Assembly: GCA_018970425.1 (NCBI GenBank)
Contig: JAGWWK010000003.1
Coordinates: 10,687-74,686 of the forward strand
Length of the DNA: 64,000 nt
Direction of reading: 5' to 3'
Origin: Patescibacteria group bacterium
GTDB taxonomy: Bacteria > Patescibacteriota > Minisyncoccia > Phycocordibacterales > Phycocordibacteraceae
Shown here: positions 1 to 64,000 of the stretch, in pieces
Layout: every line of letters begins with the position of its first letter
Position numbering within the stretch: position 1 is the stretch's first letter
Notes under the pieces: generated by a model
Databases searched by the model: none
Told to the model about the DNA's origin: nothing
What the model saw: the letters and a program-made list of their open reading frames with translations, nothing else
Position numbers and translations under genes: made by a program

Positions 1-1376
1 AGAAAGAGCACGCGCTCGACTTTGATGACATACTCTGTACGGCGCTCAGACTGTTGCGCACCTCCCCCGAGGTACTCACGCATTTCAGACACGCGTGGTC
101 GCACTTTCATGTGGACGAATACCAGGACACAAATCGCGTCCAATACGAACTTATTACGCTCCTCGCCGCCGGCACGCGAAACATTGCCGTCGTTGGCGAT
201 GTTGACCAAAACATTTACTCCTGGCGCGGCGCTTCTATTGAACACATACTGCGCTTTGAGGAAGAGTACCCCGACACGGCGGTAGTTACGCTTACGGAGA
301 ATTATCGCTCAACTAAAACCATCCTCGCTGCCGCAAATCAGGCGATAGAAAAGAATATCCGTCGTCGGGAGAAGGTGCTCGTCACCAAAAATGCCGATGG
401 CGAGCACATCCACCTTGGCGGATTCGCGGATGAGCATGGCGAAGCGCGCTTTATCGCGAGCGAGGCAGCGCGGAAAATCCGCGCGGGTGAATCACCGGAC
501 GCTATTGCGGTGCTCTACCGTGCCAACTTTCAGTCTCGCGTGCTTGAAGAAGCGTTCCTCCGCGCCGATGTGCCGTACCAGGTACTTGGTACGCGCTTTT
601 TTGAACGTGCCGAGGTAAAAGACGCTCTCGCGTATCTGAAAGCAGCACTCAACCCCGCGTCACTTGCCGACCTCACGCGCGCAATACAGACGCCCTCGCG
701 CGGCATAGGTAAAGTGTCTCTCGCCAAACTTGCCGCGGGCGGGATCGATGCGCTCAGCGGTATGCAGCGGGAAAAAGCAGCGGCCTTTTACCGCATTCTT
801 GATCGTATTCGCGCCGCGGCAGAGCGCGACCTGCCGTCTGCGGTTATAAAACTTGTCATAGAGTCGTCCGGCCTCTCCACGCTCTATGAATCGGGTGACC
901 ACGAGGATGCTGAGCGACTTGAAAACCTGCGAGAACTCGTCTCTGTCGCGCAAAAGTACGATGACCGTGGGCCTGACGGCATTGACCTCCTGATTGAAGA
1001 AGCGGTGCTCCAATCCGAACAAGATGAGTTGTCTGTGAGTGAGCAACTGAAGCGTCGCGGCGTGAAGCTCATGACCATACACGCAGCTAAGGGGCTCGAG
1101 TTCGATACCGTATTTATTGCAGGCCTTGAGGAAGGGCTGTTCCCGCATGAGCGAGACGGTGAAGAAGGGGATAGTGAGGAGGAGCGTCGACTCTTTTATG
1201 TGGCACTCACGCGCGCCCGAGCGCGCGCCTACCTGACATACGCCATAACGCGTCGTATCTTTGGCAGTGTTACCGCCTCAGTTCCGAGCGAGTTTATTAT
1301 GGAAATAGACCCCGCCCTTACCGATGTCGTCGGGACTGACGAGCGCGGCGACCGCCTTGAAACAATACACATATGA
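1..1376 (+). CDS. UvrD/PcrA/Rep-family superfamily 1 DNA helicase, C-terminal part (5' end lies upstream of the window)
   Basis: Helicase motifs in the translation: 'VVGDVDQNIYSWRGA' (III), 'LTENYRST' (IV), 'TIHAAKGLEFDTVFI' (V) and 'RRLFYVALTRAR' (VI). The ORF runs off the left edge. Confidence 0.85.
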   Translation, partial: KEHALDFDDILCTALRLLRTSPEVLTHFRHAWSHFHVDEYQDTNRVQYELITLLAAGTRNIAVVGDVDQNIYSWRGASIEHILRFEEEYPDTAVVTLTENYRSTKTILAAANQAIEKNIRRREKVLVTKNADGEHIHLGGFADEHGEARFIASEAARKIRAGESPDAIAVLYRANFQSRVLEEAFLRADVPYQVLGTRFFERAEVKDALAYLKAALNPASLADLTRAIQTPSRGIGKVSLAKLAAGGIDALSGMQREKAAAFYRILDRIRAAAERDLPSAVIKLVIESSGLSTLYESGDHEDAERLENLRELVSVAQKYDDRGPDGIDLLIEEAVLQSEQDELSVSEQLKRRGVKLMTIHAAKGLEFDTVFIAGLEEGLFPHERDGEEGDSEEERRLFYVALTRARARAYLTYAITRRIFGSVTASVPSEFIMEIDPALTDVVGTDERGDRLETIHI

Positions 1377-2134
1377 CCCGAGCCCGCACACCGCGTTTGG
1401 GTCAGCACCTTCTCACGAACCCACGGGTGAGCGCACGACTCGCTGACGCCGCTCGCGTGACGAGCGGAACGCGCGTCCTCGAGGTCGGCCCGGGGAAGGG
1501 GGCACTCACTGCGGAGCTCCTCGCGCGCGGCGCACGCGTCCTTGCAGTAGAGAAGGACCCGGCGTTTGCAGCCATACTTCGCGAGCAATTTGCGGACGCG
1601 CTTGCGTCAGGCGCACTCACGCTCATAGATGGCGACATACGTGACCACACGCCCGACGCACTTATGGGACACGCGCCGTATGTTGTCGCGGCCAACATCC
1701 CGTACTACATCACGGGAGAACTCATACGCACATTTCTCACGGCAGCGCATCAGCCCACTACAATAGCGCTCCTCGTGCAGAAGGAGGTCGCGGAGCGTAT
1801 CGCCCGCTCTAAGAAAGAGAGCATACTCTCACTCTCCGTAAAGGTCTACGGTCAACCGCGATACATCACGACCGTGTCGCGTGGCAACTTCTCTCCGCCA
1901 CCTACGGTGGACTCTGCGATTCTCGCAATCACTGATATTTCACGAAAAAACTTCGCATCTGCTTCGGAGGAGCGTTTTTTTGAAATTGTAAAGGCGGGCT
2001 TTGCGCAAAAGCGCAAAACTCTCGCCGGCAACCTTACTCGCGCGCTCGGCACCTCGCTCGGCGTGCCTCCAAACATTCGCGCTGAAGATGTGCCGCTCGC
2101 TACATGGCGTATGCTTGCCGAGCGCGCACATTAG
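1373..2134 (+). CDS. rsmA: 16S rRNA (adenine1518/1519-N6)-dimethyltransferase RsmA/KsgA
   Basis: 'GQHLL' N-terminus, SAM motif 'VLEVGPGKGALT' and 'ANIPYYIT' (equivalent to NLPYNIS). ATGA overlap with the upstream helicase. Confidence 0.85.
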   Translation: MTRARTPRLGQHLLTNPRVSARLADAARVTSGTRVLEVGPGKGALTAELLARGARVLAVEKDPAFAAILREQFADALASGALTLIDGDIRDHTPDALMGHAPYVVAANIPYYITGELIRTFLTAAHQPTTIALLVQKEVAERIARSKKESILSLSVKVYGQPRYITTVSRGNFSPPPTVDSAILAITDISRKNFASASEERFFEIVKAGFAQKRKTLAGNLTRALGTSLGVPPNIRAEDVPLATWRMLAERAH

Positions 2135-3249
2135 CACCCCTTGCCGCCGACGCAAACGTGCACATGCGGGCCTGTATATCGCTCAGTAGTACAAATCGCC
2201 TCATTTAAGAACGTAGTCCCCGTAGCAGGGTCCCGATATCTGCAATTCGATACCCGCTCAAAGTTCTCTGTCACGCATTTCCAAAGACCTATGTCAGTAT
2301 CAAACGCATTACCGGGTCCGTGTGTTTTGTGACCCAATTCACTACCGCCCGTTATGGCAAAGGGGCACTTTTCACGGAGCGCGCAGATATAGTCAACCGC
2401 CTCGCACTGCAGGCCTCCTACGTCCGTACATCCGCCCTTCACCCCGTCTTGACCAAACACGCACGGAGCCCCGCCGGTTTTAGAACTAAACACAGGAACC
2501 TTGCATTGCGCGAGTCGCTCCCGGACTTGCCGCTCAGCCGCTGCTTTCTGTGCTGGTGTTTGTATTTTTCCTCCGCACCCTGCTTGCTCAACCTGCGGTG
2601 ATTTAGGAGGAGAGCTCGGCACCGTGGGCCCCGACGAGCCATGCACAATGATGCGCAAACCCAAAAGGACATTCGTTCCCACCACGCATACGCCACCAGG
2701 CATCGCTAGGCCAAGGAGGTACTGCCCGACAAAGGACGGCGGTCCATATGCGTAAGAAATAGTTCCTGGCATCCACACGTATGGGCCCGGCGTAGGAGGT
2801 CCCAAGACCACATATATTGCACCATTACTGCAAGGAATGAGCGTGAGAATAGGCCCACCAAAGGGAACCCCGGCCGGCACTGACTGCGCCCCAGGTGACT
2901 GGGAACCTCCTGGCCCCGTACCCCCAGTACGACGCTCTGGGCTTAGCGCGCGCGAGAGCTGAGTTTCAACAAACGACGCAACGCGACCGAGCGCACGATT
3001 CAACAAGTCATCGAACAAGGTGGAGGATCGAGGTGTCCCGGCTCGCGACTGACGCGGTGTGCTGGTTGCCGGCGTAGTTGTAGGAGTCGTGCTCGTACTC
3101 GAGGTTGCCGTTATGGTAAGAGTCTGCACTCCTCGCTCTAAAATTGCCCGGAGCTCAGCCGTAGCGTCAGTCGCGTGCGCGGAACATGGTATGAGCGCAA
3201 CACACAGAGCTACGCATGCAAAAAGTCTGTACACATATCTACTGTACAC
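2131..3249 (-). CDS. secreted hypothetical protein with a signal peptide, a Thr/Ser/Pro-rich low-complexity linker, a Gly/Pro-rich segment and a C-terminal domain carrying more than 12 Cys
   Basis: The N-terminus 'YSRYVYRLFACVALCVALIPCSAHA' is signal-peptide-like and the start is GTG. Low-complexity 'TSSTSTTPTTTPATSTP' linker and a Cys-rich C-terminus. Divergent from the T4SS-like operon. Confidence 0.5.
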   Translation of the reverse strand: MYSRYVYRLFACVALCVALIPCSAHATDATAELRAILERGVQTLTITATSSTSTTPTTTPATSTPRQSRAGTPRSSTLFDDLLNRALGRVASFVETQLSRALSPERRTGGTGPGGSQSPGAQSVPAGVPFGGPILTLIPCSNGAIYVVLGPPTPGPYVWMPGTISYAYGPPSFVGQYLLGLAMPGGVCVVGTNVLLGLRIIVHGSSGPTVPSSPPKSPQVEQAGCGGKIQTPAQKAAAERQVRERLAQCKVPVFSSKTGGAPCVFGQDGVKGGCTDVGGLQCEAVDYICALREKCPFAITGGSELGHKTHGPGNAFDTDIGLWKCVTENFERVSNCRYRDPATGTTFLNEAICTTERYTGPHVHVCVGGKGC

Positions 3250-3289
3250 TACGGCATGACACTCTAAATAAGCTTATATACTGAATGTA

Positions 3290-4078
3290 ATGCATCTGCG
3301 CAAAGAAGCGCTCATACTTGGCGGTGCCGCAGTGATTGCGTGCGGACTTGTGGCGGGTGCCTACGCGAGCACGCGACCCTCTAACTCGTCGTATGGCATA
3401 TCTCCTGTACGTATTGAGCTTCCGGAACACGCGGCATGGAAAGCGTCTATTGAGGCTATCGTCCCTAAGACGCCTCAGTCACTCGCGGAATACCGAGCCC
3501 CACAAGAACTATCAACAGGTGATGCTATTGCCCAGGAACTTGTTGCAGGTTACCTCAGTAAGAAACAGTCAGGCACATTTTCCGAAAACGATGCGCGCGA
3601 AATAGCTGCAGCTGTGATCGCACGAAATCCGATAGTGATCGAACCTTCTCGCATGTATCGAATGCAGGATATCCGCACAGACGCACAGGTCTCATTTCTC
3701 GACTACACCGGTGAACTAACAAACGTAGTAAGTCGATCCTCGCAAATAGACGAGCACGAACTTAAAACCTTTGCGCGATCAGTTGGAGAAGATAATCGTC
3801 GCGGTTCGCCAGCACTCCTTAAAAGCGCAAACCTGTACGCCTCTATTGTTCTAGACCTCGCGGCGCTACGCGTTCCAGAGGCATATGTCACAGAACACCT
3901 TGCCCTCGTGAACTCAATTTCTTCTCTGCAGCACGTGACGCAACTTATGGCCGAGTGGAACGGCGACCCGCTCTACTCACTCGCCTACATCGACGCATTT
4001 CTTGCCGCAGAGCGAGAGAGCAAACTTGCACTCGGCTCTCTGTACCGCAAGCTCGCAATTCGCGCAAAAACACTATGA
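3290..4078 (+). CDS. membrane-anchored hypothetical protein, first gene of the T4SS-like operon
   Basis: N-terminal TM/signal anchor 'ALILGGAAVIACGLVAGAYA'. No recognisable catalytic motif. Confidence 0.45.
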   Translation: MHLRKEALILGGAAVIACGLVAGAYASTRPSNSSYGISPVRIELPEHAAWKASIEAIVPKTPQSLAEYRAPQELSTGDAIAQELVAGYLSKKQSGTFSENDAREIAAAVIARNPIVIEPSRMYRMQDIRTDAQVSFLDYTGELTNVVSRSSQIDEHELKTFARSVGEDNRRGSPALLKSANLYASIVLDLAALRVPEAYVTEHLALVNSISSLQHVTQLMAEWNGDPLYSLAYIDAFLAAERESKLALGSLYRKLAIRAKTL

Positions 4079-6018
4079 AATATCTCGGTGCGACACTCAT
4101 CTTTTTCGCGCTTTTGTTGCCGTTTCAGGCAGCTCACGCTGAGCTGCCTATAACTGAGGCAGGTAACGGAAGACCCGCAACAGCAGATATCGCTCCATCT
4201 GCCCTCACTAACGAAAATGTGAGTGCGATTGCTGATAAGGTCTCCCGAGACATGAAAGCTCTCATCGATAAGGGTGAGCAACTTGGCTGCGGTCAAGCAT
4301 CTGGCGAGCATGGAGGGTCTCTCGCCGCATCACTAGAGCAACTGATGCGTGGACTCATTGACGATGTTAAGGGCTCCCTCATGGGGGCCGCTCGTGGGCA
4401 AGTGCGAGACTTTTTAAATCGAATCTCTGCTAATGCCGGCCCGCTCGCACCAGTAGTGCAGCCTCTCGTAAACTTCATCGGCGCAAAAGCGGACGCGCTT
4501 ATCAGACAAGTGGGGGAGAAGATTTTTAGCTTTATTGATCCTTCAGGCGCGGCTACTACTGCACTGAGCGGTGTTGCGCAGGCAGTGGGTCTAAATTTGG
4601 GGAACATTGGCATCGGGGCGGGCCTCCTTGGAGATCTGCCTGTCGCCGGTATTGGTGCGAGCGTGCCGGTTACTGAGACCGGCGCGCAACTCTCTCTCAC
4701 ACGCTCAATTGAAGGTAGTACTTTGCGTACTGAGCCGTTGATCAAGTACATGAGAGACGCGAGCGGTACTCAGCTGTACGTCGCCTGTGTCGTAAACCCT
4801 GCAATATCGAAATCTAAGAATGGGATCGTGGCTAACCAGGTGCGCGGCATGGTACAGACAGCTGCTGAAAAGCAGGTAACAAATGTCTTTGAGGCGTCTC
4901 AGCGGAGCGGTGACTTCTATGCGCGGAAGTCAATCGAGGCTTCAGCGCAGGGTATGTGCTCATCACACCGACAAGAGGTTATGGAAATGGTTATTAATCA
5001 GTTTAGCGGTGCGCGCACAACCGCACAGTGCTCAGAGGAAAATGAGCAAAAGCCTGGAGCAGACTTTGACTTTCAGAAGCAAGTAGCGTCCCTAGCTAAC
5101 CCAGGAAACGTGCCGGCAATGCAATTCTTCAATGCTATTGCAAAGGCAACGCAGGAGGGGCTTGCGGCTACAGCTGTCACCGTCCTCGAATATCATAAGA
5201 ATGAGGGATTTTCTAATACATATGAATGCACTGAAGCCGAGAGAGACCTCAAACCAGGGGAAGTGTGTATCAATGGCCAGGTAGTGCTGCACGGAAAGAT
5301 GGTAGCCGGAGCTTTGTCGAGCGCTCTTAATGCCCCGATGCAGCAGCTCATTCAAGCCGATGAGATTGGTGAACTGATAGATGCGATGTCTGCGGGCCTT
5401 ATGCAGGTCGCATTTCAGAATGTACGAGGAATTCTCGGACTTGTAGAGAAGAGTGGCTCGCGCGGCTCATACCTCGACGAGATGGTTGCACAAAACTATG
5501 ACGAGTCTGCTATTTCACCCCAGCGCGTCCTTACGGGGGACATAGCAGCCGCTCTCGATACTGAAACTCAGTATGGGCAAGCACTCGACATTATTCTTGC
5601 AGATCTTGCCACTGCAAAAAAGAACTATGAATCTGCGGCGGCATGTTACGAACCGATCCGCTCACAAGGCAAAGGGGACATTACCCCACAGATTGCTCGC
5701 GATGCAGTTGCACTTGCAACCACGACTGTCGGCATTGCCATCAATCCGCAGGTGTCACTCCTCCTAACTGAAAAAGCATCGAGCGACAGCGCGCTTGGCG
5801 AGCTGGTCGAGTTGGTCAATGCGGCAGAAACTGCACTCTCGCAAAAAGATATAGTCGAGGTTTCTTCCCGCTTTAGCGCACTCAAAGCATCAGGGCGCAT
5901 GCATACAACAACTGATCTGCAGGCGCTCATTAATAGTATGGAGTTTGGCGCCGCATCGATTGAGCGCATGCTTCGCGATGCCACTATTCTTCTAGCAGCG
6001 TGTACTAAAGCAGTATGA
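4074..6018 (+). CDS. large secreted hypothetical protein (about 648 aa), T4SS-like cluster component
   Basis: Start is taken at ATG 4074 (ATGA overlap with the upstream stop), giving the signal peptide 'MKYLGATLIFFALLLPFQAAHA'. The longer ORF call from 3955 overlaps the previous gene. Confidence 0.5.
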
Positions 6019-8630
6019 AGCGTCTCCTGATCGCAATCGGACTTCTGGGCGCACTACTGATTCCTAGTTTTGCTATTGCCGCACCGCCTACAGCGTCAGA
6101 GTGCACAATGCAGGCTCTCGAAAAGAAAGGGATTCTCTGTCCAGCCATCACAGTATCCGCGACAGAAGGTCGCCCCGAAAGAACCTTTGTCGGCGCAGCC
6201 ATATATGAACAGGGGACATGCAAGTGCGGGTATGATACAAATGGTCTAATTCAGTACGCGACACCGCTACGGTTGAACCTGGAAGATATCCTACAAACAA
6301 AGGAAGGTGACGGTAAGAATAAAAATACAAGTAACCTCAACTACAACTTCAATGCGCCTGCCGACGACCTAGCGACCGGCGCCTCGAGAAAAACGTCCAC
6401 AGACGTTGTAGGCGCTGGCGTAGCGCGCAAGGTTGAAGCGGAAGTTAAAACTCCCGACACATTCTGTGAAAATCTTCCAATTGGTTTTTCGTTCTTGTGC
6501 AACTTAATTAGCTCGCTATTCAACCTAGAATTCTGGTGGTTCATACTCGGAACGCTCGTGTGGATGCTGTTCCTCGTTGCATCAATGATGCTTGCCGTTG
6601 CGGTGTATATGGCGGACGGAGCAATCTACTATCTTGTAATTCATGCCGGTGTCATACTCAATAACACAATTGCGAATGACGGGATTCTTGCCGCGTGGGC
6701 TTTAGTCCGAGACCTTGCAAACCTGACAATTATTGCCGGATTCATTGCGGTCGGCATCAGCACCATTCTCGATATTGCGCAGTACGCTGCGAGCAAGTTC
6801 CTCGCACGCCTCATCATTGCGGCACTACTTGTAAACTTCAGCTATTTTTTGACCGGCGCAGTCATCGATGCCTCAAACTATCTTAGTGTCGCGGTTTATA
6901 ACAGCAAGCTTTTTATAAATGGATGCAGCGGGATGAAACAAGAGAGGGTACTCTCATCGGCCGGCGCGGCCCTTAATACAGCCGCGATGGGCGCATGGTC
7001 CGGAGATATGCGGCAGCAAACCTGTCTCGTTGCTCAGGCATTCTACAAAGAGACCAACATGTCCTCCTGGTCTCAAATTCAAAAAATGGCGCTGACTGCA
7101 TCTCGCACGCAGACAGCGCCCTCTGAGTTCGGTACGACGGAGAGCCGCGGGTACTACTTTATGCTACTCGTTATTGGAACTATGGGGCTTGCCTTTACCG
7201 TACTGTTGGCGTTCGTAATGGTTAACCTCGCGTACATGATCATTGTACGATTTATCGTCCTCGTCGTCCTTCTCGTCACGTCACCGATTGGCTTTGCTGG
7301 AATCAATGTTCCATTTCTAGAATCTGCCGCAAACCGCTGGTGGAGCGCGCTCCTCGGACAAGCATTTTTTGTTCCTGTCATGCTCTTTCTCCTCGCCACA
7401 GGGATCACAATCCTGAAGGGCTTCAATGACATGTTCAAGCGTATGGGTAGCGAGCAGAGCTTTACCAGCGCACTCATCGCCCTCCAAAATGCTGGTGCGG
7501 ATATGGGATGGGCTGTCGCTATTCTTCCTGTATTCCTTACATTTGCGCTCGGTGTCGGATTCATCGGAGTAGCGCTTGTCATCGGGCGGCAAATTACCGA
7601 GCAGTCAGACTTTAAACCATTTTACGCGTACGCGCAGAACGCGGCATGGGCAACGCTGCGCACGCCCGTCACCATCCCAGGGGGTCTTCTGAACGGCGTG
7701 ACCGGTTTGCTTAATCAATCCAAATTAGGAGCGTGGCTCTTAAAAGATGAGCGCGGTTTCATGGGTCAGATGAAAAACTTCATACGCATACCGTACCAGC
7801 TCTTTGCCGGAGGCATGCGCCAAGCAACGCGCCTTGGAGAGAAGCCGAAGGAGGGTGAGAAAGGGGTCTTCGAAACGATGCGAGAAGAAGCGAAAGCAGG
7901 GAAGGAGGAGCGCGCAGAAAAGGAGATGGAAAAGATTGTCCGCAGTGGTCCGCCCGAGGCGCAAGCGCGAGTGATTGAGAGTATGGATCCTGATGAAGCG
8001 ATTGACCGCTTTGGAATTAATAAACTCTTAGAACTTCAAGAAAAAGGACATCTCTCGTCTGACTACTTCAAAAAACTGCACGAAAGTGCAAAAGTCAGCG
8101 AGGCAGACAGAAAGAGCATTACCGATGCGCGCTTTTCCGACATCATGAGAGACTTTGGTCGAGGTAACTGGAGTAACGCTGCAGAGAAGATCGAGGCACT
8201 CGATGAGACGGAGCGCAAAATATTGTTTGAGGAGCGCAAAGAACTCCGTAACCAGAAAGAATTGCTCGCGCAACTTAAGGGTAAGACATTCGATGAAATT
8301 GCTGACAAACGCTCAGATGGAAAAGCAATGCGCGGCTTACGCAAAGAGGCTATGGCCACGCGTATCTCGGCAGCTGACGATGCTGGCCTTCGCAGTCTAG
8401 GGTCTTCGCTATCTAATAAAGATCTTCTAGAGCTTAATGTTGACCAGGTCCGCAAGCTCGGGCGTGCAGGAGCTCTGAAGGCATCACAGTTCAGACACAT
8501 TATGGAAGAGTCACGAGATGAAGCGGTAAAGGCCTACATTAGAGAGAATCATGCTGAAGATCTCGTGGGCCCAGGTACCCCAAAGCCAGCAAGCGCACCT
8601 CCAGCTCAGGGATCAAATCCGGCTTCGTAG
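6015..8630 (+). CDS. VirB6/TrbL-like polytopic membrane protein with a long charged (K/E-rich) cytoplasmic C-terminal tail
   Basis: Signal peptide 'MKRLLIAIGLLGALLIPSFAIA', then at least eight hydrophobic helices. One segment runs from 'FWWFILGTLVWMLFLVASMMLAVAVYM' to 'SPIGFAGINVPF'. About 330 aa of coiled-coil-like KE-rich tail. ATGA overlap with the upstream gene. Confidence 0.55.
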   Translation: MKRLLIAIGLLGALLIPSFAIAAPPTASECTMQALEKKGILCPAITVSATEGRPERTFVGAAIYEQGTCKCGYDTNGLIQYATPLRLNLEDILQTKEGDGKNKNTSNLNYNFNAPADDLATGASRKTSTDVVGAGVARKVEAEVKTPDTFCENLPIGFSFLCNLISSLFNLEFWWFILGTLVWMLFLVASMMLAVAVYMADGAIYYLVIHAGVILNNTIANDGILAAWALVRDLANLTIIAGFIAVGISTILDIAQYAASKFLARLIIAALLVNFSYFLTGAVIDASNYLSVAVYNSKLFINGCSGMKQERVLSSAGAALNTAAMGAWSGDMRQQTCLVAQAFYKETNMSSWSQIQKMALTASRTQTAPSEFGTTESRGYYFMLLVIGTMGLAFTVLLAFVMVNLAYMIIVRFIVLVVLLVTSPIGFAGINVPFLESAANRWWSALLGQAFFVPVMLFLLATGITILKGFNDMFKRMGSEQSFTSALIALQNAGADMGWAVAILPVFLTFALGVGFIGVALVIGRQITEQSDFKPFYAYAQNAAWATLRTPVTIPGGLLNGVTGLLNQSKLGAWLLKDERGFMGQMKNFIRIPYQLFAGGMRQATRLGEKPKEGEKGVFETMREEAKAGKEERAEKEMEKIVRSGPPEAQARVIESMDPDEAIDRFGINKLLELQEKGHLSSDYFKKLHESAKVSEADRKSITDARFSDIMRDFGRGNWSNAAEKIEALDETERKILFEERKELRNQKELLAQLKGKTFDEIADKRSDGKAMRGLRKEAMATRISAADDAGLRSLGSSLSNKDLLELNVDQVRKLGRAGALKASQFRHIMEESRDEAVKAYIRENHAEDLVGPGTPKPASAPPAQGSNPAS

Positions 8631-8635
8631 TACGC

Positions 8636-9220
8636 ATGCTCACTCAAGAAGAAATTAGTAAGAAATACAGCGAGGCACCACCGGATGTACAAGCGTTGGT
8701 GAAGGATCCGGATGTCTACGATGCATTCCACCTTATTCGACGCACGCATAACCTGCATGTTGATGCGGCAGGTGCACTCGCCGACCTTATAACGGCACTT
8801 ATTCTTGGTGCGGTGCCGCTTGCAGAGCTTGATGCTCATCTTGCTGAAGCGCTCCCTGGCGTCGATGCCGCAACACGCGAAAAAGTGAGGGCAGACCTTA
8901 ATGAACACATCTTCAAGCCCCTCAGAGAGCGCAAACGATCAGAAACCCCGGATCTCGCCACTGTGTACAAAGCCGCGCTTATAGAAAAGCTCGGCGGTAC
9001 ACTGCCTCGAATTGAGGAATCTCCAGCAAAAACAGTTCCTTCAGTACAAGTACCTCGAGAATCGATTGTGGCACAAAAGCTCGGGGTTAGTCCTCGAGCT
9101 TTGCAAACCAGAGAAGGGGACGGTGCCCCTCAGCCACGCTCCGGAGCGCAGGAACCTAGCCCTACGAGCACGCCGGTACGATATCGGAGCATCGACCCAT
9201 ATCGAGAACCGATTGAGTAG
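8636..9220 (+). CDS. hypothetical protein (194 aa, no TM), T4SS-like cluster
   Basis: ORF tightly spaced within the operon; no recognisable motifs. Confidence 0.4.
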   Translation: MLTQEEISKKYSEAPPDVQALVKDPDVYDAFHLIRRTHNLHVDAAGALADLITALILGAVPLAELDAHLAEALPGVDAATREKVRADLNEHIFKPLRERKRSETPDLATVYKAALIEKLGGTLPRIEESPAKTVPSVQVPRESIVAQKLGVSPRALQTREGDGAPQPRSGAQEPSPTSTPVRYRSIDPYREPIE

Positions 9221-9247
9221 TCCTCAAGAGCGTTATACTTTAGGTGT

Positions 9248-9676
9248 ATGCGCTTTCAAGTTCCGCAATTCATAGAGGTTGAAGACCGAATAATCGGTCC
9301 TTTTACCATTACGCAGTTTGTCTATCTTGCGGGAGGGTTGGGATTTCTCTTTGCGCTTTGGCTCACGCTCCCGCTCTGGGCCGCACTTCTTCTTGGCGTG
9401 CCAGTTGCAGCTTTGGGTGGCGCGCTTGCTTTTGTGCAAATAAATAATCGACCGCTCATTACCACACTCGAGCATGCCTTCTTCTACGCCCTTAAAGACA
9501 AACTCTACATCTGGTCGAAACGTACGAAATCGCCGGCTGAGCTTGCTAAAGAGGCTGTGGAGCGCACCGAGGATCCGTCTCGGTATGTGGTGAGCCCCAC
9601 ATCGAATAAACTTAAAGACATCGCGTGGTCACTCGACATCAAAGAGTCGATATATTCTGACCGAAACCAGCGGTAA
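9248..9676 (+). CDS. PrgI/VirB3-like small membrane protein (two TM helices)
   Basis: 'QVPQFIEVEDRIIGPFTITQFVYLAGGLGFLFALWLTLPLWAALLLGVPVAALGGALAF' matches the PrgI-family pattern (VP-FIE-EDRI-GPFT-Q-YL) followed by two TM segments. It lies immediately upstream of VirB4, as in Gram-positive T4SS. Confidence 0.6.
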   Translation: MRFQVPQFIEVEDRIIGPFTITQFVYLAGGLGFLFALWLTLPLWAALLLGVPVAALGGALAFVQINNRPLITTLEHAFFYALKDKLYIWSKRTKSPAELAKEAVERTEDPSRYVVSPTSNKLKDIAWSLDIKESIYSDRNQR

Positions 9677-9696
9677 AGCTGATACAATACTAACGA

Positions 9697-10365
9697 ATGG
9701 CGGCCGAACAACAGAAATCAAAGGCGGCGCAAGACTTCATCCCTGTTGAAGAGGTGCGTGGGGGAGTGATCGTGCTCAAAGACGGAACACTTGTGAGCGT
9801 CCTCATGGCATCATCCCTCAACTTCGCGCTTAAATCCGCAGAGGAACAGGAGGCAACACTTTTTCAGTTTCAATCATTCTTAAACTCGCTCGACTTTACC
9901 ATTCAGCTTTTTGTGCAGTCGCGAAAGCTCGATATCAGGCCCTACCTCACACTCCTCGAAGAACGGCTTGTGGCTCAAACTGATGACCTGATGCGGCTCC
10001 AAGTGCGCGGGTACATTGACTTCATTCGCGAGTTTACCGACAGGCAGAATATTATGTCAAAACACTTCTTCATCGTGATCCCGTATCGCGAGCCGCTCAC
10101 CCGCACCAGCGAAACAGTGCAACGAACGTTTTTTGGTGCTGGGTCGCTCTCCGCCAAAGAGAAGAGCATTGGATTTGAGGAACAGCGAACTCAGCTTGAA
10201 CAGCGCGTTGGAGTTGTGGAGCAGGGACTCACGCGTTGCGGTATCCGTACGACACCACTCGATACTGAATCCGTCATTGAACTCCTTTTTAAAGAATTTA
10301 ACCCGGGCGAACTCGAGAAGCCTATTTCCGCTACTGCACAGAGTGATGTGAGGATATCTACCTAG
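9697..10365 (+). CDS. virB4: VirB4/TraC/CagE-family ATPase, N-terminal domain fragment, ending in an in-frame TAG
   Basis: 'FIPVEEVRGGVIVLKDGTLVSVLMASSLNFALKSAEEQEA' is the typical VirB4 N-terminus. It is in the same reading frame as the 10369..12180 ORF and separated from it only by TAG at 10363-10365. Confidence 0.6.
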   Translation: MAAEQQKSKAAQDFIPVEEVRGGVIVLKDGTLVSVLMASSLNFALKSAEEQEATLFQFQSFLNSLDFTIQLFVQSRKLDIRPYLTLLEERLVAQTDDLMRLQVRGYIDFIREFTDRQNIMSKHFFIVIPYREPLTRTSETVQRTFFGAGSLSAKEKSIGFEEQRTQLEQRVGVVEQGLTRCGIRTTPLDTESVIELLFKEFNPGELEKPISATAQSDVRIST

Positions 10366-10368
10366 CAT

Positions 10369-12180
10369 ATGGGAATATTTGATTCATTGTTTGGCGCAAA
10401 AAAAGGTCCCGCGGAGGAGCTGACGCCATTTCTCCCGAAAGATATTTATGAGGCGGCAAAGCTCGACTTTGCCGACATCATTGCACCTGCAGCACTCAAG
10501 ATCACGCCGCGCGAACTCAGCCTGGGAGAAAAGCTCGTACGGACTTTTTATGTAATTTCATATCCGCGATTTCTTTCCGAAAGCTGGTTTGCGCCGATCA
10601 TTAACTTGGATAGAGCGTTCGATGTATCTATATTCGTGCATCCTATTGATACAGCTGGTGTGTTACGCAAATTTCAGAACAAGGTCGCTGAAATTCAGTC
10701 TCAAATTATGGCGCGAGAGCAAAAAGGGCTTGTGCGAGACCCCGTCCTCGACACCGCCTACCGCGACATTGAAGAACTTCGAGACAAACTCCAGCAGGCG
10801 CAAGAGCGCATCTTCGAAGTCGGACTGTATATCTCAATTTATGGCTCAAGTTATGAAGAACTCGATAAGGCGGAGTCTGAAATCCGCTCTATCCTTGACG
10901 CAAAGCTTGTCTACATTAAGCCGGCACTCTTTCAGCAAGAGCAGGGATTCTTGAGCGTCATCCCTACAGGCAAAGACCTGCTCGAGGTTACCTCTAAGCT
11001 CAACTCGTCTCCGCTCTCATCACTGTTCCCATTCATATCGTTCGACCTGACGTCCGATCGCGGCATTCTGTATGGGGTGAATCGCCACAACGCGTCCCTC
11101 ATCTTATTCGACCGATTTTCGCTAGAAAACTATAATTCCGTCACATTCGCGAAGTCCGGAGCTGGGAAGTCCTACGCGACCAAGCTCGAAATTCTCCGCT
11201 CGCTCATGTTCGACACCGAGGTTATTGTGATTGATCCAGAAAATGAGTACGAGTATCTCTCCAACGCTGTGGGAGGGCGGTTCTTCTCCATATCACTGTC
11301 GTCAGACCACCACATTAACCCGTTCGACCTCCCAGTGCCCCGCGAGGATGAGTCACCAGCCGATGTACTCCGCTCTAACATCATTAATCTTGTTGGTCTT
11401 TTCCGTCTCATGCTCGGCGGACTCTCGCCAGAGGAGGACGGCCTCATAGATCGTGCAATAACTGAAACCTATGCCCTGAAAGATATTACCGGTGCGAACA
11501 ACTTTGCCGGGCAAGAGCCTCCGCTCCTTTCGGACTTTGAACTTGTCCTTGCGGGTATGGAGGGCTCAGAATCTCTTGTGCAACGCCTCTCCAAATACAC
11601 TAAGGGAACATGGTCCGGATTCTTGAATAGACCAACGAACGTAGACATCAATAAAAAGTGCGTTGTCTTTTCCGTGCGCGACATGGAGGACGAGTTGAAG
11701 CCAGTCGCGATGTACATCATCACGCACTATATATGGAACGCAGTCCGCAAAGAGCTGAAAAAACGCCTCCTCGTCGTCGATGAGGCGTGGTGGATGATGA
11801 AAAATGACGATACGGCATCATTCTTGTTCTCGATGGCTAAACGCGGACGAAAGTACTTCCTTGGCCTTGCGACCATAACTCAAGACGTAGAGGATTTTCT
11901 TCGAAGTCCATACGGCCTCCCGATGCTCACTAACTCGTCGATCCAGCTCCTCCTCAAGCAATCTCCAACTGCGATCGATGCGGTTCAAAAAACATTTAAC
12001 CTCACTGATGAAGAAAAGTACCTGCTCCTCGAGTCCGATGTGGGGGAGGGGATATTTTTCGCGGGGCTAAAGCACGTCGCGATCAAGATCTTCGGCTCGT
12101 ACGCGGAAGACCAGATCATAACGTCAGACCCATCCCAGCTTCTTGCTATTGCTAAAGCGGCGCGTGAGCGACGTCAGTGA
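10369..12180 (+). CDS. virB4: VirB4/TraC/CagE-family T4SS ATPase, central and C-terminal part (in frame with 9697..10365)
   Basis: Walker A 'FAKSGAGKSYATK' and Walker B 'RLLVVDEAWWMM'. 'ITPRELSLGEKLVRTFYVISYPRF' is the VirB4 middle region. The combined length of 826 aa is typical of full-length VirB4. Confidence 0.8.
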   Translation: MGIFDSLFGAKKGPAEELTPFLPKDIYEAAKLDFADIIAPAALKITPRELSLGEKLVRTFYVISYPRFLSESWFAPIINLDRAFDVSIFVHPIDTAGVLRKFQNKVAEIQSQIMAREQKGLVRDPVLDTAYRDIEELRDKLQQAQERIFEVGLYISIYGSSYEELDKAESEIRSILDAKLVYIKPALFQQEQGFLSVIPTGKDLLEVTSKLNSSPLSSLFPFISFDLTSDRGILYGVNRHNASLILFDRFSLENYNSVTFAKSGAGKSYATKLEILRSLMFDTEVIVIDPENEYEYLSNAVGGRFFSISLSSDHHINPFDLPVPREDESPADVLRSNIINLVGLFRLMLGGLSPEEDGLIDRAITETYALKDITGANNFAGQEPPLLSDFELVLAGMEGSESLVQRLSKYTKGTWSGFLNRPTNVDINKKCVVFSVRDMEDELKPVAMYIITHYIWNAVRKELKKRLLVVDEAWWMMKNDDTASFLFSMAKRGRKYFLGLATITQDVEDFLRSPYGLPMLTNSSIQLLLKQSPTAIDAVQKTFNLTDEEKYLLLESDVGEGIFFAGLKHVAIKIFGSYAEDQIITSDPSQLLAIAKAARERRQ

Positions 12181-12209
12181 CCTCCTGTTTCACTTGGTAT
12201 ACTATAGAT

Positions 12210-13124
12210 ATGCGTTGGCTTGTTGTTGGCCTTCTTCTCTTTGCTCAACCTGTATGTGCGGCAGACCTATTGCTCTCAACGAGCCCTACCGCACCCCGAC
12301 CAGGTGAAAGAGTTACGGTGTCTGCAAAGATACCCGGGGACTCCTCAAGTACACTTTTCTCATGGATCCAAGATGGTATAGAGATTGCGCGTGGCTACGG
12401 ACAGACATCGGTAGAAATTACTATGCCCGCCTTAGGAAAAGAGGTAGAGATCGCTGTCACAGCAAATGGTGAAGAGCTTGTATCGCCACTTGTCCTCAGG
12501 CCTCAGCGAGTGACAATAGAATGGGAAGGATTTTCAACACGACCGCTCATGTACGATGGGCGTCCTATCTTCACGGCTCAAGGTGAAGTACGTTTTCAAG
12601 CGATCGCGGAACTTATAACACCGCGTGGTGAACGGATTATACCTGACGACATTAAGTACACATGGAGTGTCGATGGGGGAACTAGAAAAGAAAGTGGGTA
12701 TGGACGCACAACAATTACCGTCCGCCCTCCGTTCTATAACCGCCCGTTTACCGTGTCCCTCCGTGCAGAAACTCGCTCTGGACTCATCGCACGCGACGAA
12801 GTTACGGTGCAAGCTAAACTCCCATCTGTGGCCATTTACGAACTCTCACCGTTGCGCGGAGTGCTAACCCAGCGTGCCATCACCGCGAACACAACACTTT
12901 CTCAATCCGAAGTTACATTTGTGGCATACACCGTCGGCTCACCCAGAGAACGTGAATACCAATGGACACTCAACAATGAGCCCGTGGTTGTTGCGGGTGA
13001 CGATCCGCGGATCGTGACGTTCCGCAAAACGGGTGCGGGCGTCGGCATATATCAAGTGGGGTTCAATGCGAAAAGCGGTGCACCGTTTGATACGTTCAGC
13101 AGTTCTTTTCTGCTAAACTTCTGA
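12210..13124 (+). CDS. secreted protein with about three Ig-like/beta-sandwich repeats
   Basis: Signal peptide 'MRWLVVGLLLFAQPVCA'. Repeated modules of about 90 aa, for example '...TLFSWIQDG', '...KYTWSVDGG' and '...EYQWTLNNEP'. The ORF track starts at an upstream GTG at 12177. Confidence 0.45.
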   Translation: MRWLVVGLLLFAQPVCAADLLLSTSPTAPRPGERVTVSAKIPGDSSSTLFSWIQDGIEIARGYGQTSVEITMPALGKEVEIAVTANGEELVSPLVLRPQRVTIEWEGFSTRPLMYDGRPIFTAQGEVRFQAIAELITPRGERIIPDDIKYTWSVDGGTRKESGYGRTTITVRPPFYNRPFTVSLRAETRSGLIARDEVTVQAKLPSVAIYELSPLRGVLTQRAITANTTLSQSEVTFVAYTVGSPREREYQWTLNNEPVVVAGDDPRIVTFRKTGAGVGIYQVGFNAKSGAPFDTFSSSFLLNF

Positions 13125-13125
13125 T

Positions 13126-13521
13126 ATGCGGCTACTCCGGATCGCACTACTCACAGCAGGTATCAGCGCGGCGCACGCAGCTTTCGCGGCAACCGATATA
13201 ACTACGCGCCCAGAAAATTTTGTTCCGATAGCTCCCATCATGGGAGAATCCGGACAATACATCACGAGTGGGAGTCTCGGCCAATACATTAATACGCTAT
13301 TTCGCTATTCTATTGGGGTAGGCGCTACTCTCGCAATTATTTGGATTATGATTGGCGGATTTGAATATATCTTTTCAGAGGCGACTGAGTCGAAACAGAC
13401 TGGCCGCCGCCGCATTACGAACGCAATTTATGGCCTCCTCATCCTTCTATTCGTAAGTATAATTCTCTACACGATTGATCCTTTATCGTTAAACCTCGAT
13501 CCGTTTAGAACAGGGAGTTAG
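13126..13521 (+). CDS. VirB2/TrbC-like T4SS pilin candidate
   Basis: 131 aa. Signal peptide 'MRLLRIALLTAGISAAHAAFA' followed by two hydrophobic helices, 'IGVGATLAIIWIMIGGFEYIF' and 'AIYGLLILLFVSIILYTI'. This is the classic T-pilin architecture. Confidence 0.5.
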   Translation: MRLLRIALLTAGISAAHAAFAATDITTRPENFVPIAPIMGESGQYITSGSLGQYINTLFRYSIGVGATLAIIWIMIGGFEYIFSEATESKQTGRRRITNAIYGLLILLFVSIILYTIDPLSLNLDPFRTGS

Positions 13522-13524
13522 TAC

Positions 13525-14727
13525 ATGCGTATCTCACAACTTGCGCTTGCATTTGGTTTTCTAGCGATACTTGGGGTAGTGGCTCTCGGAATATGGCTGG
13601 GATCGCGCATGCTTACACAAGGATCAGAAGGCGCGAGAACAGCGCTACAGGGTTTTACCTCATTCTTACCCTATGGACAGCCCGTGCCCGGTGAATCCAT
13701 AATCGGGACAGGCGCAGAGATACAGGAGGAACCTATTGTACGAATGAGGCGCGTTTCAGATGCACCGGTTGCAGGCGCTGCTTTCTTTGAAGAGAACGGC
13801 CGACCCATCCTTCGATTTGTTGAACGGGAAACTGGGCATATATATGATGCATCGCCAGCGAATAAAACGCTCGTACGCAGATCGAACACAACTATTCCTG
13901 CAGTTATGAATGCATTTTTCTTAAATGCGACCTCAACGCTCATGCGCGTGTACGAGACCCCTGACTCAGTTCGCACCATTCTCGGCACACTAGGGACCAC
14001 TACCGAGGAGGATGCCACCTTGGCTACTACTAACTTCACTGACTACGCATCTATCGCGGTACAGAACGGTAGCATAGTAGGTATTCGACGGACTACCCAG
14101 GGCGCTGAAGTAGACCTTCTTTCCGGCGGACGAATACCGGGACGAACTGTCACTCGGACATCATTGACATCTTGGATTCCAGCACTTGCGGGGGCGAGCG
14201 TCTACCTCACCGCCTCGCCAAGCGGAACTGCTCTTGGTTCCTCATATGCGGTATCTAGAAGTGGCCTTGTACGCATAATTGGCCCTCTTCCTGGCCTAGA
14301 AATACTTCCTAGTGACACAGGGAAAACGCTTCTTGCATCCGAGGGAGGAGCGAATCGCGCCGTTCTCGGAACCGTGACAAATGTAGATTCATTCGTCCCA
14401 TTGCCATTTGAAACATTCATTGAAAAATGCGTTTGGGCATCCAAGTCCGACGTGTTGGTTATCTGCGCCATCCCCAAGTCATTACCTGTGGGTATCTACC
14501 CTGATGCGTGGAAACTGGGAGAAATTACTACGGCTGACGAGTTCTGGTCGGTCGACCTTGAAACGGGAGCAACAATACGCATCGCGGATCCGGAGACGGA
14601 GGGTGTAGGAGTGCTAGATGCGCATCAACTTACGACCGATCCAACAAATCAATATCTTGCTTTTATAAATCGCACGGATATGTCGCTCTGGATTCTTAGT
14701 CTAGAGACGCCGGAGACTGGGGAATAG
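13525..14727 (+). CDS. membrane-anchored extracytoplasmic hypothetical protein (400 aa), last gene of the T4SS-like operon
   Basis: N-terminal TM 'LALAFGFLAILGVVALGIWLG'. The rest is Ser/Thr/Gly-rich and looks beta-rich. Confidence 0.4.
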   Translation: MRISQLALAFGFLAILGVVALGIWLGSRMLTQGSEGARTALQGFTSFLPYGQPVPGESIIGTGAEIQEEPIVRMRRVSDAPVAGAAFFEENGRPILRFVERETGHIYDASPANKTLVRRSNTTIPAVMNAFFLNATSTLMRVYETPDSVRTILGTLGTTTEEDATLATTNFTDYASIAVQNGSIVGIRRTTQGAEVDLLSGGRIPGRTVTRTSLTSWIPALAGASVYLTASPSGTALGSSYAVSRSGLVRIIGPLPGLEILPSDTGKTLLASEGGANRAVLGTVTNVDSFVPLPFETFIEKCVWASKSDVLVICAIPKSLPVGIYPDAWKLGEITTADEFWSVDLETGATIRIADPETEGVGVLDAHQLTTDPTNQYLAFINRTDMSLWILSLETPETGE

Positions 14728-15178
14728 TCGGATCGATATAGCGAACGACAATGTGGCGGAGTGGACCCTCGCCATGAGACATGGTCTGAATATCAGTAGC
14801 ATCTTTAAGAGTTGCGTGTATGATCATGCGCTCGTAGGCGTTCATTGGAGGAAGCTCTACATCGTAACGGAACGTCCGTGCACGCTCAGCTACAAGCTTT
14901 GCCTGGTCTTCAAGTGACTTAATCTTTTTATGGTGATATCCGTTTACGTCTATGACAAAATGGAAGTCGCGAGGAACTTCTTTTTCCAGCATCTTTTTAA
15001 CAATATGATTGAGTGCCGATAGGGTCTCTCCATTTTTTCCGATCAGTTTTCCTGATTCAATCGTACGAATGGTAAAAATGGTGCTACCTGCAGCTTCAGA
15101 TACCTCTATACCATCAACCGGCAGGCCAAGCTTGCTAATAATACTTCGGACTGATGTCTCAATGAGTGCTGTGTCCAT
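14696..15178 (-). CDS. jag: Jag/KhpB RNA-binding protein (KH + R3H domains)
   Basis: KH motif 'LIGKNGETLSALNHIV' and R3H 'YERMIIHATL'. It sits downstream of yidC, as in the canonical origin-region operon. Confidence 0.75.
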   Translation of the reverse strand: MDTALIETSVRSIISKLGLPVDGIEVSEAAGSTIFTIRTIESGKLIGKNGETLSALNHIVKKMLEKEVPRDFHFVIDVNGYHHKKIKSLEDQAKLVAERARTFRYDVELPPMNAYERMIIHATLKDATDIQTMSHGEGPLRHIVVRYIDPTIPQSPASLD

Positions 15179-15899
15179 GGGTTTCCGCGTGGCGACGCTT
15201 TGCCACTACTTCCTGCAGTATGCCAAAAATATTTGAGGTGAGGAAGTAGAGGGCTATCGCGGCGCTTGCTATGTAGGCAATACCCCCAAGGAGGATAGGA
15301 AACACATACCGCATTTGAATGTGCATAGAGGCCATGAGGTCATCTTGAAATGCTTTACCCGTCTTTTCAGGCGCGGCAGGCATCATAAGGCGTGAAAGCC
15401 AGTACTGCGTTCCCGCAACGAGGACGGCCAGTACTACAGACGGCTCATTGAGCGGGACTATATTAAGGAATACAAAGCTTGAAACCTGTGGCTCAACCAC
15501 AAACGGGTACAGGAGTGCCGTATCAAAAACTCCCGTCTTGCTATCGGCCCATATGACCCAGTAGAGTCCGAAAATGATCGGGAGCTGCAAGAGGATAATA
15601 AAAAAGCTAGCGAACGGGTTTACCTTGTGCTCTCGGTACAGCGCGAGCGTCTTCATCGCGAGTTCCTGCGGTGCATTCTTATGTGCTTCTCGTAATACTC
15701 GGAGCTGAGGTTCGAGAGAGCGGAGAACAATCTGCGTATGCGAGGCTTTTACACCAAGAGGGAATAGGGCAACCTTAACGAGTACAGTAAGAAGTACGAT
15801 AGCGAGGCCGACGTCTCCCGCAGGCATCCAAGATACTAAAAATGCCAGCGCGTTGTAGATCGGGAGATAAATGAACGAGTGAAAAAATGCTACGAACAC
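15159..15899 (-). CDS. yidC: membrane protein insertase YidC (short Gram-positive-type form)
   Basis: 'LLTVLVKVALFPLGVKASHTQIVLRSLEPQLRVLREAHKNAPQELAMKTLALYREHKVNP' matches the YidC/Oxa1 core, with further TM helices downstream. Confidence 0.8.
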   Translation of the reverse strand: MFVAFFHSFIYLPIYNALAFLVSWMPAGDVGLAIVLLTVLVKVALFPLGVKASHTQIVLRSLEPQLRVLREAHKNAPQELAMKTLALYREHKVNPFASFFIILLQLPIIFGLYWVIWADSKTGVFDTALLYPFVVEPQVSSFVFLNIVPLNEPSVVLAVLVAGTQYWLSRLMMPAAPEKTGKAFQDDLMASMHIQMRYVFPILLGGIAYIASAAIALYFLTSNIFGILQEVVAKRRHAETHGHSTH

Positions 15900-15908
15900 C
15901 CGGCCATT

Positions 15909-16214
15909 CTATCCTAGGAGCACTGCTTTACCTAACGAATCACGCACGACTGCGTATGGTGCACGAAGCGCTTCTCCTGTCGGGTACACCACGACCCCAC
16001 ATCGAGGGTCTGCGAGCCCCCGTACAATATGACGCACTCGCCGACGCAGTCTGTTCCGATCTACGGCTCTACGGAGGGTTTTTTTTGAAATTATGACAGC
16101 GTAACCTGGGGGTGCCTGATCAAAAAAAGACACGGACCCGTACTGCGTACGGGTCCGACGACTTGGGCGGGATGAAAAAGTAGCGCGAGGCAAGCGAAGC
16201 GATGCTCGATACAT
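15909..16214 (-). CDS. rnpA: RNase P protein component RnpA (start trimmed to an internal ATG so that it does not overlap rpmH)
   Basis: 'VIISKKTLRRAVDRNRLRRRVRHIV' matches the RnpA signature 'sKK..k.AveRNRiKR'. The ORF-track start at 16307 would overlap rpmH; ATG at 16214 leaves a 13-nt spacer. Confidence 0.75.
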   Translation of the reverse strand: MYRASLRLPRATFSSRPSRRTRTQYGSVSFFDQAPPGYAVIISKKTLRRAVDRNRLRRRVRHIVRGLADPRCGVVVYPTGEALRAPYAVVRDSLGKAVLLG

Positions 16215-16227
16215 GCCTACCTCGGCA

Positions 16228-16362
16228 CTATACGGCGAGACGAGCGCGTCCTTTCTGTCGGCGACGAGCGAGTACTTTGCGACCTGCGGCCGTTTTTGAA
16301 CGGACAAGGAATCCGTGAGTAGTTGCTCGCTTGCGCTTTTTTGGTTGATATGTTCGTTTCAT
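16228..16362 (-). CDS. rpmH: 50S ribosomal protein L34 (not present in the ORF track)
   Basis: The minus strand translates to '[44 protein letters not shown]' (44 aa), a near-canonical L34. Confidence 0.9.
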
Positions 16363-16375
16363 AATCGATGCGTGG

Positions 16376-16395
16376 TTATACACACATTATACACA
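16376..16395. promoter_or_regulatory. two direct DnaA-box-like 9-mers (TTATACACA x2) in the rpmH-dnaA intergenic region
   Basis: 'TTATACACA' at 16376-16384 and again at 16387-16395; both fit the relaxed DnaA-box consensus TTATNCACA. They lie in the 95-bp spacer upstream of dnaA. Confidence 0.5.
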
Positions 16396-16457
16396 GTGCA
16401 CTAGAAATCTCAACGTTTTCCGACGCCTTGCCACATACCCTGAGTAGGGGATAATGA

Positions 16458-17807
16458 GTGGACATGCAACTCGATACGAAGCAGCTGTGGGAAAACGTGC
16501 TGACAAACATCGAGCTCTCCATCTCTCCCGCGAGCTTTAAGATGTGGTTCAGAGAAACACACATTGCCCGCATTGAAGAGGGAGTGCTCGTAGTTGGCGT
16601 TCAGAACCAGCTCACTAAAGACTGGCTCAATGAAAAATTCGGTAAATTAATACTTAAGACTGTTCGTGGATTCGTAGATACCATCCGCGCGATTGAATTT
16701 ATTGTTTCTAAGGAGAACCCGCGTAAGGTGCCTGAAAAGGTGGTAACCGCGCCGCGAAGCGACGAGCTCCCTATAGGAGACTACTTGGTAAACCGATCTG
16801 ACAACCTAAACCCTCGGTACACCTTTGACTCATTTGTGGTCGGTCCCTTTAACGAGCTCGCGTATACAGCCTCACTCGCGGTAGCGCAAAACCCGGGCAT
16901 CGCCTACAACCCGCTCTTCGTATACGGCGAAACGGGGCGTGGAAAAACACACCTCATCCAAGCAACGGGAGCGCACATAAAAAAGACGACTCACAATAAA
17001 AAGGTCTTTTATCTGACCGCAGAGCGGTTCGGCTTCGAGTTTATGACAGCGATCAATAACCGAACAATTCCGCAGTTTAAAGAAAAGTATCGCTCATACG
17101 ATGTGCTTATCGTTGACGATATGCAGTTCTTCTCTAAGAAGGGGACACTGCAGGAGGAGTTCTTCCATCTCTTCAACACACTCCATGATGCAAACAAGCA
17201 GATTATCTGCTCATCGGACCGGCACCCGAACCTTATACAAGACATTACTGATCGCCTGAAGAGTAGATTCATAGCGGGTATGACTGTGGCGATTCAGGAG
17301 CCTGACCACGAGAGTCGTATGGCAATCATTCAAGCAAAGGCAGAGTCGATGAAGCTTCAGCTCTCACGGGAAATCATTGAACAACTCTCCCTCGCCGTGC
17401 CCGGGAACATCCGCGAGATTGAGGGTATGCTCAACACCATCCTGTGCCAGCAGCAGCTCCGTACCGCGCTCACGGACGATGATGTCCGAGACATCATAAA
17501 GACAACTGCTCGACCTAAAAAGACTGTGTCCGTTAAGCATGTCATTCAGAAGATCTCGGAGTACTACTCAATAGACGAAGCGGCTATGTATGCGAAGACG
17601 AGACGCAGAGAAGTCGTAAAACCAAGGCAAATAATTATGTTCATCCTTCGCGAGGATTTCCACATGTCATACCCAGCAATCGGATCGGTGTTCGGCGGGC
17701 GCGATCATACGACAGTTATCCACGCATGCGAGAAAATAAAAGGGGATATGCATGCGGATGAAGTGTTTAAAAACCAGGTCGATGAAATTAGAGGCATGTT
17801 GAAGTGA
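16458..17807 (+). CDS. dnaA: chromosomal replication initiator DnaA
   Basis: AAA+ Walker A 'GETGRGKTHL', Walker B 'LIVDDMQF' and C-terminal DNA-binding 'GGRDHTTVIHA'. Confidence 0.9.
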   Translation: MDMQLDTKQLWENVLTNIELSISPASFKMWFRETHIARIEEGVLVVGVQNQLTKDWLNEKFGKLILKTVRGFVDTIRAIEFIVSKENPRKVPEKVVTAPRSDELPIGDYLVNRSDNLNPRYTFDSFVVGPFNELAYTASLAVAQNPGIAYNPLFVYGETGRGKTHLIQATGAHIKKTTHNKKVFYLTAERFGFEFMTAINNRTIPQFKEKYRSYDVLIVDDMQFFSKKGTLQEEFFHLFNTLHDANKQIICSSDRHPNLIQDITDRLKSRFIAGMTVAIQEPDHESRMAIIQAKAESMKLQLSREIIEQLSLAVPGNIREIEGMLNTILCQQQLRTALTDDDVRDIIKTTARPKKTVSVKHVIQKISEYYSIDEAAMYAKTRRREVVKPRQIIMFILREDFHMSYPAIGSVFGGRDHTTVIHACEKIKGDMHADEVFKNQVDEIRGMLK

Positions 17808-17939
17808 GATTCCCCACACTCGCATGATCTCTCTTCACACAGATAGTCCACAGTGGTACCGAGAAAATGATCATATTCTAAGCCACCATTCAGAAACCCA
17901 CATAATTCACAGAGCATTAGTATAAAGAAGTTTGTATAT

Positions 17940-19040
17940 ATGAAAATAGAAATACTAAGAGATCATTTAGACAGAGCAGTTAGCACCGCGGCAAAGGTGA
18001 GTAACAAGCAACTATCATTGCCTGTATTAGGGTGTGCAGTGTTTGTTGCGACTAAGGAGCGGGCCGTCCTACGTGCGACAAATTTAGATGTGAGTGTTGA
18101 GGTGGTGCTTAAGGCAAAGGTCATTACTGAGGGCGTGGCGGCGGTACCTGCACATGTTCTTGCGCAGACCGTTGCGGCGTTCTCTGATCAGAAACTGACG
18201 ATAGAGGCAAAAGAGACTACGTTGAAAGTGGTCGGGGAGCGAGGCAAGAGTAGTATTGCAACGATAGATGCGAGTGAGTTTCCCACACTTCCGTATGTTA
18301 AAGAAGGAGAGGGTGTAGCGGTTCGTATTCCAAGTAAGGAGCTTGGGGCGCTTCTCAAGAACGTATCATTCGCGGCAGCGACATCAAGTATGCGCCCAGA
18401 GCTTGCGAGTGTATCTCTTTCGCTCGACGGGGGAGAGCTGATTGCTGCGGCAACTGACTCCTTTCGCCTTGCGGAGGCGCGAATCCGCACTAAAGAACGT
18501 GCGGCGTTTGGACCTGCTCTTATTCCTGCCCGGAATGTGCCTGAAATCGTTCGCTGTATAGAGTTTGGAGCAGAAACTGATATACGAGTCGCGGAGACGC
18601 AGATTACCTGTGTAACTGATCATGGGTTTATTACGTCTCGGACTATAGACGGTGCGTTCCCGGACTATCGGGGTTTAGTCCCTAAGGAGTTTTCGGCGAC
18701 CGCGACTGTTCTTCGTGAGGATGTGGTTAGGGCTTTTCGAAAAGTTCAAATATTTGCTGATGCATTCAATCAGGTTCACATTACTGTGGATCCGGTAGCG
18801 CATCGATTTTCTATCCAATCATCGAACGCGGCAGTAGGGGAGACTGATGAAGACATTCCCGCATCTGTTGAAGGAGAGCAGATTGCAATGAATTTTAACG
18901 CTAAGTACATTACCGACGCACTTTCGGTTATGGGTGGAGATAGTACCTCGTTTGCAATTGCGGGGCCGGGAAAGCCGATGGTACTTAAGGACACGCCAAA
19001 TCGAGGGTTTATGTACCTCGTGATGCCGATGAATCGCTAA
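17940..19040 (+). CDS. dnaN: DNA polymerase III beta sliding clamp
   Basis: 366 aa immediately downstream of dnaA. Three-domain clamp-like periodicity; the N-terminus 'MKIEILRDHLDRAVSTAAKV' is typical of DnaN. Confidence 0.8.
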   Translation: MKIEILRDHLDRAVSTAAKVSNKQLSLPVLGCAVFVATKERAVLRATNLDVSVEVVLKAKVITEGVAAVPAHVLAQTVAAFSDQKLTIEAKETTLKVVGERGKSSIATIDASEFPTLPYVKEGEGVAVRIPSKELGALLKNVSFAAATSSMRPELASVSLSLDGGELIAAATDSFRLAEARIRTKERAAFGPALIPARNVPEIVRCIEFGAETDIRVAETQITCVTDHGFITSRTIDGAFPDYRGLVPKEFSATATVLREDVVRAFRKVQIFADAFNQVHITVDPVAHRFSIQSSNAAVGETDEDIPASVEGEQIAMNFNAKYITDALSVMGGDSTSFAIAGPGKPMVLKDTPNRGFMYLVMPMNR

Positions 19041-19303
19041 TGAAGTCTGCTAGCGACTTTCTATCAAAGTTCCATAAACTGACGCCACCAAATGACGCTG
19101 TGCGTCGCGCAGTAGCGCAGGCGGTGAGTGCTGTGTTAGGTACTCATATTCCCAAAGAGCGCATCAGGGTGCATAACGGAGTCGCGTTTATAGAATTATC
19201 TTCTGTAGCTCGAAATAAATTGCGCATAGAGCGCCAGTCCGTGTTGGAAGTGCTCTATGAGCGGTTGCCGTCTGCGCGCCACACCGTGCGAGATATTCGC
19301 TAA
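19040..19303 (+). CDS. DUF721/DciA-like small protein
   Basis: 'IRVHNGVAFIELSSVARNKLRIERQSVLEVL' resembles the DUF721 pattern ('NGvLfV.v.ssaw.qeL.f...iL..L'). Its position right after dnaN is typical. Confidence 0.5.
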   Translation: MKSASDFLSKFHKLTPPNDAVRRAVAQAVSAVLGTHIPKERIRVHNGVAFIELSSVARNKLRIERQSVLEVLYERLPSARHTVRDIR

Positions 19304-21483
19304 GGTGTAATCACGAGAACTGTGCCGTCTCGGATTCCCTGTGATTGTGCCCAGAGTTGTGCCCCTCGTTCCCAGCGCAGGTACTGAGGATCTTCTACAG
19401 GTCTCGTAGGTACAGGTCCTGTCGGATCGGATCTATCTACCCAGTGGAGGATGTCATGCGTATCGCGCGTAACGCGTATGCGTGTAGGACCTGCGTAGTC
19501 AGTTGAAACCGGATTTCCTCCCATATCGATGCGTACCGGGTCATTACCTTGCCATATACCGCGTAGGATAGCTTTACCATCAGTCGGCACTAGTGGTTGA
19601 GGTTCAGGAAACGGAGTGTCTGGGTAACGCTCCAGTGCAGCCCGTACGACCTCATTCCACATCGGCGCTACAATGAAACCCGCTACCTTCTTCTCCATAG
19701 GGGAGTTGTCATTGTTTCCAGCCCACGCACCTACAGCAAGTGTTGGTGTGTAGCCGACAATCCACGCGTCTCGGTAGTCGTTCGTGGTACCTGTTTTTGC
19801 AGCCACATGATGACCAGGAATGCGGAGTGCAGATGTTTGTCCGAATGCAGGTGCTCGAGCATCGTTGTCCGAAAGCATATCAGAGATAGCAAGAGCAACC
19901 GGGGCAGGGAGTACTGTTTCAGATGTCGGACTAGTTTCCATAATTGCGGTTCCTGCACGGTCTTCAATTTTAAGAATGCCGCGGTACGGTGTACGCACAC
20001 CTTCGTTCGCAAACACGCCATACGCTGACGTAAGCTCGAGTAGCTTGACTTCACCGCCACCAAGAACAAGTGTAAGACCGTACCGCTCTGGGTCCGTAAG
20101 TGTAGTAATACCCATCTGGCGCGCGAGCGCCAATGCATCGGAGAGTCCGACGAGGTACAGTACTTTGAGCGCAACAATGTTTATTGACTGTGCGAGCGCA
20201 TCTTTAAAGCTCATTGGCCCGTGATACTTTTGGTCGTAGTTTTGCGGGTAGTAGCAGGGAGCAGCATCTGATGTAGAGTCGATGGGACACTCAGTAGAAA
20301 ACTGTGTCGGTGTATCAAATGCGACAGTGTCCGGCCCGTACCCTTTTAAGAATGAGGCCGCGTACACAAATGGCTTAAATGATGATCCTGGCTGTCGCTC
20401 CGCAATAGAAACGTTGACGTTACCGTCTATGTCTTTGTCGAAGTAGTCGCGGCTTCCGACCATAGCGAGGATGTCACCGGTCTGGGGTACGAGCGCGACA
20501 AGCGCTGCGTTGGTCGCATTAAAGTTTTCAGCATTTTCTAGAGCATACCGTTTTACGATGGTCTCAGCTTCTTCCTGAAGCGCGGCATCGAGTGTCGTTA
20601 TAATGCGCCAACTATTTTGCTCAAGTGCCTCTCGGCCGTAGATACGCTCAAGCTCTTCCCGAATAAAAAATACAAAATGTGGCGCTCGGATACCGGACTG
20701 AGTTGGTGGGAGAAACGTAATCACCTCCGCCCGTGCTGCTTGAAGCTCGCTGTCCGTGATGCGTCCAAGCTCATGCATTCGTTCGAGTACATAGTTTTTG
20801 CGGACTTCGAGCGCATCTCGATGGTTACCGTACGGACTATAAAAGGTAGGTGCCTGCGGAAGGGCTGCAAGGTACGCTGCTTCAGCGAATGTTACATCTT
20901 TTGCAGGTTTCCCAAAGTAGAGCTCTGATGCCTCTTCGACGCCGTATACTGAACCGCCGTAGGGTGCCTCGTTGAGGTAGAGCTCAAGAATCTGATCCTT
21001 GGTGAGCGCCTGCTCGAGTCGTATCGCGAGGACCCATTCCTTTAACTTACGCGTTATTGTTCGATCTGATGTGAGAATCACATTCTTAACTACTTGTTGC
21101 GTTATGGTGGATCCGCCTTGGACACCTTGCCCGCGGAGCGGTTGTACAAAGAGTGCGCGGACTATAGCGAGGGGGCGAATTCCTGAGTGTTCGTAAAATG
21201 TTGCATCCTCGATAGCGATAGTAGCGCTTTGAATTTTGGGCGAAATGTCTGAGAGAGGTACCACAGTGCGTGTCACATTGTCCCCGAGATCGTCGAGAAG
21301 CACTGTGCCAGTCCGGTCATAAATCTTTGTCGACTGGACGACCTTACGCTCTTTCAGTGAGCGTATATCAGGAATAGTGATAGTTGAGGCATAGAGACCC
21401 ACGAGTCCACCACCGATCAAGATAAGTGAACCCCCGAGAAGCCAGAGTTCGCGACGCGTTCGCGGCTTGAGATGTCGCCACAT
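19300..21483 (-). CDS. class A penicillin-binding protein (bifunctional glycosyltransferase/transpeptidase, PBP1A family)
   Basis: GT51 motifs 'EDATFYEHSGIRP' and 'GGSTITQQ'. Transpeptidase motifs 'SGSSFKP' (SxxK) and 'KTGTTND' (KTG). N-terminal TM. Confidence 0.85.
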   Translation of the reverse strand: MWRHLKPRTRRELWLLGGSLILIGGGLVGLYASTITIPDIRSLKERKVVQSTKIYDRTGTVLLDDLGDNVTRTVVPLSDISPKIQSATIAIEDATFYEHSGIRPLAIVRALFVQPLRGQGVQGGSTITQQVVKNVILTSDRTITRKLKEWVLAIRLEQALTKDQILELYLNEAPYGGSVYGVEEASELYFGKPAKDVTFAEAAYLAALPQAPTFYSPYGNHRDALEVRKNYVLERMHELGRITDSELQAARAEVITFLPPTQSGIRAPHFVFFIREELERIYGREALEQNSWRIITTLDAALQEEAETIVKRYALENAENFNATNAALVALVPQTGDILAMVGSRDYFDKDIDGNVNVSIAERQPGSSFKPFVYAASFLKGYGPDTVAFDTPTQFSTECPIDSTSDAAPCYYPQNYDQKYHGPMSFKDALAQSINIVALKVLYLVGLSDALALARQMGITTLTDPERYGLTLVLGGGEVKLLELTSAYGVFANEGVRTPYRGILKIEDRAGTAIMETSPTSETVLPAPVALAISDMLSDNDARAPAFGQTSALRIPGHHVAAKTGTTNDYRDAWIVGYTPTLAVGAWAGNNDNSPMEKKVAGFIVAPMWNEVVRAALERYPDTPFPEPQPLVPTDGKAILRGIWQGNDPVRIDMGGNPVSTDYAGPTRIRVTRDTHDILHWVDRSDPTGPVPTRPVEDPQYLRWERGAQLWAQSQGIRDGTVLVITP

Positions 21484-21516
21484 GAAGAAATCGTAGCATA
21501 ATGGTACTGTACGCGT

Positions 21517-22710
21517 ATGTTTTTCAGAAAAGCAACACCTATCCAGACGAGTGAAGAAAAAATTGATCAGCTGTTGTCACGCGGTGTCGATGAAGTGCTT
21601 CCCTCAAAAGAAGCGCTCAAGGCACTCCTCATGTCAGGGAAGCGACTTCGCATAAAGCTCGGTATCGATCCAACAGGATCTCGTTTACACCTCGGGCACA
21701 CTGCACCGTTACTTAAACTCCGCGATTTTCAAGAACTTGGTCACACCATAGTGTTCATAGTAGGTGACTTTACCGCAGTTATTGGCGATACATCAGACAA
21801 AGATGCTGAGCGCCCTATGCTCAGTGATGCGGAAATCAAAAAAAATATGGAAGGCTGGCGCCAGCAAGTTGGACGCAGTATCGACCTTTCACGCGCGCTC
21901 TTTAAGCATAATTCGACATGGCTCAGTAGGCTCACATATCGAGAAATTGGCGTACATGCCGATGCCTTTTCTGTCTCAGATTTTATTGCTCGAGATAACA
22001 TCAAACGCCGACTAGATCAGGGGAAGCGCGTGTCTCTCCGCGAGGTGCTGTATCCGCTTATGCAGGGATACGACTCGGTAGCAGTCCACGCAGATGTAGA
22101 GATTGGTGGTAGCGACCAGCGATTTAACTTGCTTGCGGGGAGGACCCTTCAAGAAAAGCATTCACAGAAGCCCCAGCATGTACTCACGCTCTCTCTCCTA
22201 ACGGATGCAGCAGGAAAGAAGATTAGTAAGACCGGCGGCGCTACCATTTACCTGACTGACGAGCCGAAAGATATGTTTGGAAAGGCTATGGCGATCCCCG
22301 ACGAGCTTGTGCGGCCGTACTGTATATCCATGACGCGATTGCCGCTACACGAGGTTGACCGTGTAGTCGCCGGGCATCCGAAAGAAGCAAAACTCTTTCT
22401 TGCAACCGAACTTGTGCGGATGTACCACGGAGCTGAGGCGGCACGGGTCGCGCGAGAGAACTTTGATCGATCGTTTACGCGCGGTGATGTGCCGGAGAAT
22501 ACAGACGAGGTGCGCGTAGGGGAAGAGGGACTCATGGAGGCTCTTGTTGCACAGAAGCTTATCGAATCGAAAAGCGAGTACCGCCGACTTATCTCGGCAG
22601 GCGCAGTGCGCATCGCCGGTACGGATGAAAAACTCACGGAACGATCCTTGCCGCCGTATGGACAGGTGCTCCGTATTGGTAAGCACCGTTTCGTAAAGAT
22701 TATAAAGTAA
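21517..22710 (+). CDS. tyrS: tyrosyl-tRNA synthetase
   Basis: HIGH 'LHLGH', 'IGDTSDK' (equivalent to IGDPSGK), KMSKS 'KISKT' and a C-terminal S4-like domain. Confidence 0.85.
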   Translation: MFFRKATPIQTSEEKIDQLLSRGVDEVLPSKEALKALLMSGKRLRIKLGIDPTGSRLHLGHTAPLLKLRDFQELGHTIVFIVGDFTAVIGDTSDKDAERPMLSDAEIKKNMEGWRQQVGRSIDLSRALFKHNSTWLSRLTYREIGVHADAFSVSDFIARDNIKRRLDQGKRVSLREVLYPLMQGYDSVAVHADVEIGGSDQRFNLLAGRTLQEKHSQKPQHVLTLSLLTDAAGKKISKTGGATIYLTDEPKDMFGKAMAIPDELVRPYCISMTRLPLHEVDRVVAGHPKEAKLFLATELVRMYHGAEAARVARENFDRSFTRGDVPENTDEVRVGEEGLMEALVAQKLIESKSEYRRLISAGAVRIAGTDEKLTERSLPPYGQVLRIGKHRFVKIIK

Positions 22711-22711
22711 A

Positions 22712-22738
22712 AACCCCCGCGTCGCGGGGGTTTTTCTT
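22712..22738. terminator. rho-independent terminator shared by convergent tyrS and the small ORF downstream of ruvC
   Basis: 'aaacccccgcgtcgcgggggtttttc': a GC hairpin flanked by A/T runs on both sides. Confidence 0.6.
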
Positions 22739-22889
22739 AATAATCCTCGTCAGGATCCGTGTCTGATGCTGAGTCGACCCATTCTTCGGTTTCTTCTTCG
22801 CTTCCATCGCTCATGTCGTCCATTGCCGACATCGCGTCGTCGCTCAGCTCTTCCTCCTCTCCGGTCTTTTTATTATTTTTTCCCGCCAT
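22737..22889 (-). CDS. possible small, highly acidic protein (50 aa, 'MAGKNNKKTGEEEELSDDAMSAMDDMSDGSEEETEEWVDSASDTDPDEDY')
   Basis: An ATG-initiated ORF 21 nt downstream of the ruvC stop on the same strand. Its composition is extremely biased and it falls below the ORF-track size cutoff. Confidence 0.3.
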   Translation of the reverse strand: MAGKNNKKTGEEEELSDDAMSAMDDMSDGSEEETEEWVDSASDTDPDEDY

Positions 22890-22910
22890 ACGCACCAGTT
22901 GTATCAAATC

Positions 22911-23417
22911 TTAGTGCGCGCGCAAGTCCGCGGTGTGTGGATTTCTAGCCGTGTGGCAGATTCCGAGAGCAATCGCATCGTACTCATCGTCGAGCCGTCG
23001 TCGGGTTTCAAGTCGTACGAGGCGGTCAACCATCCGTATGACTGCCTCTTTTGGAGCATTACCAACCCCAGTGACGGCGATTTTTACCTCCTGCGGTGAG
23101 TACTCGGCGATACGAACTCCTTCTGCGCGGGCCGCGACGATTATTGCTCCGCGAGACTCTGCGACAGCAATCGCCGTTCGTTGGTTCTTGTTAAAGAATA
23201 GCGTTTCTATGGCGAGCGTTCTCGGTTGGTGTGCGCGGATTGTCGCGCGGATGTGTTCAAAGACAGCAAGAAGGCGGTCGGGTAAAAGTCCTTTCTGAGG
23301 GGTGTAGCACTCGGAATGTATGAGTGTAGTGCCGCGGAAAATGGCAATGCCGAGGCGGTCGTACCCTGGATCTACCGCAATCGAGATTGGTGCCTCCATC
23401 CCCTGAGGATAGCGCAT
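22911..23417 (-). CDS. ruvC: crossover junction endodeoxyribonuclease RuvC
   Basis: 'ISIAVDPGYDRLGIAIF' is the RuvC N-terminal catalytic-Asp region. Translationally coupled to ruvB upstream. Confidence 0.75.
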   Translation of the reverse strand: MRYPQGMEAPISIAVDPGYDRLGIAIFRGTTLIHSECYTPQKGLLPDRLLAVFEHIRATIRAHQPRTLAIETLFFNKNQRTAIAVAESRGAIIVAARAEGVRIAEYSPQEVKIAVTGVGNAPKEAVIRMVDRLVRLETRRRLDDEYDAIALGICHTARNPHTADLRAH

Positions 23418-24433
23418 CAGGCGGTGTGGGCAATGTGGGCACGAGCTCGCTCAGTCACCATGCGGCCACGCGGCGTTCGCTCAATGAAACCCTCTTGGAG
23501 GAGGTAGGGCTCATAGACGTCTTCTATAGTTTGCTCTTCTTCTGCAGAGGCAGCCGCAAGCGTCTTAAGGCCGACCGGTCCGCCATTAAACTTCTCAATG
23601 AGCGCAGCGAGGATCTTGCGGTCAGAGGGGAGGAGGCCTGCTTCATCTATACCGAGCATGGCGAGCGCGCGCTCACTAACGGCGGCAGTGATCATGGAGC
23701 GGTCAAGTTGGGCAACATCGCGCGCGCGTTTTAACAGGTAGTTTGCGGTGCGGGGCGTCTTCCGCGAGCGTTCGGCTATTTTCTGTACTGCCGCGTCGTC
23801 GATCTCGGTATGTAATATGCCAGCAGAGCGACGGATTATTGTTCCGATTTCCTCAGTGGTGTAAAAGTTTAACTGGAACACTCCGCCGGAAAAGCGCGAA
23901 CGGAGTGGTGAGGAAATGAGGCCGATGCGCGTCGTCGCTCCAATGAGGGTAAACGGCGGCAGCTGTAGTTCAATAGTTCGGGCACTTGGACCCTTGCCGA
24001 TGATGATGTCGAGCTTGCCCGCCTCCATTGCAGGGTAGAGCACCTCTTCCACCGCTTTATTCATACGATGAATCTCGTCGATAAATAAGACTGATCCCGG
24101 CTCAAGGTTAGTTAACACAGCGGCAAGGTCTCCAACGCGCTCAATAACTGGTCCGGCGGTTGACTTAAGCGGAGCACCGAGCTCTTCAGCGATGAGGTGC
24201 GCGAGAGTAGTTTTTCCAAGCCCGGGAGGACCATAGAGGAGTGTGTGCTCAGGGGCGTGTGCACGTTCGCGTGCCGCTGCAAGAAGCACGCGTAAATTTT
24301 GCTTCACATGTTCCTGACCAACATACTCATCCCATCGGTGAGGTCGCAAGGTGTGGTCGAGCTGCGTTTCTCGAGGCGCTTCATCGTTACTTGACATATC
24401 TATTTCCGGATGATACCATACTTTCGCTCCCAT
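23417..24433 (-). CDS. ruvB: Holliday junction branch-migration ATPase RuvB
   Basis: 'LLYGPPGLGKTTLAHLIAEEL' Walker A, 'LFIDEIHR' Walker B; AAA+ RuvB-like throughout. Confidence 0.9.
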   Translation of the reverse strand: MGAKVWYHPEIDMSSNDEAPRETQLDHTLRPHRWDEYVGQEHVKQNLRVLLAAARERAHAPEHTLLYGPPGLGKTTLAHLIAEELGAPLKSTAGPVIERVGDLAAVLTNLEPGSVLFIDEIHRMNKAVEEVLYPAMEAGKLDIIIGKGPSARTIELQLPPFTLIGATTRIGLISSPLRSRFSGGVFQLNFYTTEEIGTIIRRSAGILHTEIDDAAVQKIAERSRKTPRTANYLLKRARDVAQLDRSMITAAVSERALAMLGIDEAGLLPSDRKILAALIEKFNGGPVGLKTLAAASAEEEQTIEDVYEPYLLQEGFIERTPRGRMVTERARAHIAHTA

Positions 24434-24591
24434 AGGGGAGCGTTTTTAGAAACCGTACCCCTTCAAGCGACGCCGTGGCTTTGTGGTAAGGATTCTCCGG
24501 TTAAACACTTCGGTGGGTATACTCGAGATCTCCTCAATCGCATCCCACCTCATGCAAAGCGTCTCTTGAAGTGGTGCGGTTTTTATTTTGT

Positions 24592-26241
24592 TCACTCTAA
24601 AAGGACGACTCGCTCCACCTCCTCGAGCGTAGTAATACCCTTAAGAATCTTTACCGCACCATCCTCATGCATCAGCATAAGTTCTTTCGTCTGTTGATAT
24701 GCGCGAAGCTCGCGTTCAGAGGGTGATGCGCGGAGGAGTGTATCGAGCTCCGCATCCATGACGATTGCTTCAAAGACGCCTATTCTCCCTTTGTATCCCG
24801 TACCGTGACAGATCTCGCAACCGACTGCCTCATACATACTGTAGGGCTCAGGAGGGAGGAGTGTCTTGTCCCGAAGGCCTGCAATGGTTTTCATGAGTCG
24901 TGCCGACGTGTCTCCTAACGGGGTGGGTCGTTTACACGCGTCACAGAGTCGTCGGACAAGGCGCTGTGCCATCGCAACAGAGATTGCGGCACTGAAGACC
25001 TTCGGATCTACACCAAGGTCAATGAGGCGGGGGAATGTGCCCGCGGCGTTGTTTGTGTGAAGTGTGGAAAAGACAAAGTGGCCAGTGAGCGCAGCATCAA
25101 TGGCAGTGCGAGCAACTTCCTCATCACGAATCTCGCCGACCATGATCACGTCAGGGTCCTGACGGAGCGCGGCGCGCAGGCCTTGGAGGAATGTGTAGTT
25201 TTTTTCAACCTGTGTTTGCACTATGCCCTGCACATGGTACTCAATTGGATCTTCGATGGTAATAACTTTTACGTTCGGGGTCGCGATGCGGCGCATACAC
25301 GCGTACAGCGTCGTTGACTTACCACTACCCGTTGGGCCTGTGTTGAGGAGCATGCCGTTCGGTTTTGCGATTTCGCGCTCGATAAGGGCCTTCATGCGTT
25401 CCTCCATACCCAGCGCCTCAAATGGGACCGCGATCGTCTCAGGATTGAGAAGGCGCATAACGATTGACTCGCCATATGCATTGGGAATCACCGACGTACG
25501 AACCTCGATTTCAGCCCCCTTGAGGGCGATGGTAAACCGGCCGTCTTGGGCTTCATCGTGGATATTAAGCTTAAGGCCGGAGAGAAGTTTGACGCGTGAA
25601 AGAAGGAGTGTGTGCGTGTCATGATCAAAGCGGGCAATGTCCTGCAGTACGCCGTCCAGTCGATAGCGTACCCGCACGTCAGCTTGTTCAGGTTCGATGT
25701 GGATGTCCGATGCGTCGAGCGCGAACGCGCCTCCGAGTACCACTTCGGCGATGCGAGAAATGCGATACGCACGTTCGAGCGTCCCAATCTCTGCGATGCG
25801 CGCAGCGATGTCCGCCGCAGTACGGATGGCTGCTATGGTGCGTGAGAGCGCGTCTGCGGAAATATCAATCATTCCTCCCTTGGTTTCTACCGCAAAGGAG
25901 AGATCCTTGTACCGGTTCCACGCCGTTTCAAGTGAAGCGCGCGAGACCATGTAGTCATTCGTTGCATATCCTTTCTTTCCGAGTTCCTCTTTAAGAACCG
26001 TAATTTTTGGGTTTGCAGGTGAGCGCATGGCCAGCGATATCTTTTTCCCGACAATATCGAACGCCGCGACCTCGCTCTCGCGTGCCTGAGCTTCCGGAAT
26101 GATGCGGAGTGCGTCGGAGTTTATGGTGACCCGGCCAAGGTCAATGTATGCGACACCATATTTCTCAGAGAGTATTGAGGCCAAATCTTCCTCCTCGCGG
26201 CGGCGCAGTTCTTCGATATGCAGCTTCTGGTTAATATCCGC
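24592..26241 (-). CDS. pilB: type IV pilus / type II secretion assembly ATPase (PilB/GspE family)
   Basis: Walker A 'NTGPTGSGKSTTLYA'. Tetracysteine zinc motif 'CDACKR...CEICHGTGYKGRIG'. GspE N-terminal domain. Start taken at 'MADINQK'. Confidence 0.85.
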   Translation of the reverse strand, partial: ADINQKLHIEELRRREEEDLASILSEKYGVAYIDLGRVTINSDALRIIPEAQARESEVAAFDIVGKKISLAMRSPANPKITVLKEELGKKGYATNDYMVSRASLETAWNRYKDLSFAVETKGGMIDISADALSRTIAAIRTAADIAARIAEIGTLERAYRISRIAEVVLGGAFALDASDIHIEPEQADVRVRYRLDGVLQDIARFDHDTHTLLLSRVKLLSGLKLNIHDEAQDGRFTIALKGAEIEVRTSVIPNAYGESIVMRLLNPETIAVPFEALGMEERMKALIEREIAKPNGMLLNTGPTGSGKSTTLYACMRRIATPNVKVITIEDPIEYHVQGIVQTQVEKNYTFLQGLRAALRQDPDVIMVGEIRDEEVARTAIDAALTGHFVFSTLHTNNAAGTFPRLIDLGVDPKVFSAAISVAMAQRLVRRLCDACKRPTPLGDTSARLMKTIAGLRDKTLLPPEPYSMYEAVGCEICHGTGYKGRIGVFEAIVMDAELDTLLRASPSERELRAYQQTKELMLMHEDGAVKILKGITTLEEVERVVLLE

Positions 26242-26315
26242 CATCTCTAAAATGGTACCACCTCTCACGCATTGCACTCCTTTCGACAACGGATGGTACG
26301 CGGTACCATTGAGGC

Positions 26316-26738
26316 ATGGATGTCCGGTTAACAGAGCTAGACGCAGCTGCTCGCGACATCATCGCGCGGTTTCCTGCTCAGAGAGGCGAGCGCGCATATG
26401 TACTCGGTTTTTCCGGAGAACTAGGAGCAGGAAAGACAACACTTATTCAGCACATTGCCCGCGCGCTCGGTGTCACTGACGCGGTGACGAGTCCCACCTA
26501 TGTACTAGCGGAGCGGTACCCACTCGCCGGCCAGCCGTTTACTTCGCTCATTCATATTGATGCCTACCGAATCACAGCTGATGAGGCGCACACTATTGGG
26601 TGGGATGCCTATACGAGCGACCCCTCAAATCTGATTCTTGTCGAGTGGCCTGAGCGGCTCGGTCCGCATACGGCTGGAATTCCAATGGTAACCCTCGCTG
26701 TCGTGGATGCTGAAACGAGATCGATCACGTATGCCTAA
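26316..26738 (+). CDS. tsaE: tRNA threonylcarbamoyladenosine biosynthesis protein TsaE
   Basis: 'GELGAGKTTLIQHIARALG' P-loop, typical of YjeE/TsaE; 140 aa. Confidence 0.8.
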   Translation: MDVRLTELDAAARDIIARFPAQRGERAYVLGFSGELGAGKTTLIQHIARALGVTDAVTSPTYVLAERYPLAGQPFTSLIHIDAYRITADEAHTIGWDAYTSDPSNLILVEWPERLGPHTAGIPMVTLAVVDAETRSITYA

Positions 26739-29079
26739 AAAGCGGGAAACGCTAGTACTTCTAGATACGCACGCGATTATTCATCGCGCGTATCACGCAC
26801 TACCATCTTTTACGTCACCTGAGGGAAAGCCTTCAGGGGCGGTGTATGGGCTCATGAGCATGATTATTAAGCTCGTAAAAGATTTGAAACCGGATCACAT
26901 TGTGGCGGCATATGACCTGCCGCAACCAACGCATCGCCACGCGGTCTATGCTGCGTATAAAGGCACGCGTCCTAAAACTGATCCGGAACTATCAGTACAA
27001 ATTGACGCGTCGAGAGAGGCGCTCAGCGCGCTTAACATACCGATCTACGAAGCGCCCGGCTTTGAGGCGGATGACATCATAGGAACCATCGCAGAGACAG
27101 CAAAAAAGCGCTTTGATGTGATCATCGCGTCGGGAGATATGGATACGATGCAGCTCGTCGATGGCACACGGGTGCGTGTGTACACCCTGCGGAAGGGGAT
27201 TGCAGACACAGTGCTCTATGACGAAGATGCGGTACGTGCTCGCTTTGGATTCGGGCCGGAGCATATCCCTGATTTCAAAGGCATTGCGGGCGACACGTCG
27301 GACAATATCATCGGAATTCCAGGTATTGGTGAGAAAGGAGCAACGGAGCTGATCAAGGCATTTGGTTCAATTGCAGAGCTCTACAAAACGTTGGACAGAC
27401 ATCCCGATGCGATTGTTGAGAAAGGACTCGCACCGCGCCTTCAAAAGCTAGTACTCGAACACCGCGATGAGGCCGAGTTCTCCCGCGTGCTCGCATCGAT
27501 TCGTACTGATGCGCCCATAGCGTTTGCAGAACCTGAGGAATCGTTTACTGGCGCGTACGATGCCGCACAAGCGGTAGCGTTCGCGGAGCGGTATGGATTT
27601 CGTTCGCTAGTGCCACGGCTCGCTACGCTCGTTCCTCAGGCGGAGCATGTGCAAGCTCCCGCCGAACCCCTGTCACAGGAGGAGGACGCACTCCTTGCGG
27701 AGTGTAGAGTGATGACGCACGTGCTTTCATCGGAGATGACGAACCCGTCAGTGAGCGATGTCTTGAGTGTAGCCCGCGCAGAGACCATAACCAAGGCGCA
27801 TCGCGCGCTCTCTGAGCGGGTTGATGCTGAGGGTATGCGTTCCGTCTATGAGACGGTGGAGCGTCCGCTCATTCCCGTCATTGAGGCGATGAACTCGTAC
27901 GGTGTTTTAATTGATGCACGGTATCTTCATGAATTGTCGGCCGAGTATCATGCCGAGCTCGATCGGCGAGCGGAGGCGATATTTCATGGGGCAGGTGAGT
28001 CATTCAACATCAACTCACCTAAGCAGCTCGCCGATATTCTCTTTGTAAAGCTAGGGCTCGGCGGTACGAAGCAAAAGAAAACAGCGACAGGTCAGCTCTC
28101 AACTAAAGAGTCGGAGCTTATAAAACTTGCGGAAGAGCACCCAATTGTTGCTGAAATACTTGCATACCGAGAACTATCTAAACTTCTCGGAACGTATATC
28201 GACGCCATACCGCCTCTGCTTGACGCACATGGGCGACTGCATACAACCTTCTCCCAGACGGGTACCGCAACGGGACGCCTCTCAAGCCGTGACCCGAATG
28301 TGCAAAACATTCCGACAAAAACTGAGCTCGGACGGCGCATCAGAGAGGCGTTTGTGGCACCACGCGGCTCGGTGCTCATCACGAGTGACTACTCTCAGAT
28401 TGAACTCAGGCTGGCGGCAATACTCTCCGAAGACGAGAAGCTCATGGACATTTTCGCGCGCGGAGAGGACGTCCACGCAGCAGTCGCGGCTCAGGTCTTC
28501 AATGTCGAGCAGTCAGAGGTGACTAAAGAAATGCGCCGCCGCGCAAAGGTTATAAACTTCGGCATTCTCTACGGAATGGGTGTAACTGCCTTGAGAGAAA
28601 ACTTGGGGACAGATAGGGCGGAAGCGCAAGCCTTTTACACGAAATACTTTGATACATTCACCGGCCTTGCCGCATATCTTGAGCGCACTCGAGAGTCGGC
28701 GCGTCGTTTGGGCTACACGACAACGCTCTTTGGAAGAAAACGACATTTTCCCGGGCTCGCCTCGACACTTCCGTATGTGCAGGCGCAGGCTGAGCGCATG
28801 GCAATCAATGCTCCGTTACAAGGTACGCAGGCCGACATCATTAAGATTGCGATGGTGCGCATACATGATCTGTTTAATCGCTCATACCCGGGGGCGCATA
28901 TCGTACTTCAGATTCATGATGAGCTTATGTTTGAGGTGCCTGAGTCTCTGTGCGACGAGATTGTGGCACGCACAACCGACATCATGGAGCATGTACTGAG
29001 TCCTCAAGAAACAAAAGGAGTACCCATACTCGTACACTCGCAAATTGGAAAGAATTGGGGCGCGATGACTGATGTGTAA
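26731..29079 (+). CDS. polA: DNA polymerase I (5'-3' exonuclease + polymerase domains; no obvious 3'-5' proofreading domain)
   Basis: 5' nuclease 'LVLLDTHAIIHRAYHALP', pol motif A 'DYSQIELRLAA', motif B 'RRRAKVINFGILYG' and motif C 'QIHDELMFEV'. Confidence 0.9.
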   Translation: MPKKRETLVLLDTHAIIHRAYHALPSFTSPEGKPSGAVYGLMSMIIKLVKDLKPDHIVAAYDLPQPTHRHAVYAAYKGTRPKTDPELSVQIDASREALSALNIPIYEAPGFEADDIIGTIAETAKKRFDVIIASGDMDTMQLVDGTRVRVYTLRKGIADTVLYDEDAVRARFGFGPEHIPDFKGIAGDTSDNIIGIPGIGEKGATELIKAFGSIAELYKTLDRHPDAIVEKGLAPRLQKLVLEHRDEAEFSRVLASIRTDAPIAFAEPEESFTGAYDAAQAVAFAERYGFRSLVPRLATLVPQAEHVQAPAEPLSQEEDALLAECRVMTHVLSSEMTNPSVSDVLSVARAETITKAHRALSERVDAEGMRSVYETVERPLIPVIEAMNSYGVLIDARYLHELSAEYHAELDRRAEAIFHGAGESFNINSPKQLADILFVKLGLGGTKQKKTATGQLSTKESELIKLAEEHPIVAEILAYRELSKLLGTYIDAIPPLLDAHGRLHTTFSQTGTATGRLSSRDPNVQNIPTKTELGRRIREAFVAPRGSVLITSDYSQIELRLAAILSEDEKLMDIFARGEDVHAAVAAQVFNVEQSEVTKEMRRRAKVINFGILYGMGVTALRENLGTDRAEAQAFYTKYFDTFTGLAAYLERTRESARRLGYTTTLFGRKRHFPGLASTLPYVQAQAERMAINAPLQGTQADIIKIAMVRIHDLFNRSYPGAHIVLQIHDELMFEVPESLCDEIVARTTDIMEHVLSPQETKGVPILVHSQIGKNWGAMTDV

Positions 29080-29082
29080 CCT

Positions 29083-29775
29083 ATGCTTCTCGTGTATACA
29101 GGATCCGACACCGTACGCGCAAAGGCAGCTGCTCGCGCGGCAGCGCGCGGGCGTGAGGTAGTTAGGATAGGGGAAGGTGAAGAGTCTCTAGTTGCACTGT
29201 CACAGTACTTAGGGCAAGAGGGATTATTTAGTCCGTCCCTCGCCGTAATTGTTGACCGCCCGTTAGAGACGAAAGAGGGTGCGCGCCAGTTTCTCGAGCT
29301 TGCTCCGGCGTGCGCTACTTCGAGCACTCTCGTCATTGCCATCGAGCCGGATCTTGATGCCGCCGCGCAGAAGCAGCTTGCTAATAGCGCGACTATTGAA
29401 ACATTTGATCTGCCTGCTCCCGTGAAAGAGGAGTTGCCATCAAGTTTTACGCTTATTGATGCGCTCCAGGCGGGGGATAGGAAGCGCGCCTGGATACTCT
29501 ATCGGCAACTCATTGATGGCGGTGTAAGTGCGGAAGAGATACATGGCGCGCTCGCCTGGGCGGCTCGCGCGGTCGTCCTTGCGGCACGGACCCCGAACGC
29601 TCTGGCCGCGGGCATGAAGCCGTATCCTTACGGGAAGGCAAAGGCGATAGCTATGCGTATAGGGACGGAAGCAGCTATCGATCGATCTGCATCCCTCATG
29701 AACCTTTACCACGAGGCGCGCCGCGGTGCCGGAACACTTGAATACCTGCTTGAGGCGTACCTCCTCAAAAGATAA
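29083..29775 (+). CDS. holA: DNA polymerase III delta subunit-like protein (short HolA)
   Basis: 'FTLIDALQAGDRKRAWILYRQLIDGGVSAEEIHGALAWAARAV' resembles the HolA central helical domain. Sits downstream of polA. Confidence 0.45.
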   Translation: MLLVYTGSDTVRAKAAARAAARGREVVRIGEGEESLVALSQYLGQEGLFSPSLAVIVDRPLETKEGARQFLELAPACATSSTLVIAIEPDLDAAAQKQLANSATIETFDLPAPVKEELPSSFTLIDALQAGDRKRAWILYRQLIDGGVSAEEIHGALAWAARAVVLAARTPNALAAGMKPYPYGKAKAIAMRIGTEAAIDRSASLMNLYHEARRGAGTLEYLLEAYLLKR

Positions 29776-29854
29776 TCTAACGTACCATCTTGTATTCCAT
29801 TCAGCGCGTCTGCGTTCAGCTGAGGATGCGCCCGCACTACATGACTCTTATTTG

Positions 29855-29927
29855 TCCGCCCTGTTGGACTCGAACCAACGACCCACTCCTTAAAAGGGAG
29901 CTGCTCTACCAACTGAGCTAAGGGCGG
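29855..29927 (-). tRNA. tRNA-Lys (anticodon TTT)
   Basis: Minus-strand sequence 'CCGCCCTTAGCTCAGTTGGTAGAGCAGCTCCCTTTTAAGGAGTGGGTCGTTGGTTCGAGTCCAACAGGGCGGA'. Cloverleaf with anticodon loop CTTTTAA. Confidence 0.8.
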
Positions 29928-30124
29928 ATGCAGTGATTATGCACTAAATTATGGCTCATTGCCACAGCCGGGGTCGGTTGATATCGCGCTTGCGCAATTC
30001 TACGAGAGGAGTATAGTACGCGCCATGTTAGAGTCTGCTATGACCAAACAGGACAAGTATAGTGCTGAAGGTTCCTTAGGTCCTCGTCTTGCAATAACTT
30101 GTGCTTGTATCGCCTTAGTTTTGT

Positions 30125-30637
30125 TTGGATTTGCAATCTACTTCACATGTAGTTCATCTGACGAAGAACTTGGCTAGTACCTATCTTATTCTTCACAACA
30201 TCCGCTCCGCGGAAAATGTTGGGTCACTCTTTCGCACCGCCGACGCATTCGGTGTTACTAAGATATACCTCACCGGATTTACACCGTCGCCGCTCGACCG
30301 GTTCAAGCGTCCGGTATCCAAAATAGCTAAGACCGCGCTCGGCGCGGAGCTCGTCGTTCCCTGGGAGTTTGGGCAGGTACATGTGTGTATAGAGCGACTG
30401 AAAGCCGAAGGTGTCCGTGTTGTTGCGCTCGAGCAGGACGCGCGGGCAGTCGAGCTTATGGCCTACTCCCGAAATGGGGATAGTGCGCTCATTCTCGGTA
30501 ACGAGGTTGATGGAATCGATGCAAGCACGCTCGAAAAAGCTGATGATGTTGTCCACATCCCGATGCACGGAGCCAAAGAGTCGCTCAATGTTGCAGTAGC
30601 TGGCGGGATAGCGCTCTACGCGCTTACTGAGCGTTAG
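30125..30637 (+). CDS. SpoU/TrmH-family RNA 2'-O-methyltransferase
   Basis: 'LILGNEVDGIDASTLEKADDVVHIPMHGAKESLNVAVAGGIALYAL' is the SpoU motif 2/3 region and 'NVGSLFRTADAFG' is motif 1. The start codon is uncertain (TTG). Confidence 0.75.
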   Translation: MDLQSTSHVVHLTKNLASTYLILHNIRSAENVGSLFRTADAFGVTKIYLTGFTPSPLDRFKRPVSKIAKTALGAELVVPWEFGQVHVCIERLKAEGVRVVALEQDARAVELMAYSRNGDSALILGNEVDGIDASTLEKADDVVHIPMHGAKESLNVAVAGGIALYALTER

Positions 30638-31557
30638 TAGGTAATTACGCTGACCACCTTATCGTTTTCATCAAGAAGCCGTATGCGTTCTGAGCGTGAA
30701 CGCCAGAGCTCAGAGTCGCGTGAGAGGAATAGGTACCATGTATCGCGATAGAAACCGGGCTGGGTCTTGTGCCGCGCCACGCATCCGTTATAGGAGAGTT
30801 CAGTAGTAACAAATTGTACGCACTGATTGCCCGCGGACCCAGGAACTGATTTTGTCGAGAACTCGCACCGCCCCAGAGAGCGGACGATCGACTCGCACTC
30901 GTCGGTGTAGGTACCTAGAGCAAAGTACGTGTCAGCTTCGGTAGTCGGTCGGGGGCAGTCTAGTGAAAGCGGAGGAGTGAAATCTTGGAATTGTTCAAAA
31001 TAGCCCGTACAGAGATTGGTGCGGAAGGATGTACCAATTGGCGATCGTTTTGTAATCAGGTACGCCGTATGTCCTGGTGCAAGTGCCACAGGTTCCGCGA
31101 TACTATTACTTCCTTGAGCAGGAAGCGCTACAGCAAGTGGCACGGCTACGCGTAGGCCGGAGACTGACGACTCTAGTTTCCATCCAGAAATAGTAATCGG
31201 ACTCTCAGCCGATGAATTTACACGAAGTGTGAGATACTCTCCATCAAGACTAGCGCTTGCAAGAGATGCTGATAGTGAGACGCGGTTGGCGTACGGTGAG
31301 CGCTCTTCCGTAATGGCTCCAAGGTATGTGGTAATGGTGGTAGATTTTGGGCCCTCGTCTTGACCTTCAGTACCACCGAGGAATACGCGTGGGATAGGTA
31401 TGCCCGGTATAGTAGACCCTTGCTGTTGGCTAAAGAGGGGACCGCCGCGCGCCAAATCACTTTCGGTTCCGCCAGTGTAGTACCAAGCAACACCGAGCGC
31501 TATCATCAGTAAAACGACTATCGCGAGATCTTGTTGAGGAGTACGTGCCATAGGCAC
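30634..31557 (-). CDS. membrane-anchored surface protein with a lamin-tail-domain-like (LTD) region
   Basis: N-terminal TM 'LAIVVLLMIALGVAW'. 'ISGWKLES..SGLRVAVP...TAYLITKRSP' and a C-terminal 'RLLDENDKVVSVITY' resemble the LTD fold signature. Confidence 0.45.
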   Translation of the reverse strand: MPMARTPQQDLAIVVLLMIALGVAWYYTGGTESDLARGGPLFSQQQGSTIPGIPIPRVFLGGTEGQDEGPKSTTITTYLGAITEERSPYANRVSLSASLASASLDGEYLTLRVNSSAESPITISGWKLESSVSGLRVAVPLAVALPAQGSNSIAEPVALAPGHTAYLITKRSPIGTSFRTNLCTGYFEQFQDFTPPLSLDCPRPTTEADTYFALGTYTDECESIVRSLGRCEFSTKSVPGSAGNQCVQFVTTELSYNGCVARHKTQPGFYRDTWYLFLSRDSELWRSRSERIRLLDENDKVVSVITY

Positions 31558-31568
31558 AGTATACCGCT

Positions 31569-32792
31569 CTACGAACGACGTGCCGTAAGCTCTTCACGAG
31601 TTACTCGAGCATCGTCCCACGGCGTCTTCTGTCCACGCGGACCCATAATGAAAGGATCAGTGCCTTTACCGGTTATTAGGACGGTGTCTCCTGGGGAAGC
31701 GAGTGTAAGTGCTTTTCGGATTGCCGCCCGTCGATCATAGATGATGTCTGCCGGACGAGTGAGTGCAACGGCCATTTCCTGCACTATTGTATGCGGATCT
31801 TCATCATAAGGATCTTCGTTTGTCAGAATGACGTGGGCACACTCGCGGTCTGCAATTGCTGCCATTTCGGGACGCTTCCACGTATCGCGGCCACCACCTG
31901 TGTTACCGAGGACGCAGATCTTACGTCCTGGAAACGCACGGTACAGGGCCGCAAGAGAGTCGGGCGTGTGTGCGTAGTCTACAATAACGGTAAAGTCTTG
32001 ACCCTCATCAATGTACTCAACGCGACCGCGTACCAGGTTTAGCTTTTCGAGCGCGCGTACACAGACCTCAGGTTGAATGCCGAGTGCGATTGCAGCTGTG
32101 AGCGCGCCAATCGCGTTAACTGCGTTAAAGCGACCGGATAGCGGGAGTCGCACCGCGTGTCCTTTCCAGGTAAAGAGCATTGCGCGGCCATCTTCGCGGA
32201 CATCAGGTATATCGCGTTCGCTGTAGGGCAGGGCGTGGTCGACCTGAGCGCTTAAGAATTTCGCGTTCCACTCATCATCGGTGTTTGCGACAATGGTGCG
32301 CGCTCTTTTCGGTGAGCGTTCAAGTTCTCGCACGAGGTCCCACTTGCGCGCAACATACGCGTCGAATGATCCGTGACTCTCAATGTGCTCTCGCTGCACA
32401 TTGGTCATGATCATGACATCGGGGTAAAGGAAAAGGTGTCGGTACTGCCGTGCACCTTCGGTCGTAAGTTCAACTATGGCGTGGGTTGCGCCTTTCAGAA
32501 TTGCACGGCGAAGGAATCGCTGAATGAAACCGCGTCCGGGCATCGTCATCTTCATTCGATTCGCCGTACTTTCTCCTCCGATTGCCGTGCGTATTGTGCC
32601 AACGAGCGCAGTTGTGTAGCCTGCCTCCGTGAGAATAGCAAAGAGCATTTCAGACACGGTAGATTTTCCTTTTGTGCCACCGACGCCAATCACCACCATG
32701 TTCCGAGCGGGGAATCGAGCGAGAATCGCCGCGGCGAGTTGGAGAGCAAAATGGTACGGGGGGCGCAGGTAGCGTTTCAGTATTCCGAGCAT
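31569..32792 (-). CDS. Mur ligase family protein, MurE-like
   Basis: ATP-binding 'VIGVGGTKGKSTVSEMLFAIL' and 'DYAHTPDSLAAL' (MurE-type 'DYAHTPDAL'). At 407 aa it is shorter than canonical MurE. Confidence 0.65.
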   Translation of the reverse strand: MLGILKRYLRPPYHFALQLAAAILARFPARNMVVIGVGGTKGKSTVSEMLFAILTEAGYTTALVGTIRTAIGGESTANRMKMTMPGRGFIQRFLRRAILKGATHAIVELTTEGARQYRHLFLYPDVMIMTNVQREHIESHGSFDAYVARKWDLVRELERSPKRARTIVANTDDEWNAKFLSAQVDHALPYSERDIPDVREDGRAMLFTWKGHAVRLPLSGRFNAVNAIGALTAAIALGIQPEVCVRALEKLNLVRGRVEYIDEGQDFTVIVDYAHTPDSLAALYRAFPGRKICVLGNTGGGRDTWKRPEMAAIADRECAHVILTNEDPYDEDPHTIVQEMAVALTRPADIIYDRRAAIRKALTLASPGDTVLITGKGTDPFIMGPRGQKTPWDDARVTREELTARRS

Positions 32793-32795
32793 ACG

Positions 32796-33365
32796 TTAGA
32801 GTGTACGCGATGCAAGTTTAATTGCTTCGCGTATCTTTTCTTCTGGACTCACCAGAGAGCGGGGTAGTGCACGCACTGCGTCCCGCGCTTCTTTTTGCGA
32901 GTATCCAAGGCCCACGAGTACCTCAAGGACCTCGTGATCAATGCCGGGTTCGGTGCCTTTATCAGGTGCGACCATCTTTTCACGCAATTCAAGCACTATT
33001 TTTTCTGCGGTTTTTTTTCCAATGCCGTACGCGCTTGAAAGCGCCTTCGCATCACCGCGGGCAATAGCGCTTCGAAGTGTCGCGCTCTCAACCGCATTCA
33101 TAACTGCAAGCGCTGACTTCGGTCCGACGCCTGAGACGGTAAGGAGGAGTTCAAAGCACATGAGATCATCTTTCTCCAGAAAGCCAAAAAGGTCGTCAGC
33201 TGTCTCACGTACAGCCTCGTGCGTGTACAACAAGACCTCTTGGCCGTCGGCGATGCGTGTCATGGTCTGCGCAGTTACTGCGATACGGTACCCGATCCCT
33301 CCTGTTTCAATGAGGAGATCTCCGCGAATCGTTCCTATCACTGTCCCACGTACGGAGCCAATCAT
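32796..33365 (-). CDS. ruvA: Holliday junction DNA helicase subunit RuvA (start trimmed to 'MIGSVRG')
   Basis: 'MIGSVRGTVIGTIRGDLLIETGGIGYRI' OB domain. HhH motifs 'LLTVSGVGPKSALAVM' and 'LVGLGYSQKEARDAV'. Confidence 0.85.
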   Translation of the reverse strand: MIGSVRGTVIGTIRGDLLIETGGIGYRIAVTAQTMTRIADGQEVLLYTHEAVRETADDLFGFLEKDDLMCFELLLTVSGVGPKSALAVMNAVESATLRSAIARGDAKALSSAYGIGKKTAEKIVLELREKMVAPDKGTEPGIDHEVLEVLVGLGYSQKEARDAVRALPRSLVSPEEKIREAIKLASRTL

Positions 33366-33403
33366 GGTTGCATTGTAGCGGTTTTTCGGGTACTGTACGA
33401 GCC

Positions 33404-33667
33404 ATGGCACTAAAGAAGTCCGCGAAGAAGGCGATTCGTTCATCGAAGCGCAAATTTGTTTTGAACTTGCGCCGCCGTCGCGCCGTGCATGACACGGTTA
33501 AGGCAGCGCGAAAGTCCGCAGGTGCGGATCGCGCCGCTCAAGACGCGGCACTTACAGAGGCGTACCAAGCGATAGACAAGGCGCTTAAGCGCGGCGTCAT
33601 TAAGAAGAACACTGCCGCACGCAAGAAGTCACGACTTGTGAAGTTCCTCAAAAAAGGAGGCAAATAG
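33404..33667 (+). CDS. rpsT: 30S ribosomal protein S20
   Basis: 'MALKKSAKKAIRSSKRKFVLNLRRR...' is typical basic S20. Divergent from ruvA, with a short shared spacer. Confidence 0.8.
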   Translation: MALKKSAKKAIRSSKRKFVLNLRRRRAVHDTVKAARKSAGADRAAQDAALTEAYQAIDKALKRGVIKKNTAARKKSRLVKFLKKGGK

Positions 33668-33675
33668 TCTCGAAA

Positions 33676-33702
33676 AAACCGCCCATCTGGGCGGTTTTTT
33701 AC
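33676..33702. terminator. rho-independent (bidirectional) terminator after rpsT
   Basis: 'aaaaaaccgcccatctgggcggtttttt'. Confidence 0.7.
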
Positions 33703-33841
33703 TTGGTACCCGCGACTCTCAGCTCACCCACGTTCACCTCGGTCGAGGCCCGCTCGTCGCGGTTTAGCGGAGGGTAAAACATCGCTGCAGTCATCATAAA
33801 AGCAGAAAACCTGCCGGCAGGGCAGGTATTTCAGTCTTTTG

Positions 33842-33913
33842 TGCTCCCGGCAGGAATCGAACCTACATTACAAGCTCCGCAAGCTTGCGTCCTATCCATT
33901 GAACGACGGGAGC
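33842..33913 (-). tRNA. tRNA-Arg (anticodon GCG, tentative)
   Basis: Minus-strand sequence 'GCTCCCGTCGTTCAATGGATAGGACGCAAGCTTGCGGAGCTTGTAATGTAGGTTCGATTCCTGCCGGGAGCA'. Anticodon loop TTGCGGA. Confidence 0.7.
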
Positions 33914-34080
33914 GAACGAGGAGCGCCGCGAACACTTGTTTTCATGGCGTCCGAGTGATGGTCCCGAAAGCCTGAGCTTACGGGAGCGAACGAGGAGCGC
34001 CGCGAACACTTGTTTTCATGGCGTCCGAGTGATGGTCCCGAAAGCCTGAGCTTACGGGAGCGAACGAGGAGCGCCGCGAA
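33907..34080. repeat. 74-bp tandem direct repeat, 2.35 copies, beginning inside the first 7 nt of tRNA-Arg
   Basis: Unit 'cgggagcgaacgaggagcgccgcgaacacttgttttcatggcgtccgagtgatggtcccgaaagcctgagctta' occurs at 33907, 33981 and 34055 (the last copy is partial, 26 nt). The copies are identical. Confidence 0.85.
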
Positions 34081-34167
34081 AATGTAAGTCCTGGCGTCAG
34101 CGTGTTGCCCCCGAACGCTGCGCGATAGGGAGCAATGCGCCTACTGTAGCACAAAGTCGTGATTTTT

Positions 34168-34650
34168 CTAGCCGATACCTATCCAGTCAGCGAGTCGAGC
34201 GGAGAACGAGTTAAGAGACTCGACTTCTTCGATATTGTGGTTCTTAAGTGCGGTGCGGACTGCGCGAAAGTCCGCACGTCGAAGCGGTACCGTTACCACC
34301 TTGACGAGTCCTTTATTGAGTGAGAACTGAAGCATTGTTGGGGTACCTCCGGTAGTATGATCATCAATTGCGAAGTTAGCGATCGCGGGAAATTCAAATA
34401 CCTGATCGCCCACATGAATACCGCGATCCGTTATTTTGAATAGGTGTAGCGCAGGGCGTCGCGATCCTGCGAGAGTGACAGTACCACCTGCGAGGAGAAG
34501 TATGATACCGAAGAGAAAGTTTCCGATAATGAATGCCGCTGTTGCGGAGCCAATCGATAGTATTCCTATTGACCAGTACCAAGTTGAGGTCTTGTGCACA
34601 AACTCGGTTTCAGTATCTTGCCAGGATGTATACACGACCGGCTGTTCCAT
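34168..34650 (-). CDS. hypothetical membrane protein (bacterial PH-domain-like topology)
   Basis: Two adjacent TM helices, 'WYWSIGILSIGSATAAFIIGNFLFGIILLLAGGTVTLAG', followed by a soluble domain. Confidence 0.4.
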   Translation of the reverse strand: MEQPVVYTSWQDTETEFVHKTSTWYWSIGILSIGSATAAFIIGNFLFGIILLLAGGTVTLAGSRRPALHLFKITDRGIHVGDQVFEFPAIANFAIDDHTTGGTPTMLQFSLNKGLVKVVTVPLRRADFRAVRTALKNHNIEEVESLNSFSARLADWIGIG

Positions 34651-34669
34651 AGGGGAAGTATACCTCGTG

Positions 34670-35044
34670 CTAGGCGTCGTTCAGTTTCACTGTGATTTTA
34701 TTGTTGATGATAGTTACAGACTCATGCGGAATAGACGCGCGAAAATGCTCAAATGCACCAGACCCGTCTTCCTCGCCTCTACACGAGTACAGTGAGAAGT
34801 AGATTGAGTTATGCTCGGGGTATGTGTGTATAGCCGCATGAGACTCTGCGAGTAGAACGAGTGTGGTATACCCAAGAGGCGTAAAGCGGTGGGGTAGAGA
34901 TCCGAGTACGGTAAAGTTGTCGATTTTTAAGCCCTCATGGAGTGTGGCGTCAATGAGTTCTATATTGTTGAGTACCTCGGGCGGAACGCCGTGGAAAACG
35001 GCGGAGATCTCGTTACCCGTGGCCGGAGATTGATAGTGTGTCAC
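34670..35044 (-). CDS. speD: S-adenosylmethionine decarboxylase proenzyme (small SpeH/SpeD-type, pyruvoyl-dependent)
   Basis: 'LVLLAESHAAIHTYPEH' matches the AdoMetDC 'ESHISIHTWPE' self-cleavage/active-site region. 124 aa. Confidence 0.7.
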   Translation of the reverse strand: MTHYQSPATGNEISAVFHGVPPEVLNNIELIDATLHEGLKIDNFTVLGSLPHRFTPLGYTTLVLLAESHAAIHTYPEHNSIYFSLYSCRGEEDGSGAFEHFRASIPHESVTIINNKITVKLNDA

Positions 35045-35187
35045 TGCAGTAGTTCATATTAGGTTCTGACAAAACGCCGCAGACGAATCGTACGACACGA
35101 GAAATGTAGCACCTCAGTGGAGTGGCGCAAGCGCATATGGTCATTAGTGTGTATAAGCGAGCTCATGCCGCGAGCTTACACGCGCGT

Positions 35188-35459
35188 CGTTCTCATCTCA
35201 CACGCGAGTGCTCCCAGCACCCGCTCGCTTCCGCTTACAAAAATAACCGCCTTGCGGCGGTATTTTTCTACGGCGGAGGCGGTGAGATTCGCCCGCGGCT
35301 CGGCGCTGCTGCGCCGGCCTGGGCACCGACTCGCGCGCCTCCGCGCGCTCCGTCGTTCTCATCTCACACGCGAGTGCTCCCAGCACCCGCTCGCTTCCGC
35401 TTACAAAAATAACCGCCTTGCGGCGGTATTTTTCTACGGCGGAGGCGGTGAGATTCGAA
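35188..35459. repeat. duplicated 108-bp segment: the tRNA-Ser 3' end (21 nt), its terminator hairpin and about 60 nt of flank, present twice 164 bp apart
   Basis: 35188-35295 is identical or near-identical to 35352-35459. Copy B runs into the intact tRNA-Ser; copy A carries only the 3'-terminal 21 nt plus 'aaaaataaccgccttgcggcggtattttt'. Confidence 0.8.
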
Positions 35460-35525
35460 CTCACGGTCCAGTTACCCGGACGCCTGATTTCAAGTCAGGT
35501 GCTTTAGACCACTCAGCCACACCTC
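35439..35525 (-). tRNA. tRNA-Ser (anticodon TGA), long variable arm
   Basis: Minus-strand sequence 'GGAGGTGTGGCTGAGTGGTCTAAAGCACCTGACTTGAAATCAGGCGTCCGGGTAACTGGACCGTGAGTTCGAATCTCACCGCCTCCG'. Anticodon loop CTTGAAA and discriminator G73. Confidence 0.8.
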
Positions 35526-35579
35526 CGCTTAGGATACTAGCGTGTTTTGCCTAAGATATCAAAAGGATATACTGCAGGT

Positions 35580-35972
35580 ATGCCACGACTCATGGGTATC
35601 GACTTTGGTGCGAAGCGGGTCGGCGTCGCGCTTTCAGACGAAAGCGGAAAGGTAGCGTTCCCAAAGGCCGTGCTGCCGAACGACCGCATGCTTGTCGGGG
35701 AGCTGGTTGCGTTTGCGAAGACGTACGGTATTTCAGAAATCGTCATGGGTGAATCTAAGGGGAATAGGGGAGAGGATAACCCGATTGCGGAACGCGCTCG
35801 AGCGCTCGCCGCCGAGCTCAAGCGAGAGACGGGCGCCGAGCTCCACTACGAGCCGGAGTACTATTCATCGCAGGAAGTGAGAATGCATACGGGTGCCTCG
35901 CGCGTCGATGCCGAGGCTGCGGCGGTCATACTTAATAGTTTTTTAACCAAACGATATGGCAGTCACGATTGA
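35580..35972 (+). CDS. ruvX: Holliday-junction resolvase-like / pre-16S rRNA nuclease YqgF
   Basis: 'MPRLMGIDFGAKRVGVALSD' is the YqgF/RuvX N-terminus with its catalytic Asp. The ORF track starts further upstream at 35547. Confidence 0.75.
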   Translation: MPRLMGIDFGAKRVGVALSDESGKVAFPKAVLPNDRMLVGELVAFAKTYGISEIVMGESKGNRGEDNPIAERARALAAELKRETGAELHYEPEYYSSQEVRMHTGASRVDAEAAAVILNSFLTKRYGSHD

Positions 35973-36279
35973 TCAGTTTAGTGCCCTTGAGATCCGTATT
36001 GGCACCGTTGCAAGCGCTGAGCGGGTGCCGGACTCAGATAAGTTACTGCGGCTTACCGTAGACTTTGGTGAGGAGACGCACCGACAGATACTCTCAGGTA
36101 TTGCTGAGTACATTCAACCGGAGGATTTAGTCGGACGGCAGTTTCCATTTGTCACAAACCTCGAGCCACGCGTGATCCGCGGCCACGTGTCGAATGGTAT
36201 GTTACTTGCAATTGGTGATGATGGCATTGCGCTTATGTCCCCGAGTCGCGCCGTGCGACCTGGTGCTGAAGTGCGCTAG
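35956..36279 (+). CDS. tRNA-binding domain protein (CsaA/Trbp111/EMAP-like OB fold)
   Basis: 'LEIRIGTVASAERVPDSDKLLRLTVDFGEE.HRQILSGIAEYIQPEDLVGRQFPFVTNLEPRVIRGHVSNGMLLA' is the Myf-domain consensus. Confidence 0.75.
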   Translation: MAVTIDQFSALEIRIGTVASAERVPDSDKLLRLTVDFGEETHRQILSGIAEYIQPEDLVGRQFPFVTNLEPRVIRGHVSNGMLLAIGDDGIALMSPSRAVRPGAEVR

Positions 36280-36283
36280 CTCT

Positions 36284-36892
36284 ATGACACTCCTCGCACG
36301 CCTTCAGACGCAAATAATTCGATACTGGCTCGGGTTTAAAGATATTGTTGTTGCCGGGCGCGCGTACCCATTCTTAGCCGGACTTTCTTTTTTTGAATCC
36401 TTCCTCATTGCGATACCCGTTGACCCGTTTCTTGCCGCGATAGTGATTGCGGATCGAACGCGGTGGGTCTATGCGGCATGTATTGCGACTGTGAGCTCAA
36501 CGGCGGGAGCTCTTGTAGGGTACGCGCTTGGCTACTTTGCGTTCGACCTCATTCGAGACTGGTTTTTCGCGGTGAGTGAGTCGTCACGGCTGTTGCAGCG
36601 CATAGTAGAACTTTTTTCCGAGAACGCCGTAGCGCTTACGTTTGCCGCAGCACTCACTCCAATCCCCAACGGGCCAGTGGTTATTGCCGCAGGGTTCGTT
36701 GGGACGGCACTCATCTGGTTTTTACTTGCATGGGTCGTTGCGCGTGCCATCCGATTTTTCGGTGTGGCGTATATTGTGTACGCGTTTGGGCAAGACACGC
36801 TCTCGCAGTCAGAACGATTTCTCAATATCGCGACCATTGTGCTTGCCCTCGTGCTTCTGGGTTGGTTTATGATCGCGGCGTCAGGGTTCTGA
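36284..36892 (+). CDS. DedA/SNARE-associated family membrane protein
   Basis: 'YPFLAGLSFFESFLIAIPVDPFLAAIVIADR' is the DedA signature. Start trimmed to ATG 36284, directly after the upstream stop. Confidence 0.65.
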   Translation: MTLLARLQTQIIRYWLGFKDIVVAGRAYPFLAGLSFFESFLIAIPVDPFLAAIVIADRTRWVYAACIATVSSTAGALVGYALGYFAFDLIRDWFFAVSESSRLLQRIVELFSENAVALTFAAALTPIPNGPVVIAAGFVGTALIWFLLAWVVARAIRFFGVAYIVYAFGQDTLSQSERFLNIATIVLALVLLGWFMIAASGF

Positions 36893-36900
36893 CCACGTGA

Positions 36901-37986
36901 GTGCCGTATACTATGGGTATGTACTCGCGCATCGCGACCTATGTCGCGCAGTTTGTGCCACGCTCGCTCGCACCTCGCATCGCGGGTATTGAGATTGCAA
37001 GCACATTTGTACGTGCCGTAACAATTCCGAGCGACGATGGGTCGTGTGAGTTTCTCACCGTGACGCTTGGAGACAGTGCGCGAACGGGCGGCGCGCCCAA
37101 TACTCGAGCGCTCACCGACGCGCTCCGCACGGTGCGCCTTAAACTCGGTTCTCTTCATGCCGTGGTCAGTGTCGCAGAGCGGAAAACATTTCTGTACGAA
37201 ACAGTTGCGCGCGATGTGCACCATATACGTGAGGCAATTGAGTCGACGCTCGAGGCACGCGTACCGCTTCGGGCTGAAGATGTGGTGTGTGATGGGGAAA
37301 TTGTGCGCACTGTTCCTGAAGGGGTAGTCGTTGCCGTGACAGCTCTCCCTCGGGCTGACGTGCTCGCTATTCACACGGCGTCTCGAGACGCAGGGCTTAT
37401 GATTCGCGCCATTGAAACTGAATCCCACGCATTCGCTCGAGCAGTGCTTCACAGTACAGAGCCTGAAAGCGTACTCCTTGTTGACCTTGGGGCGCATGCT
37501 ACACGGATTGCCATTACTGATCACGGCGTGGTCGCGTACGCTGCCTCGGTAGACTTTGGCGTGAAGCTTTTTACATCCGCGATTATGAAGCGTTTATCCA
37601 TTTCAGAAGGGGAGGCGGAGGCGATTCGCATGCAGCGCGGATTTCTTTTAGGTGATGGAAATCGCGATGTGGTTGAAGCACTTGCCGGGCCAGTCTCTGC
37701 TCTGCGTGACGAATTTGAGCGCCATCGTTCATTCTGGAACCATGCTCCTGATCTAGAAGTATCCCGGCTTCCGATCTCGCGCGTGATTCTTGGCGGAGCA
37801 GGTGCCGCGACGCATGGAATTGCAGAGTATCTGTCGGACGCCCTCGGATTACCCGTTATTCAGGCGGACATATGGGCGCACGCTCTAAGAGGCGGTGCGC
37901 TTCCAAAGATGACTGCTAGTGAAGCGTTAGACTACGGAACGGCAGTCGGACTGGCACGACGATATCGCCCGACAGACCCATGGTAA
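36901..37986 (+). CDS. pilM: type IV pilus assembly protein PilM (actin-like ATPase fold)
   Basis: 'IAGIEIASTFVRAV' and 'VLLVDLGAHATRIAITDHGVVAYAASVDFG' are the actin-like phosphate motifs. Followed by pilN/pilO-like genes. Confidence 0.75.
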   Translation: MPYTMGMYSRIATYVAQFVPRSLAPRIAGIEIASTFVRAVTIPSDDGSCEFLTVTLGDSARTGGAPNTRALTDALRTVRLKLGSLHAVVSVAERKTFLYETVARDVHHIREAIESTLEARVPLRAEDVVCDGEIVRTVPEGVVVAVTALPRADVLAIHTASRDAGLMIRAIETESHAFARAVLHSTEPESVLLVDLGAHATRIAITDHGVVAYAASVDFGVKLFTSAIMKRLSISEGEAEAIRMQRGFLLGDGNRDVVEALAGPVSALRDEFERHRSFWNHAPDLEVSRLPISRVILGGAGAATHGIAEYLSDALGLPVIQADIWAHALRGGALPKMTASEALDYGTAVGLARRYRPTDPW

Positions 37987-38528
37987 ATCTACTCACTGAA
38001 GAGATGCGGCGTGAGCGTACCAAGCGGTATATCCGTGCCGTGGGTGATGTATGGTTGACCGTACTCGCGACAAGTATTGCACTTTTGGGTCTCGTTCTTA
38101 TCCCCGTATACATCATGGCTCGCTCGGCAGAAGAGGAGGGTGCGCAGTATCTTGCCGCGGCGGTTCAGATTGCCGAGCGGCGTGAACAGCTGGGTGCACT
38201 TCAAGAAATGGCTGAGCTCACTGAGCGGGTGCGTGTAGTTTCGGAAACACAGCGCTCGCGTCCGTATATGTCGCGAATTGTGCAAACCGTTTCGCAGAGC
38301 GCTTCACCGATTTCTATATCTGAAATTTCACTAACGGCGATTGCTGAGAGTGCTGCGGCAGTCACGATACGTGGTACTGCCGCGTCGAGAGCCGCGCTCG
38401 TTTCCTACACGAACGATCTGAAAGATGTGCCAGAGATCTCCGCACTATCGCTGCCGGTTTCCGCATACGCAGGGGATCGTAACGCTCCATTTACCATATC
38501 CTTTCGCTGGTCAGAACCTGCACCATGA
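37980..38528 (+). CDS. pilN: PilN-like type IV pilus assembly protein (single N-terminal TM)
   Basis: 'MVNLLTEEMRRERTKR' (equivalent to the PilN 'INLLP' start), then TM 'VWLTVLATSIALLGLVLIPVYIM' and a coiled-coil. Confidence 0.6.
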   Translation: MVNLLTEEMRRERTKRYIRAVGDVWLTVLATSIALLGLVLIPVYIMARSAEEEGAQYLAAAVQIAERREQLGALQEMAELTERVRVVSETQRSRPYMSRIVQTVSQSASPISISEISLTAIAESAAAVTIRGTAASRAALVSYTNDLKDVPEISALSLPVSAYAGDRNAPFTISFRWSEPAP

Positions 38529-39016
38529 AAACGCTACTCCGTGTGATTATTCTGTGCGTGTGCCTCATTGGTGTCGGTATCCTGGCATCTGAAACAGGAC
38601 GCGCGATTACTGCGGCTGCACGCACGCGTGCCGAGATTATGGCTCTCTCCGAGCGAGATGAAGGCACGCAGCGTGCGGCACGGTTCCTCTCGGAACAGCG
38701 CGCGACTACGAATGCCATTGATGCGTATGTACTTGATGTTGATGATGTCCCTCGAGCAATCGAGCTCATAGAGACTGCCGCCAAGCGGGCGCGAATCACT
38801 GCCTCAGTAGGATCTCTCTCTGCAGTGCCAGTGGGCGAGTATCACGATCGTCTCACAGTGACGGTGAGCGTGGAAGGGTCGCGTGCCGTGCACGAGCGGT
38901 TTATAGAGACACTGAACTCGCTTCCGTCCGCGTCAACAATCGCCTCGATATCGCTACAGGGAACGGAGCGAGGCTGGTTCGGGACCTACACGATTGCGTT
39001 TGTCCAAAAAAAATAA
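38525..39016 (+). CDS. pilO: PilO-like type IV pilus assembly protein (N-terminal TM + periplasmic domain)
   Basis: TM 'LLRVIILCVCLIGVGILA'. Operon position after pilM and pilN. Confidence 0.45.
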   Translation: MKTLLRVIILCVCLIGVGILASETGRAITAAARTRAEIMALSERDEGTQRAARFLSEQRATTNAIDAYVLDVDDVPRAIELIETAAKRARITASVGSLSAVPVGEYHDRLTVTVSVEGSRAVHERFIETLNSLPSASTIASISLQGTERGWFGTYTIAFVQKK

Positions 39017-39302
39017 TATGCACTTTTTTCCACTGATGAGGATTCGAAACGTGTTCCGTCCTACGCCGTATCCATTGCGCGACTGGCTACTGATGATCGG
39101 TAGTACAGGGGTTTTGGTAAGTACGGGTTTTATGTACGCGTTTTCGCTTTGGAGACAGGCAGAAGTTGCGATAGTCCATAGCGCAGTTCCAAGCGTCGAC
39201 ACGGTCCCGATCTCAGCTGAAGTACTCGCGGAGCTCCGAGCGGCTATTGAAGAGCGCACTGCTCGGTATGAGGGTATGGGAACTCAAAACGTGAGTCGAT
39301 AA
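38994..39302 (+). CDS. small membrane protein downstream of pilMNO (possible PilP-like component)
   Basis: One TM, 'WLLMIGSTGVLVSTGFMYAF'. Call based on operon position only. Confidence 0.3.
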   Translation: MRLSKKNNMHFFPLMRIRNVFRPTPYPLRDWLLMIGSTGVLVSTGFMYAFSLWRQAEVAIVHSAVPSVDTVPISAEVLAELRAAIEERTARYEGMGTQNVSR

Positions 39303-39350
39303 TCAAAAAAATGCGTCTGTGGTATAGTGCTCAAAGGCTTCTGAGCAAGG

Positions 39351-39424
39351 GGCCCCGTAGTTCAATGGATAGAACAGGAGACTTCTAAGCTCTTGATCGA
39401 GGTTCGATTCCTCGCGGGGCCACA
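39351..39424 (+). tRNA. tRNA-Arg (anticodon TCT)
   Basis: 'GGCCCCGTAGTTCAATGGATAGAACAGGAGACTTCTAAGCTCTTGATCGAGGTTCGATTCCTCGCGGGGCCA'. The anticodon loop CTTCTAA matches bacterial tRNA-Arg(UCU). Confidence 0.75.
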
Positions 39425-39427
39425 TGC

Positions 39428-39500
39428 GGGCGATTAGCTCAGTTGGTAGAGCAGCGCTTTTACACAGCGAAGGTCACAGGTTCGAGTCCTGTATCGCCCA
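39428..39500 (+). tRNA. tRNA-Val (anticodon TAC, tentative)
   Basis: 'GGGCGATTAGCTCAGTTGGTAGAGCAGCGCTTTTACACAGCGAAGGTCACAGGTTCGAGTCCTGTATCGCCCA'. Perfect 7-bp acceptor; anticodon loop TTTACAC. Confidence 0.6.
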
Positions 39501-39607
39501 CAATAACTAACGAGCCCCGACCATGCGTCGGGGCGACGTAGTTTGTATGGCACTGCAAAATGTGTAGCTAATACCTTTTCAGAGAGAAATAGTGTACAGT
39601 TGCGCTC

Positions 39608-40285
39608 ATGCACGTTCCGCGTGTACTAGGCATTATTCTCGACGGTAACCGGCGCTGGGCGCGTCAGCGCGGACTTCCGACGAGGGAAGGGCACGCTGAG
39701 GGGGCGCGGCGGGTTCGCGATGTAGTCGATTGGGCTAAAGAAACTGGCCACATAACAGACATATTTTTCTACACATTTTCAACCGAGAACTGGAAGCGCA
39801 ACTCGCTTGAAATCGAGCACCTATTGCTTCTCATGGAGCTGTTCTTTAAGACGCGCGGCGAGGAACTTGCGAGAGCCAACGTGCGTATTCGTATTGCAGG
39901 GCAGCGCGAGCGATTCTCCCCAAAGCTCCGGACGATGTTCGCAGCGCTTGAAGAGCGAACAAAAAATAATACGGGGATTACTGTCTGGTTTGGTCTCTCA
40001 TACGGCGGGAGAGCTGAAATTCTTGACGCGCATTTTAAGCTGGCGAATGAAAAAAAGATCCCTACTGAAGCAGAGCTCAAGGCGGCAATGTGGACCGCTG
40101 ATCTTCCAGATCCTGACATCATTGTGCGCACGGGCGGTGAGCAGAGACTTTCTAATTTTCTTACATGGGGGTCGGTATACGCGGAGCTCTTTTTCACAAA
40201 AACACTCTGGCCGGATATGACGCGGGAGGAGTTCACGGCCATTATTAGAGAGTTTGGCAAACGTCAGCGTAGAATGGGTGCATAG
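39608..40285 (+). CDS. uppS: undecaprenyl diphosphate synthase (cis-prenyltransferase)
   Basis: 'HVPRVLGIILDGNRRWA' catalytic motif and an 'RTGGEQRLSNFL'-like C-terminus. Confidence 0.85.
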   Translation: MHVPRVLGIILDGNRRWARQRGLPTREGHAEGARRVRDVVDWAKETGHITDIFFYTFSTENWKRNSLEIEHLLLLMELFFKTRGEELARANVRIRIAGQRERFSPKLRTMFAALEERTKNNTGITVWFGLSYGGRAEILDAHFKLANEKKIPTEAELKAAMWTADLPDPDIIVRTGGEQRLSNFLTWGSVYAELFFTKTLWPDMTREEFTAIIREFGKRQRRMGA

Positions 40286-41327
40286 TATGCAGCAGCCAGG
40301 CGATGTTCTTGCTCTTCTGGGTTCGTACGGTTCACGTGTTGATGCCGAGGCGCGCACATTTCTTGAGCGCGGTCCGTACGCGATGTATGGAATGATGCGG
40401 TACTTCATGGGCTACGCAGACGAGAACCTCGTATCCGTTGCCGAGTGTTTTGGCGGCAAGCGATTCCGCTCCGGACTCCTCTTACTTATTGCTGATCAAT
40501 ATGGAGCACTCGAGGATGCGGTACCGCTTGCGCTCTCGATAGAGTTGTTCCATAACTTCACGCTTATTCATGACGACATCGTTGATCGAGATGAAATGCG
40601 GCGCGGGCGCCCTACCGTGTGGAAACTCTGGGGCAGTGACCACGCAATAAATACCGGCGATGGGCAGCTACTCCTTGCGCTTGAAGCGCTCGAAAGGGCG
40701 CATCCAGCCCGTCGCGATCGCGCGCGGCCATTCTTTCTTGAAAAATATCGTGAGGTAATTGAGGGGCAGTACTTGGATTTTGAGCTGACCGCGTACTCGC
40801 TGAATGATCCGCGCACCACTGAAGCCGCGTATCTTGAGATGCTCACCAAGAAAACAAGCGTGCTTGTCGGTGCGGCGACTGCAGGCGCGGGTATCGCGGC
40901 GCTCATGCGGGACGAAGAGCTTGAACGGCTATGGAACTTTGGCCTCGCACTTGGTCGCGCGTATCAGATATGCGATGACACGGTTTCAATATGGGGCTCG
41001 GGCGATATGACTGGAAAGGTGCCCCATGGCGATGTGCGAGAGCGAAAAAAAACTCTGCCCGTGCTTATAGCGTATGAGCGACTCACTGGCACTTCTCGAG
41101 ATGAATTTGCCCACCTGTACGGTAGTAAAAAGTCGCTTTCCGCAGACGAAATTCAGCGTGCCATAGCACTTATGAACTCGGTTGACGCGTACGGAGCGGC
41201 TCGTGCGCGAGTAGACCGTGAAGCAGGCTACGCGCGGCAAGCCGCAGATTCGCTCGCTATCCCAGAGGTAGGTAAAGAGCTATTAGGTTCGCTAGTGACG
41301 ACACTTTTACCGCGAGTGACAGTATGA
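40254..41327 (+). CDS. trans-polyprenyl diphosphate synthase (IspA/IspB family)
   Basis: First Asp-rich motif 'LIHDDIVDRD' and second 'ICDDTVSIWG' (DDxxD). Confidence 0.8.
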   Translation: MANVSVEWVHSMQQPGDVLALLGSYGSRVDAEARTFLERGPYAMYGMMRYFMGYADENLVSVAECFGGKRFRSGLLLLIADQYGALEDAVPLALSIELFHNFTLIHDDIVDRDEMRRGRPTVWKLWGSDHAINTGDGQLLLALEALERAHPARRDRARPFFLEKYREVIEGQYLDFELTAYSLNDPRTTEAAYLEMLTKKTSVLVGAATAGAGIAALMRDEELERLWNFGLALGRAYQICDDTVSIWGSGDMTGKVPHGDVRERKKTLPVLIAYERLTGTSRDEFAHLYGSKKSLSADEIQRAIALMNSVDAYGAARARVDREAGYARQAADSLAIPEVGKELLGSLVTTLLPRVTV

Positions 41328-42046
41328 ACGACCTGCCAGTACTGTACGAAGACGCTTCGGTTGTTGTAGTGAACAAACCTGCTGGCCTCATCGTACACTC
41401 AGACGGGCGTACGGTTGAACCGTCCGTAGCGGACTGGGTCGCAGGTCGCTACCCAGATACTCGAACGGTTGGTGAGCCGTGGATGTCTCCCCAGGGAACA
41501 CTAGTTCCGCGACCGGGCATTGTACACCGTCTCGATAGAACGACGTCTGGTGTTTTAGTGATCGCAAAAACTGCTGAGGCGTACGCGTCGCTTAAAAAGC
41601 AGTTTCAGGATCGGACGGTTGAGAAGGAATACGCAGCTATCGTGTACGGAACTGTGCGTGATGACCGAGGGCGCATAGAACGCGAGATTGTACGAGTGAA
41701 GAGTGTGCCACCACGGTGGGGTGTTTCATTCGGAACTGAAAACAAGAAGCGTGCCGCGGTCACTGATTGGGCAGTCTTGCGCCGATTTTCGATTGCGGGT
41801 GAGCCATACACGCTACTTTCAGTGTGTCCGCGCACCGGACGTACACATCAGATACGGGTACACCTCAAAGCGCTCGGGCACCCCATCGTGTGTGACCACT
41901 TGTATGCGGCACAGAAGTCGTGCCCATCGGGACTCTCACGCCCTGGACTTCATGCGTACCGGATTACCTTCACGACACTCTCTGGGGAGCGTCGTACTGT
42001 CGAGGCGCCGCCCCCAGCAGATCTTGGGTTTGCGTATGAGGCGTGA
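41324..42046 (+). CDS. RluA-family pseudouridine synthase
   Basis: Catalytic 'HRLDRTTSGVLVIAKT' with 'YAAIVYG'. ATGA-coupled to the upstream gene. Confidence 0.8.
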   Translation: MNDLPVLYEDASVVVVNKPAGLIVHSDGRTVEPSVADWVAGRYPDTRTVGEPWMSPQGTLVPRPGIVHRLDRTTSGVLVIAKTAEAYASLKKQFQDRTVEKEYAAIVYGTVRDDRGRIEREIVRVKSVPPRWGVSFGTENKKRAAVTDWAVLRRFSIAGEPYTLLSVCPRTGRTHQIRVHLKALGHPIVCDHLYAAQKSCPSGLSRPGLHAYRITFTTLSGERRTVEAPPPADLGFAYEA

Positions 42047-42067
42047 ATATGCTATTTTTCTGACACT

Positions 42068-42544
42068 ATGGGAGTAGTCATGGATGTCAAAAAGCTCACG
42101 CCAGTGAAAACCACTGACCGCAAGGCATTGGGGATACGTGCGGGTGATACCGTACGCGTGCACCAGAAAATTGTCGAAAAGGGTAAAACCCGTATTCAGA
42201 TCTACGAAGGGCTGGTTATCGCAACGAAGCATGGCACCGAAATCGGAGCAACATTTACTGTACGAGCAGTTATGTCTCAGATTGGAGTAGAGAAGACATT
42301 CCCGCTCTACTCACCGCTCATTGATAAGATTGAAATCATTCGACGCTCTAAAGTTCGCCGAGCAAAGCTCTACTACATTCGTGATCGCGCGTCCCGCGAG
42401 ATCCGCCGTTCGCTACGTAATATGATCAGCGTTAATCTTTCAGCAGGCGGTAAAGAAGAGGAGGTGATTGCGACCGAGGTTGAAGATACAACTAACGAAG
42501 CGCCGATTGAGGCAAACCCAGCGGCCGAGCCAAAAGCAGAGTAA
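42068..42544 (+). CDS. rplS: 50S ribosomal protein L19 with a C-terminal extension
   Basis: '[41 protein letters not shown]' is the L19 core; about 40 aa of acidic tail follows. Confidence 0.85.
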
Positions 42545-42551
42545 CCAACGT

Positions 42552-42578
42552 ACCGCCCGAAAGGGCGGTTTTTTTGCG
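42552..42578. terminator. rho-independent terminator after rplS
   Basis: 'accgcccgaaagggcggtttttttg'. Confidence 0.7.
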
Positions 42579-42666
42579 CGACGCCGCCTCGGGCCAGCCC
42601 TCCGGTTTTAAAGTCCATGGGGCAGGTACTAAAAAATCCGGCGTGTGCCGGATTCTTTACTACCTG

Positions 42667-42740
42667 CGCGAGAGACGGGACTTGAACCCGCAACCTCCGC
42701 CGTGACAGGGCGGCGCTCTAACCAGTTGAGCTACCCCCGC
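42667..42740 (-). tRNA. tRNA-Asp (anticodon GTC)
   Basis: Minus-strand sequence 'GCGGGGGTAGCTCAACTGGTTAGAGCGCCGCCCTGTCACGGCGGAGGTTGCGGGTTCAAGTCCCGTCTCTCGCG'. Anticodon loop CTGTCAC. Confidence 0.8.
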
Positions 42741-42891
42741 AAGTGAGGAAGAAAGTAGCCGCGTGCGGATACTTTTTCCGAACGTCGCGGGAGGCAAGTA
42801 TTGCTTACCCCCGCAAGTGAGGAAGAAAGTAGCCGCGTGCGGATACTTTTTCCGAACGTCGCGGGAGGCAAGTATTGCTTACCCCCGCAAG
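42732..42891. repeat. 74-bp tandem direct repeat, 2.16 copies, beginning inside the first 9 nt of tRNA-Asp
   Basis: Unit 'tacccccgcaagtgaggaagaaagtagccgcgtgcggatactttttccgaacgtcgcgggaggcaagtattgct' occurs at 42732 and 42806, with a partial copy (12 nt) at 42880. Confidence 0.85.
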
Positions 42892-42946
42892 CCCGTTTAA
42901 TGTATCGCAAAATCATGCTTTTTACAACGCGCGCTATACTTGAGGT

Positions 42947-43276
42947 ATGGACGAATGTATTTTTTGCAAGATAGCTGCGGGAGACATTCCGGCTGAAAAA
43001 GTATTCGAAGACGAGCGTTTTGTCGCATTTCTGGACATACATCCCGTATCCCCGCGGCATACACTACTTATTCCGAAGCAGCATTTTCGTTGGTTTTATG
43101 AAATTCCTGACGATCTCTCCGATGGTCTTTTCCGTACGGCAAAAAAGGTCGCGCGCACCCTCAAGGAAGAGACCGGATCGGACTATATTAAGTTAGGTAT
43201 TGTGGGCACTGACATTCCGCACGTGCACGTGCACCTCATTCCGCGGCGAATTGCGGATGGCCCTGTGCGCCCCTAG
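42947..43276 (+). CDS. HIT-family nucleotide hydrolase/transferase
   Basis: 'CIFCKI' N-terminus and histidine triad 'HVHVHLIPR'. Confidence 0.85.
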   Translation: MDECIFCKIAAGDIPAEKVFEDERFVAFLDIHPVSPRHTLLIPKQHFRWFYEIPDDLSDGLFRTAKKVARTLKEETGSDYIKLGIVGTDIPHVHVHLIPRRIADGPVRP

Positions 43277-44040
43277 CGCGCGTCTGCGTCGTCGAAGCGC
43301 GAAACATCGGCCACGATTGCTTTGTGGTCGCTCACGCCGTCTACCAGATGGACAGTATGTGCACGGTAGCTTGGGGTTGTGAAAAGGTAGTCGACCATAT
43401 TTGTTTCAAGTTCGGAGGCGTATCGCGTGCCTTTGAGCCGATGTCTCGCCACATCAATACTCCCGTCGTATTCAGTTGGGATGCAGTCTGTGTACCCTTC
43501 GGCAAGCAGGGGATACAGCTCGTTTTTACCGCGCGGAATATTAAAGTCCCCAATCAAAACATGTTCTCCGAGCGTATGAAGGATTGCTTTGAGGGCGTGA
43601 AGATCCTGCCGTTGCCTGTCATTTGCCATCCCATCTGGTGTCCAAGTGAAATGTGTTGTCACTATGCGTAGATTCACGGGCTCAGTAAGGTGCACCGAAA
43701 TGATTCCGTACCGGTAGGTCGCGTAGATAGAATCGACTGATGAGTCGTCAAATCCTGGCAACGGCTCCGGGTACTCTCTCAGGTACTGGGTCGTTACTTG
43801 CGAGAAGGGTGAGCGCGCGAGTACGCCAATACCGAAAACCCCGCTCTCCGCAGAAGTGAATCGTTGTCGTTTGGTGGTGGGTAGAAAAGCTCGATGCGGA
43901 TAGTCGGGGAATAGGCTGAGGTCCGATTGAAATACTTCTTGCAAGCAGAGCGCTGCCGGCGCTTCATTAACGACGAAAGGGAGGACGGTATCGAGGTGTC
44001 GGTCTCCCTCAATGTTTACTGATACGATACGCATCTGTCT
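43273..44040 (-). CDS. endonuclease/exonuclease/phosphatase (EEP) family protein
   Basis: 'MRIVSVNIEGDRHLDTV...LCLQEV' is the EEP N-terminal motif, with a C-terminal 'SDHKAIVADV'. Start trimmed to avoid a 5' overlap with the divergent gene. Confidence 0.6.
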   Translation of the reverse strand, partial: RQMRIVSVNIEGDRHLDTVLPFVVNEAPAALCLQEVFQSDLSLFPDYPHRAFLPTTKRQRFTSAESGVFGIGVLARSPFSQVTTQYLREYPEPLPGFDDSSVDSIYATYRYGIISVHLTEPVNLRIVTTHFTWTPDGMANDRQRQDLHALKAILHTLGEHVLIGDFNIPRGKNELYPLLAEGYTDCIPTEYDGSIDVARHRLKGTRYASELETNMVDYLFTTPSYRAHTVHLVDGVSDHKAIVADVSRFDDADAR

Positions 44041-44057
44041 CATACTACCAGCATAAT

Positions 44058-45152
44058 GTGCGATACACTTCCCGTATGCGCGTCGCACGCCTCACGACCT
44101 TTGTTGAGAGGTACCAGCACCAGCTCTCTGTCGGCTCGTTTTTTGTCGGCTTTGCACTAGACACGGTGCTGTTAAAGCGCATCGATCTTTGGGCATCTAA
44201 CGCGCTCCTCATAACGTACCTTGCCATTGCGCTCGCAGTGTTACTCATCCTGCATAGTGCTGCGGCAAGACCACCGCGCTCCGTAGTGCGCGCGCGCATT
44301 CTCGAGTGGCTGCCATTTGTCGCGCAGTTTTCATTCGGAGGAATGTTTTCAGGTTTCCTCATTTTCTATTCGCAGGCGGGTACGTTGAGCGGTTCTTGGC
44401 CTTTTCTTGCTCTTATTGTTGTGCTTATTGTTTGCAATGAGTTCATGCGTTCCTACCAATCGCGATTAACGTATCAAGCAGCGCTCCTATTTTTCTGTCT
44501 CTACTCCTTCTCAATTTATGCGGTTCCCATATTTCTCGGTTCTATGAGCGATCGGATATTTGAGCTTTCAGGAGTTGTTGCTCTTGTGTGCTTTTTTGGT
44601 GTCTACCTGCTACTGCGACTCATCGATGTACGGCGCGTCCGCGCGTCCGCACCAAGCATTGCTGCGTCAGTCCTTGGTATCTACGCGGTCATTACAACGC
44701 TCTATCACACGAACTTTCTGCCGCCGATTCCGCTTTCTCTCAAAGATGTCGGCGTGTACCACGACCTTGAGCGGCGCGGTGGTGTCTATAGTGCATCTGC
44801 CGAGCCTCAGTCCGCGTGGGAGCAGATTACTGGTTTTACGCTGAGTGTAGTACCTGGTGCAGAGCTCTACGCGTACAGCTCGGTATTTGCTCCGACAACA
44901 CTAACCACGAGTATTGTGCATCGGTGGCAGCGCTATGAGGACGATACTTGGGTTACGGTCGCGTCTATTCCTTTCAGCATCATAGGAGGCCGCGATGGTG
45001 GATACCGTGGGTACAGTGCGGTTCCTATTCTTGCTCCCGGGCTCTGGCGAGTATCAGTCGAGACGGTTCGCGGCCAGCGCATCGGTAGTCAGTCATTCAC
45101 TGTTGAGTTTGTGTCCTCGCCAGTAGCTACGGTATCTCGTATACTGCGCTAA
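44058..45152 (+). CDS. hypothetical polytopic membrane protein with a C-terminal extracytoplasmic domain
   Basis: About six hydrophobic helices in the first 200 aa, then a soluble domain. Confidence 0.4.
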   Translation: MRYTSRMRVARLTTFVERYQHQLSVGSFFVGFALDTVLLKRIDLWASNALLITYLAIALAVLLILHSAAARPPRSVVRARILEWLPFVAQFSFGGMFSGFLIFYSQAGTLSGSWPFLALIVVLIVCNEFMRSYQSRLTYQAALLFFCLYSFSIYAVPIFLGSMSDRIFELSGVVALVCFFGVYLLLRLIDVRRVRASAPSIAASVLGIYAVITTLYHTNFLPPIPLSLKDVGVYHDLERRGGVYSASAEPQSAWEQITGFTLSVVPGAELYAYSSVFAPTTLTTSIVHRWQRYEDDTWVTVASIPFSIIGGRDGGYRGYSAVPILAPGLWRVSVETVRGQRIGSQSFTVEFVSSPVATVSRILR

Positions 45153-46147
45153 TGGCAAAAATCTTTAAGTTCTTCTTGTTTTCGATTTCGATCACTGTGA
45201 TCGGTCTCGTTTCTATGTACCTCTTCGGGGGGTGGGCAGCGCTTATGACAACGGTGCTCCTCATTATCCTAGAAATTACACTCTCGTTCGACAATGCAGT
45301 CGTAAATGCTCGTGTATTAAAGCGAATGAGCCCCGTGTGGCAGCAGCGCTTTCTTACGTGGGGTATTGCAATTGCAGTTTTCGGAACTCGATTCGTGCTT
45401 CCGATACTCATCGTTTCAGTGGTGACTTTTTCCTCACCGTGGCTCATTACGCAGATGGCCATCTTTGATCCTGTGCACTATGGAGAACTCCTCCACGAGG
45501 CAGGGTATGCGATTCACTCGTTTGGCGCAGCGTTCCTCGGAATGGTGGCGCTCAAGTACTTCCTTGATGCAGAAAAAGACGTGCACTGGATACGCACCCT
45601 TGAAGCACATCTCACGCAGTGGGGGAGAATAGAAGCTGTTGAAATCGTGGTCCCGCTCGTCGGTATTGCTGTACTTTCATTCTTCGTGCCGTTTGAAGCG
45701 CGCGCTACCGTACTGGTGTCAGGTATTTTCGGTGTCGTTCTTTTTATCGCAATGCAGGGTATTACAAGCGCATTCGCGGTTGAGGCTAAAGAGGTTGGCA
45801 CGCATTCCGCCGCACTCTTTATGTACCTTGAAGTCCTTGATGCCGCATTCTCGCTGGATGGAGTGATTGGTGCCTTCGCACTTACCTCATCGATCCCGAT
45901 TATTGCGGTAGGACTCGGTGTTGGCGCATTCTTCGTACGCTCACTCACTGTGTATATGGTGAAAGAGCGGACACTCGATACTCTGAAGTATCTTGAACAC
46001 GGTGCGCACTGGGCTATATTTGGCCTTTCAGTTTCGATGTTTGCCGCACTCCTGACTGATGTTCCTGAAGTGGTGACTGGCACGATCGGTATTTCTTTTG
46101 TCGTGGCAGCATACTGGTCGTCCGTAGTTGCTCAGCGTACCCAATAG
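45152..46147 (+). CDS. TerC/DUF475-family integral membrane protein
   Basis: 'LLIILEITLSFDNAVVNARVL' contains the TerC-type 'SxDNxxV' motif. Multiple TM helices. Confidence 0.5.
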   Translation: MAKIFKFFLFSISITVIGLVSMYLFGGWAALMTTVLLIILEITLSFDNAVVNARVLKRMSPVWQQRFLTWGIAIAVFGTRFVLPILIVSVVTFSSPWLITQMAIFDPVHYGELLHEAGYAIHSFGAAFLGMVALKYFLDAEKDVHWIRTLEAHLTQWGRIEAVEIVVPLVGIAVLSFFVPFEARATVLVSGIFGVVLFIAMQGITSAFAVEAKEVGTHSAALFMYLEVLDAAFSLDGVIGAFALTSSIPIIAVGLGVGAFFVRSLTVYMVKERTLDTLKYLEHGAHWAIFGLSVSMFAALLTDVPEVVTGTIGISFVVAAYWSSVVAQRTQ

Positions 46148-46338
46148 CGGGCGTGTCATACTGTTCGTATGAAAACCAAGCGCCAAGGTCCGAATTCAGA
46201 AAGCTTTTATCACCAACCTACGCCTGTTCGTGCGCCACGAACACGCACCACAGACCGCGGAGCCGGTTCACACAATACACGCAGATCTTCAAAGCGGCGG
46301 TAGTACTGCCCCCTTTTTGTGTGGGGGCGCAAGGTTCA

Positions 46339-47751
46339 TCAGCGAGTCATACAGGATTGCGGGCGAACTCGAGGGAGGTCCTTCTCAGACCACGCAATAA
46401 TGCCACCTTCGAGCGATACTACATGCGCACCGCGTGCTTGTAGTGCTTGCGTGACGAGCGCGCTCCGGCGCCCAGACGCACAGACTACGTACATACGTTT
46501 GTCCGCATGCGTGGCCAGAAGAGTGTCTATGGCTGCCAGTGCCTCAGTGTGTGGGATGTGGAGTGCTCCAGGGAGGTGCACATCTAAGAATTCATCTGCA
46601 CTCCGTACATCAAGTAGTACGGTATCTGCACGCATTTGTTGTGTGCCGGGTTCATAAAGGTGCGCATGTGCAGTGAGCGCATCAACTGTCGGTATGATTT
46701 CTGAGTCCAGTACGCCCTCAGGGCGAGCAAGGAGCTCCTCATGTTCTATCCTTGGGAAGTCTCCTGGATCGAGGTACTCAAAATATTCATCTATGTACGG
46801 GAGAGGCCCATCAGGGCAGATGAAGACTGTTATTAACTCTCCATGTTTCTGCACAGCGGCATCTAACGAGCCGTCAGTATCCATCCGTTCGAGTTCTGCA
46901 AGAAGACCAGCAAGTGCGAATCCTGAACTGGGACCTCCAAGGATGCCGGCACGAACTAACGCAAGACTTGTCCTGAACGCATCCTTTGTTCCAATTGTGT
47001 GAACGTATTCCGTAACAGCATTCCAAGGAAATGCTATTTGTGACAGTAAGTTCTTGGTCCGTACGCCTGGTACTGGATTATTGGGTGCGCGCACTGCACC
47101 GATAATGCGAACGCCAGGCACGACCGACTTTAGATATGTCCCTATGCCTACAATAGTTCCTGTCGTACCGAGTCCGACGCAGACAATATCAATGCGCGAA
47201 CCTAGTTGCGCGTAGAGCTGTGGACCGGTGACCTGTTCGTGTGCAGCTGGATTAGCGGGATTATCATACTGACCAGGATTGCACCATCCATCTGCAGCTC
47301 CACGCACTCGAGCTTTATAAATTCCACTTGTCGCATCGCGAGGATCTGGACAGATAGGTTCCTCGTTCACCTCAATTTCAGTTCCAAATAGCCTCAAGAG
47401 CGCGAGTTTACCTTTAGACACCTCATGTGAGACGATCGCGCGGGTACGTGGAATACCGAATAATCTCCCGAGTGTGGCGAGAGAGAAGACTGTATTACCG
47501 GACGAGTTCTCTATGAGCGTATGTACTGAGTTGAGCGCACCTCGAGCTGCTGCATCAAGGAGCATCTGGCGCGCGGGTATGGATTTAATGTTTCCAAGGG
47601 GGAGCAAGAACATGCATTTTGCAAAGATGCGAACTCCGCGCTCTGCATATGGGTTGAGCGCAGGGGGTAGTTCAACGAGCGGTAGTGGCGGATGCTTCTC
47701 TGGAGATAAGTACTCGAGGAGCGCATGCGGCCCTGAAAAAACGTTATGCAT
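46339..47751 (-). CDS. PLP-dependent cysteine synthase (CysK/CysM)-like enzyme fused to a C-terminal rhodanese domain
   Basis: Lys-containing 'RIFAKCMFLLPLGNIKSIPARQ' (equivalent to 'KLE..NP.GSvKDR') and the PLP-loop 'ENSSGNT'. The C-terminal rhodanese has 'VLLDVRSADEF' and active-site 'YVVCASGRRS'. Confidence 0.7.
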   Translation of the reverse strand: MHNVFSGPHALLEYLSPEKHPPLPLVELPPALNPYAERGVRIFAKCMFLLPLGNIKSIPARQMLLDAAARGALNSVHTLIENSSGNTVFSLATLGRLFGIPRTRAIVSHEVSKGKLALLRLFGTEIEVNEEPICPDPRDATSGIYKARVRGAADGWCNPGQYDNPANPAAHEQVTGPQLYAQLGSRIDIVCVGLGTTGTIVGIGTYLKSVVPGVRIIGAVRAPNNPVPGVRTKNLLSQIAFPWNAVTEYVHTIGTKDAFRTSLALVRAGILGGPSSGFALAGLLAELERMDTDGSLDAAVQKHGELITVFICPDGPLPYIDEYFEYLDPGDFPRIEHEELLARPEGVLDSEIIPTVDALTAHAHLYEPGTQQMRADTVLLDVRSADEFLDVHLPGALHIPHTEALAAIDTLLATHADKRMYVVCASGRRSALVTQALQARGAHVVSLEGGIIAWSEKDLPRVRPQSCMTR

Positions 47752-48478
47752 ACGAAATGAGGAAATGTGTAAGGTCTCCCATAGATCGGTATGGCTCTCG
47801 CTCTGCAAGCGATTCTTCTAAAAGTAGAAATGTGTCAAAGTCAGGGTCAGGGGCAATGTCGTAGAGCGTACGCACGCCACCATGAAAAAGTACTCGCGCT
47901 CCAGAACGATCTATTTGTATACGTACTTCAGATGGATCAAACAGATACAGTGTCTCGTCTGGGTATGAGGCACTGCGGACCCGTCGCTCAGTGAGTGAGG
48001 GGAGTGGTTGTCCGTGCGCACATGCATCTATCAGATATCCATGCAGTGACCCAACGACGAGCGAGAGTGTTCCGCGCTGGGCGCGGACCCATGAAAGGAG
48101 CTGTGAAAGCGTTTCTTCTGCGTGCGTATGCCAGTTCAGTACCGCGTGACAGAGTACAAGGTCGCCGGGCGCAAGGTGTACATGCTCAAGCACGTCATTA
48201 ATTGAATACTGAAAAATTGCGTGCGGTACATCGTGCAGAGTATGTGCTGCGCGATGACGCATGTCTTCAGACGGATCATATCCGTGCACTGAGCAATTCC
48301 ATGTCCGTGCCAATATGTGAGCTACTCGTGCTTCTCCGCAGCCGATATCGACAATACGCTTTGGGGTAGGCGTGCACTCACGGATGAGTGCACGCGATAT
48401 AAGCGACTCGCGGAGAGCGCCGTGTGGTGTATGTGTCACCGTACGCGCAAATGCACTACCCTGAGTGAACGGGTTCAT
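47744..48478 (-). CDS. class I SAM-dependent methyltransferase (Tam/trans-aconitate-methyltransferase-like)
   Basis: Motif I 'IVDIGCGEARVAHIL' and post-motif II 'LVLCHAVLNWHTHAEE'. ATGA-type overlaps with both neighbours. Confidence 0.6.
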   Translation of the reverse strand: MNPFTQGSAFARTVTHTPHGALRESLISRALIRECTPTPKRIVDIGCGEARVAHILARTWNCSVHGYDPSEDMRHRAAHTLHDVPHAIFQYSINDVLEHVHLAPGDLVLCHAVLNWHTHAEETLSQLLSWVRAQRGTLSLVVGSLHGYLIDACAHGQPLPSLTERRVRSASYPDETLYLFDPSEVRIQIDRSGARVLFHGGVRTLYDIAPDPDFDTFLLLEESLAEREPYRSMGDLTHFLISYA

Positions 48479-48852
48479 ATGCGAAGGAGTGTCAGTGGGA
48501 TAGTGCACGGTGGCGTGGTGTAGTTGTGTCGCGTCGATTTTCTCGGAAAGAGCGTGCCCATTTTGGCGCATGTCATGACACGTTCTTTAGAAACTGGAAT
48601 TGTACGCCGCGCTGTCACTGTAATCGCATCATCAGAAAGGTACGCAACTTCGTGACAGGGTACCTGACCTAAATTGAGGAGTAGTGCGGCTTTGTGCCGA
48701 TGATGGCCGTCGAGTATGGTACGTGACTCAGCGTCTATAAGAATAGGGTGGTCGAACGCACCTGTTCGTAGGAATTGAATGGCGATCTGTAACACTCGTA
48801 GCCATGAGACGCGCTCATGAGGCTTGAGTGACTGTGGTGGATGCAGGGTCAT
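48475..48852 (-). CDS. stand-alone ParB/sulfiredoxin-like (ParBc) domain protein
   Basis: 'HPILIDAESRTILDGHHRHKAALLL' is the ParB N-terminal-domain (DGxHR) motif. There is no HTH or dimerisation region. About 125 aa from the internal ATG at 48852. Confidence 0.5.
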   Translation of the reverse strand: MTLHPPQSLKPHERVSWLRVLQIAIQFLRTGAFDHPILIDAESRTILDGHHRHKAALLLNLGQVPCHEVAYLSDDAITVTARRTIPVSKERVMTCAKMGTLFPRKSTRHNYTTPPCTIPLTLLRI

Positions 48853-48853
48853 A

Positions 48854-49819
48854 TTATCCTTCTTCAATTTGATGCGTGAGATCACCGAGGCGCTCAGCGA
48901 TATATGTCTGCGCCACGTAGGTACGATGAAGTGCGTGCAGGCGCTCTGTTCGGGTCTCGTGTGCACGCGATGCTCGAGCGCGTGTAGCGAGATCCTCGAG
49001 CAGTCTCATATTTTCTGGTAATAGCGCACTACTTTGAAGTGGGGAGCCGCTTCGGTCAGATGCACGGACCGCGGGATCTTCACGAATGTACCCCAGTAGA
49101 TTGGCATCAGAAATGGATTGCTTCAGTAGCGCTACATCCTCGTCACTGCGTACTTTATTACCGAGAACGCACACATATTCCGCTACGCCGGCGCTTTGTG
49201 CGAGCGCGTAGTACTGAGTCCAGACGCCAATGCTACGCTGCGTTGGTTCTACGATGAGTGCGAGTATGTCGAACTGTGCATGCAATGTGTTCGAAAACGC
49301 GTCGACACCGGCGACCATGTCTGCAATAACCCACCCGTCGCGATCATCTATATGTGACAGAATATTTTCGAGTATTGCGAGGTTGTTGTGGTAACACGAT
49401 GCGCCTATGGACTCTTCTTCGTACGACCCTACAACGCCTACTTTCAAGTATTGCGTCCCGGTGAGGTATGGAAGAAGTAGTGTGGGATCAGTGCTCGTGA
49501 TTCGAGGCGATGTGCGTGTTGGTGGCGTCGACTTCACAAAATGTTTCAGAGACTCAATGCGTGGATTGGTAGCCATGAGTGCAGAGCGGATGGCAGTGGC
49601 AGTAGCGGCATGCGAGAGGTGCATGGTTGGTTCTGGAGCAGGAATGCCGAGCAGGGCAGGAAGGTGCATATTTATGTCAGCATCAAATGCCAGCACAGAC
49701 TCTGTACGGAGTATCCGCGAGTGCGCAAAAAGTGCTGCTATGGTGGACTTACCGCTCCCTCCTTTGCCTACAAATGCGACTCGCATAGTAACAGCTATGA
49801 TATCGCGAATAATTCGCAA
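48854..49819 (-). CDS. CooC/MinD-family P-loop ATPase
   Basis: Deviant Walker A 'AFVGKGGSGKSTIAA' and 'VLAFDADINMHLPALLG' (CooC-type 'DADPN.NL'). Walker B hydrophobic strand 'GWVIADMVAGVD'. Confidence 0.6.
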   Translation of the reverse strand: MRIIRDIIAVTMRVAFVGKGGSGKSTIAALFAHSRILRTESVLAFDADINMHLPALLGIPAPEPTMHLSHAATATAIRSALMATNPRIESLKHFVKSTPPTRTSPRITSTDPTLLLPYLTGTQYLKVGVVGSYEEESIGASCYHNNLAILENILSHIDDRDGWVIADMVAGVDAFSNTLHAQFDILALIVEPTQRSIGVWTQYYALAQSAGVAEYVCVLGNKVRSDEDVALLKQSISDANLLGYIREDPAVRASDRSGSPLQSSALLPENMRLLEDLATRARASRAHETRTERLHALHRTYVAQTYIAERLGDLTHQIEEG

Positions 49820-49846
49820 TTGTCAAAGATATCTCTCAGTGATTAA

Positions 49847-50230
49847 ATGCAATCACTGAGTATGCGGCGGCGCACATCTGAGAGAGATGCAATACTGCGA
49901 GTTTTGCAAGAGGCAGAGCGACCACTGACGCCAGCGGGAGTATCTGATTCTGTTGGTCGTACCGCGCATGTGGCCACGGTCTATCGCGCACTTGATGATT
50001 TGGTCGACACTGGCCTTGTGCGAAAAGTAGCGTTAGGTGGCAGAGCTACGTACTATGAGCTTGCGCGTAGCCATCATCATCACATTATCTGCACTCGGTG
50101 TGGCGATATAGAGGACATCCATGAAGAGCCGAAGAAGTTAGACGGGAATGCGCTCAAACAGTCAAAAAAATTCAGCACTATCACATCACATGCTCTCGAA
50201 TTTTTCGGAGTGTGCAAGAATTGCGTCTAG
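49847..50230 (+). CDS. Fur-family metalloregulator (Zur/Fur-like)
   Basis: 'VYRALDDLVDTGLV' winged-helix region. Metal site 'HHHHIICTRCGDIEDI' and C-terminal 'CKNC'. Confidence 0.75.
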   Translation: MQSLSMRRRTSERDAILRVLQEAERPLTPAGVSDSVGRTAHVATVYRALDDLVDTGLVRKVALGGRATYYELARSHHHHIICTRCGDIEDIHEEPKKLDGNALKQSKKFSTITSHALEFFGVCKNCV

Positions 50231-51021
50231 TGCGATTCAAGAAGGGTGAGACTGAGCATAATACCCACGCCTACTAAAAAGGCGAATACTGCAGTGATAG
50301 ATGATGCGACACCCTCACTTTTATGCAGTTCAGGAATTAAGTCAGCTGCAGCGAGGTAGATGAATGCGCCTGCGGTCACTGCGCCTGCGTACGCAGCAAA
50401 GAGTGGAACATCGCTCCCAATGTAGAGCACGAATCCTGCGCCGAGGAGAGCAGTAAGTCCCGATAGAAAATTCCAAAGAAGTGCGGCCCGGCGAGAATAG
50501 CCTGCGTGAATGAGGAGTGCGTAGTCTGCGATTTCTTGCGGTATTTCGTGAAGAAATACGGCAACGGTGGTAGCGACACCGAGTGAAGGTGAGAGCAGGA
50601 AGCTTGCTGCAATGACGGCGCCATCAATCATATTATGAATTCCGTCAGCGACGAGTACGAGTGGGGCAACATGCGCGTGTGAAGGCCCGGACTCAAACTT
50701 TTCATGACCGCTATGCTCGGTTTCCGGGCCGTGGTGCGCGTGGTGCCAGCGTAGGTATCGTTCGAGAATAAAGAAGCTCGAGACACCAGCAAGAGCCGCA
50801 ACTCCGAAGAGGAACCCGTCACCAATGACTTCGAGTGACTCGGGAATCAAGTGTACGAATGCATCCGCAAGAAGCGCACCTGCCGCGAGCGCAACGAGTA
50901 TGCGGACGATGCTTCCTAAGCGCGTGGCATTGAGTGCAAGAGCGGCAACGCCAATAAGTGACACCAGAGAGACCACAAATACCGCAAGCAATGCGAAAAA
51001 GGTAGTTTCCATAGCTCGCAT
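50227..51021 (-). CDS. ZIP-family divalent metal (zinc) transporter
   Basis: 'GIHNMIDGAVIAASF' and 'AVFLHEIPQEIADYALL' (ZIP 'HE.PqE.gDfavL') motifs. Eight TM helices. Convergently overlaps the Fur-family gene by 4 nt. Confidence 0.75.
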   Translation of the reverse strand: MRAMETTFFALLAVFVVSLVSLIGVAALALNATRLGSIVRILVALAAGALLADAFVHLIPESLEVIGDGFLFGVAALAGVSSFFILERYLRWHHAHHGPETEHSGHEKFESGPSHAHVAPLVLVADGIHNMIDGAVIAASFLLSPSLGVATTVAVFLHEIPQEIADYALLIHAGYSRRAALLWNFLSGLTALLGAGFVLYIGSDVPLFAAYAGAVTAGAFIYLAAADLIPELHKSEGVASSITAVFAFLVGVGIMLSLTLLESH

Positions 51022-51035
51022 GCTAGCATGCGAGC

Positions 51036-52106
51036 ATGCGAATTATGGTTCTTGCCTTTCTCGCGCTCTTCCCATTTTCAGTCGCGTATGCGGAGGAGGC
51101 AATTATGCGTGCCACAGTGCTTGAGGTTCGGTCGGAGCGGACTGAGTCACTGCCTGGTATGTATGGAACGCAACAGATTCAAGAGATTGCAGTTGAGCTC
51201 TCTGATGGTTCGCGGGTACTGATTGTAAATGACCGTGTCCCGCTACGGGCGGGGGACCAGTTTTATGCACTGAAAGCAGATAGTGCCGATGGGAGTGTTG
51301 TAACGGTACATGACGTGGATCGTTTGCCAGTGCTTGCTGCGGCCGTGGCGCTGTTTGCTCTCGCGACACTCGTCGTTGGGTGGTGGGTAGGCGCGCGAGC
51401 GCTCATATCGCTCGGTATATCCATAGTCTTTATTCTGTATGTCCTTATTCCGTTACTTGGAGCTGGGTACCCGCCAATTCTTGTGTGCGGCATTGGTGCT
51501 GCCTGTATTTTGGCGATTGCAATGGTGGTAACGCACGGCATGCGCCCGGGGGTGCTCGCGGCATATATAGCCGCGGTCGGTGCAGTATTCATTGCGATTG
51601 GACTTGCAGAAGTATTCGTGGCCGCGGCGCACTTGACCGGTTTTTCAGACTCTGCGGCGGCTATGGTGAGTATCTCGATCGACGGCATCAATATGCAGGG
51701 CCTCCTGCTCGGTGCGATGATTATCGGAGTCTTAGGTATTGTGGACGATCTTGCGGTAACACAAGTCGCGACTGTAGCAGAGCTTGAATCTTCGGGGATT
51801 ACTGGCGGAGCGGAGCTCTATGCACGCGCGATGCATGTGGGGCGCGAGCACTTAGGCGCTGTTGTGAATACACTTGTACTCGCGTACGCAGGAGCATCGC
51901 TCCCGCTTCTCATGCTCTTTGCGTATGCTCCTGCGCCGAGCATGGTGCTCATCAATAGTGAGGTCATTGCGCTTGAAATCGTGCGCGCGGCGGTTGGTGG
52001 CGTGGCTCTCGCTCTTGTGATTCCGGCCGCTACCGCACTCGCGGTATACCTCCTGCGTCGTGGTATTCGGCTTGATACAAGGCACGGGTCTCACGTGGTA
52101 CACTGA
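51036..52106 (+). CDS. YibE/F-like polytopic membrane protein
   Basis: Soluble N-terminal domain of about 90 aa with a signal, then 7-8 TM helices. Family assignment is by architecture only. Confidence 0.4.
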   Translation: MRIMVLAFLALFPFSVAYAEEAIMRATVLEVRSERTESLPGMYGTQQIQEIAVELSDGSRVLIVNDRVPLRAGDQFYALKADSADGSVVTVHDVDRLPVLAAAVALFALATLVVGWWVGARALISLGISIVFILYVLIPLLGAGYPPILVCGIGAACILAIAMVVTHGMRPGVLAAYIAAVGAVFIAIGLAEVFVAAAHLTGFSDSAAAMVSISIDGINMQGLLLGAMIIGVLGIVDDLAVTQVATVAELESSGITGGAELYARAMHVGREHLGAVVNTLVLAYAGASLPLLMLFAYAPAPSMVLINSEVIALEIVRAAVGGVALALVIPAATALAVYLLRRGIRLDTRHGSHVVH

Positions 52107-52142
52107 CGGCATTATTTAGTAGATTGTCATAGACACCTACCT

Positions 52143-52934
52143 ATGGACCCACAGCACGGATCGTTGTTTACCTCGAAGCGCATAGAGCGCCTTGCTGCAC
52201 TTTTTCTCATTGCAGCTACCGCGTTCGTAACCATTATCGCGATTGATCGGCTCACGGACCTGTTCGATGCGGGTCCGGCAGCAACAACGGTTATTACTGT
52301 TGAGGGTACTGGTACTGCCGCTGCGGTACCGAATATCGCTATGATTTCGTTTACAGTTCTCGGAGAGGGTAAGACTGCGTCGCTCGCGCAGGACGAGGCG
52401 ACAAAGAAAAACAATGTCGCACTTGCACTTCTCGCCCAAAAAGGAGTTGAAGAGAAGGATATAAAAACGACATCATATAATCTTTCGCCTAAGTACTCAT
52501 TCCCACAACCATGCTACGCCCCGCCGTGTATCTATGATGAGCAGCGACTTGTCGGGTACGAAGTTCGGCAGACTACTGAAGTAAAAGTACGTGACCTCGC
52601 ACAAGTGGGGGAATTGCTCTCAATGCTCGGAGATTCTGGCGCGAGTGAGCTGTACGGGCCTAATTTCACTGTCGAGGATGAGGACGCGGTCCGAGCTGAA
52701 GCGCGTAAAGAGGCAATAACTGAGGCGCGGGCAAAGGCAAAACTGCTTGCGCGCGACCTCGGCGTACGCCTCGTTCGCGTGGTGTCATTCAATGAAAATG
52801 CTGGGCCATACCCGATGCCATTCTACGGACGTGGCGGTCTTATGATGAATGAGGCTGTGAAAGCAACACCGGACGTAGCTCCAGGGGAGAATGAGTTTTC
52901 TTCGACGGTATCTATTACGTACGAGATCCGCTAG
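52143..52934 (+). CDS. SIMPL/DUF541-domain protein
   Basis: 'ITVEGTGTAAAVPNIAMISFTV', 'VGYEVRQTTEVKVRDLAQVGELL', 'EAITEARAKAKLLARDLG' and an N-terminal anchor match the SIMPL domain layout. Confidence 0.65.
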   Translation: MDPQHGSLFTSKRIERLAALFLIAATAFVTIIAIDRLTDLFDAGPAATTVITVEGTGTAAAVPNIAMISFTVLGEGKTASLAQDEATKKNNVALALLAQKGVEEKDIKTTSYNLSPKYSFPQPCYAPPCIYDEQRLVGYEVRQTTEVKVRDLAQVGELLSMLGDSGASELYGPNFTVEDEDAVRAEARKEAITEARAKAKLLARDLGVRLVRVVSFNENAGPYPMPFYGRGGLMMNEAVKATPDVAPGENEFSSTVSITYEIR

Positions 52935-52970
52935 GAATTGACAGTTAGTACTGCACCAGGTACTATAAAA

Positions 52971-52993
52971 GAAGCCCGAGCAGGGCTTTTTTT
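52971..52993. terminator. rho-independent terminator after the SIMPL gene
   Basis: 'aagcccgagcagggcttttttt'. Confidence 0.6.
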
Positions 52994-53022
52994 ATAGGAG
53001 CTTTGAGCGGTACAATCCAATT

Positions 53023-53202
53023 ATGAACGCATTCATTCAGTACTTGCGCGATGTCAGAGCTGAGCTCACGCATGTATCGTGGCCAACATCAGCTCAGGCG
53101 ATCGGCTTTACCGGTCTGGTGATCATCATTGTCATTATTGTAGCCGTGGTGCTCGGAGCAGTCGACGCACTTTTAACCATCGGTATTGAATCAATACTCT
53201 AA
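53023..53202 (+). CDS. secE: preprotein translocase subunit SecE (not present in the ORF track)
   Basis: 'MNAFIQYLRDVRAELTHVSWPTSAQAIGFTGLVIIIVIIVAVVLGAVDALLTIGIESIL' has a single TM. 'E..KV.WP' region, immediately upstream of nusG. Confidence 0.8.
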   Translation: MNAFIQYLRDVRAELTHVSWPTSAQAIGFTGLVIIIVIIVAVVLGAVDALLTIGIESIL

Positions 53203-53206
53203 GCGT

Positions 53207-53749
53207 ATGGCAACACACGAAGTAGTCGGTAGAGCCTGGTACGCCGTGCATACGTATTCGGGGTATGAAAATGCAGTTTTGCGCAATCTAAAGCAGCGCA
53301 TCGAGTCCCTCGGCATGCAAAATAAGATTTTTAATGTCATCGTACCCACCGAGAAAAAGATCAAAGTCGTCGGCGGTAAACGACAGTCAGTCGAAGACAA
53401 GATTTATCCCGGGTATATTCTCGTAGACATGATTGTGGACGAAGAGTCGTGGTTTGTCGTCCGCAATACTCCGCGAGTGACTGGATTCGTAGGAAGTGGT
53501 GTTACTCCTGTTCCGCTCTCTAAAGAAGAGATAGACTCGCTCTTCAAGCGTATGTCGAACGATGTCGCAAAGCACAAGATTGACTTTACGGTCGGCGAGC
53601 CAGTCATAGTGACTGACGGGCCGTTTAAGGATCTTGAAGGCAAGGTGGGCGAGATCGATGAGGAGAAGGGTAAGATAAAGGTTCTCGTGTCTATGTTCGG
53701 GCGCGAAACGCCGGTTGAACTCGACTTTTTGCAAATTAGGAGAATTTGA
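53207..53749 (+). CDS. nusG: transcription termination/antitermination factor NusG
   Basis: NGN 'WYAVHTYSGYENAV' and KOW 'GEPVIVTDGPFKDLEGKVGEID'. Confidence 0.9.
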   Translation: MATHEVVGRAWYAVHTYSGYENAVLRNLKQRIESLGMQNKIFNVIVPTEKKIKVVGGKRQSVEDKIYPGYILVDMIVDEESWFVVRNTPRVTGFVGSGVTPVPLSKEEIDSLFKRMSNDVAKHKIDFTVGEPVIVTDGPFKDLEGKVGEIDEEKGKIKVLVSMFGRETPVELDFLQIRRI

Positions 53750-53768
53750 GTAGAATAACCTCACATCT

Positions 53769-54188
53769 ATGGCAAAAGTAGTAAAGAAAATTAAGTTGCA
53801 GATTGCTGGAGGAGCGGCAACTCCTGCGCCTCCAGTCGGTACCGCTCTCGGTCCTGCGGGCGTAAACATCGCGCAGTTCGTGAAAGAATTTAACGACCGC
53901 ACGAAGGAGATGCGCGGTGACATTATTCCAGTTGAGCTCTCGGTGATGGATGACCGCTCGTTCACCTTCGTACTCAAGGTTTCTCCTGCATCACGCCTCA
54001 TCTTAAAAGCTATTGGTCTTGAAAAGGGCTCGGGGAAGGTGGGTACTGTAAAGGCAGGGAAAATAACCAAGGCGCAGGTAGCGGAAGTAGCGGCAAAGAA
54101 AATGCCGGACCTCAATACGTCTGATCAGGCACAGGCTGAAAAGATTATCGCTGGCACCGCAAGGAGCATGGGGATAGATATTGTTTAA
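53769..54188 (+). CDS. rplK: 50S ribosomal protein L11
   Basis: '[34 protein letters not shown]' is canonical L11. No rplA follows. Confidence 0.9.
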
Positions 54189-54201
54189 GAAAATTCTTTA
54201 A

Positions 54202-54226
54202 ACCGCCCGAATGGGCGGTTTTTTGT
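54202..54226. terminator. rho-independent terminator after rplK
   Basis: 'accgcccgaatgggcggttttttgt'. Confidence 0.7.
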
Positions 54227-54244
54227 GTGCGCTAGACTGGGCAT

Positions 54245-54808
54245 ATGAAAGTGTCGCTCGTGAATAATGGGAAGAAAGAGCCAGAAAAACTACGCTCACT
54301 TTTGAGTGAGCACCAGGTTACGCTCTATGACGCTACGCAGGCATCGAACGTAGAAGATTCAGACCTCATAGTTCTCTCTGGCTCAAGCAGGTTTCCGATC
54401 ATGGGGAATGAAGATGAGCTCGAGCCAGAGTACTCGCTCGTGTTAAATGCTCGTGTTCCAATCATCGGTATCTGCTACGGCGCAGAGCTCATCGCACGAG
54501 CGTTCGGTGGTACACTCGTAGATCTTGGAGAAGGGAACAAGGAGCGAGACTTAGTTGATGTAGAAGTTGTAGTGCCTCACCCTATGTTCGGAGGGCGTAC
54601 CCATTTTCAGGCGTATGACGCGCACCGCTGGACGGTCGAGGCACTCCCACACACGCTCGAGCTTCTTGCTCGATCAAAGCATGGGCCAGAAGTGTTTCGA
54701 CACCGTATACGTCCTGTTGTTGGATTTCAGTTTCATCCAGAAAAGATGGTCGATGAGTCGTACGGCGACGAGGTGTTCAGAGCAGTACTTGCTCACTACG
54801 CTCACTAG
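54245..54808 (+). CDS. stand-alone class I glutamine amidotransferase-like protein
   Basis: Catalytic triad context 'VPIIGICYGAELIA' (Cys) and 'GFQFHPE' (His/Glu). Confidence 0.65.
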   Translation: MKVSLVNNGKKEPEKLRSLLSEHQVTLYDATQASNVEDSDLIVLSGSSRFPIMGNEDELEPEYSLVLNARVPIIGICYGAELIARAFGGTLVDLGEGNKERDLVDVEVVVPHPMFGGRTHFQAYDAHRWTVEALPHTLELLARSKHGPEVFRHRIRPVVGFQFHPEKMVDESYGDEVFRAVLAHYAH

Positions 54809-56220
54809 CCGAGGCGTATTTCCTTGGTGAGTCCTAGTTTTTCTATGAAGTAGCGGTCGTGACTCACCACGATGAGTGTGCCGGTGAATGTAGCGAGTGT
54901 CTCTTCGAGCTCAGAGACGACCTCGAGGTCGAGGTGGTTTGTTGGTTCGTCGAGTATAAGACAGTTCGGGTTTCGTGCGACGAGCTCTGCGATGAGGAGG
55001 CGAGAGTGTTCGCCTGGGCTCAGTACCGTAAGCGGCTTATGCACGTCTTCTGCGGTTATACGGTACCGGTTTAAGAGTTTGCGCGCATCAGTTTCTTCGA
55101 TCTCAGTTTCTCTGAGGAAGTGCTGCAGTGCAGACTCGTCTGTAGCAGTGTCGTAGGCCGACTGGGGGAGGTAGCCGATGCGTACGTCCGCGCCCCGCAC
55201 AAGCATGCCTTGCACGCCGCCACTGTGGGTGCCAAGGAGGGCATTAATCAATGTCGTTTTACCTGCGCCGTTCGGACCTGAGATGTGCACGCGGTCTCCG
55301 TACTGAATCGTGGCTGTGATAGGTCCGATAGCGCGAGAGTCGTATGTGAGCGTTACATCAGTGAGCGTAAAGACATTCGTGCTCCCTCGAGGCGCATCGA
55401 GCTCGATTTTGAGAGGGAGTTCATGCACTGGTTTGTGTATCGCCTGCGCTTCTTCCGCGAATGCGTCTCGGCGATCTTTCATGATGCGTGCGCGGTGGCC
55501 AGCCTCCGCCTCTTGGTCGCGTAGTATCGCAGCCTGTGGCTTTTCCTTCTCGTGTTTTGGGAGTTTTTTTGTTCGTTTGCGTCGCGCTTCTATTTCACGC
55601 ATCCACCCGAGTCGCTGCTCAGTCTCTTTTGTGAGACGCCCGAGCTTTTCCTGAGCGTCTGCATACGCACTCCACTCTCGTGCGATTTTCTGTTCGCGCG
55701 CTTCGCGGTACTCGGTGTAGGTGCCGTTGTAGATCGTGGCAGTGTGCGTGTGTGGGTCGAGCTCAAGTATCTTTGTTACCGTACGGTCGAGGAATGCGCG
55801 GTCATGAGAGATGATGATGCACGCACTGCTGTGGTGAGATACAAACTCCTCGAGCCGCTCGAGTCCGTCAGTGTCGAGGTTGTTGGTCGGTTCGTCGAGT
55901 AAAAAGAGTGCGGCAGGTGAGCGCATGAGTGGCTCGAGTACGCGCTTTGCGCGCTCACCACCAGAGAGATCTGCTGCATCGTGCGTCTGAGGGAAGTATG
56001 CGACTGTGCTACTTTCGACCGTCACTGACCCGGCGTCTGGTGTTTCTATACCGGCGAGTATACGAAGGAGTGTACTCTTACCCGAGCCGTTCGGACCGAC
56101 GAGCCCTATCTTCTCGCCACGGTGCACAGAAAACTGCACTCCGTCGAGAACGAGGTGGTCGTACGTTTTGCTAATCCCACTGCACGAAAGGAGTGCAGTG
56201 TGTGCTGAATGTGTGTGCAT
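54805..56220 (-). CDS. ABC-F family ATPase (two tandem ABC domains, no TMD)
   Basis: Walker A 'GPNGSGKSTLLRILAG' and 'GPNGAGKTTLINAL'. Signatures 'LSGGERAKRVL' and 'LSPGEHSRLLI'. Charged inter-domain linker. Confidence 0.8.
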   Translation of the reverse strand: MHTHSAHTALLSCSGISKTYDHLVLDGVQFSVHRGEKIGLVGPNGSGKSTLLRILAGIETPDAGSVTVESSTVAYFPQTHDAADLSGGERAKRVLEPLMRSPAALFLLDEPTNNLDTDGLERLEEFVSHHSSACIIISHDRAFLDRTVTKILELDPHTHTATIYNGTYTEYREAREQKIAREWSAYADAQEKLGRLTKETEQRLGWMREIEARRKRTKKLPKHEKEKPQAAILRDQEAEAGHRARIMKDRRDAFAEEAQAIHKPVHELPLKIELDAPRGSTNVFTLTDVTLTYDSRAIGPITATIQYGDRVHISGPNGAGKTTLINALLGTHSGGVQGMLVRGADVRIGYLPQSAYDTATDESALQHFLRETEIEETDARKLLNRYRITAEDVHKPLTVLSPGEHSRLLIAELVARNPNCLILDEPTNHLDLEVVSELEETLATFTGTLIVVSHDRYFIEKLGLTKEIRLG

Positions 56221-56261
56221 AAGACAAAGTTCCGCGTCAGCGGTGAGGTACCTAGTAACGG

Positions 56262-56954
56262 TTACTTCGTCTTCATGGGAGTGTGTTTTTTGATATCGCG
56301 GTCGGCCCAGAGGCGGGGGAGCATCATCTCTGGCTTCCAGTCTTTCTTTAATTTCTTCATGTCGGTAGCGACCTGGTACTTGCCGCTTGCGGTGTAGTCC
56401 TTGCCTGCGATAGGTCCAGTTTCAAAGAACACAAGCTGTGCGATGCGGCGCCCTACGACGAGCGGAATGATGTAGTGCTGCGATGCGTTCGAGATTTCCA
56501 TCGTCCAGCGATTCACGTAGCCGACATCGCCCCAACCTGCGCATTTGCAGACATTAATAAAGTTTCTGCCGAGCGACGAGCGCGCTTTCATCATCGTCGT
56601 CACGGTCTCGCGGCCGCCAATAAACTCGTTCGTGTGTGCGAGGATGGTCTCGCCTGGCTCCAGGAGTATTACTTTGTCTTTCGGGGCGATGCCGTCAAAG
56701 GCAAAGTTGAAATTCTTAAATGCGTCTTTTGCGAGAGTGGCACGTTCCGGCTTTGCCCCCCATACTCTCTCGGTATCTTGTCGGGAGTAGACATTAAAGA
56801 CCTTCATGTGGTCTACCGGCGGTTTTTCACGATAGTACCACTCACCAATAGTCACATCGTAGCTCGATGTTGCTAGATTTTCTCGAATGAACGGTTCAAT
56901 AACAATCGTACCCGCTGCTCGGTGGTCAAGTATTTTTTTATCAGACAGTGCCAT
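56262..56954 (-). CDS. dcd: dCTP deaminase (Dcd/dUTPase-fold) family protein
   Basis: 'SSYDVTIG' (equivalent to Dcd 'aTVDvRLG') and 'KARSSLGRNFINVCKCAGWGDVGYVNRWTMEISN' (equivalent to 'GRSSLARlGl.vh.tAg.iDPGw.G...LE..N'). Confidence 0.65.
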   Translation of the reverse strand: MALSDKKILDHRAAGTIVIEPFIRENLATSSYDVTIGEWYYREKPPVDHMKVFNVYSRQDTERVWGAKPERATLAKDAFKNFNFAFDGIAPKDKVILLEPGETILAHTNEFIGGRETVTTMMKARSSLGRNFINVCKCAGWGDVGYVNRWTMEISNASQHYIIPLVVGRRIAQLVFFETGPIAGKDYTASGKYQVATDMKKLKKDWKPEMMLPRLWADRDIKKHTPMKTK

Positions 56955-56964
56955 GAATGTTTTG

Positions 56965-58317
56965 TTATTGCATCACGATATCATGCGACCCGCGGCGCAC
57001 GTCAAACCGAGTCTCAGACGTGTCGAGGTGGAGCCTCAGCCCGGTCTCGCGGAGTCGGGCCTCGATTTCACCTCCCATCGAGAGTGCAAGCGTCCGGAGC
57101 GTAGGATGCACTGTTGATCCCGAGCGAAGTTCCACAAGGTAGACGAGTCCCGGCAGAGTCCCGGTCAAGCGATTTGCAGTACGATATCCCATCGGTATGT
57201 AGTACTGAAGAGTGTCAGGGTCACGATACAGAGCACTGAGGCGCGACTCGTAGGTGCTCAAGAATGTGCGCGCTTCATCACGAAGCGCGTCAGGCATCTC
57301 CTCGAGGTACCACTCCTCAAAGCCGTATGCTGTGGTGAGAAGCGGGATGCGCTGCGCCACCGCGCGGTGGCGTTGAATGTCACGGAATGATCCGAAGTCG
57401 AGTAGATATTCAAACTGGAGTTCGCCGGCTTCATCGAGCATCCGTGGCAACTCCGTTTTTGGGGGTCTGGTTTCAAGAATTACACGATACTCCTTGAGAT
57501 AGGTACGATCGATAGAATCGCGAGTAACTGCGAAAGGTTCCGGCGAAAACTTTCGGTAGTATGCGAGCATCGGCATTGCGGTCTCAAGGTAGGCTTCCGT
57601 TTCGGTATACTGCTTTGTGCTGAAAGAGTTCGGATACGCTGTTTGGAGTGCTGACTCAAGTGCGGCGCCGATGTGGCGCACTTCAAACAGTGGATGATGC
57701 CGGAGTGTTCCGAGTCTGTCGCTAAAAACGCGTAATGGACCGTGCCATGCCAGGTTTGTAGACGCTCCAGCGGGAAGGAATGCGCGCATAGTGTCAAATG
57801 CGCGAGCGAGTATCGCCTTGTCATACATAGTTTGCGACTCCCCCTCGCGAATAGGGTAGCGCCCTTTCAGATACGGCGGCAGAGCTTCGAGCCCGTGGAG
57901 GTAGAACGCACGCAACTCTTCGTGTGCCGCGCGGGAGAGCGATGTTCCAATCGGGTCAATAAATGGTTGCTTGGCGAAGTCGATGTAGCGCGTCGAAGCC
58001 TCTTGGCCATTGTAGAGCCGGAGGTCCTGTAGCGCCTTCGCGGCGAGCATTGAAATGCCCTCAATGAAGACGGTCACTGATCCGAGGTCGCCGATCGACT
58101 TGTGTCCATAGCCGACATAAAACTTAGACATAAAATTATCTGCGCCTTTTTCGGCGAGTACCTTCAGGTGTGAGCGGATACCGCCTATGGAGCGCGAGTG
58201 GAGAGCGGCAAGCATCGCCTGTGCCTCCGGGTCAATGTGCGCGCTCGTGTTTAATACAAGAACTGTAGCTCCCTCGGGAGTCGTACCTTCAGTGTGAACA
58301 ATCTCCTCGAGTGCGGA
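56965..58317 (-). CDS. thyX: FAD-dependent thymidylate synthase ThyX, double-length (tandem ThyX-like domains)
   Basis: First domain: 'GHKSIGDLGSVTVFIEGIS' and 'QEASTRY' (ThyX 'S.RY'). Second domain: 'RAFLPAGASTNLAWHGPLRVFSDRLGTLRHHP' and 'FRDIQRHR' (RHR motif). Start trimmed to avoid overlapping divergent tmk. Confidence 0.6.
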   Translation of the reverse strand, partial: SALEEIVHTEGTTPEGATVLVLNTSAHIDPEAQAMLAALHSRSIGGIRSHLKVLAEKGADNFMSKFYVGYGHKSIGDLGSVTVFIEGISMLAAKALQDLRLYNGQEASTRYIDFAKQPFIDPIGTSLSRAAHEELRAFYLHGLEALPPYLKGRYPIREGESQTMYDKAILARAFDTMRAFLPAGASTNLAWHGPLRVFSDRLGTLRHHPLFEVRHIGAALESALQTAYPNSFSTKQYTETEAYLETAMPMLAYYRKFSPEPFAVTRDSIDRTYLKEYRVILETRPPKTELPRMLDEAGELQFEYLLDFGSFRDIQRHRAVAQRIPLLTTAYGFEEWYLEEMPDALRDEARTFLSTYESRLSALYRDPDTLQYYIPMGYRTANRLTGTLPGLVYLVELRSGSTVHPTLRTLALSMGGEIEARLRETGLRLHLDTSETRFDVRRGSHDIVMQ

Positions 58318-58363
58318 CATGCCCACAGTGTACTCACAAACAACAAAAGGTACACTGTGGACG

Positions 58364-58987
58364 ATGGCACGCGGAGCATTCATCGTTATAGACGGCATGG
58401 ATGGGTCGGGTAAGGGGACGCAAATGCGACTTTTGCAAACGGCGCTCTCAGGGGGCTCGTTCCTCTTTACGCGAGAACCAGGAGGCACTCCACGAGCAGA
58501 GGAGATACGCACCGAGCTTTTGCGGCACGGCGGAGCACCCTCTAACCCGGTGTGCGATTTTTTTCTCTTTTGGGCAGCTCGGGGTTCGCATATCGAAGAC
58601 GCCGTAGAGCCTGCGCGTGCGCGTGGTGTGCACGTAATCTCAGACCGCTACGACTCATCAACATTTGCGTTTCAGATTTACGGTGAGGAACACCGCGCGC
58701 TCGAGCCGGTCTTTCATGCAGTTCGTTCGTCGCTCCCGGAGTACTATCGCCCTGACGCGTACATCATTCTCGATCTCCCAGCAGAGGTCGCCTTTAAACG
58801 CAGGACGGCGGATGTAGCACAAGAAAAGTCAAAGTTTGATGTCCGTCCCATCGCGTACCACCAGCGAGTGCGTGACGGTTTTTTGGCACTTACGTCGTTT
58901 GCGCCTACGCACTATATTGATGCGAATCGCACACCTGAAGAAATGCATCGAGACGTGCTACGCGTAGTCTCCGCATGTGCCGTATAA
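58364..58987 (+). CDS. tmk: thymidylate kinase
   Basis: P-loop 'FIVIDGMDGSGKGTQ', 'REPGGT' and 'DRY' motifs. Confidence 0.85.
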   Translation: MARGAFIVIDGMDGSGKGTQMRLLQTALSGGSFLFTREPGGTPRAEEIRTELLRHGGAPSNPVCDFFLFWAARGSHIEDAVEPARARGVHVISDRYDSSTFAFQIYGEEHRALEPVFHAVRSSLPEYYRPDAYIILDLPAEVAFKRRTADVAQEKSKFDVRPIAYHQRVRDGFLALTSFAPTHYIDANRTPEEMHRDVLRVVSACAV

Positions 58988-59000
58988 TGCGGGTACTCCC

Positions 59001-60257
59001 ATGTACATAGAAGCGCAAGACCCAGAGGTAGCAGCTGCGATAGCGGGTGAGGAAGATCGTGAGAAGCATGGGCTCGAGCTTATCCCGAGCGAGAACTACG
59101 CCAGCCACGCAGTGCGCGAGGCGAATGGGAGCATTTTCACAAACAAGTACTCTGAAGGGTATCCAGGTGCGCGCTACTACGGCGGCCAGCAGTTTACCGA
59201 TGGTATCGAAAACATAGCGCGCGATCGCGCCAAAAAGCTTTTTAACGCGCAGTACGCGAATGTCCAGCCGCTCTCCGGGGCAGGGGCCAACCTTGCGGTG
59301 TATGCCGCACTCCTCGAGCCAGGTGACACGGTCCTTGGTATGGATCTCTCTCATGGCGGTCATTTGACGCATGGTCACCCCGTCACATTTCCATCAAAAG
59401 TTTTTCGCTTTGTCCGCTACAAGATGAAGAATGCGGACACGGGCGAAATAGATTACGACGAGATGCGTGACGTTGCGTTGCGCGAAAAGCCCAAAATACT
59501 CCTCGCAGGTTTTTCCGCGTACTCGCGAGAGCTCGACTACGAACGTTTTGCCGCTATCGCGCGCGAGGTTGGCGCGCATGCCGTGATGGACGCGGCGCAC
59601 ATTGCAGGTCTGATTGCTGGCAAGGCGCTCAAAAACCCGTTCGATGCAGGCTTTGATGTGATCACTACGACTACCCACAAGACTTTGCGCGGACCACGAG
59701 GCGGCATGATCCTCACGCGAGAGAATGCTGACATTGCCAAGAAGATAGACAAGGCAGTGTTCCCAGGCCTTCAGGGCGGTCCACACATGAATGTTGTTGC
59801 AGCAAAAGCGGTAGCGTTCGGCGAGGCGCTTCATCCATCATTCCAGACCTATGCCGCGCAGATTCTTAAAAATGCGAAAGCGATGGAGACGGTGTTTTTG
59901 CATCACAACGTGCGTATGCTCGGAGGCGGCACGTCGAACCACCTGATACTCGCCGACGTCTACGGCTCACTCGGTGTGACAGGACAGGAGGCAGAGACGG
60001 TGTTAGACGAAGTCGGCATGACGCTCAACAAAAACTCGATCGCAGACGATACGCGTAAGCCGATGGATCCATCTGGTATCCGCTTCGGTACGCCTGCAAT
60101 CACAACGCGAAACTTTGGCGAGAAGGAGTGTGCTCGCGTCGCGGAGTTGATGATTGAAACACTGCGTAACACTAACAATGCTGCAACTAAAGCGAAGGTG
60201 CGTGAAGAGATAACCGCATTGGCCCGCACATTCCCAATCCCTGAATCTTTTGTATAG
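59001..60257 (+). CDS. glyA: serine hydroxymethyltransferase
   Basis: 'GSIFTNKYSEGYPGARYYGG', the PLP-Lys region 'TTTHKTLRGPRGG' and 'GGPHMNVVAAKAVAF'. Confidence 0.9.
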   Translation: MYIEAQDPEVAAAIAGEEDREKHGLELIPSENYASHAVREANGSIFTNKYSEGYPGARYYGGQQFTDGIENIARDRAKKLFNAQYANVQPLSGAGANLAVYAALLEPGDTVLGMDLSHGGHLTHGHPVTFPSKVFRFVRYKMKNADTGEIDYDEMRDVALREKPKILLAGFSAYSRELDYERFAAIAREVGAHAVMDAAHIAGLIAGKALKNPFDAGFDVITTTTHKTLRGPRGGMILTRENADIAKKIDKAVFPGLQGGPHMNVVAAKAVAFGEALHPSFQTYAAQILKNAKAMETVFLHHNVRMLGGGTSNHLILADVYGSLGVTGQEAETVLDEVGMTLNKNSIADDTRKPMDPSGIRFGTPAITTRNFGEKECARVAELMIETLRNTNNAATKAKVREEITALARTFPIPESFV

Positions 60258-61944
60258 TGACCAGATGGATATAGCCGCGCGCATAGTGGCAGCTCTTGAG
60301 AAGGCGCTCCAGTCCCTCGGCGTCGAGGGGGTCGTGCCTGCGCTTGAGCATCCGAACGACTTCGCGCATGGAGATTACGCGACCAATGTCGCGCTTGCTG
60401 CGGCAAAGGTTGCAGCCAAGAGCCCAAAAGCATTTGCGGAGGAGCTGGTCCAAGCGCTCGGTACCGTGGATGGGGTTGCAAAAATAGAAGTCGCCGGACC
60501 GGGATTCATCAACTTCTATTTGTCGCGAAAGTTTTTTGCGACATCGGTTGCAGATATCGTTGCGGTCGGAAGTGACTGGGGCAAGACCAGAATGCTTGGC
60601 GGGAAGAGAATTATGTACGAGTATACAGACCCGAATCCGTTCAAGGTCTTTCACATTGGACACTTGATGAGCAATACGGTGGGGGAATCGCTCGCGCGGC
60701 TAACTGAAAATGCGGGCGCAACGGTTGTTCGTGCCAACTATCAGGGGGATATTGGACCACATGTCGCAAAGTGTCTCTGGGCGGTCCTCCGAGAGGGTAA
60801 GGATCCTCACAATGTAGAAGAGCTTGGCGCGGCTTACGCGGCGGGAGCTGCCGCTTACGAAACTGATCCGGTGGCTAAGGGGGAGATAGATACTATCAAT
60901 CAGCGGCTCTACGCAGGAGACGAAACACTCAAGTCCGTATATGATGCTGGACGCTCCGCATCTCTTGCGCGGTTTGAAGAGCTGTATGCGCTCCTCGGTA
61001 CGGCGTTTGATCACTATTTTTTCGAGAGCGTCATGGGTCCGCTCGGACTACAGCTCGTTGCCGAGGGGGTACAGCGCGGAATTTTTGAAGAGAGTGACGG
61101 GGCTGTGGTGTATCGAGGAGAGAAAGTCGGACTTCATACCCGCGTATTCCGCACGAAAGCCGGCACACCGACATACGAGGCGAAAGAGCTTGGTCTTGAT
61201 AAAACCAAATTTGAACTAGAGAAGCTCGATCACTCGGTCATTGTTACGGCAAACGAGCAGGACGGATTTTTTAAAGTAGTACTTGCTGCTCTGGCTGAGC
61301 TTCTACCTGACGTTGCGCAGAAAACACGGCATATTTCACACGGGATGATGGTGCTCTCTACCGGCAAGATGTCGTCTCGAAAGGGTAATGTTGTGACTGG
61401 AGAATCACTGATCGCAGATATGCGTGCTCGAGCTCTTGAAAAAATGAGTGGTCGAGAGCTTGGTGCGGAGTCCGCATCGATAGCAGATGCGATTGCGGTT
61501 GCTGCGATCAAATTTGAGGTGCTAAAGCAGGGGACAGGTAAAAATATCGTGTTCGATCCAGATTCATCTCTGTCATTTGAGGGTGACTCGGGGCCGTACC
61601 TCCAGTACTCGCACACGCGAGCTCTTTCTGTCCTTAACAAGGCACGCGAAGAAAAAATCACTGCCTCTCTAGCCATGGCACCTGACACGATAGAACTCCT
61701 TGAACGCGTATTGTTCCGCTTTCCTGAAGTAACAGCGCGGGCGCTTACCGAGTACGAGCCACACTATGTCACTACCTACCTCATCGAGCTCGCAGGACTC
61801 TTCAACTCCTGGTACGCGCGAGAAAAGATAGTAGACCCACTTGACCCACATTCACCATTTAAGGTGGCGCTCACGCAGGCGTTCGCAACCACTATGAAAA
61901 ACGGACTCTGGCTTTTGGGTATCCGCGCACCTGATAGAATGTGA
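60250..61944 (+). CDS. argS: arginyl-tRNA synthetase
   Basis: HIGH 'FHIGHLMSNTVGESL', 'GKMSSRKGN' (KMSK) and a DALR-type C-terminal domain. Confidence 0.85.
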   Translation: MYSDQMDIAARIVAALEKALQSLGVEGVVPALEHPNDFAHGDYATNVALAAAKVAAKSPKAFAEELVQALGTVDGVAKIEVAGPGFINFYLSRKFFATSVADIVAVGSDWGKTRMLGGKRIMYEYTDPNPFKVFHIGHLMSNTVGESLARLTENAGATVVRANYQGDIGPHVAKCLWAVLREGKDPHNVEELGAAYAAGAAAYETDPVAKGEIDTINQRLYAGDETLKSVYDAGRSASLARFEELYALLGTAFDHYFFESVMGPLGLQLVAEGVQRGIFEESDGAVVYRGEKVGLHTRVFRTKAGTPTYEAKELGLDKTKFELEKLDHSVIVTANEQDGFFKVVLAALAELLPDVAQKTRHISHGMMVLSTGKMSSRKGNVVTGESLIADMRARALEKMSGRELGAESASIADAIAVAAIKFEVLKQGTGKNIVFDPDSSLSFEGDSGPYLQYSHTRALSVLNKAREEKITASLAMAPDTIELLERVLFRFPEVTARALTEYEPHYVTTYLIELAGLFNSWYAREKIVDPLDPHSPFKVALTQAFATTMKNGLWLLGIRAPDRM

Positions 61945-63215
61945 GCATGCGACGGCACCTCCTTGCCCTCGGTCTCTTGCTCTTCTTGCCACATGCCGCG
62001 CTCGCGGCATTTTCTTTTACCGAGATCATGTATGACCCGGCTGGGACGGACTCGAAACGTGAATGGATTGAGATTCTGAATGAAGGACCCCCGGTCGATA
62101 TTTCCGCGTTCAAGTTATTTGAAGGAGGTGTGAATCATGGACTCACTGTCGAGCGAGGGCCGGCGGTGGTGCCGACGGGCGGGTATGCGATTATTGCTGA
62201 CGATGCCACAACATTTCTCGCTGAGTATCCGAACACGTCCGGTACTGTGCTCGATTCCGCATTTTCTCTCTCAAACACTGGAGAGACGCTGGTGCTGCGT
62301 ACGAGCGGAGTAGATGTGGCGAGTGTCTCCTATGTGAACACGGTGGGCGGACAAAATGATGGGAAGTCGCTCGCATTTGTAGGTGGGGTGTGGGTGCCGC
62401 AAGATCCCACGCCGGGAGTTGGTACGCTGTCGGGCGGGAAGGGTGCTCAAGAAGAGCAAGTAATGAGTGCAGGGGGTGGAATGGTAGCACCGTCTCTTAC
62501 GGTTCGAGTCTCTGCAAGTGGCGGTGCGATTGTTGGAGTGCCGAACACCTATAGCGCGCAAGCGTTCGGTGTCCGAGGAGAAGCTCTGGAAGACGTGCGC
62601 TATGTGTGGAACTTTGGAAATGGTGCCACGCGGGAAGGGCAGACCGTACTGTTCGCCTATACTTTGCCGGGGACGTTTGATGCATCTGTTGATGTAGCAA
62701 GCGCGGGCATTTCCGGCACATCGCGCTTCACCGTAGTTGCGCGCGCGGCAGAGGTGGTCGTATCTCGGGCAAATGAGTCATTTATTGAGCTTGATAATCG
62801 CTCGTCGGCCGAAGTGGATGTCAGTTTATGGAGAATTGTCTCCGGTGATCGCTCATTTGTGCTACCGCCACGAACGATCATACGGTCGCGCGCAACGCTC
62901 GCGTTTCCTAGTGAGGTTACAGGGCTCACGCCGACATCTGCGCTCTCTGTAGTGGTGCAGTATCCGAATGGCGCGAAAGCAGTGAGCCCTGCGCCAGAGG
63001 TGACATACCCGATTTCAAAAGAAACGACTCGCGTTACGCGCGAGTCGAGTCAGGTGCGAGTCACGGAATCAGTCTCACGCCGCGAACCACGTGTCCTTGT
63101 AGCAGCAACATCGACGACTCCCTCATACCCGTGGCAGCCCTTTTTGACCGGGGCGTTGGCAGCAACGGCACTTGCCGCGTGTGCTGGGCTCGCCTACATC
63201 CAGTTTAAAAGGTAG
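61941..63215 (+). CDS. lamin-tail-domain (LTD) surface protein with signal peptide and C-terminal TM anchor
   Basis: Signal 'LLALGLLLFLPHAALA'. LTD signature 'FTEIMYDPAGTDSKREWIEILNEGPPVDISAFKL...SNTGETLVLR'. C-terminal 'LTGALAATALAACAGLAYIQFKR'. Confidence 0.65.
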   Translation: MSMRRHLLALGLLLFLPHAALAAFSFTEIMYDPAGTDSKREWIEILNEGPPVDISAFKLFEGGVNHGLTVERGPAVVPTGGYAIIADDATTFLAEYPNTSGTVLDSAFSLSNTGETLVLRTSGVDVASVSYVNTVGGQNDGKSLAFVGGVWVPQDPTPGVGTLSGGKGAQEEQVMSAGGGMVAPSLTVRVSASGGAIVGVPNTYSAQAFGVRGEALEDVRYVWNFGNGATREGQTVLFAYTLPGTFDASVDVASAGISGTSRFTVVARAAEVVVSRANESFIELDNRSSAEVDVSLWRIVSGDRSFVLPPRTIIRSRATLAFPSEVTGLTPTSALSVVVQYPNGAKAVSPAPEVTYPISKETTRVTRESSQVRVTESVSRREPRVLVAATSTTPSYPWQPFLTGALAATALAACAGLAYIQFKR

Positions 63216-63237
63216 TATTGGATGATAGATTGAGTGC

Positions 63238-64000
63238 ATGTCATCTATTCGAGTGTCTACGCTCCCAATTGCGTTAAGAAATGATCCAACCTTTGAGACA
63301 TTTCTATCACCAATAGTGGCTTATGCGACTGCAAAGTTAATCGGTGCTGAGCCAATGATTTCAATTAACTTGTTTGGAATGAAGTATGAGCAGGTACTAT
63401 CCGATAGTGAGGGGGTGAGACTCTATTCTGACAGTTTGCGTAATATCTGTGGGGAAAATTTTAATCCGCACGTAGTTTCAGATGTTAACGATCAATACGT
63501 TTCAAAAATCAAAGAACTATTAAGCTCTAAAATTGATGACGGTACCATCGTAAAGACAGAGCTAGAGTTAATGATGTGCTCGTGCGGGAGGTCTCAATTC
63601 CCAAAGGATGCACTAGCTAGCATTGCACTTGAGCCAGACATAGTCGAAAAAACTGCAAGCGGGTACCGTTGCGTGTTCTGTCACTCTGAGCTTTTTGAGC
63701 AGGTAACAAGCGCCCTAATCTTGCGCGCACAAAGTGGGTTTGTTGCACCAACCATTTTTCCTGATCGGTATCGGAAGAAAGCAGAAAATCAGCAACAAAT
63801 TCTTTCTGGACGACCTGTGATCATTTCACGAGTTCAGAGGAATACAGAATCACGCTTCTCAGTTCATGGATATTCGATCGATCCAGATGTGTGGTGGGCA
63901 TGTATGCCGTTCATTTCTCTGCAAAACCAAGATGAGGTAATTCTCGTAACTTCTTCAAAAACACTTTGGCATGCTGTGCGCACGACCCATATCGCGAGAC
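63238..64000 (+). CDS. hypothetical protein, 5' part only (runs off the window), with two CxxC pairs; lower GC than the rest of the window
   Basis: Open frame from ATG 63238 to the window end (over 254 codons, no stop). 'CSCGRSQF...CVFCH' suggests a zinc ribbon or knuckle. Not present in the ORF track. Confidence 0.4.
   Translation, partial: MSSIRVSTLPIALRNDPTFETFLSPIVAYATAKLIGAEPMISINLFGMKYEQVLSDSEGVRLYSDSLRNICGENFNPHVVSDVNDQYVSKIKELLSSKIDDGTIVKTELELMMCSCGRSQFPKDALASIALEPDIVEKTASGYRCVFCHSELFEQVTSALILRAQSGFVAPTIFPDRYRKKAENQQQILSGRPVIISRVQRNTESRFSVHGYSIDPDVWWACMPFISLQNQDEVILVTSSKTLWHAVRTTHIAR

Follow-up and report, generated by a model that had tools for sequence, protein, structure and literature searches.

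The cluster analysed here is of a kind that is already known, namely a non-conjugative type IV secretion system (T4SS) beside the replication origin, carried by nearly all ultra-small Patescibacteria and described between 2023 and 2025. The same system, with TrsD, PrgI, VirB6 and VirB2, without a relaxase and near dnaA, ksgA, rnpA and rpmH, was observed across 2,400 Patescibacteria genomes (Quinonero-Coronel et al., 2025, Microb Genom, PMC12102498). The T4SS of Southlakia is essential for epibiotic growth and essential in Tn-seq (Wang et al., 2023, Cell, PMC10633639), and the tubes observed at the interface with a host are possibly T4SS pili (bioRxiv 10.64898/2026.06.21.733656).

The Patescibacteria-clade T4SS in its Paceibacteria arrangement (PMC12102498) shares with our locus a VirB4 of MPF_FATA ancestry with a TrsD-like gene directly upstream, PrgI/VirB3, a VirB6-like protein, a PF18895 pilin, the lack of a relaxase or T4CP nearby and a location by dnaA, dnaN, rnpA, rpmH and ksgA, with no essential difference from the cluster in the window, by which is meant the whole 64-kb stretch of DNA that was analysed. 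The system of Southlakia epibionticum (Saccharimonadia; SEML1_0006-0019, PMC10633639) likewise combines VirB4 and a neighbouring N-domain protein with PrgI, a large TrbL/VirB6-like protein whose C-terminal tail is helical, cell-wall hydrolases and PF18895 pilins; it contains neither a relaxase nor a coupling protein that could be recognised, and is located at the chromosome start. It differs, however, in possessing an array of six short pilins where the window has one, a lysozyme/glucosaminidase downstream of virB4 where the window has a VanY/LAS-like domain in a divergent gene, and an NTF2-like (VirB8-like) protein, of which none was found in the window cluster, whereas no beta-propeller is annotated in the Southlakia cluster and one closes the operon here.

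Related too are the Gram-positive conjugative MPF_FATA systems (pGO1/pSK41 TrsC-TrsD-TrsE, pCF10 PrgH-PrgI-PrgJ-PrgK and the C. difficile CTn CD1110), which share the VirB4 family (NF045971), PrgI, a VirB6-like protein, the use of peptidoglycan hydrolases and the lack of an outer-membrane core, and, in pGO1, a TrsD split from VirB4. These reside on plasmids or integrated conjugative elements (ICEs), together with a relaxase and T4CP, and lack a VirB2 pilin, whereas the window cluster lies on the chromosome, includes a pilin, is accompanied by no DNA-processing genes in the 64-kb window and possesses accessory proteins unrelated to theirs. The ComB system of Helicobacter pylori is also chromosomal and has no VirD4 or relaxase, but is diderm, with VirB7/VirB9/VirB10 homologues and an MPF_T-class VirB4, none of which was found in the window cluster.

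Core apparatus beside the replication origin

The cluster consists of a co-directional block on the plus strand (3290-14727), with intergenic gaps of at most 30 nt or 4-nt overlaps, and a divergent gene upstream. The first-pass annotation had described this block as a 12-gene operon; its extent and common direction hold, but it comprises 10 ORFs (g2, g3, g4, g5, g6, g7a, g7b, g8, g9 and g10). The placement next to the replication origin also holds, as the cluster adjoins jag-yidC-rnpA-rpmH-dnaA-dnaN and the sign of the GC skew flips there, with dnaA 1.7 kb downstream of the cluster. The origin-region flank was taken as 14696-17807 and includes, as identified by translation, jag (14696-15178), yidC (15159-15899) and rpmH (16228-16362) on the minus strand and dnaA (16458-17807) on the plus strand, together with rnpA (15909-16307, minus strand, as the ORF is listed, with a probable start at Met31 at ~16217). 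In complete genomes the flank from jag to dnaA, with its Pfam labels, matches that of the window. The rpmH-dnaA spacer contains two TTATACACA boxes, a number not above chance.

The VirB4 ATPase (g7b, 10369-12180, plus strand, 603 aa) is of MPF_FATA/CD1110 type, with 371 bits against NCBIfam NF045971 ('VirB4-like conjugal transfer ATPase, CD1110 family'; cut-off 325) over profile positions 179-732, P-loop_TraG, AAA_10 and DUF87 domains, and the Walker A and Walker B motifs AKSGAGKS and LLVVDE. The best 120 of 8000 scored homologues are 575-614 aa long and 82-100% identical, and all named ones among them belong to Patescibacteria; by this identity and the NF045971 score, the protein is an MPF_FATA-related VirB4 that groups with those of Patescibacteria. 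Adjoining it upstream, as in the Patescibacteria-clade systems, is a TrsD/TraD-like protein (g7a, 9697-10365, plus strand, 222 aa), the counterpart of the N-terminal domain of full-length VirB4, which matches NCBIfam TrsD NF041427 (6.3e-8), spans positions 2-165 of the CD1110 VirB4 profile and has a precomputed Pfam match to PF26593 TraC-like.

The protein encoded at 9248-9676 (g6, plus strand, 142 aa) has two TM segments and 34.9 bits against Pfam PrgI PF12666 (gathering score 27), and was detected in 74 of 80 related loci with a median identity of 43%, so that its first-pass reading as a PrgI/VirB3-like protein stands. Two genes upstream of PrgI, in a conserved position, is an extended VirB6/TrbL-like polytopic protein (g4, 6015-8630, plus strand, 871 aa), with a signal peptide, at least six TM-like segments, an ecto-domain of ~150 aa and a charged cytoplasmic tail of ~270 aa, in which K+E content is 22.5% as against 6.7% in the core. 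At least five TM helices beside virB3/virB4 are what a VirB6/TrbL protein possesses. The window copy had no Pfam match at E<=1; TrbL/VirB6 PF04610 was matched by 5 of 27 homologues, the best being P0141 with 28.7 bits (gathering score 25.9). Its fold was rated as resembling a solved VirB6 structure, yet Foldseek against the PDB gave no significant match. The assignment made from sequence at first pass is supported indirectly.

Pilin, hydrolase-like and accessory proteins

The sole pilin-like ORF in the window (g9, 13126-13521, plus strand, 131 aa) encodes a VirB2-like T4SS pilin with a signal peptide, two hydrophobic TM helices and 33.3 bits against Pfam T4SS_pilin PF18895 (gathering score 26.6), which agrees with the pilin architecture noted at first pass and, with PrgI, gives the pairing near virB4 that is characteristic of the Patescibacteria clade. 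Most relatives have a C-terminal enzyme domain that this pilin lacks. Of the 69 homologous ORFs of related loci, 62 are extended at the C-terminus by at least 80 aa, and pilin-position genes of relatives carry VanY, NlpC/P60, Amidase_2, SLT, YkuD or CHAP domains. The window instead has a bare pilin and a VanY/LAS-like domain in the divergent gene, the C-terminal domain of which is fused to a T4SS pilin within the operon in six related loci.

This divergent gene (g1, 2131-3249, minus strand) encodes, as the first-pass annotation had it, a secreted Cys-rich protein, with a signal peptide and 17 Cys in 372 aa, followed by a T/S/P linker, module A (aa ~120-206) and C-terminal domain B (aa ~228-372); it has 250 homologues. 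In domain B, residues C274, T275, G302, G306, D317 and H362 are invariant in 37 aligned homologues, and at least 90% of sequences retain E304, H307, H310, G313 and H364. The metal-ligand motifs of LAS/peptidase M15 (VanY-like) zinc peptidases are H-x6-D (S/T-x-H-x-x-G-x-A-x-D) and H-x-H, and the domain B pattern, H-x6-D ... H-x-H, matches them. The only matches of a domain B profile to the PDB were the VanY-like DD-carboxypeptidases 4jid (E 0.087) and 4mph (E 0.39), with the two metal-binding motifs in register, while one homologue matched Peptidase_M15_4 (E 0.0028, below gathering score) and another HH_signal (Hedgehog-N; E 0.034). From these sub-threshold matches, domain B is probably a VanY/LAS-like peptidase domain.

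The genes that had seemed unrecognisable are conserved components of the operon, among them those for a beta-propeller anchored in the membrane, a PKD protein and a protein with DPYRE near its C-terminus. The description still fits the first two genes of the operon, as neither g2 nor the g3 family had a match in Pfam or the PDB. The operon opens with a bitopic membrane-anchored protein with an N-terminal TM segment (g2, 3290-4078, plus strand, 262 aa), homologous to 26 of 27 first plus-strand ORFs after rsmA in related loci; a TSP3_bac repeat occurs in 10 of 25 family members but not in the window copy. The protein is bitopic and of a size appropriate to VirB8. The next gene encodes a secreted protein of a conserved family (g3, 4075-6018, plus strand, 647 aa), with a signal peptide, starting at ATG 4075 (ATGA overlap with g2) rather than GTG 3955 and homologous to 26 of 29 ORFs at the equivalent position upstream of the VirB6-like gene.

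The gene that separates the VirB6-like gene from PrgI encodes a probable cytoplasmic protein (g5, 8636-9220, plus strand, 194 aa) with a small N-terminal domain, a Pro-rich linker and a C-terminal DPYRE motif, in which D187, P188, Y189 and E191 are invariant. It had no match in Pfam or the PDB, and its family accounts for 29 of 35 ORFs in this position. DPYRE occurs once in the window; at least 45 related loci have it 2-4 residues before the C-terminus, solely in the gene at this position.

Unlike g2 and g3, two of the proteins first taken as unrecognisable could be placed. The protein encoded at 12210-13124 (g8, plus strand, 304 aa) is a secreted Ig/PKD-like protein with a signal peptide and 31.7 bits against Pfam PKD_6 (gathering score 25), detected in 43 of 80 loci immediately after VirB4. 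That encoded at 13525-14727 (g10, plus strand, 400 aa), which closes the operon, is a membrane-anchored extracytoplasmic seven-bladed beta-propeller in its AF2 model (pLDDT 89.8), with a TM helix at 3-34, a linker and an all-beta propeller that Foldseek aligned to WD40 propellers (E about 6e-8). It was detected in 60 of 80 loci, always immediately before jag or yidC; some homologues match PD40 and one PG_binding_1. No sequence match to a VirB8-like (NTF2-fold) component such as PrgL or TraM was found among g2, g3, g5 and g8.

The main text of PMC12102498 and the supplementary text examined contain no mention of g2, g3, g5 (DPYRE), g8 (PKD) or g10 (beta-propeller) as fixed operon members, of the pilin-peptidoglycan hydrolase fusion of relatives, or of the unfused pilin with a separate hydrolase-like gene found in the window. 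The fusion of the pilin to cell-wall-cutting enzymes in relatives is apparently unreported.

Function and inheritance of the cluster

In all likelihood, the cluster is a chromosomal 'Patescibacteria-clade' T4SS of a Paceibacteria-type bacterium, of monoderm (MPF_FATA) conjugation ancestry, which has lost its DNA-processing parts, is inherited vertically by oriC and would serve contact-dependent exchange with a host rather than conjugation. The source organism was inferred from nearest homologues to be of Paceibacteria type. No VirD4/T4CP-like P-loop ORF was found in the 64-kb window and no relaxase among its scanned ORFs of at least about 400 aa, so that within the window the locus has the chromosomal position near dnaA and the lack of both parts that mark the Patescibacteria clade, although T4CP homologues often occur at other sites of Patescibacteria genomes (PMC12102498). 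Pfam/NCBIfam scans of the cluster proteins also gave no match to VirB7, VirB9 or VirB10, the envelope core of ComB-type systems. The first-pass annotation had recorded the same absences.

By analogy with homologous systems, from which each step is drawn, the cytoplasmic VirB4 ATPase and its separately encoded N-domain would dock on a membrane platform of PrgI and the VirB6-like protein, and the motor would pull the pilin from the membrane, leading to a pilus or conduit polymerised across the cell wall. The secreted VanY/LAS-like protein may open peptidoglycan, either the cell's own or that of the host; in most relatives the pilin itself bears a fused peptidoglycan hydrolase domain. The lineage-specific envelope proteins g2, g3, g8 (PKD) and g10 (beta-propeller) may scaffold or target the apparatus, and the DPYRE-tailed protein would act at its cytoplasmic side. 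Such a machine could serve contact-dependent exchange with the host cell, by effector export and/or macromolecule import, and not conjugation. The earlier proposal of a monoderm-type, non-conjugative T4SS-like machine in a reduced genome, probably central to host interaction, is supported, as it fits all tests and agrees with published work (PMC12102498, PMC10633639, PMC12857230); of the functions proposed with it, ComB-like DNA uptake is the least supported, given the lack of VirB7/9/10 and the Southlakia data (PMC12857230).

That the machine imports DNA or other nucleic acid, as do H. pylori ComB or the archaeal Ced system, is unlikely. The lack of a T4CP and relaxase is as in ComB, nucleotide synthesis is absent from Patescibacteria, and a preprint of 2026, which remarks on a monophyletic VirB4, puts forward host RNA as a food source. 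A weak match of VirB4 to CedB (NF041017, 6.7e-8) also points this way, but is limited to ~70 residues of the ATPase core, a generic P-loop region. The ComB parts VirB7/9/10 are all absent, none of the cluster proteins showed a nucleic-acid-binding domain, and Southlakia can do without comEC-dependent DNA uptake but not without its T4SS (PMC12857230).

Equally improbable is a pilus for adhesion or attachment only, with wall-remodelling enzymes and no translocation of substrates. The VirB2-like pilin, the many surface proteins (PKD, beta-propeller, and TSP3 in relatives) and the lack of a coupling protein in the window are consistent with such a role, but type IV pili already give Patescibacteria adhesion, and a PilB-type ATPase is encoded in the window (24592-26289). 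That VirB4 is so extremely conserved, and that the cluster has an extended VirB6-like channel protein, would suggest more than attachment.

An ICE, or a remnant of one, sending DNA to other cells is very improbable. The VirB4 is of a conjugation family (CD1110/MPF_FATA), and PrgI, TrsD and VirB6 are likewise parts of conjugation type, but the VirD4/TcpA of a conjugative element was not found in the window, there was no relaxase or integrase among the larger ORFs scanned, the borders have no tRNA and the region is no compositional island. Of 3,035 Patescibacteria genomes, only 103 have relaxases (PMC12102498). The order uvrD-rsmA-[g2-g3-g4-g5-PrgI-TrsD-VirB4-g8-pilin-g10]-jag-yidC-rnpA-dnaA-dnaN is identical in two complete genomes, and gene order and chromosomal slot recur across 80 species-representative Paceibacteria loci, the conserved synteny that the first-pass annotation had proposed to look for. 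This recurrence, between unchanged flanks and despite a DnaA identity of only about 51%, argues for vertical inheritance rather than an ICE, a possibility largely refuted by the fixed slot and by the missing T4CP, relaxase and integrase in the ORFs scanned.

Across related loci the median identity is 74% for VirB4, 51% for DnaA, 50% for UvrD, 40% for YidC and 35% for DnaN, and VirB4 is more conserved than DnaA in all 50 of 50 loci. The cluster is, as judged from these identities in the same loci, under strong purifying selection.

The divided VirB4 gene

An in-frame TAG (10363-10365) divides the N-domain gene from the ATPase gene, the former ending 3 nt before the start of the latter. The stretch 9697-12180 had been read as one VirB4 gene; its identity as a VirB4 ATPase stands, with NF045971 above cut-off, but it holds two genes. 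The split is native: it is present in independent assemblies and kept in all 77 of 77 related loci, with TAA (60), TAG (12) or TGA (5) as the stop, and the ATPase gene lies mostly in another frame than the N-domain gene, 1-7 nt away. A decaying cluster, with a VirB4 pseudogene or a TAG that is read through or recoded, has next to no likelihood, since although the stop breaks a region that aligns to one full-length VirB4 profile, this is refuted by the conservation of the split with varied stops and frames, the best 120 of 8000 scored homologues are 575-614 aa long, the ATPase is 74% identical between species, and TrsD/TrsE of pGO1 provide a precedent (PMC12102498).

Gene content and layout

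Eleven genes lie between an upstream flank formed by a uvrD-like helicase gene (54–1376) and rsmA/ksgA (1373–2134) and a downstream flank of jag-yidC-rnpA-rpmH-dnaA-dnaN (14696–19040). Ten of the eleven share the plus-strand direction and are nearly contiguous, where the first-pass annotation had claimed 12 operon genes; the remaining gene, g1 (2131–3249, minus strand), is divergent. The start codons of g1 and of g2, the first operon gene, are only 40 bp apart (3249–3290), so both promoters must overlap each other or the 5′ end of the opposite gene. No consensus promoter was detected in this gap, and a promoter and terminator scan of 1900–16600 returned counts no greater than the shuffled expectation. 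The rpmH–dnaA spacer (16363–16457, 95 bp) contains the region's best divergent pairs of sigma-70-like hexamers, together with two tandem TTATACACA boxes (16376–16384 and 16387–16395). A window-wide DnaA-box search gave 7 matches against 9.7 expected, which is no enrichment.

Several components of the T4SS core can be assigned from their sequences. Gene g6 (9248–9676) is predicted to encode a PrgI/VirB3 protein, with 34.9 bits against PF12666 (gathering score 27), and g9 (13126–13521), which has a signal peptide and two hydrophobic helices, is predicted to encode a VirB2-like pilin, with 33.3 bits against PF18895 (gathering score 26.6); the PrgI/VirB3-like assignment and the pilin (VirB2/TrbC) architecture proposed in the first-pass annotation are both borne out by these scores. 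Gene g7b (10369–12180) encodes a VirB4 ATPase that falls in the Gram-positive CD1110 family: it scores 371 bits against NF045971 (cut-off 325), covers profile positions 179–732, and has AKSGAGKS and LLVVDE as its Walker A and Walker B motifs. The earlier VirB4 assignment therefore stands for this ATPase, but not for its extent as one gene at 9697–12180, which is two ORFs parted by an in-frame TAG. The upstream ORF, g7a (9697–10365), aligns to positions 2–165 of NF045971, with a 6.3e-8 match to the TrsD/TraD family; jointly, g7a and g7b amount to 825 aa, or one full-length VirB4.

An in-frame TAG could reflect read-through or recoding, but this is ruled out, as both the stop type and the downstream frame differ among relatives: the stops of the TrsD-like ORF across 77 related loci are TAA (60), TAG (12) and TGA (5), and the ATPase gene is usually in another frame, with a gap of 1–7 nt. 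A pseudogene or a sequencing error is likewise ruled out, since the TrsD-like ORF ends just 5′ of the ATPase gene in 77/77 loci and the same two ORFs are found in independent assemblies. Taken together with the length of g7b homologues, which is 575–614 aa among the best 120 of 8000 scored, these observations show that the VirB4 split is native. The arrangement matches that of TrsD/TrsE on pGO1 (PMC12102498).

The remaining component of the core, g4 (6015–8630), possesses a signal peptide, an ecto-domain of ~150 aa, at least six TM segments and a charged tail of ~270 aa in which K+E content is 22.5%, as against 6.7% in the core, in agreement with the polytopic, KE-rich-tailed protein described previously. 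A Pfam scan of g4 gave no match, a Foldseek search of its model against the PDB returned nothing at E ≤ 1e-3, and tblastn of its TM core against 72,556 plasmids found no match. TrbL/VirB6 was, however, matched by 5 of 27 g4 homologues (best 28.7 bits; gathering score 25.9), and we identify g4 with moderate confidence as an extended VirB6-like protein. Single-sequence PDB searches with g1, g2, g3, g4, g5 and g7a gave nothing meaningful.

Conservation and inheritance of the cluster

In two complete genomes of Patescibacteria, of 831 kb and 721 kb, the cluster occupies the same slot, between uvrD-rsmA and jag-yidC-rnpA-rpmH-dnaA-dnaN. A search restricted to a single genome from each GTDB species yielded 571 relatives, the best 80 of which, labelled Paceibacteria, Kaiser-, Nomura-, Taylor-, Zambryski-, Wolfebacteria and others, were compared and have an identical gene order throughout. 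VirB4 was matched in 80/80 of these loci, with a median identity to the window protein of 74%, followed by the TrsD-like protein (52%, 78 loci), PrgI (43%, 74 loci), the pilin (38%, 43 loci), g10 (29%, 60 loci), g8 (27%, 43 loci) and g4 (26%, 51 loci). For the flanking genes the values are 51% for DnaA (50 loci), 50% for UvrD (22 loci), 45% for RsmA (30 loci), 40% for YidC (57 loci) and 35% for DnaN (46 loci). The identity of VirB4 (10369–12180) exceeds that of DnaA (16458–17807) in all 50 loci holding both (among L006–L085), a comparison that carries some bias from the picking of loci by VirB4 similarity but in which the gap is large, and its median is also above those of UvrD, RsmA, YidC and DnaN. 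For a secretion ATPase, such constraint on VirB4 is unusually strong.

An integrative conjugative element or genomic island, the outcome that the first-pass annotation had named as contrary to its own reading, was looked for and is rejected because the slot is fixed in the complete genomes and the 80 loci, no tRNA is present at the cluster borders, base composition shows neither an island nor a break across the cluster, and neither a T4CP nor a relaxase was found among the remaining large ORFs of the window. The last of these agrees with the absence of VirD4 and a relaxase claimed earlier; the other large ORFs are housekeeping genes and a PilB-type ATPase, and no second VirB4-like P-loop ORF is present in the window. 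The cluster is best read as chromosomal and vertically inherited.

This is a system of an already known kind, and no new kind is added here. In a survey of 3,035 Patescibacteria genomes (Quinonero-Coronel et al., 2025; PMC12102498), the Patescibacteria VirB4 clade was monophyletic and nested in MPF_FATA, TrsD was the commonest virB4 neighbor, and PrgI/VirB3, VirB6 and PF18895 VirB2-like pilins were encoded close to virB4. Relaxases were almost absent, T4CPs were encoded elsewhere, and the T4SS adjoined dnaA, dnaN, rnpA, ksgA and rpmH, especially in Paceibacteria (PMC12102498). In Southlakia, epibiotic growth requires the cluster (Wang et al., 2023; PMC10633639), and a 2025 review describes these systems as the most exciting recent additions to the T4SS superfamily (PMC12857230). 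Few machines other than the Patescibacteria T4SS are known to be indispensable for epibiotic life in this vast bacterial radiation, most of which is uncultivated. The earlier interpretation as a monoderm, non-conjugative T4SS-like machine is supported and coincides with this literature (PMC12102498; PMC10633639), leaving the observation as a whole partly confirmed, with two factual corrections. The window provides a Paceibacteria example that is clean and complete, all operon members having been delimited; what remains of interest is the set of conserved accessory genes and the fusion and fission of pilin and hydrolase.

Conserved accessory genes

On tblastn alone, g1, g2, g3 and g5 appeared to be lineage-specific, but iterative HMM searches within the related loci overturned this for g2, g3 and g5 by tying each to a positional family. 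The g2 family (window copy 3290–4078) accounts for 26 of 27 first ORFs after rsmA, the g3 family (4075–6018, with an ATGA overlap with g2) for 26 of 29 ORFs upstream of the VirB6-like gene, and the g5 family (8636–9220) for 29 of 35 ORFs between VirB6 and PrgI. At least five large secreted or membrane proteins had been described as being of no recognisable family, which does not hold for all of them: g8 (12210–13124) encodes a secreted PKD/Ig-like protein and g10 (13525–14727) a beta-propeller. The 80-locus comparison shows that the genes labelled hypothetical are constant members of the machine.

The g2 protein is bitopic, and a TSP3_bac repeat, absent from the window copy, is present in 10 of 25 relatives; g3 is a secreted protein. 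In the g5 protein, a small N-terminal domain leads into a Pro-rich linker, and 2–4 residues from the C-terminus lies a DPYRE motif that is invariant. The motif occurs in at least 45 related loci, only in the gene at the g5 position just upstream of PrgI, and once in the 64-kb window. It may serve to dock g5 on the ATPase or on the tail of VirB6. For both the g3 and g5 families, a profile search of the PDB and Pfam scans of individual members found nothing. The model of g10 (pLDDT 89.8) has an N-terminal TM helix followed by seven blades, and g10 is predicted with high confidence to be a TM-anchored beta-propeller; some of its homologues match PD40, and one is found with PG_binding_1. The annotation of the Southlakia cluster contains no propeller, in contrast to the window.

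Pilins, hydrolase-like domains and a proposed mechanism

The divergent gene g1, for which 250 homologues were found among 1.84 billion representative proteins, has a modular build. Module A (aa ~120–206) belongs to no known family; it also stands alone as a secreted protein of ~100–130 aa in more than 100 cluster representatives, is found at the divergent post-rsmA position in L010, L013, L017, L045 and L066, and in L045 is joined to PG_binding_1. Domain B (aa ~228–372) is Cys/His-rich, with C274, T275, G302, G306, D317 and H362 invariant and E304, H307, H310, G313 and H364 nearly so. Its pattern, GGSExGH..THxxGxAxD ... HxH, corresponds to the zinc site of LAS/M15 peptidases (H-x6-D / H-x-H). 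At E ≤ 10, the domain B profile found only two sequences in the PDB, both VanY-like D-Ala-D-Ala carboxypeptidases (E 0.087 and 0.39), and both alignments fall exactly on the zinc-site-like motifs. One homologue matched Peptidase_M15_4 (E 0.0028) and another Hedgehog-N (E 0.034), both LAS families. These lines of evidence are each sub-threshold but agree, suggesting that domain B is VanY/LAS-like. In distant homologues it is fused 3′ of a PF18895 pilin domain, and in six related T4SS operons it is fused to the gene at the pilin position.

Such fusions are not confined to domain B. At least 80 aa follow the pilin hairpin in 62 of 69 g9-homologous ORFs of the related loci (median 173 aa), and Pfam scans covering 64 of these ORFs found T4SS_pilin in 58, NlpC/P60 in 7, VanY in 5, YkuD in 4, Amidase_5 in 3, SLT, Peptidase_M15_4 and CHAP in 2 each, and Amidase_2, 3D and Endolysin-like in 1 each. 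Examples are L068 (12894–14033; pilin 153–209, VanY 269–376, 46.5 bits), L032 (11864–13714; pilin 369–427, VanY 502–616, 53 bits), L048 (12917–14020; pilin 107–174, NlpC/P60 251–351, 41.7 bits) and L060 (5077–6876; pilin 291–357, Amidase_2 435–586, 66.6 bits). The window g9 (131 aa) is the unfused exception, with the hydrolase-like domain on the separate g1. Within the literature covered, which is not exhaustive, no mention of pilin–hydrolase fusions was found in the main or supplementary text of PMC12102498, or by a literature search that returned only this paper and PMC12857230.

A tentative reading, and one that we consider rather improbable at present, is that the Paceibacteria T4SS "pilin" is a modular carrier of swappable peptidoglycan-cleaving domains. 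In the window the split state is seen, with a bare g9 and with domain B on the divergent, secreted g1. Should the fused proteins be incorporated into the pilus or located at its base, the machine would act as a conduit that cuts through the wall, with polymorphic "warheads" suited to the cell-wall chemistry of the host; the essential Patescibacteria T4SS would thereby gain a concrete mechanism and a host-range determinant. The usual joining of pilin to hydrolase also provides a testable handle, namely the specificity of the enzyme (host versus self peptidoglycan) and its location on the pilus.

The present account draws on gene content, topology, synteny, conservation and domain architectures. 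By homology with other T4SSs, VirB4 and its N-domain partner would dock on PrgI and VirB6 and drive pilin extraction and the building of a wall-crossing pilus or conduit. A peptidoglycan hydrolase, which relatives carry on the pilin and which is a separate protein in the window, would open the wall; g2, g3, g8 and g10 would serve as envelope scaffold or targeting parts and g5 would act at the cytoplasmic side. Conjugation by this cluster is very unlikely; the import of host macromolecules, effector export, or adhesion alone may be its role. In a 2026 preprint, structures at a host interface are described as possible T4SS pili, and it is proposed that host RNA serves as food (bioRxiv 10.64898/2026.06.21.733656).

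Elsewhere in the window, a PilB/T2SSE-type ATPase with an MshEN domain is encoded at 24592–26289 (minus strand; PF00437, 369 bits) and is probably part of a type IV pilus system; such pili are the other surface machinery that has been linked to host attachment by Patescibacteria. The 424-aa product of 61941–63215 (plus strand) combines a Lamin Tail Domain with PKD domains and is probably a surface protein. The 515-aa ORF at 56965–58512 (minus strand) matches ThyX (Thy1) only over residues 95–294 and is much longer than a typical ThyX.

Follow-up and report, generated by a model that had tools for sequence, protein, structure and literature searches.

A TrsD-like gene and a short-form virB4 gene adjoin in one reading frame in a Patescibacteria type IV secretion cluster

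Two open reading frames (ORFs) of the window, by which we mean the whole 64,000-nt stretch of DNA analyzed here, follow each other in the same frame in a type IV secretion system (T4SS) cluster, and an earlier note had taken them for a VirB4 ATPase interrupted by one amber codon in frame. ORF1 and ORF2 are instead very probably two intact and separately translated genes, a TrsD-like gene followed by a short-form, trsE-like virB4, the TAG between them being the natural stop of the first (Table 1). A natural two-gene arrangement of VirB4 is already known (PMC12102498).

Table 1 Features of the ORF pair and of the surrounding T4SS cluster.
Feature	Position in the window	Strand	Evidence
Polytopic membrane protein of 871 aa at the head of the cluster, candidate VirB6-like channel subunit	6015..8630	+	~10 hydrophobic 19-mers
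Small PrgI/VirB3-like membrane protein of 142 aa with two hydrophobic segments	9248..9676	+	Pfam PF12666 PrgI, E 2.4e-8, 34.9 bits (cut-off 27)
ORF1, TrsD-like gene, soluble protein of 222 aa (ATG at 9697, 222 codons, TAG stop at 10363-10365 included)	9697..10365	+	NCBIfam, homologs, fold matches
Junction: TAG, very probably the TrsD-like gene's own natural stop, and 3-nt CAT spacer (10366-10368) before the virB4 ATG	10363..10368	+	Four identical assemblies, orthologue comparison
ORF2, short-form VirB4/TrsE-like T4SS ATPase, 603 aa (ATG at 10369, 603 codons, TGA stop at 12178-12180)	10369..12180	+	NCBIfam, Pfam, TrsE collinearity
Walker A of ORF2, AKSGAGKS	11149..11172		
Walker B of ORF2, LLVVDEAW	11767..11790		
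VirB2-like T4SS pilin, 131 aa	13126..13521	+	Pfam PF18895 T4SS_pilin, E 5e-8, 33.3 bits (cut-off 26.6)

Re-reading the sequence from 9697 to 12180 bore out the layout described before, with two ORFs in one frame parted by TAG alone and a translated junction that reads '...RIST*HMGIF...'. TAG is also an ordinary stop elsewhere in the window, as had been remarked, and terminates 22 of its 62 long ORFs, and a codon reassignment of TAG was rejected for this reason.

The stop is genuine and not an error of one record, because both the exact ORF1 protein and the 121-nt junction are repeated in the assemblies of four separate sequencing runs (Logan assemblies SRR32006835, SRR32006836, SRR31802043, and SRR31802045). 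The junction is identical in the four, and each was called as a pair of genes of 222 and 603 aa; the NCBI record itself annotates the 222-aa protein as KGO06_02215. A sequencing or assembly error in a single record, one of the explanations first offered for the TAG, has nothing to commend it beyond the general possibility of such errors in metagenome-assembled genomes, and with the junction found base for base in four independent assemblies, its probability is practically negligible.

To place the junction in its family, orthologous loci were fetched from related Patescibacteria genomes (80 loci, 77 of them usable). The two proteins are encoded by separate genes in 77/77 loci, where the ORF1 homolog ends at a stop and is followed by a ~600-aa gene of its own. 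The homologs of ORF2 begin at a conserved M[GAS][ILF][FL]D[FL] motif (MG[IL]FDF-like), to which the MGIFD start of ORF2 corresponds. The stop codon of the ORF1 homolog is TAA in 60 of the 77 loci, TAG in 14, and TGA in 3, and the intergenic gap ranges from -14 to +496 nt (median ~4 nt), with an entire PF05635 gene situated between both genes in five to six loci. The N-terminal piece is thus consistently a gene in its own right, the outcome that the earlier note had itself named as speaking against a lesion, and of the four explanations listed there, a genuinely two-piece VirB4 turned out to be the right one. The headline of a VirB4 split by an amber codon is contradicted by the same 77 loci, in which all stops and all frame offsets occur.

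The wider family has the same form. We found 7840 homologs of ORF1, the best 120 of which are all 212-253 aa long, and the ORF1 profile matches 2865 clusters at 50% identity. Among the best 150 of these clusters, 149 have as representatives proteins of 102-443 aa and not fused VirB4 of full length, the match being N-terminal in almost every one of the 149. The family is very conserved (70% mean column identity). Its C-terminal tails differ from one homolog to the next in both length and sequence, like free ends; many homologs, P0172 and P0189 (proteins of 432-443 aa) among them, end in long disordered tails. The one remaining representative is a fused Patescibacteria homolog of 797 aa, P0222, located in the same PrgI...jag-yidC-rnpA-dnaA synteny, in which the ORF1 profile matches residues 5-214, and residues 232-793 share 60% identity with ORF2.

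This fused protein and the single stop between two ORFs of one frame are what could be cited for a recent nonsense mutation (TAC, TAT, CAG, or TGG to TAG) that cut a continuous virB4 of ~826 aa and inactivated the system. Such a lesion is nevertheless most improbable. A stop is present at the equivalent place in 77/77 loci, including the closest ones (L001-L004, 70-73% identity), and the gene that follows is usually in another frame; ORF2 opens with MGIFD exactly like its orthologues; the tails of the ORF1 homologs vary like free ends; and the fused form is found once among the 150 best cluster representatives.

The shared frame is a one-in-three coincidence, because any two neighboring genes on one strand have a one-third chance of sharing a frame, and no more than 17 of the 77 pairs do so. 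The ORF2 homolog is offset by 0 in 17/77 loci, by +1 in 34/77, and by +2 in 26/77, which means that in-frame pairs are not enriched (22% observed vs 33% expected). These figures also bear on a read-through of the TAG, either programmed (an option put forward before) or leaky, which would yield a minor fused TrsD-VirB4 isoform of 827 residues beside the separate proteins in this lineage. The pair is indeed in frame here with one codon (CAT) before the ATG, other contexts terminate more strongly than a TAG with C after it, and the natural fusion P0222 indicates that a covalent link is tolerated. However, neither the frame nor a leaky stop is conserved: 60/77 orthologous pairs are out of frame, and the in-frame orthologues mostly end in TAA, the tightest stop. 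Moreover, no conserved downstream structure was seen, the range of gap lengths precludes one, and TAG serves as the regular end of more than a third of the long ORFs of the window. We therefore consider such a read-through very unlikely. Somewhat differently, the chance succession TAG-CAT-ATG may allow an occasional read-through to a little fused TrsD-VirB4, a possible intermediate toward P0222-like genes, and, more broadly, the conserved TrsD piece might hold a regulatory or assembly role in the Patescibacteria T4SS; we mention both as a long shot.

ORF2 is a VirB4-family T4SS ATPase by its sequence signatures, as it passes a curated threshold, carries both Walker motifs, and lies in a T4SS gene context. 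It matches NCBIfam NF045971 conju_CD1110 with 371.1 bits (cut-off 325) over profile positions 179-732 of 752, as well as Pfam P-loop_TraG (83.3 bits, cut-off 25.8) and AAA_10 (38.1 bits, cut-off 27.5). The Walker A and Walker B motifs, assigned to the second ORF from the start, were found at residues 261-268 and 467-474, respectively. Pfam CagE_TrbE_VirB and TraC_F_IV match residues 117-199, the distal part of the N-terminal region.

The identity of ORF1 was less direct. The NCBIfam TrsD model NF041427 matches it with 32.7 bits (E 6.3e-8, profile positions 11-142 of 201), below the curated cut-off of 200 bits, and by the NCBI threshold the protein is not a member. Since this score falls so far short of the family cut-off, ORF1 is, as judged from its sequence, a remote homolog to be called "TrsD-like" rather than a member of the TrsD/TraD family. 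Its layout is that of TrsD/TraD: a separate soluble protein in the ~200-230-aa range, encoded directly upstream of the VirB4/TrsE ATPase gene. At 222 aa, it stands alone, has no hydrophobic segment, and ends 3 nt before virB4. ORF1 also has weak NCBIfam matches to the beginnings of full-length VirB4 profiles, on VirB4_plasma (positions 98-236 of 894), CD1110 (positions 2-165 of 752), and TIGR00929 (positions 4-123); the scores of its matches, 14-33 bits, are far under the curated cut-offs. The matches recur in the family, as 17 of 17 aligned ORF1 homologs match the VirB4_plasma and TrsD models (best TrsD-model E-value 2.4e-9) and 16 of 17 match CD1110. PF26593 TraC-like is present in the precomputed annotation of ORF1 and of all 120 listed homologs, and our local Pfam-A scan returned no family at E <= 0.01 for ORF1, a discrepancy that we take as a difference in library version, the local copy perhaps being without this model.

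A search of PDB sequences with the ORF1-homolog profile gave chance matches alone (E >= 0.17, Dcp2 proteins), and a fold comparison was therefore needed to see VirB4. The top 14 Foldseek matches of the ORF1 model in the PDB were TrwK/VirB4 of R388 (probability 0.85-1.0, E 1e-3 to 3e-2, TM 0.35-0.44), the model itself being of moderate confidence (pLDDT 67). A direct hhalign comparison of the ORF1-homolog profile with pSK41 TrsD was weak (12% probability), so that the NCBIfam family profile and synteny are what ties ORF1 to TrsD. Taken together, the profile matches and the fused homolog P0222 support a remote homology of ORF1 to the ~170-210 residues with which full-length VirB4 begins, and the fold matches may point the same way. 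The original description of the first ORF as the VirB4 N-terminal domain thus holds in part: it is N-terminal, by remote homology, but comprises only the first part of that region, the rest being in ORF2.

The TrsD-like protein could also be an independent T4SS accessory with a function of its own, its likeness to VirB4 going back to ancient common descent. The TrsD homologs of Gracilibacteria, which do not adjoin virB4, the long disordered tails of many homologs, and the very high conservation of the family would all suit such a role. Yet ORF1 and ORF2 are complementary on full-length VirB4 profiles, covering positions 2-165 and 179-732 of the 752 of CD1110, a fused homolog occupies the same genomic position, and the two genes are tightly adjacent in the orthologous loci. 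We hence regard an independent accessory as unlikely.

Returning to two natural genes that supply one VirB4, the system would be a chromosomal Patescibacteria T4SS of the monoderm kind (MPF-FATA, pGO1/pSK41-like). The TrsD-like protein would stand for the opening ~170-210 residues of a complete VirB4, and the 603-aa protein for the remaining N-terminal region together with the Walker A/B ATPase domain. Joined non-covalently, both polypeptides may form what corresponds to a single full-length VirB4 protomer and may dock on the PrgI/VirB3-like membrane protein whose gene comes directly before theirs. With just 3 nt between the two genes, re-initiation after termination might tie the translation of the second to that of the first and keep both products in balance, in a genome where Shine-Dalgarno sites are hardly in use. 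Before ORF2, there is no such site at a normal spacing, only a GAGGA 14 nt upstream. Shine-Dalgarno motifs precede 4 of 51 window genes, fewer than at random positions (12%), and because they are rarer before genes than at random, asking whether ORF2 has its own ribosome-binding site is uninformative in this organism.

The PrgI gene sits directly upstream of the ORF1/ORF2 pair, and the order PrgI-TrsD-VirB4 is also seen in locus L085 and on a Bacillus thuringiensis plasmid. No Pfam or NCBIfam match was obtained for the 871-aa protein at the head of the cluster, whose VirB6 label comes from the earlier note and from the cluster composition in PMC12102498. The neighbors in the window include ksgA, jag, yidC, dnaA, and dnaN, and the immediate cluster showed neither a relaxase nor a coupling protein. 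As a whole, the secretion system looks intact.

For annotation, these results call for caution: a short VirB4 that follows an in-frame ORF, whether in Patescibacteria or in Gram-positive mobile elements, should not be called a pseudogene nor "repaired" into one gene. In the single cultured species in which this was tested, the Patescibacteria T4SS is essential for life as an epibiont. The reason for keeping the initial ~200 residues of VirB4 as a separate protein is a question already raised in the literature, to which this window adds nothing specific.

Compared with VirB4 proteins made as one chain (the CD1110 family, TrwK of R388, and TraC of F), the pair jointly covers the CD1110 profile, and TrwK chains are the best fold matches of the ORF1 model. 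Unlike these proteins, the one encoded in the window comes in two chains, divided within the N-terminal region and not at the border of the N- and C-terminal domains.

The staphylococcal conjugative plasmids pSK41 and pGO1 (MPF-FATA, pGO1 subclass) have, like the window, a separate trsD followed by the ATPase gene. In pSK41, a trsD of 227 aa is followed after a 14-nt gap, and out of frame, by the DUF87/VirB4 ATPase TrsE of 672 aa, the corresponding figures in the window being 222 aa, 3 nt, and 603 aa. ORF2 is collinear with pSK41 TrsE from end to end (E 3e-36), its residue 11 aligning onto TrsE residue 7, and the NCBIfam TrsD model is matched by ORF1 and all 16 other aligned homologs, remotely in view of the score of ORF1. 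The pSK41 and pGO1 systems are plasmid-borne, whereas the locus of the window is chromosomal and lies beside oriC. The B. thuringiensis plasmid BTB_502p encodes PrgI, a 328-aa ORF1 homolog, and a DUF87 ATPase of 661 aa. A TrsD-like gene next to a short VirB4 gene is thus the usual, conserved state in Patescibacteria and on conjugative plasmids of Gram-positive bacteria.

The closest parallel is the T4SS described in Patescibacteria, a cluster of VirB6, PrgI/VirB3, TrsD, VirB4, and VirB2-like proteins (PMC12102498; Microb Genom 2025;11:001409). There, TrsD beside virB4 near dnaA is the commonest T4SS component, with 2,272 TrsD homologs of which 1,664 adjoin virB4, TrsD is remotely homologous to the VirB4 N-terminus, and it is essential in Ca. 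Southlakia epibionticum; rnpA and rpmH are also listed near virB4 (PMC12102498, 2025). The window shares with this cluster PrgI, the TrsD-like protein, VirB4, and the T4SS pilin, with TrsD directly upstream of virB4, as well as the ksgA, jag, yidC, dnaA, and dnaN surroundings. Its one peculiarity is the shared frame across the 3-nt spacer.

ORF1, a TrsD-like gene, opens with an ATG and comprises 222 codons closed by a TAG (10363-10365); after the spacer CAT, ORF2, a short-form virB4 (TrsE-like) gene, opens with its own ATG and runs for 603 codons in the identical frame. This layout matches the earlier note's description of two ORFs in one frame divided by a single TAG, as does its statement that TAG is an ordinary stop here (it closes 22 of the 62 long ORFs in the window). 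However, the headline drawn from it, a VirB4 split by an amber codon, is wrong, as the related loci carry separate genes with mixed stops and frames. The feature is real and intact.

The exact 222-aa ORF1 protein and an identical 121-nt junction were found in four assemblies from different sequencing runs, with the gene pair called as 222 aa and 603 aa in each; the TAG is not the proposed sequencing or assembly error. Eighty related loci were collected from species-representative genomes, and the junction was tabulated in the 77 with both genes. A comparison of orthologues, which the note had called for, returned a stop and not a continuous gene in 77/77, followed by a separate gene of ~600 aa with the conserved start M[GAS][ILF][FL]D[FL]. 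This result is incompatible with a recent nonsense lesion and bears out the last alternative offered, a natural two-piece VirB4. The stop is TAA in 60 loci, TAG in 14 and TGA in 3, the gap ranges from -14 to +496 nt (median ~4), and the second gene lies in frame 0 relative to the first in 17 loci, +1 in 34 and +2 in 26. In the four closest relatives, the junctions read TAA + 2 nt, TAG + 1 nt, TAA + 3 nt and TAA + 2 nt. In-frame pairs are thus not enriched (22% vs 33% expected), and programmed read-through, also suggested for the window pair, could never join most of the related ones.

The protein collection holds 7840 ORF1 homologues; among the top 120, at 62-73% identity, every length falls within 212-253 aa. 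Among 1.84 billion cluster representatives, the ORF1 profile matched 2865 clusters; 149 of the best 150 are 102-443 aa, as opposed to a full-length fused VirB4, and the match is N-terminal in nearly every one of these 149. The tails of ORF1 homologues beyond the conserved NPGELEKPI differ in length and sequence, as free protein ends do. In the cluster representatives P0172, P0189 and ~30 others of 280-443 aa, the C-terminal tails reach 100-230 residues and are low-complexity and Pro/Ala/Gln/Thr-rich; such long disordered tails on some TrsD-like proteins start after a conserved NP(G/E)E motif.

No match for ORF1 was found in the local Pfam copy; its precomputed annotation is PF26593 'TraC-like'. 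Four NCBIfam models give weak matches: that of the stand-alone TrsD/TraD family (E 6e-8) and, at their N-terminal positions, three for full-length VirB4 (CD1110 2-165, VirB4_plasma 98-236, TIGR00929 4-123). When aligned homologues were compared, 17/17 matched the TrsD and VirB4_plasma models and 16/17 matched CD1110. When the AlphaFold2 model of ORF1, which is of moderate confidence (pLDDT 67), was compared with the PDB, each of the top 14 matches was a TrwK/VirB4 chain from the R388 T4SS, with modest scores (E 1e-3 to 3e-2, TM 0.35-0.44) and nothing else near in score. From these N-terminal and fold matches, ORF1 is the counterpart of the first part of full-length VirB4.

ORF2 matches NCBIfam conju_CD1110 (371 bits, cut-off 325, profile positions 179-732 of 752) and Pfam P-loop_TraG and AAA_10, and, as the note had stated, it carries Walker A (AKSGAGKS, residues 261-268) and Walker B (LLVVDEAW, 467-474); by sequence, it is a VirB4-family ATPase. 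Residues 117-199 weakly match Pfam CagE_TrbE_VirB and TraC_F_IV, the distal part of the VirB4 N-terminal region. ORF2 therefore supplies the remainder of that region in addition to the ATPase domain, so that the assignment of the N-terminal domain to ORF1 holds for its first part but not for the rest. Length outliers among ORF2 homologues are the 1264-aa protein of related locus L067, twice the normal length, which may be a fusion with a downstream protein, those of L031 and L033 (644-653 aa), and that of L035, cut to 272 aa, perhaps because its gene is a true pseudogene or because the assembly contains a frameshift.

ORF1 and ORF2 are two separate genes under conservation that jointly span full-length VirB4. 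The two chains would come together on the PrgI/VirB3 membrane anchor to form what equals a single VirB4 protomer, and the 3-nt spacing would couple their translation through termination and re-initiation. Shine-Dalgarno-like 4-mers precede 4 of 51 window genes vs 12% of random positions; in a genome almost without such motifs, ORF2 would not be expected to have a classical ribosome-binding site. TATACT/TACAAT-like boxes lie at most 20 nt from the start in 7 of 51 genes vs 1.4% at random, and these counts hint at leaderless or very short-leader mRNAs.

In 5-6 related genomes, a small gene (~125-140 aa) of the 23S_rRNA_IVP/bAvd-like four-helix-bundle family (E 1e-23 to 1e-28) sits exactly between the pair. 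Since these inserts are only 66-73% alike, and only where alignable, repeated insertion is suggested. In several longer-gap relatives, the TrsD-like gene ends in bases that pair with sequence just past its stop (gcccatttctttagcttag / tcgactaagctaaagaaatgggc in L045), and the hairpin so formed might act as an intergenic terminator or attenuator.

The T4SS cluster also holds PrgI/VirB3 and a VirB2-like pilin. With the cumulative GC-skew minimum at ~12-16 kb, its strand and position imply that it is transcribed in the direction of the origin and meets the leftward replication fork head-on, which is not so for neighbouring jag and yidC. Between virB4 and the pilin gene, a GTG start overlapping the virB4 stop (GTGA) opens a further gene. 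Its product, 315 aa long, contains PKD-like domains and a single N-terminal hydrophobic segment and is a candidate surface or adhesin component of the system.

Positions of the features in the window and in related loci
Feature	Locus	Position	Strand	Remark
ksgA	window	1373-2134
T4SS cluster	window	6015-14727	+	just left of dnaA/oriC region (16308-16457)
ORF1	window	9697-10365	+
ORF2	window	10369-12180	+
315-aa protein gene	window	12177-13124
jag	window	14696-15178
yidC	window	15159-15899
dnaA	window	16458-17807
dnaN	window	17940-19040
Upstream stretches	window	9672-9696, 9223-9247, 3265-3289, 34651-34675		examples for motif counts
Inserted gene	L008	4658-5107	same as pair	PF05635
Inserted gene	L041	4315-4756	same as pair	PF05635
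Inserted gene	L042	4652-5062	same as pair	PF05635
Inserted gene	L072	4658-5057	same as pair	PF05635
Inserted gene	L076	1498-1978	same as pair	PF05635
Inserted gene, partly	L045	4643-5138
Hairpin	L045	~4620-4665		end of TrsD-like gene
Hairpin	L056	~700-745		end of TrsD-like gene
Hairpin	L076	~1483-1510		end of TrsD-like gene
Hairpin	L032	~4631-4657		end of TrsD-like gene
P0222 fusion gene	L085	544-2937		contig CAZTUR010000004.1

The fused form was found in one Patescibacteria genome (GCA_964615945.1), as the 797-aa representative P0222. The ORF1 profile matches its residues 5-214, and residues 232-793 share 60% identity with ORF2; P0222 lacks the MGIFDF segment with which the short VirB4 starts. 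Its synteny is that of the split form (PrgI...jag-yidC-rnpA-dnaA-dnaN, oriC-proximal), and this shared position fits functional equivalence of the two forms, the split one being by far the commoner.

The two-gene TrsD-VirB4 arrangement has already been described (Microb Genom 11:001409, 2025, PMC12102498): among the T4SS components of Patescibacteria, TrsD is the commonest, since 2,221 assemblies yielded 2,272 homologues, of which 1,664 adjoin virB4, and the study lists the one from Ca. Southlakia epibionticum as essential. The chief practical value of the feature is a warning against annotating such pairs as pseudogenes. The published cluster often lies near dnaA, dnaN, rnpA, rpmH and ksgA, and the window agrees in detail, with ksgA, dnaA and dnaN in place. 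Plasmids carry the same arrangement: in S. aureus pSK41, trsD (227 aa) is followed, after a 14-nt gap and out of frame, by a 672-aa TrsE/DUF87 ATPase that aligns with ORF2 from N-terminus to C-terminus (E 3e-36), and in a B. thuringiensis plasmid, PrgI is accompanied by a 328-aa ORF1 homologue and a 661-aa DUF87 ATPase whose genes overlap by 14 nt.

Follow-up and report, generated by a model that had tools for sequence, protein, structure and literature searches.

Two tRNA genes of a Patescibacteria group bacterium are each preceded by identical tandem copies of a 74-bp unit, which differs between the two genes. With modest confidence, we read these repeats as tandem copies from a family of non-coding modules which insert specifically at the 5′ ends of tRNA genes. 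The site of the family lies exactly between the promoter and the first tRNA nucleotide, in one Patescibacteria clade. The analysis covers a window of 64,000 nucleotides, i.e. the whole stretch of DNA examined, together with related loci.

Tandem arrays at tRNA-Arg and tRNA-Asp

The intact tRNA-Arg(GCG) gene is located on the minus strand at 33841..33913 (ARAGORN; Rfam tRNA, 61.2 bits). A 74-bp tandem repeat had been described at its 5′ end and Tandem Repeats Finder recovers it at 33906-34080, with 2.4 copies and 100% matches; the earlier repeat coordinates were shifted by one base. The reported overlap with the tRNA 5′ end is real, and the array takes in the first 8 nt of the mature tRNA (GCTCCCGT) where seven had been counted. 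These 8 nt recur at the start of every upstream unit. The proximal copy of this unit, termed alpha, is 74 nt long (33914..33987, minus strand) and abuts tRNA-Arg +1; it is recognized by the covariance model R1 (81.9 bits), RNAfold and Tandem Repeats Finder. According to RNAfold, its parts on the minus strand are hairpin 1, a predicted acceptor-stem mimic (33960-33987), hairpin 2 (33920-33952) and the tail TCGTTC (33914-33919). The second alpha copy at 33988..34061 (minus strand) shows 100% identity to the proximal one (Tandem Repeats Finder, repeat search, R1). An array of 2.35 copies had been proposed, which holds for the identical 74-bp copies but overlooks a diverged third alpha-like unit of 72 nt at 34062..34133 (minus strand; nhmmer E 5e-6; R1 49.7 bits; fold). 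This unit carries the pseudo-5′ end GCTCCCT at its start, and its identity to the other units is confined to the last 19 nt.

The same architecture had been noted at tRNA-Asp and is borne out by Tandem Repeats Finder, which reports 2.2 copies of a 74-bp repeat, matching at 100%, at 42732-42891. The intact tRNA-Asp(GTC) gene occupies 42666..42740 on the minus strand (ARAGORN; Rfam) and shares its first 9 nt with the array. The proximal copy of the beta unit, also 74 nt, spans 42741..42814 (minus strand; R1 62.4 bits; RNAfold), with hairpin 1 at 42787-42814 and hairpin 2 at 42743-42783. A second copy with 100% identity follows at 42815..42888 (minus strand; Tandem Repeats Finder, repeat search, R1). 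Judged from the sequence, the first 9 nt of this second copy mark the original position of the tRNA-Asp 5′ end relative to the promoter. An independent repeat search of the window returned the same Arg and Asp copies as Tandem Repeats Finder. The Arg and Asp units had been called unrelated, which is wrong: one covariance model matches both, and they are members of one structural family. The agreement between 74 bp and the length of a tRNA is incidental, with family members ranging from 66 to 88 nt and mostly from 72 to 78 nt.

It is extremely improbable that these repeats are artefacts of assembly or sequencing, for instance through chimeric reads or an arbitrary path around a loop in the graph. 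The exact identity of the copies, the assembled count of approximately 2.x copies at both loci and an array length of 160-175 nt, close to that of a short read, would all fit such an origin. However, Logan k=31 contigs from the runs SRR32006835 and SRR31802043 (L001-L003) stop exactly 30 nt (k-1) into a repeat; this holds for the arrays at Arg and Asp as well as for the tRNA-Ser repeat presented below. A de Bruijn graph behaves in this way at a truly repeated segment of at least 31 nt, and the repeats are therefore present in the reads. The separate per-run assemblies break at k-1 in three of three repeats, and the junctions are found in reads of at least two runs. Furthermore, the family is seen in contigs of different projects and assemblers, and the related 3′-type modules also occur in the single-cell genome L005.

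Anatomy and fold of the unit

Read in the tRNA sense, a unit opens with a copy of the first 6-9 nt of the tRNA and continues with hairpin 1, hairpin 2 and a 6-nt tail (TCRYTC) which abuts tRNA +1. In hairpin 1, the copied tRNA start pairs with a complement located about 12-14 nt downstream, and the helix reaches approximately 11-13 bp. In the modelled fold, hairpin 1 is a mimic of the acceptor arm. Leader folding had been suggested as a check, and RNAfold returns the same two hairpins in every unit folded. That the units do not fold as a cloverleaf also stands, with RNAfold giving two hairpins and both ARAGORN and Rfam (to E=10) remaining silent within the units.

The pairing of hairpin 2 is conserved: 93% of cells are paired, compared to 70.5% in shuffles. 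Compensatory changes affect 13 of its 15 pairs, the observed score is reached by 0 of 500 shuffles, and slid controls attain at most 58%. The complementarity in hairpin 1 is moderate, with at least six of seven pairs in 67% of the units against 24% in mismatched controls, a statistic blurred by unit starts that are off by one. Wobble counts, at 16 G-U against 11 A-C pairs and each dominated by a single column, do not discriminate between the strands as the one that folds. The prefix common to unit and tRNA measures 8-9 nt in the freshest copies, 4-6 nt elsewhere and 21 nt in units lying in a D-loop (see below); decay and the unit's own TAAG blur this boundary. We know of no mechanism which fits the complementary strand of hairpin 1 to so many acceptor stems.

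Several known classes of sequence were considered for the units and rejected. The CUGANGA/GAAA core of a hammerhead is not conserved and Rfam is silent for this or other small ribozymes. A tRNA primer-binding site is contradicted by the bases following the 3′ strand, which are not CCA. The alpha unit contains a 13-aa ORF (MKTSVRGAPRSLP), which has no Shine-Dalgarno sequence and is missing from the beta units. Lastly, the units are not separated by the variable spacers of a CRISPR-like or TIGR-like array, and both the core site and the integrase of an integron attC cassette are absent.

The unit family in Patescibacteria

The core motif of the Arg unit retrieved nine metagenome contigs and adjoins a tRNA 5′ end in each. 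Over 1.31 Mb, R1 produced 25 matches, all within one Patescibacteria clade. They include alpha, beta, the diverged third Arg unit and 18 more copies in nine related Patescibacteria contigs, and 22 of the 25 end exactly at tRNA position -1 or at the next unit. Within the window, with filters off, R1 detects only five units (at least 49.6 bits), the next match scoring 13.6 bits. The occurrence of the pattern at tRNAs other than the Arg/Asp pair had been set as a test, and units are indeed found at many tRNAs in related genomes. Their hosts comprise Arg-GCG, Arg-TCT, Arg-CCG, Asp, Leu-CAG, Ile, Val, Pro and Ala tRNAs. The alpha linker shows 88% mean pairwise identity over 10 hosts, the corresponding range for orthologous tRNAs being 78-85%. 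At other tRNAs in other genomes, the identity of the unit core reaches 93-98%.

Occupancy differs between tRNAs and between genomes. Among loci not picked by the motif, a unit is present at 4 of 24 tRNAs, and most tRNAs of the clade have none. The orthologues of tRNA-Arg(GCG) have an alpha unit in the window and a beta unit in L006, and are without a unit in L005, L008, L085 and L088. One unit type is kept at Leu-CAG in four contigs, and beta followed by alpha is found at Arg-CCG in two. Such persistence of a unit type at some tRNAs is as compatible with a long history of vertical inheritance and a role for the host as it is with mobility. Arrays mixing alpha and beta occur in L087 and L093; within arrays, the tRNA is matched better by the proximal unit than by the distal one. 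The sequence CGGGACC, the complementary strand in the Arg(GCG) unit, suits the acceptor of Arg(TCT) found in L091. In L008 and L092, units are located in the D-loop of pseudo-tRNAs and come with a foreign acceptor fragment, GCCG[A/T]AGTA.

Searches of general collections returned no counterpart. At gathering score, Rfam 15 reports only tRNAs in the window and nine related loci, and a search to E=10 in 33700-35600 gives no credible weak match. The units have no match in phage, plasmid and viral-contig collections, and the literature searched contained no relevant paper on such modules at bacterial tRNA 5′ ends. Attempts to find relatives of the locus through proteins were equally negative: the PilM-like protein has no relative in the species genomes, an exact look-up of the S20 protein gave no record, and the contigs of the HIT homologues P0004 and P0006 show neither synteny to the window nor a nearby tRNA-Asp.

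A second family at tRNA 3′ ends

The 3′ ends of tRNAs are flanked by another structured family, which is also present at tRNA-Ser in the window. The tRNA-Ser(TGA) gene lies at 35438..35526 on the minus strand (ARAGORN, Rfam, promoter scan) and its promoter, TTGATA-17-TAGTAT, ends 7 nt before +1. A third exact tRNA-linked repeat, overlooked earlier, is found here, with two 107-nt copies spaced 166 nt apart (35185-35457). The 3′-type module at this gene (35185..35437, minus strand) consists of a full 166-nt element at 35272-35437, followed at 35185-35271 by a second copy of which the initial 87 nt are present. Besides a terminator and a core with a CGGAGC hairpin, the element includes a stretch in antisense to the 3′ end of the tRNA and a duplicate of the final 20 nt of the tRNA. 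A weak, degenerate 3′-type module which lacks the tRNA-end copy is detected 47 nt downstream of tRNA-Arg(GCG) (33708..33794, minus strand; nhmmer with the tRNA-Pro module of L093, E 1e-4). MAFFT and RNAalifold yield no consensus for the 3′-type modules because their arms vary too much in length. The likeness between the antisense of the 5′ unit (GAACGAGGAGCGCCGCG) and the 3′-type core (GAACGACGGAGCGCGCGG) was rejected as evidence of homology, these segments being too short and too GC-rich.

An unoccupied tRNA-Asp site and the search for mobility genes

When 42741-42888 (148 nt) is deleted, the window becomes colinear with the relative L084 (119/132 identity), in which the promoter directly precedes tRNA-Asp. 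This empty site may reflect a gain in the window or, equally, a precise loss between the flanking repeats in L084. Among the 63 ORFs of the 64-kb window, none encodes an integrase or other recombinase, a transposase, a reverse transcriptase or a homing nuclease. Furthermore, no full-length element with unit ends was seen at the 25 places matched by R1, all of which hold bare units.

Promoters, transcription and processing

A putative extended -10 element, TGcTACAGT, is situated at 34143..34151 on the minus strand, 9 nt before the outermost pseudo-5′ end at tRNA-Arg. It was read from the sequence and missed by a simple scan; its spacing matches that of other tRNA promoters of the clade, and it is likely to be the promoter of the whole leader and of tRNA-Arg. 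At tRNA-Asp, a putative promoter TTGTAA-17-TACATT at 42899..42927 (minus strand) was recognized from the sequence and from alignment to L084, below the threshold of the simple scan. Its counterpart in L084 is TTGAAA-17-TACATT. Where tRNAs carry no unit, 7-12 nt separate the end of the -10 box from +1. The simple promoter scan found no promoter-like site in the units of the Arg and Asp arrays, and the -10 boxes are placed immediately beyond them; the suggestion that the repeats are promoter modules is thus not supported. Since the promoter precedes the outermost unit and no promoter-like site was found in the units, the latter are probably located in the pre-tRNA leader.

Transcription of the units would yield a long pre-tRNA leader, which an RNase P cut at the real +1 would remove; cuts at the pseudo +1 sites may also take place. 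The gene rnpA is present in the window (15909-16307), and the length of the hairpin-1 helix fits that of a predicted minihelix-like RNase P substrate. When the whole precursor is folded, the minimum-energy structure retains the tRNA cloverleaf. By occupying the duplicated acceptor strand, hairpin 1 would leave the 3′ strand of the tRNA free to pair with the genuine one.

Origin of the units

A specific tRNA-linked mechanism had been preferred over coincidence, and this view is backed by the presence of the same module at the 5′ ends of many tRNAs in relatives. Three options had been offered, and a tRNA-targeting element fits best because the same module lies 5′ of many different tRNAs in related genomes. 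The modules would be added at the junction adjacent to the tRNA with duplication of tRNA nucleotides 1 to about 9, by a trans-acting machinery not encoded in the window. The identical neighbours at Arg and Asp could result either from a second insertion from the same source or from slippage or unequal exchange between the direct repeats flanking a single unit. The slippage hotspot, another of the three options, may accordingly explain the step from one unit to two identical ones, but it cannot explain the origin of the unit. A bolder extension of the insertion reading is quite unlikely. It holds that the mobile modules are bounded by RNA processing, each running from pseudo +1 to -1 as an RNase P piece, and spread via RNA or a unit-length circle. 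Acting as a guide or mimic, hairpin 1 would steer new copies to the 5′ ends of tRNA genes, a single crossover at short homology (GTA) would explain the D-loop cases with their foreign acceptor fragment and, together with the 3′-end family, the modules would form a non-coding bacterial mobilome which is confined to tRNA gene ends and exploits tRNA processing enzymes.

Three other origins have to be weighed against insertion. Rather than being selfish or mobile DNA, the modules might be functional leader elements of the host and conserved components of its tRNA transcription units. They could, for example, direct or time processing by RNase P, shield the 5′ end or provide a small leader RNA, and they would be inherited vertically, with occasional loss by deletion between the duplicated tRNA ends and copying between tRNA genes by ordinary recombination. 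We regard this as possible but unlikely. A sequence conservation equal to or above that of the tRNAs, the compensatory changes maintaining hairpin 2, the fit of hairpin 1 to each host tRNA and the unit types persisting across contigs at Leu-CAG and Arg-CCG are all consistent with a host role. So are the second structured family downstream of tRNAs on the same strand, the failure to find a mobility gene nearby and the L084 state, which precise loss would yield. However, most tRNAs of the clade carry no unit, the tRNA-Arg(GCG) orthologues differ in having alpha, beta or neither, and the insertions into D-loops wrecked tRNA copies and brought in a foreign acceptor fragment. In addition, mixed-type arrays of two to three units are hard to justify by function.

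An origin of the units as scars of site-specific integration, either remnants left after deletion of an element body or cis-mobilisable pieces, with tandem copies arising by accretion at a regenerated site, is improbable. The direct repeats of the tRNA end flanking the insert, the regenerated tRNA and the tandem arrays point in this direction, as do the 3′-type repeats starting in the T-loop/T-stem, the classic region of integrase crossover. The uniform size and the conserved two-hairpin anatomy over many tRNAs and genomes are nevertheless unlike random deletion remnants. The insert is found at the 5′ end, its conserved sequence reaches tRNA -1, and the searches reported above for an integrase in the window, for a full-length parent at the 25 places and for relatives among phages, plasmids and viral contigs all speak against integration. 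Very improbable, lastly, is a purely local tandem duplication of the native leader, with the equal period due to chance; it would stem from replication slippage, or from a conflict between transcription and replication, at two strongly expressed tRNA genes in head-on orientation. The copies are 100% identical, both tRNA genes are on the strand opposite to dnaA (16458-17807, plus strand) and to the right of it, probably head-on to replication, and short direct repeats flanking the units would favour slippage. Yet the unit is absent from the native leader of the close relative L084 and recurs, with its high core identity, at other tRNAs in other genomes. Simple local duplication as the origin of the unit is refuted by the family matches and by the empty L084 site; slippage covers the copy-number step from one to two alone.

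Significance

Structured modules of about 74 nt without genes, placed at the mature tRNA 5′ end and equipped with a fitted hairpin, are absent from Rfam, from the phage, plasmid and viral collections and from the literature searched. If they are mobile, the mechanism must recognize the promoter-tRNA junction or the acceptor sequence, and guidance by nucleic acid is possible. If they belong to the host, they would point to an overlooked level at which Patescibacteria process or regulate their pre-tRNAs; the tRNA genes of these bacteria are otherwise nearly leaderless. On the practical side, the modules break short-read assemblies at tRNA genes, their pseudo-5′ ends could mislead tRNA annotation and the mapping of transcript ends, and their arrays may serve as fast-evolving strain markers.

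Comparison with known systems

Bacterial tRNA genes are known targets of large integrative elements, and those of eukaryotes are targeted by retrotransposons. The units share with tRNA-targeting integrative elements, CIMEs and att accretion a direct repeat of the tRNA end flanking the insert, a regenerated tRNA and tandem arrays formed by repeated insertion; as expected of an att duplication, the direct repeats consist of the portion of the tRNA gene that lies between the crossover and the end of the gene. In contrast to these elements, the units measure 66-88 nt, are devoid of genes, occupy the 5′ end and are conserved up to tRNA -1. They adopt a two-hairpin fold with a predicted acceptor-stem mimic, and neither an integrase nor a full-length parent was found among the window ORFs, the 25 family members or the phage, plasmid and viral collections.

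REP/BIME sequences, PATEs derived from IS200/IS605 and MITEs such as Correia and RUP are likewise short, non-coding, multi-copy sequences with hairpins, which are probably moved in trans and are sometimes co-transcribed with neighbouring genes. Unlike them, the units lack terminal inverted repeats and are not dispersed over intergenic regions; they keep one position and one orientation relative to tRNA genes, and part of each is fitted to the acceptor stem of its host. Assignment to MITEs by terminal inverted repeats was rejected, as the unit ends, compared by eye, are not inverted copies and the inverted repeats are the internal hairpins. REP/BIME or PATE membership was also discarded: hairpins are present, but the units are flanked by a tRNA-end duplication and restricted to tRNA +1, and a Y1 transposase was not found in the window.

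Among eukaryotic retroelements, Ty3, Dictyostelium TRE5 and DGLT-A integrate at fixed distances upstream of tRNA genes (PMC6101501, PMC5911963). The units resemble them in their position-specific insertion just upstream of tRNA genes, which are safe havens in compact genomes. These retroelements are protein-coding and targeted through Pol III factors, whereas the units are bacterial, non-coding, 74 nt long and placed in a predicted transcribed leader. A tRNA-targeting retroelement or group II intron was rejected on the grounds that the units have no ORF, the window no reverse transcriptase and the Rfam results no intron family.

A last parallel concerns RNA processing. Small RNAs are cut from tRNA precursors, e.g. 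the 3′ETS of leuZ and mascRNA, and tRNA minihelices are model substrates of RNase P. Hairpin 1, with a helix opening on acceptor-strand sequence, resembles an acceptor/T-arm minihelix. It differs in having neither a T-loop nor CCA and in not keeping the discriminator base and identity elements (e.g. G3:U70 of tRNA-Ala). As in the precursor-derived small RNAs, each unit would be situated between two potential RNase P sites, and its release as a discrete RNA would be possible.

Tandem repeats at tRNA 5′ ends

Two tRNA genes of the window carry exact tandem arrays of a non-coding unit between the promoter and their first nucleotide. Tandem Repeats Finder reports a 74-bp period at 33906-34080 (2.4 copies, 100% identity) for tRNA-Arg(GCG) and at 42732-42891 (2.2 copies, 100% identity) for tRNA-Asp(GTC), and a separate repeat search of the window recovered the same copies. 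ARAGORN and Rfam place the two genes on the minus strand at 33841-33913 and 42666-42740, respectively; the arrays thus start 8 nt (Arg) and 9 nt (Asp) inside the tRNA 5′ ends. The preliminary description of both repeats is borne out, as is its statement that the units do not form a cloverleaf, since neither ARAGORN nor Rfam recognised them as tRNAs. Its inventory of tRNA-linked repeats holds for Arg and Asp but missed a 107-nt repeat at tRNA-Ser, found by the repeat search. Three of the six tRNAs in the window consequently have exact repeats overlapping one end, and this search returned nothing comparable in the rest of the 64 kb.

The HIT protein of the window matches a 'Patescibacteria group bacterium' entry at NCBI with 100% identity. 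By Pfam, the surroundings are ordinary chromosome around rnpA-yidC-jag and dnaA-dnaN. The minus-strand tRNAs Lys, Arg(GCG), Ser and Asp (29854-42740) lie to the right of dnaA and probably head-on to replication; modules occur at three of these four and at neither of the two co-directional genes, Arg(TCT) and Val, numbers too small for a test. Near the replication origin region, positions 3955-14727 encode PrgI-like, TraG/VirB4-like ATPase and type IV secretion pilin domains together with large proteins lacking a Pfam match, and may represent a type IV secretion or conjugation-like system.

The repeats are real and not an assembly product. Logan assembled each sequencing run separately (k = 31), and the flanking genes are in the assemblies of both SRR32006835 and SRR31802043. 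In a de Bruijn graph, a contig stops k-1 bases into a segment of at least 31 nt that is truly present twice in the reads. Two Logan contigs, L002 and L003, both end at 42862, which is exactly 30 nt into the Asp array from its distal edge. Another, L001, ends at 34051, 30 nt inside the Arg array, and starts at 35214, 30 nt inside the distal copy of the tRNA-Ser repeat. A single unit with a 12-nt duplication would leave a k = 31 contig unbroken, yet the contigs break, so at least two units are present in the reads of two runs. An artefact is thereby contradicted.

One family of units

Units in related contigs were first spotted in a custom scan. The Arg unit shares a 40-nt core, with 87.5% identity, with the sequence upstream of tRNA-Val in contig L008. 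A degenerate core motif matched nine metagenome contigs and none of the viral contigs searched; in all nine it adjoins a tRNA 5′ end, on the strand antisense to the tRNA. Alignment of 11 units, including the Asp unit, gave a consensus hairpin with compensatory changes in 11 of 15 pairs. The covariance model built from it, R1, was searched against 1.31 Mb (the window and 90 loci, most from unrelated bacteria and archaea) and produced 25 matches, every one in Patescibacteria relatives.

In the window, R1 detects the proximal (33914-33987) and second (33988-34061) Arg copies at 81.9 bits each, the two Asp copies (42741-42814 and 42815-42888) at 62.4 bits each, and a diverged third Arg unit (34062-34133) at 49.7 bits, which nhmmer also finds. 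With filters off, nothing in the window besides these five exceeds 13.6 bits. The Arg type (alpha) and the Asp type (beta), previously held to be unrelated, therefore belong to one family, matched by a single model and sharing the consensus hairpin.

For 22 of the 25 matches, the end coincides exactly with position -1 relative to a tRNA or to the next unit. The remaining three (L008, its duplicate L089 and the distal unit of contig L092) sit within the D-loop of a disrupted tRNA copy, with an intact copy just downstream. The hosts are tRNA-Arg(GCG, TCT, CCG), Asp, Leu(CAG), Ile, Val, Pro and Ala, and the 5′-flank pattern extends beyond the original pair. Unit length ranges from 66 to 88 nt, mostly 72-78; the period of 74 bp is typical of this family and is not tied to tRNA length. 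Arrays of two or three units are common: contig L093 has two units at each of its three tRNAs, and L087 contains a beta-alpha-beta array.

Anatomy of a unit

Read in the tRNA sense, the first 6-9 nt of a unit match the beginning of its host tRNA exactly or almost exactly, and (U)AAG usually follows. In hairpin 1, this tRNA-like strand is paired to 6-7 complementary nt located 12-14 nt downstream; with an inner stem added, the helix reaches about 11-13 bp and is as long as an acceptor/T-arm minihelix. The 3′ strand of hairpin 1 does not reproduce that of the tRNA: it has a different discriminator base, and the G3:U70 pair known from tRNA-Ala is not retained. Hairpin 2 spans about 33-40 nt with a geometry common to both types. 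The tail, a 6-nt TCRYTC, touches the tRNA +1; hairpin 2 is preceded by a similar hexamer, in which two bases covary with two of the tail.

Hairpin 2 statistics come from 21 distinct units in an alignment fitted to the model, so that the counts lean towards structure: 93% of cells are paired (70.5% in shuffles), changes on both sides occur in 13 of 15 pairs, none of 500 shuffles reaches the observed score and slid controls stay at or below 58%. Wobble counts did not tell apart the folding strand.

An empty tRNA-Asp site

The HIT proteins of the window and of a relative from a different metagenome (contig L084) are 81% identical. L084 has the same divergent promoter region (TTGAAA-17-TACATT), and an identical tRNA-Asp comes directly after it, at a distance of 10 nt. 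When 42741-42888 are removed, the window is colinear with L084 (119/132 identity); the 148 bases by which it is longer are two 74-nt units between promoter and tRNA-Asp. The Asp array appears as an insertion relative to L084, although gain and loss both fit the alignment: precise loss between duplicated tRNA ends would give an identical picture.

Promoters and a proposed leader

In clade tRNA genes without a unit (tRNA-Ser, tRNA-Lys and others), a -10-like box ends 7-12 nt before +1; the tRNA-Ser promoter of the window, TTGATA-17-TAGTAT (35534-35562), ends 7 nt before it. Native pre-tRNA leaders of the clade thus seem to measure only about 0-5 nt, although rnpA is present (15909-16307). Genes with units keep the usual spacing when it is measured to the most distal pseudo-5′ end, the outermost copy of the tRNA start. 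The putative Asp box TACATT (42899-42904) lies 10 nt before 42888 and the putative Arg box TGcTACAGT (34143-34151) 9 nt before 34133; contigs L090, L091 and L092 obey the same rule. Since these boxes lie outside the arrays and no promoter-like site was found inside the window units, we infer that the units are transcribed as a 148-220-nt leader. RNase P, whose protein gene rnpA is present, would remove it at the real +1, and the entire precursor preserves the tRNA cloverleaf in its minimum-energy fold.

An unusually long leader, with 22 nt after TATAGT (39329-39350, plus strand), precedes tRNA-Arg(TCT); it contains a small hairpin, GCTCAaaggcttcTGAGC, and does not match the unit model. In the window, tRNA-Val follows this gene after 4 nt.

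Probable movement between tRNAs

Several features point to movement of units from one tRNA to another. The hairpin 1 3′ strand of the Arg(GCG) unit, CGGGACC, has a C-C mismatch with GCTCCCG but is a perfect partner of the Arg(TCT) acceptor GGTCCCG, which occurs with a near-identical unit in L091. In the D-loop insertions of L008 and L092, the joint lies at a short homology, GTA, and between the unit tail and the continuation of the interrupted tRNA stands an acceptor fragment of foreign origin, GCCG[A/T]AGTA. These alpha-like units stand after GGTA in a copy of tRNA-Val or tRNA-Ile (L008 9565-9688, equivalent to L089; L092 approximately 322-478). The copy holding the unit decays, and an intact copy with its own promoter follows.

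At orthologous tRNA-Arg(GCG) genes, the unit is alpha in the window, beta in contig L006 and absent from L005, L008, L085 and L088. Across ten hosts, the alpha linker has a mean pairwise identity of 88% and is at least as conserved as orthologous tRNAs (78-85%). Alpha and beta are mixed in arrays of L087 and L093. The tRNA-proximal unit fits the tRNA 5′ end better than the distal one in the window Arg, L093 Arg and L093 Ala arrays, which suggests that new units are added at the tRNA-adjacent junction.

In an unrelated MAG (L047, approximately 3750-4069), a 318-nt insertion separates a duplicate of tRNA-Glu nucleotides 1-22 from the intact gene and encodes a small GIY-YIG-like protein of about 80 aa, judged by eye. 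Such a putative nuclease gene within a tRNA 5′-end duplication could be a lead to a mechanism.

Modules downstream of tRNAs

The exact 107-nt direct repeat of tRNA-Ser(TGA) (35438-35526, minus strand) occupies 35185-35291 and 35351-35457 (minus strand; 166 nt spacing), begins with the final 20 nt of the tRNA and contains a duplicated terminator. The repeat is part of a second family: many clade tRNAs are followed by a 3′-type module of about 110-200 nt, comprising in sequence a terminator-like hairpin, a segment antisense to the tRNA T-arm and 3′ acceptor strand, a conserved core (CGGAGC-hairpin-GCGAG[G/T]CGG[G/T]G), a long variable hairpin and the final 11-20 nt of the tRNA in direct copy. 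This tRNA-end copy and the antisense segment make a closing helix. Rfam has no match for this family.

Single-sequence nhmmer located such modules in 14 places, each of them on the strand of a tRNA that lies 44-249 nt upstream. Among these are the tRNA-Ser repeat, a tandem pair in L005 and, after tRNA-Arg(GCG), a weak remnant; in related contigs the family lies downstream of at least 13 tRNAs. The remnant (33708-33794, minus strand) lies 47 nt downstream of tRNA-Arg(GCG) and matches the L093 tRNA-Pro module at E 1e-4, so this tRNA may be flanked by modules on both sides. In L005, a single-cell genome, two tandem 191-nt modules with one mismatch (8644-9025) follow tRNA-Arg(TCT) and stand back to back with that of a convergent tRNA-Val.

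The usual bacterial anticodon of the CGN-reading arginine tRNA is ACG, edited to inosine. It is GCG in the window (33841-33913), L005, L006, L008, L085 and L088. None of the tRNA genes examined encodes CCA.

Origin of the arrays and related systems

The repeats are most likely tandem copies of a non-coding insertion module specific for tRNA 5′ ends. A single insertion would create direct repeats from 8-12 nt of the tRNA start; the repeat reaches 27 nt at the Arg locus, where the last 19 nt of the older unit are shared as well. Slippage or unequal exchange between these repeats could then yield the second identical copy. Alternatively, it could stem from re-insertion from the same source, and mixed arrays elsewhere indicate that re-insertion does occur in the family. 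Hairpin 1 would sequester the duplicated acceptor strand and prevent its competition with the real one.

The main rival regards the units as leader elements of the host that act in processing or regulation. Among the points against mobility, the window contains no integrase, transposase, reverse transcriptase or homing nuclease, and Leu(CAG) and Arg(CCG) keep one unit type across contigs. The insertion-module and host-leader readings are nevertheless compatible with each other. Specific results contradict both integrase scars and purely local slippage.

The closest counterparts include tRNA-targeting integrative elements with their remnants, but no integrase was found in the window and no parent element among the 25 matches; small structured repeats (REP, PATE, MITE), but terminal inverted repeats are absent; and eukaryotic retrotransposons that insert upstream of tRNA genes (PMC6101501, PMC5911963), whereas the units contain no ORF. 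A further analogy is offered by tRNA minihelices as RNase P substrates. Tests of the units for these defining features, and for a cloverleaf, an Rfam match and a promoter, were all negative. As the units thus fall outside each testable family, we class them as putatively mobile, site-specific, non-autonomous structured repeats.
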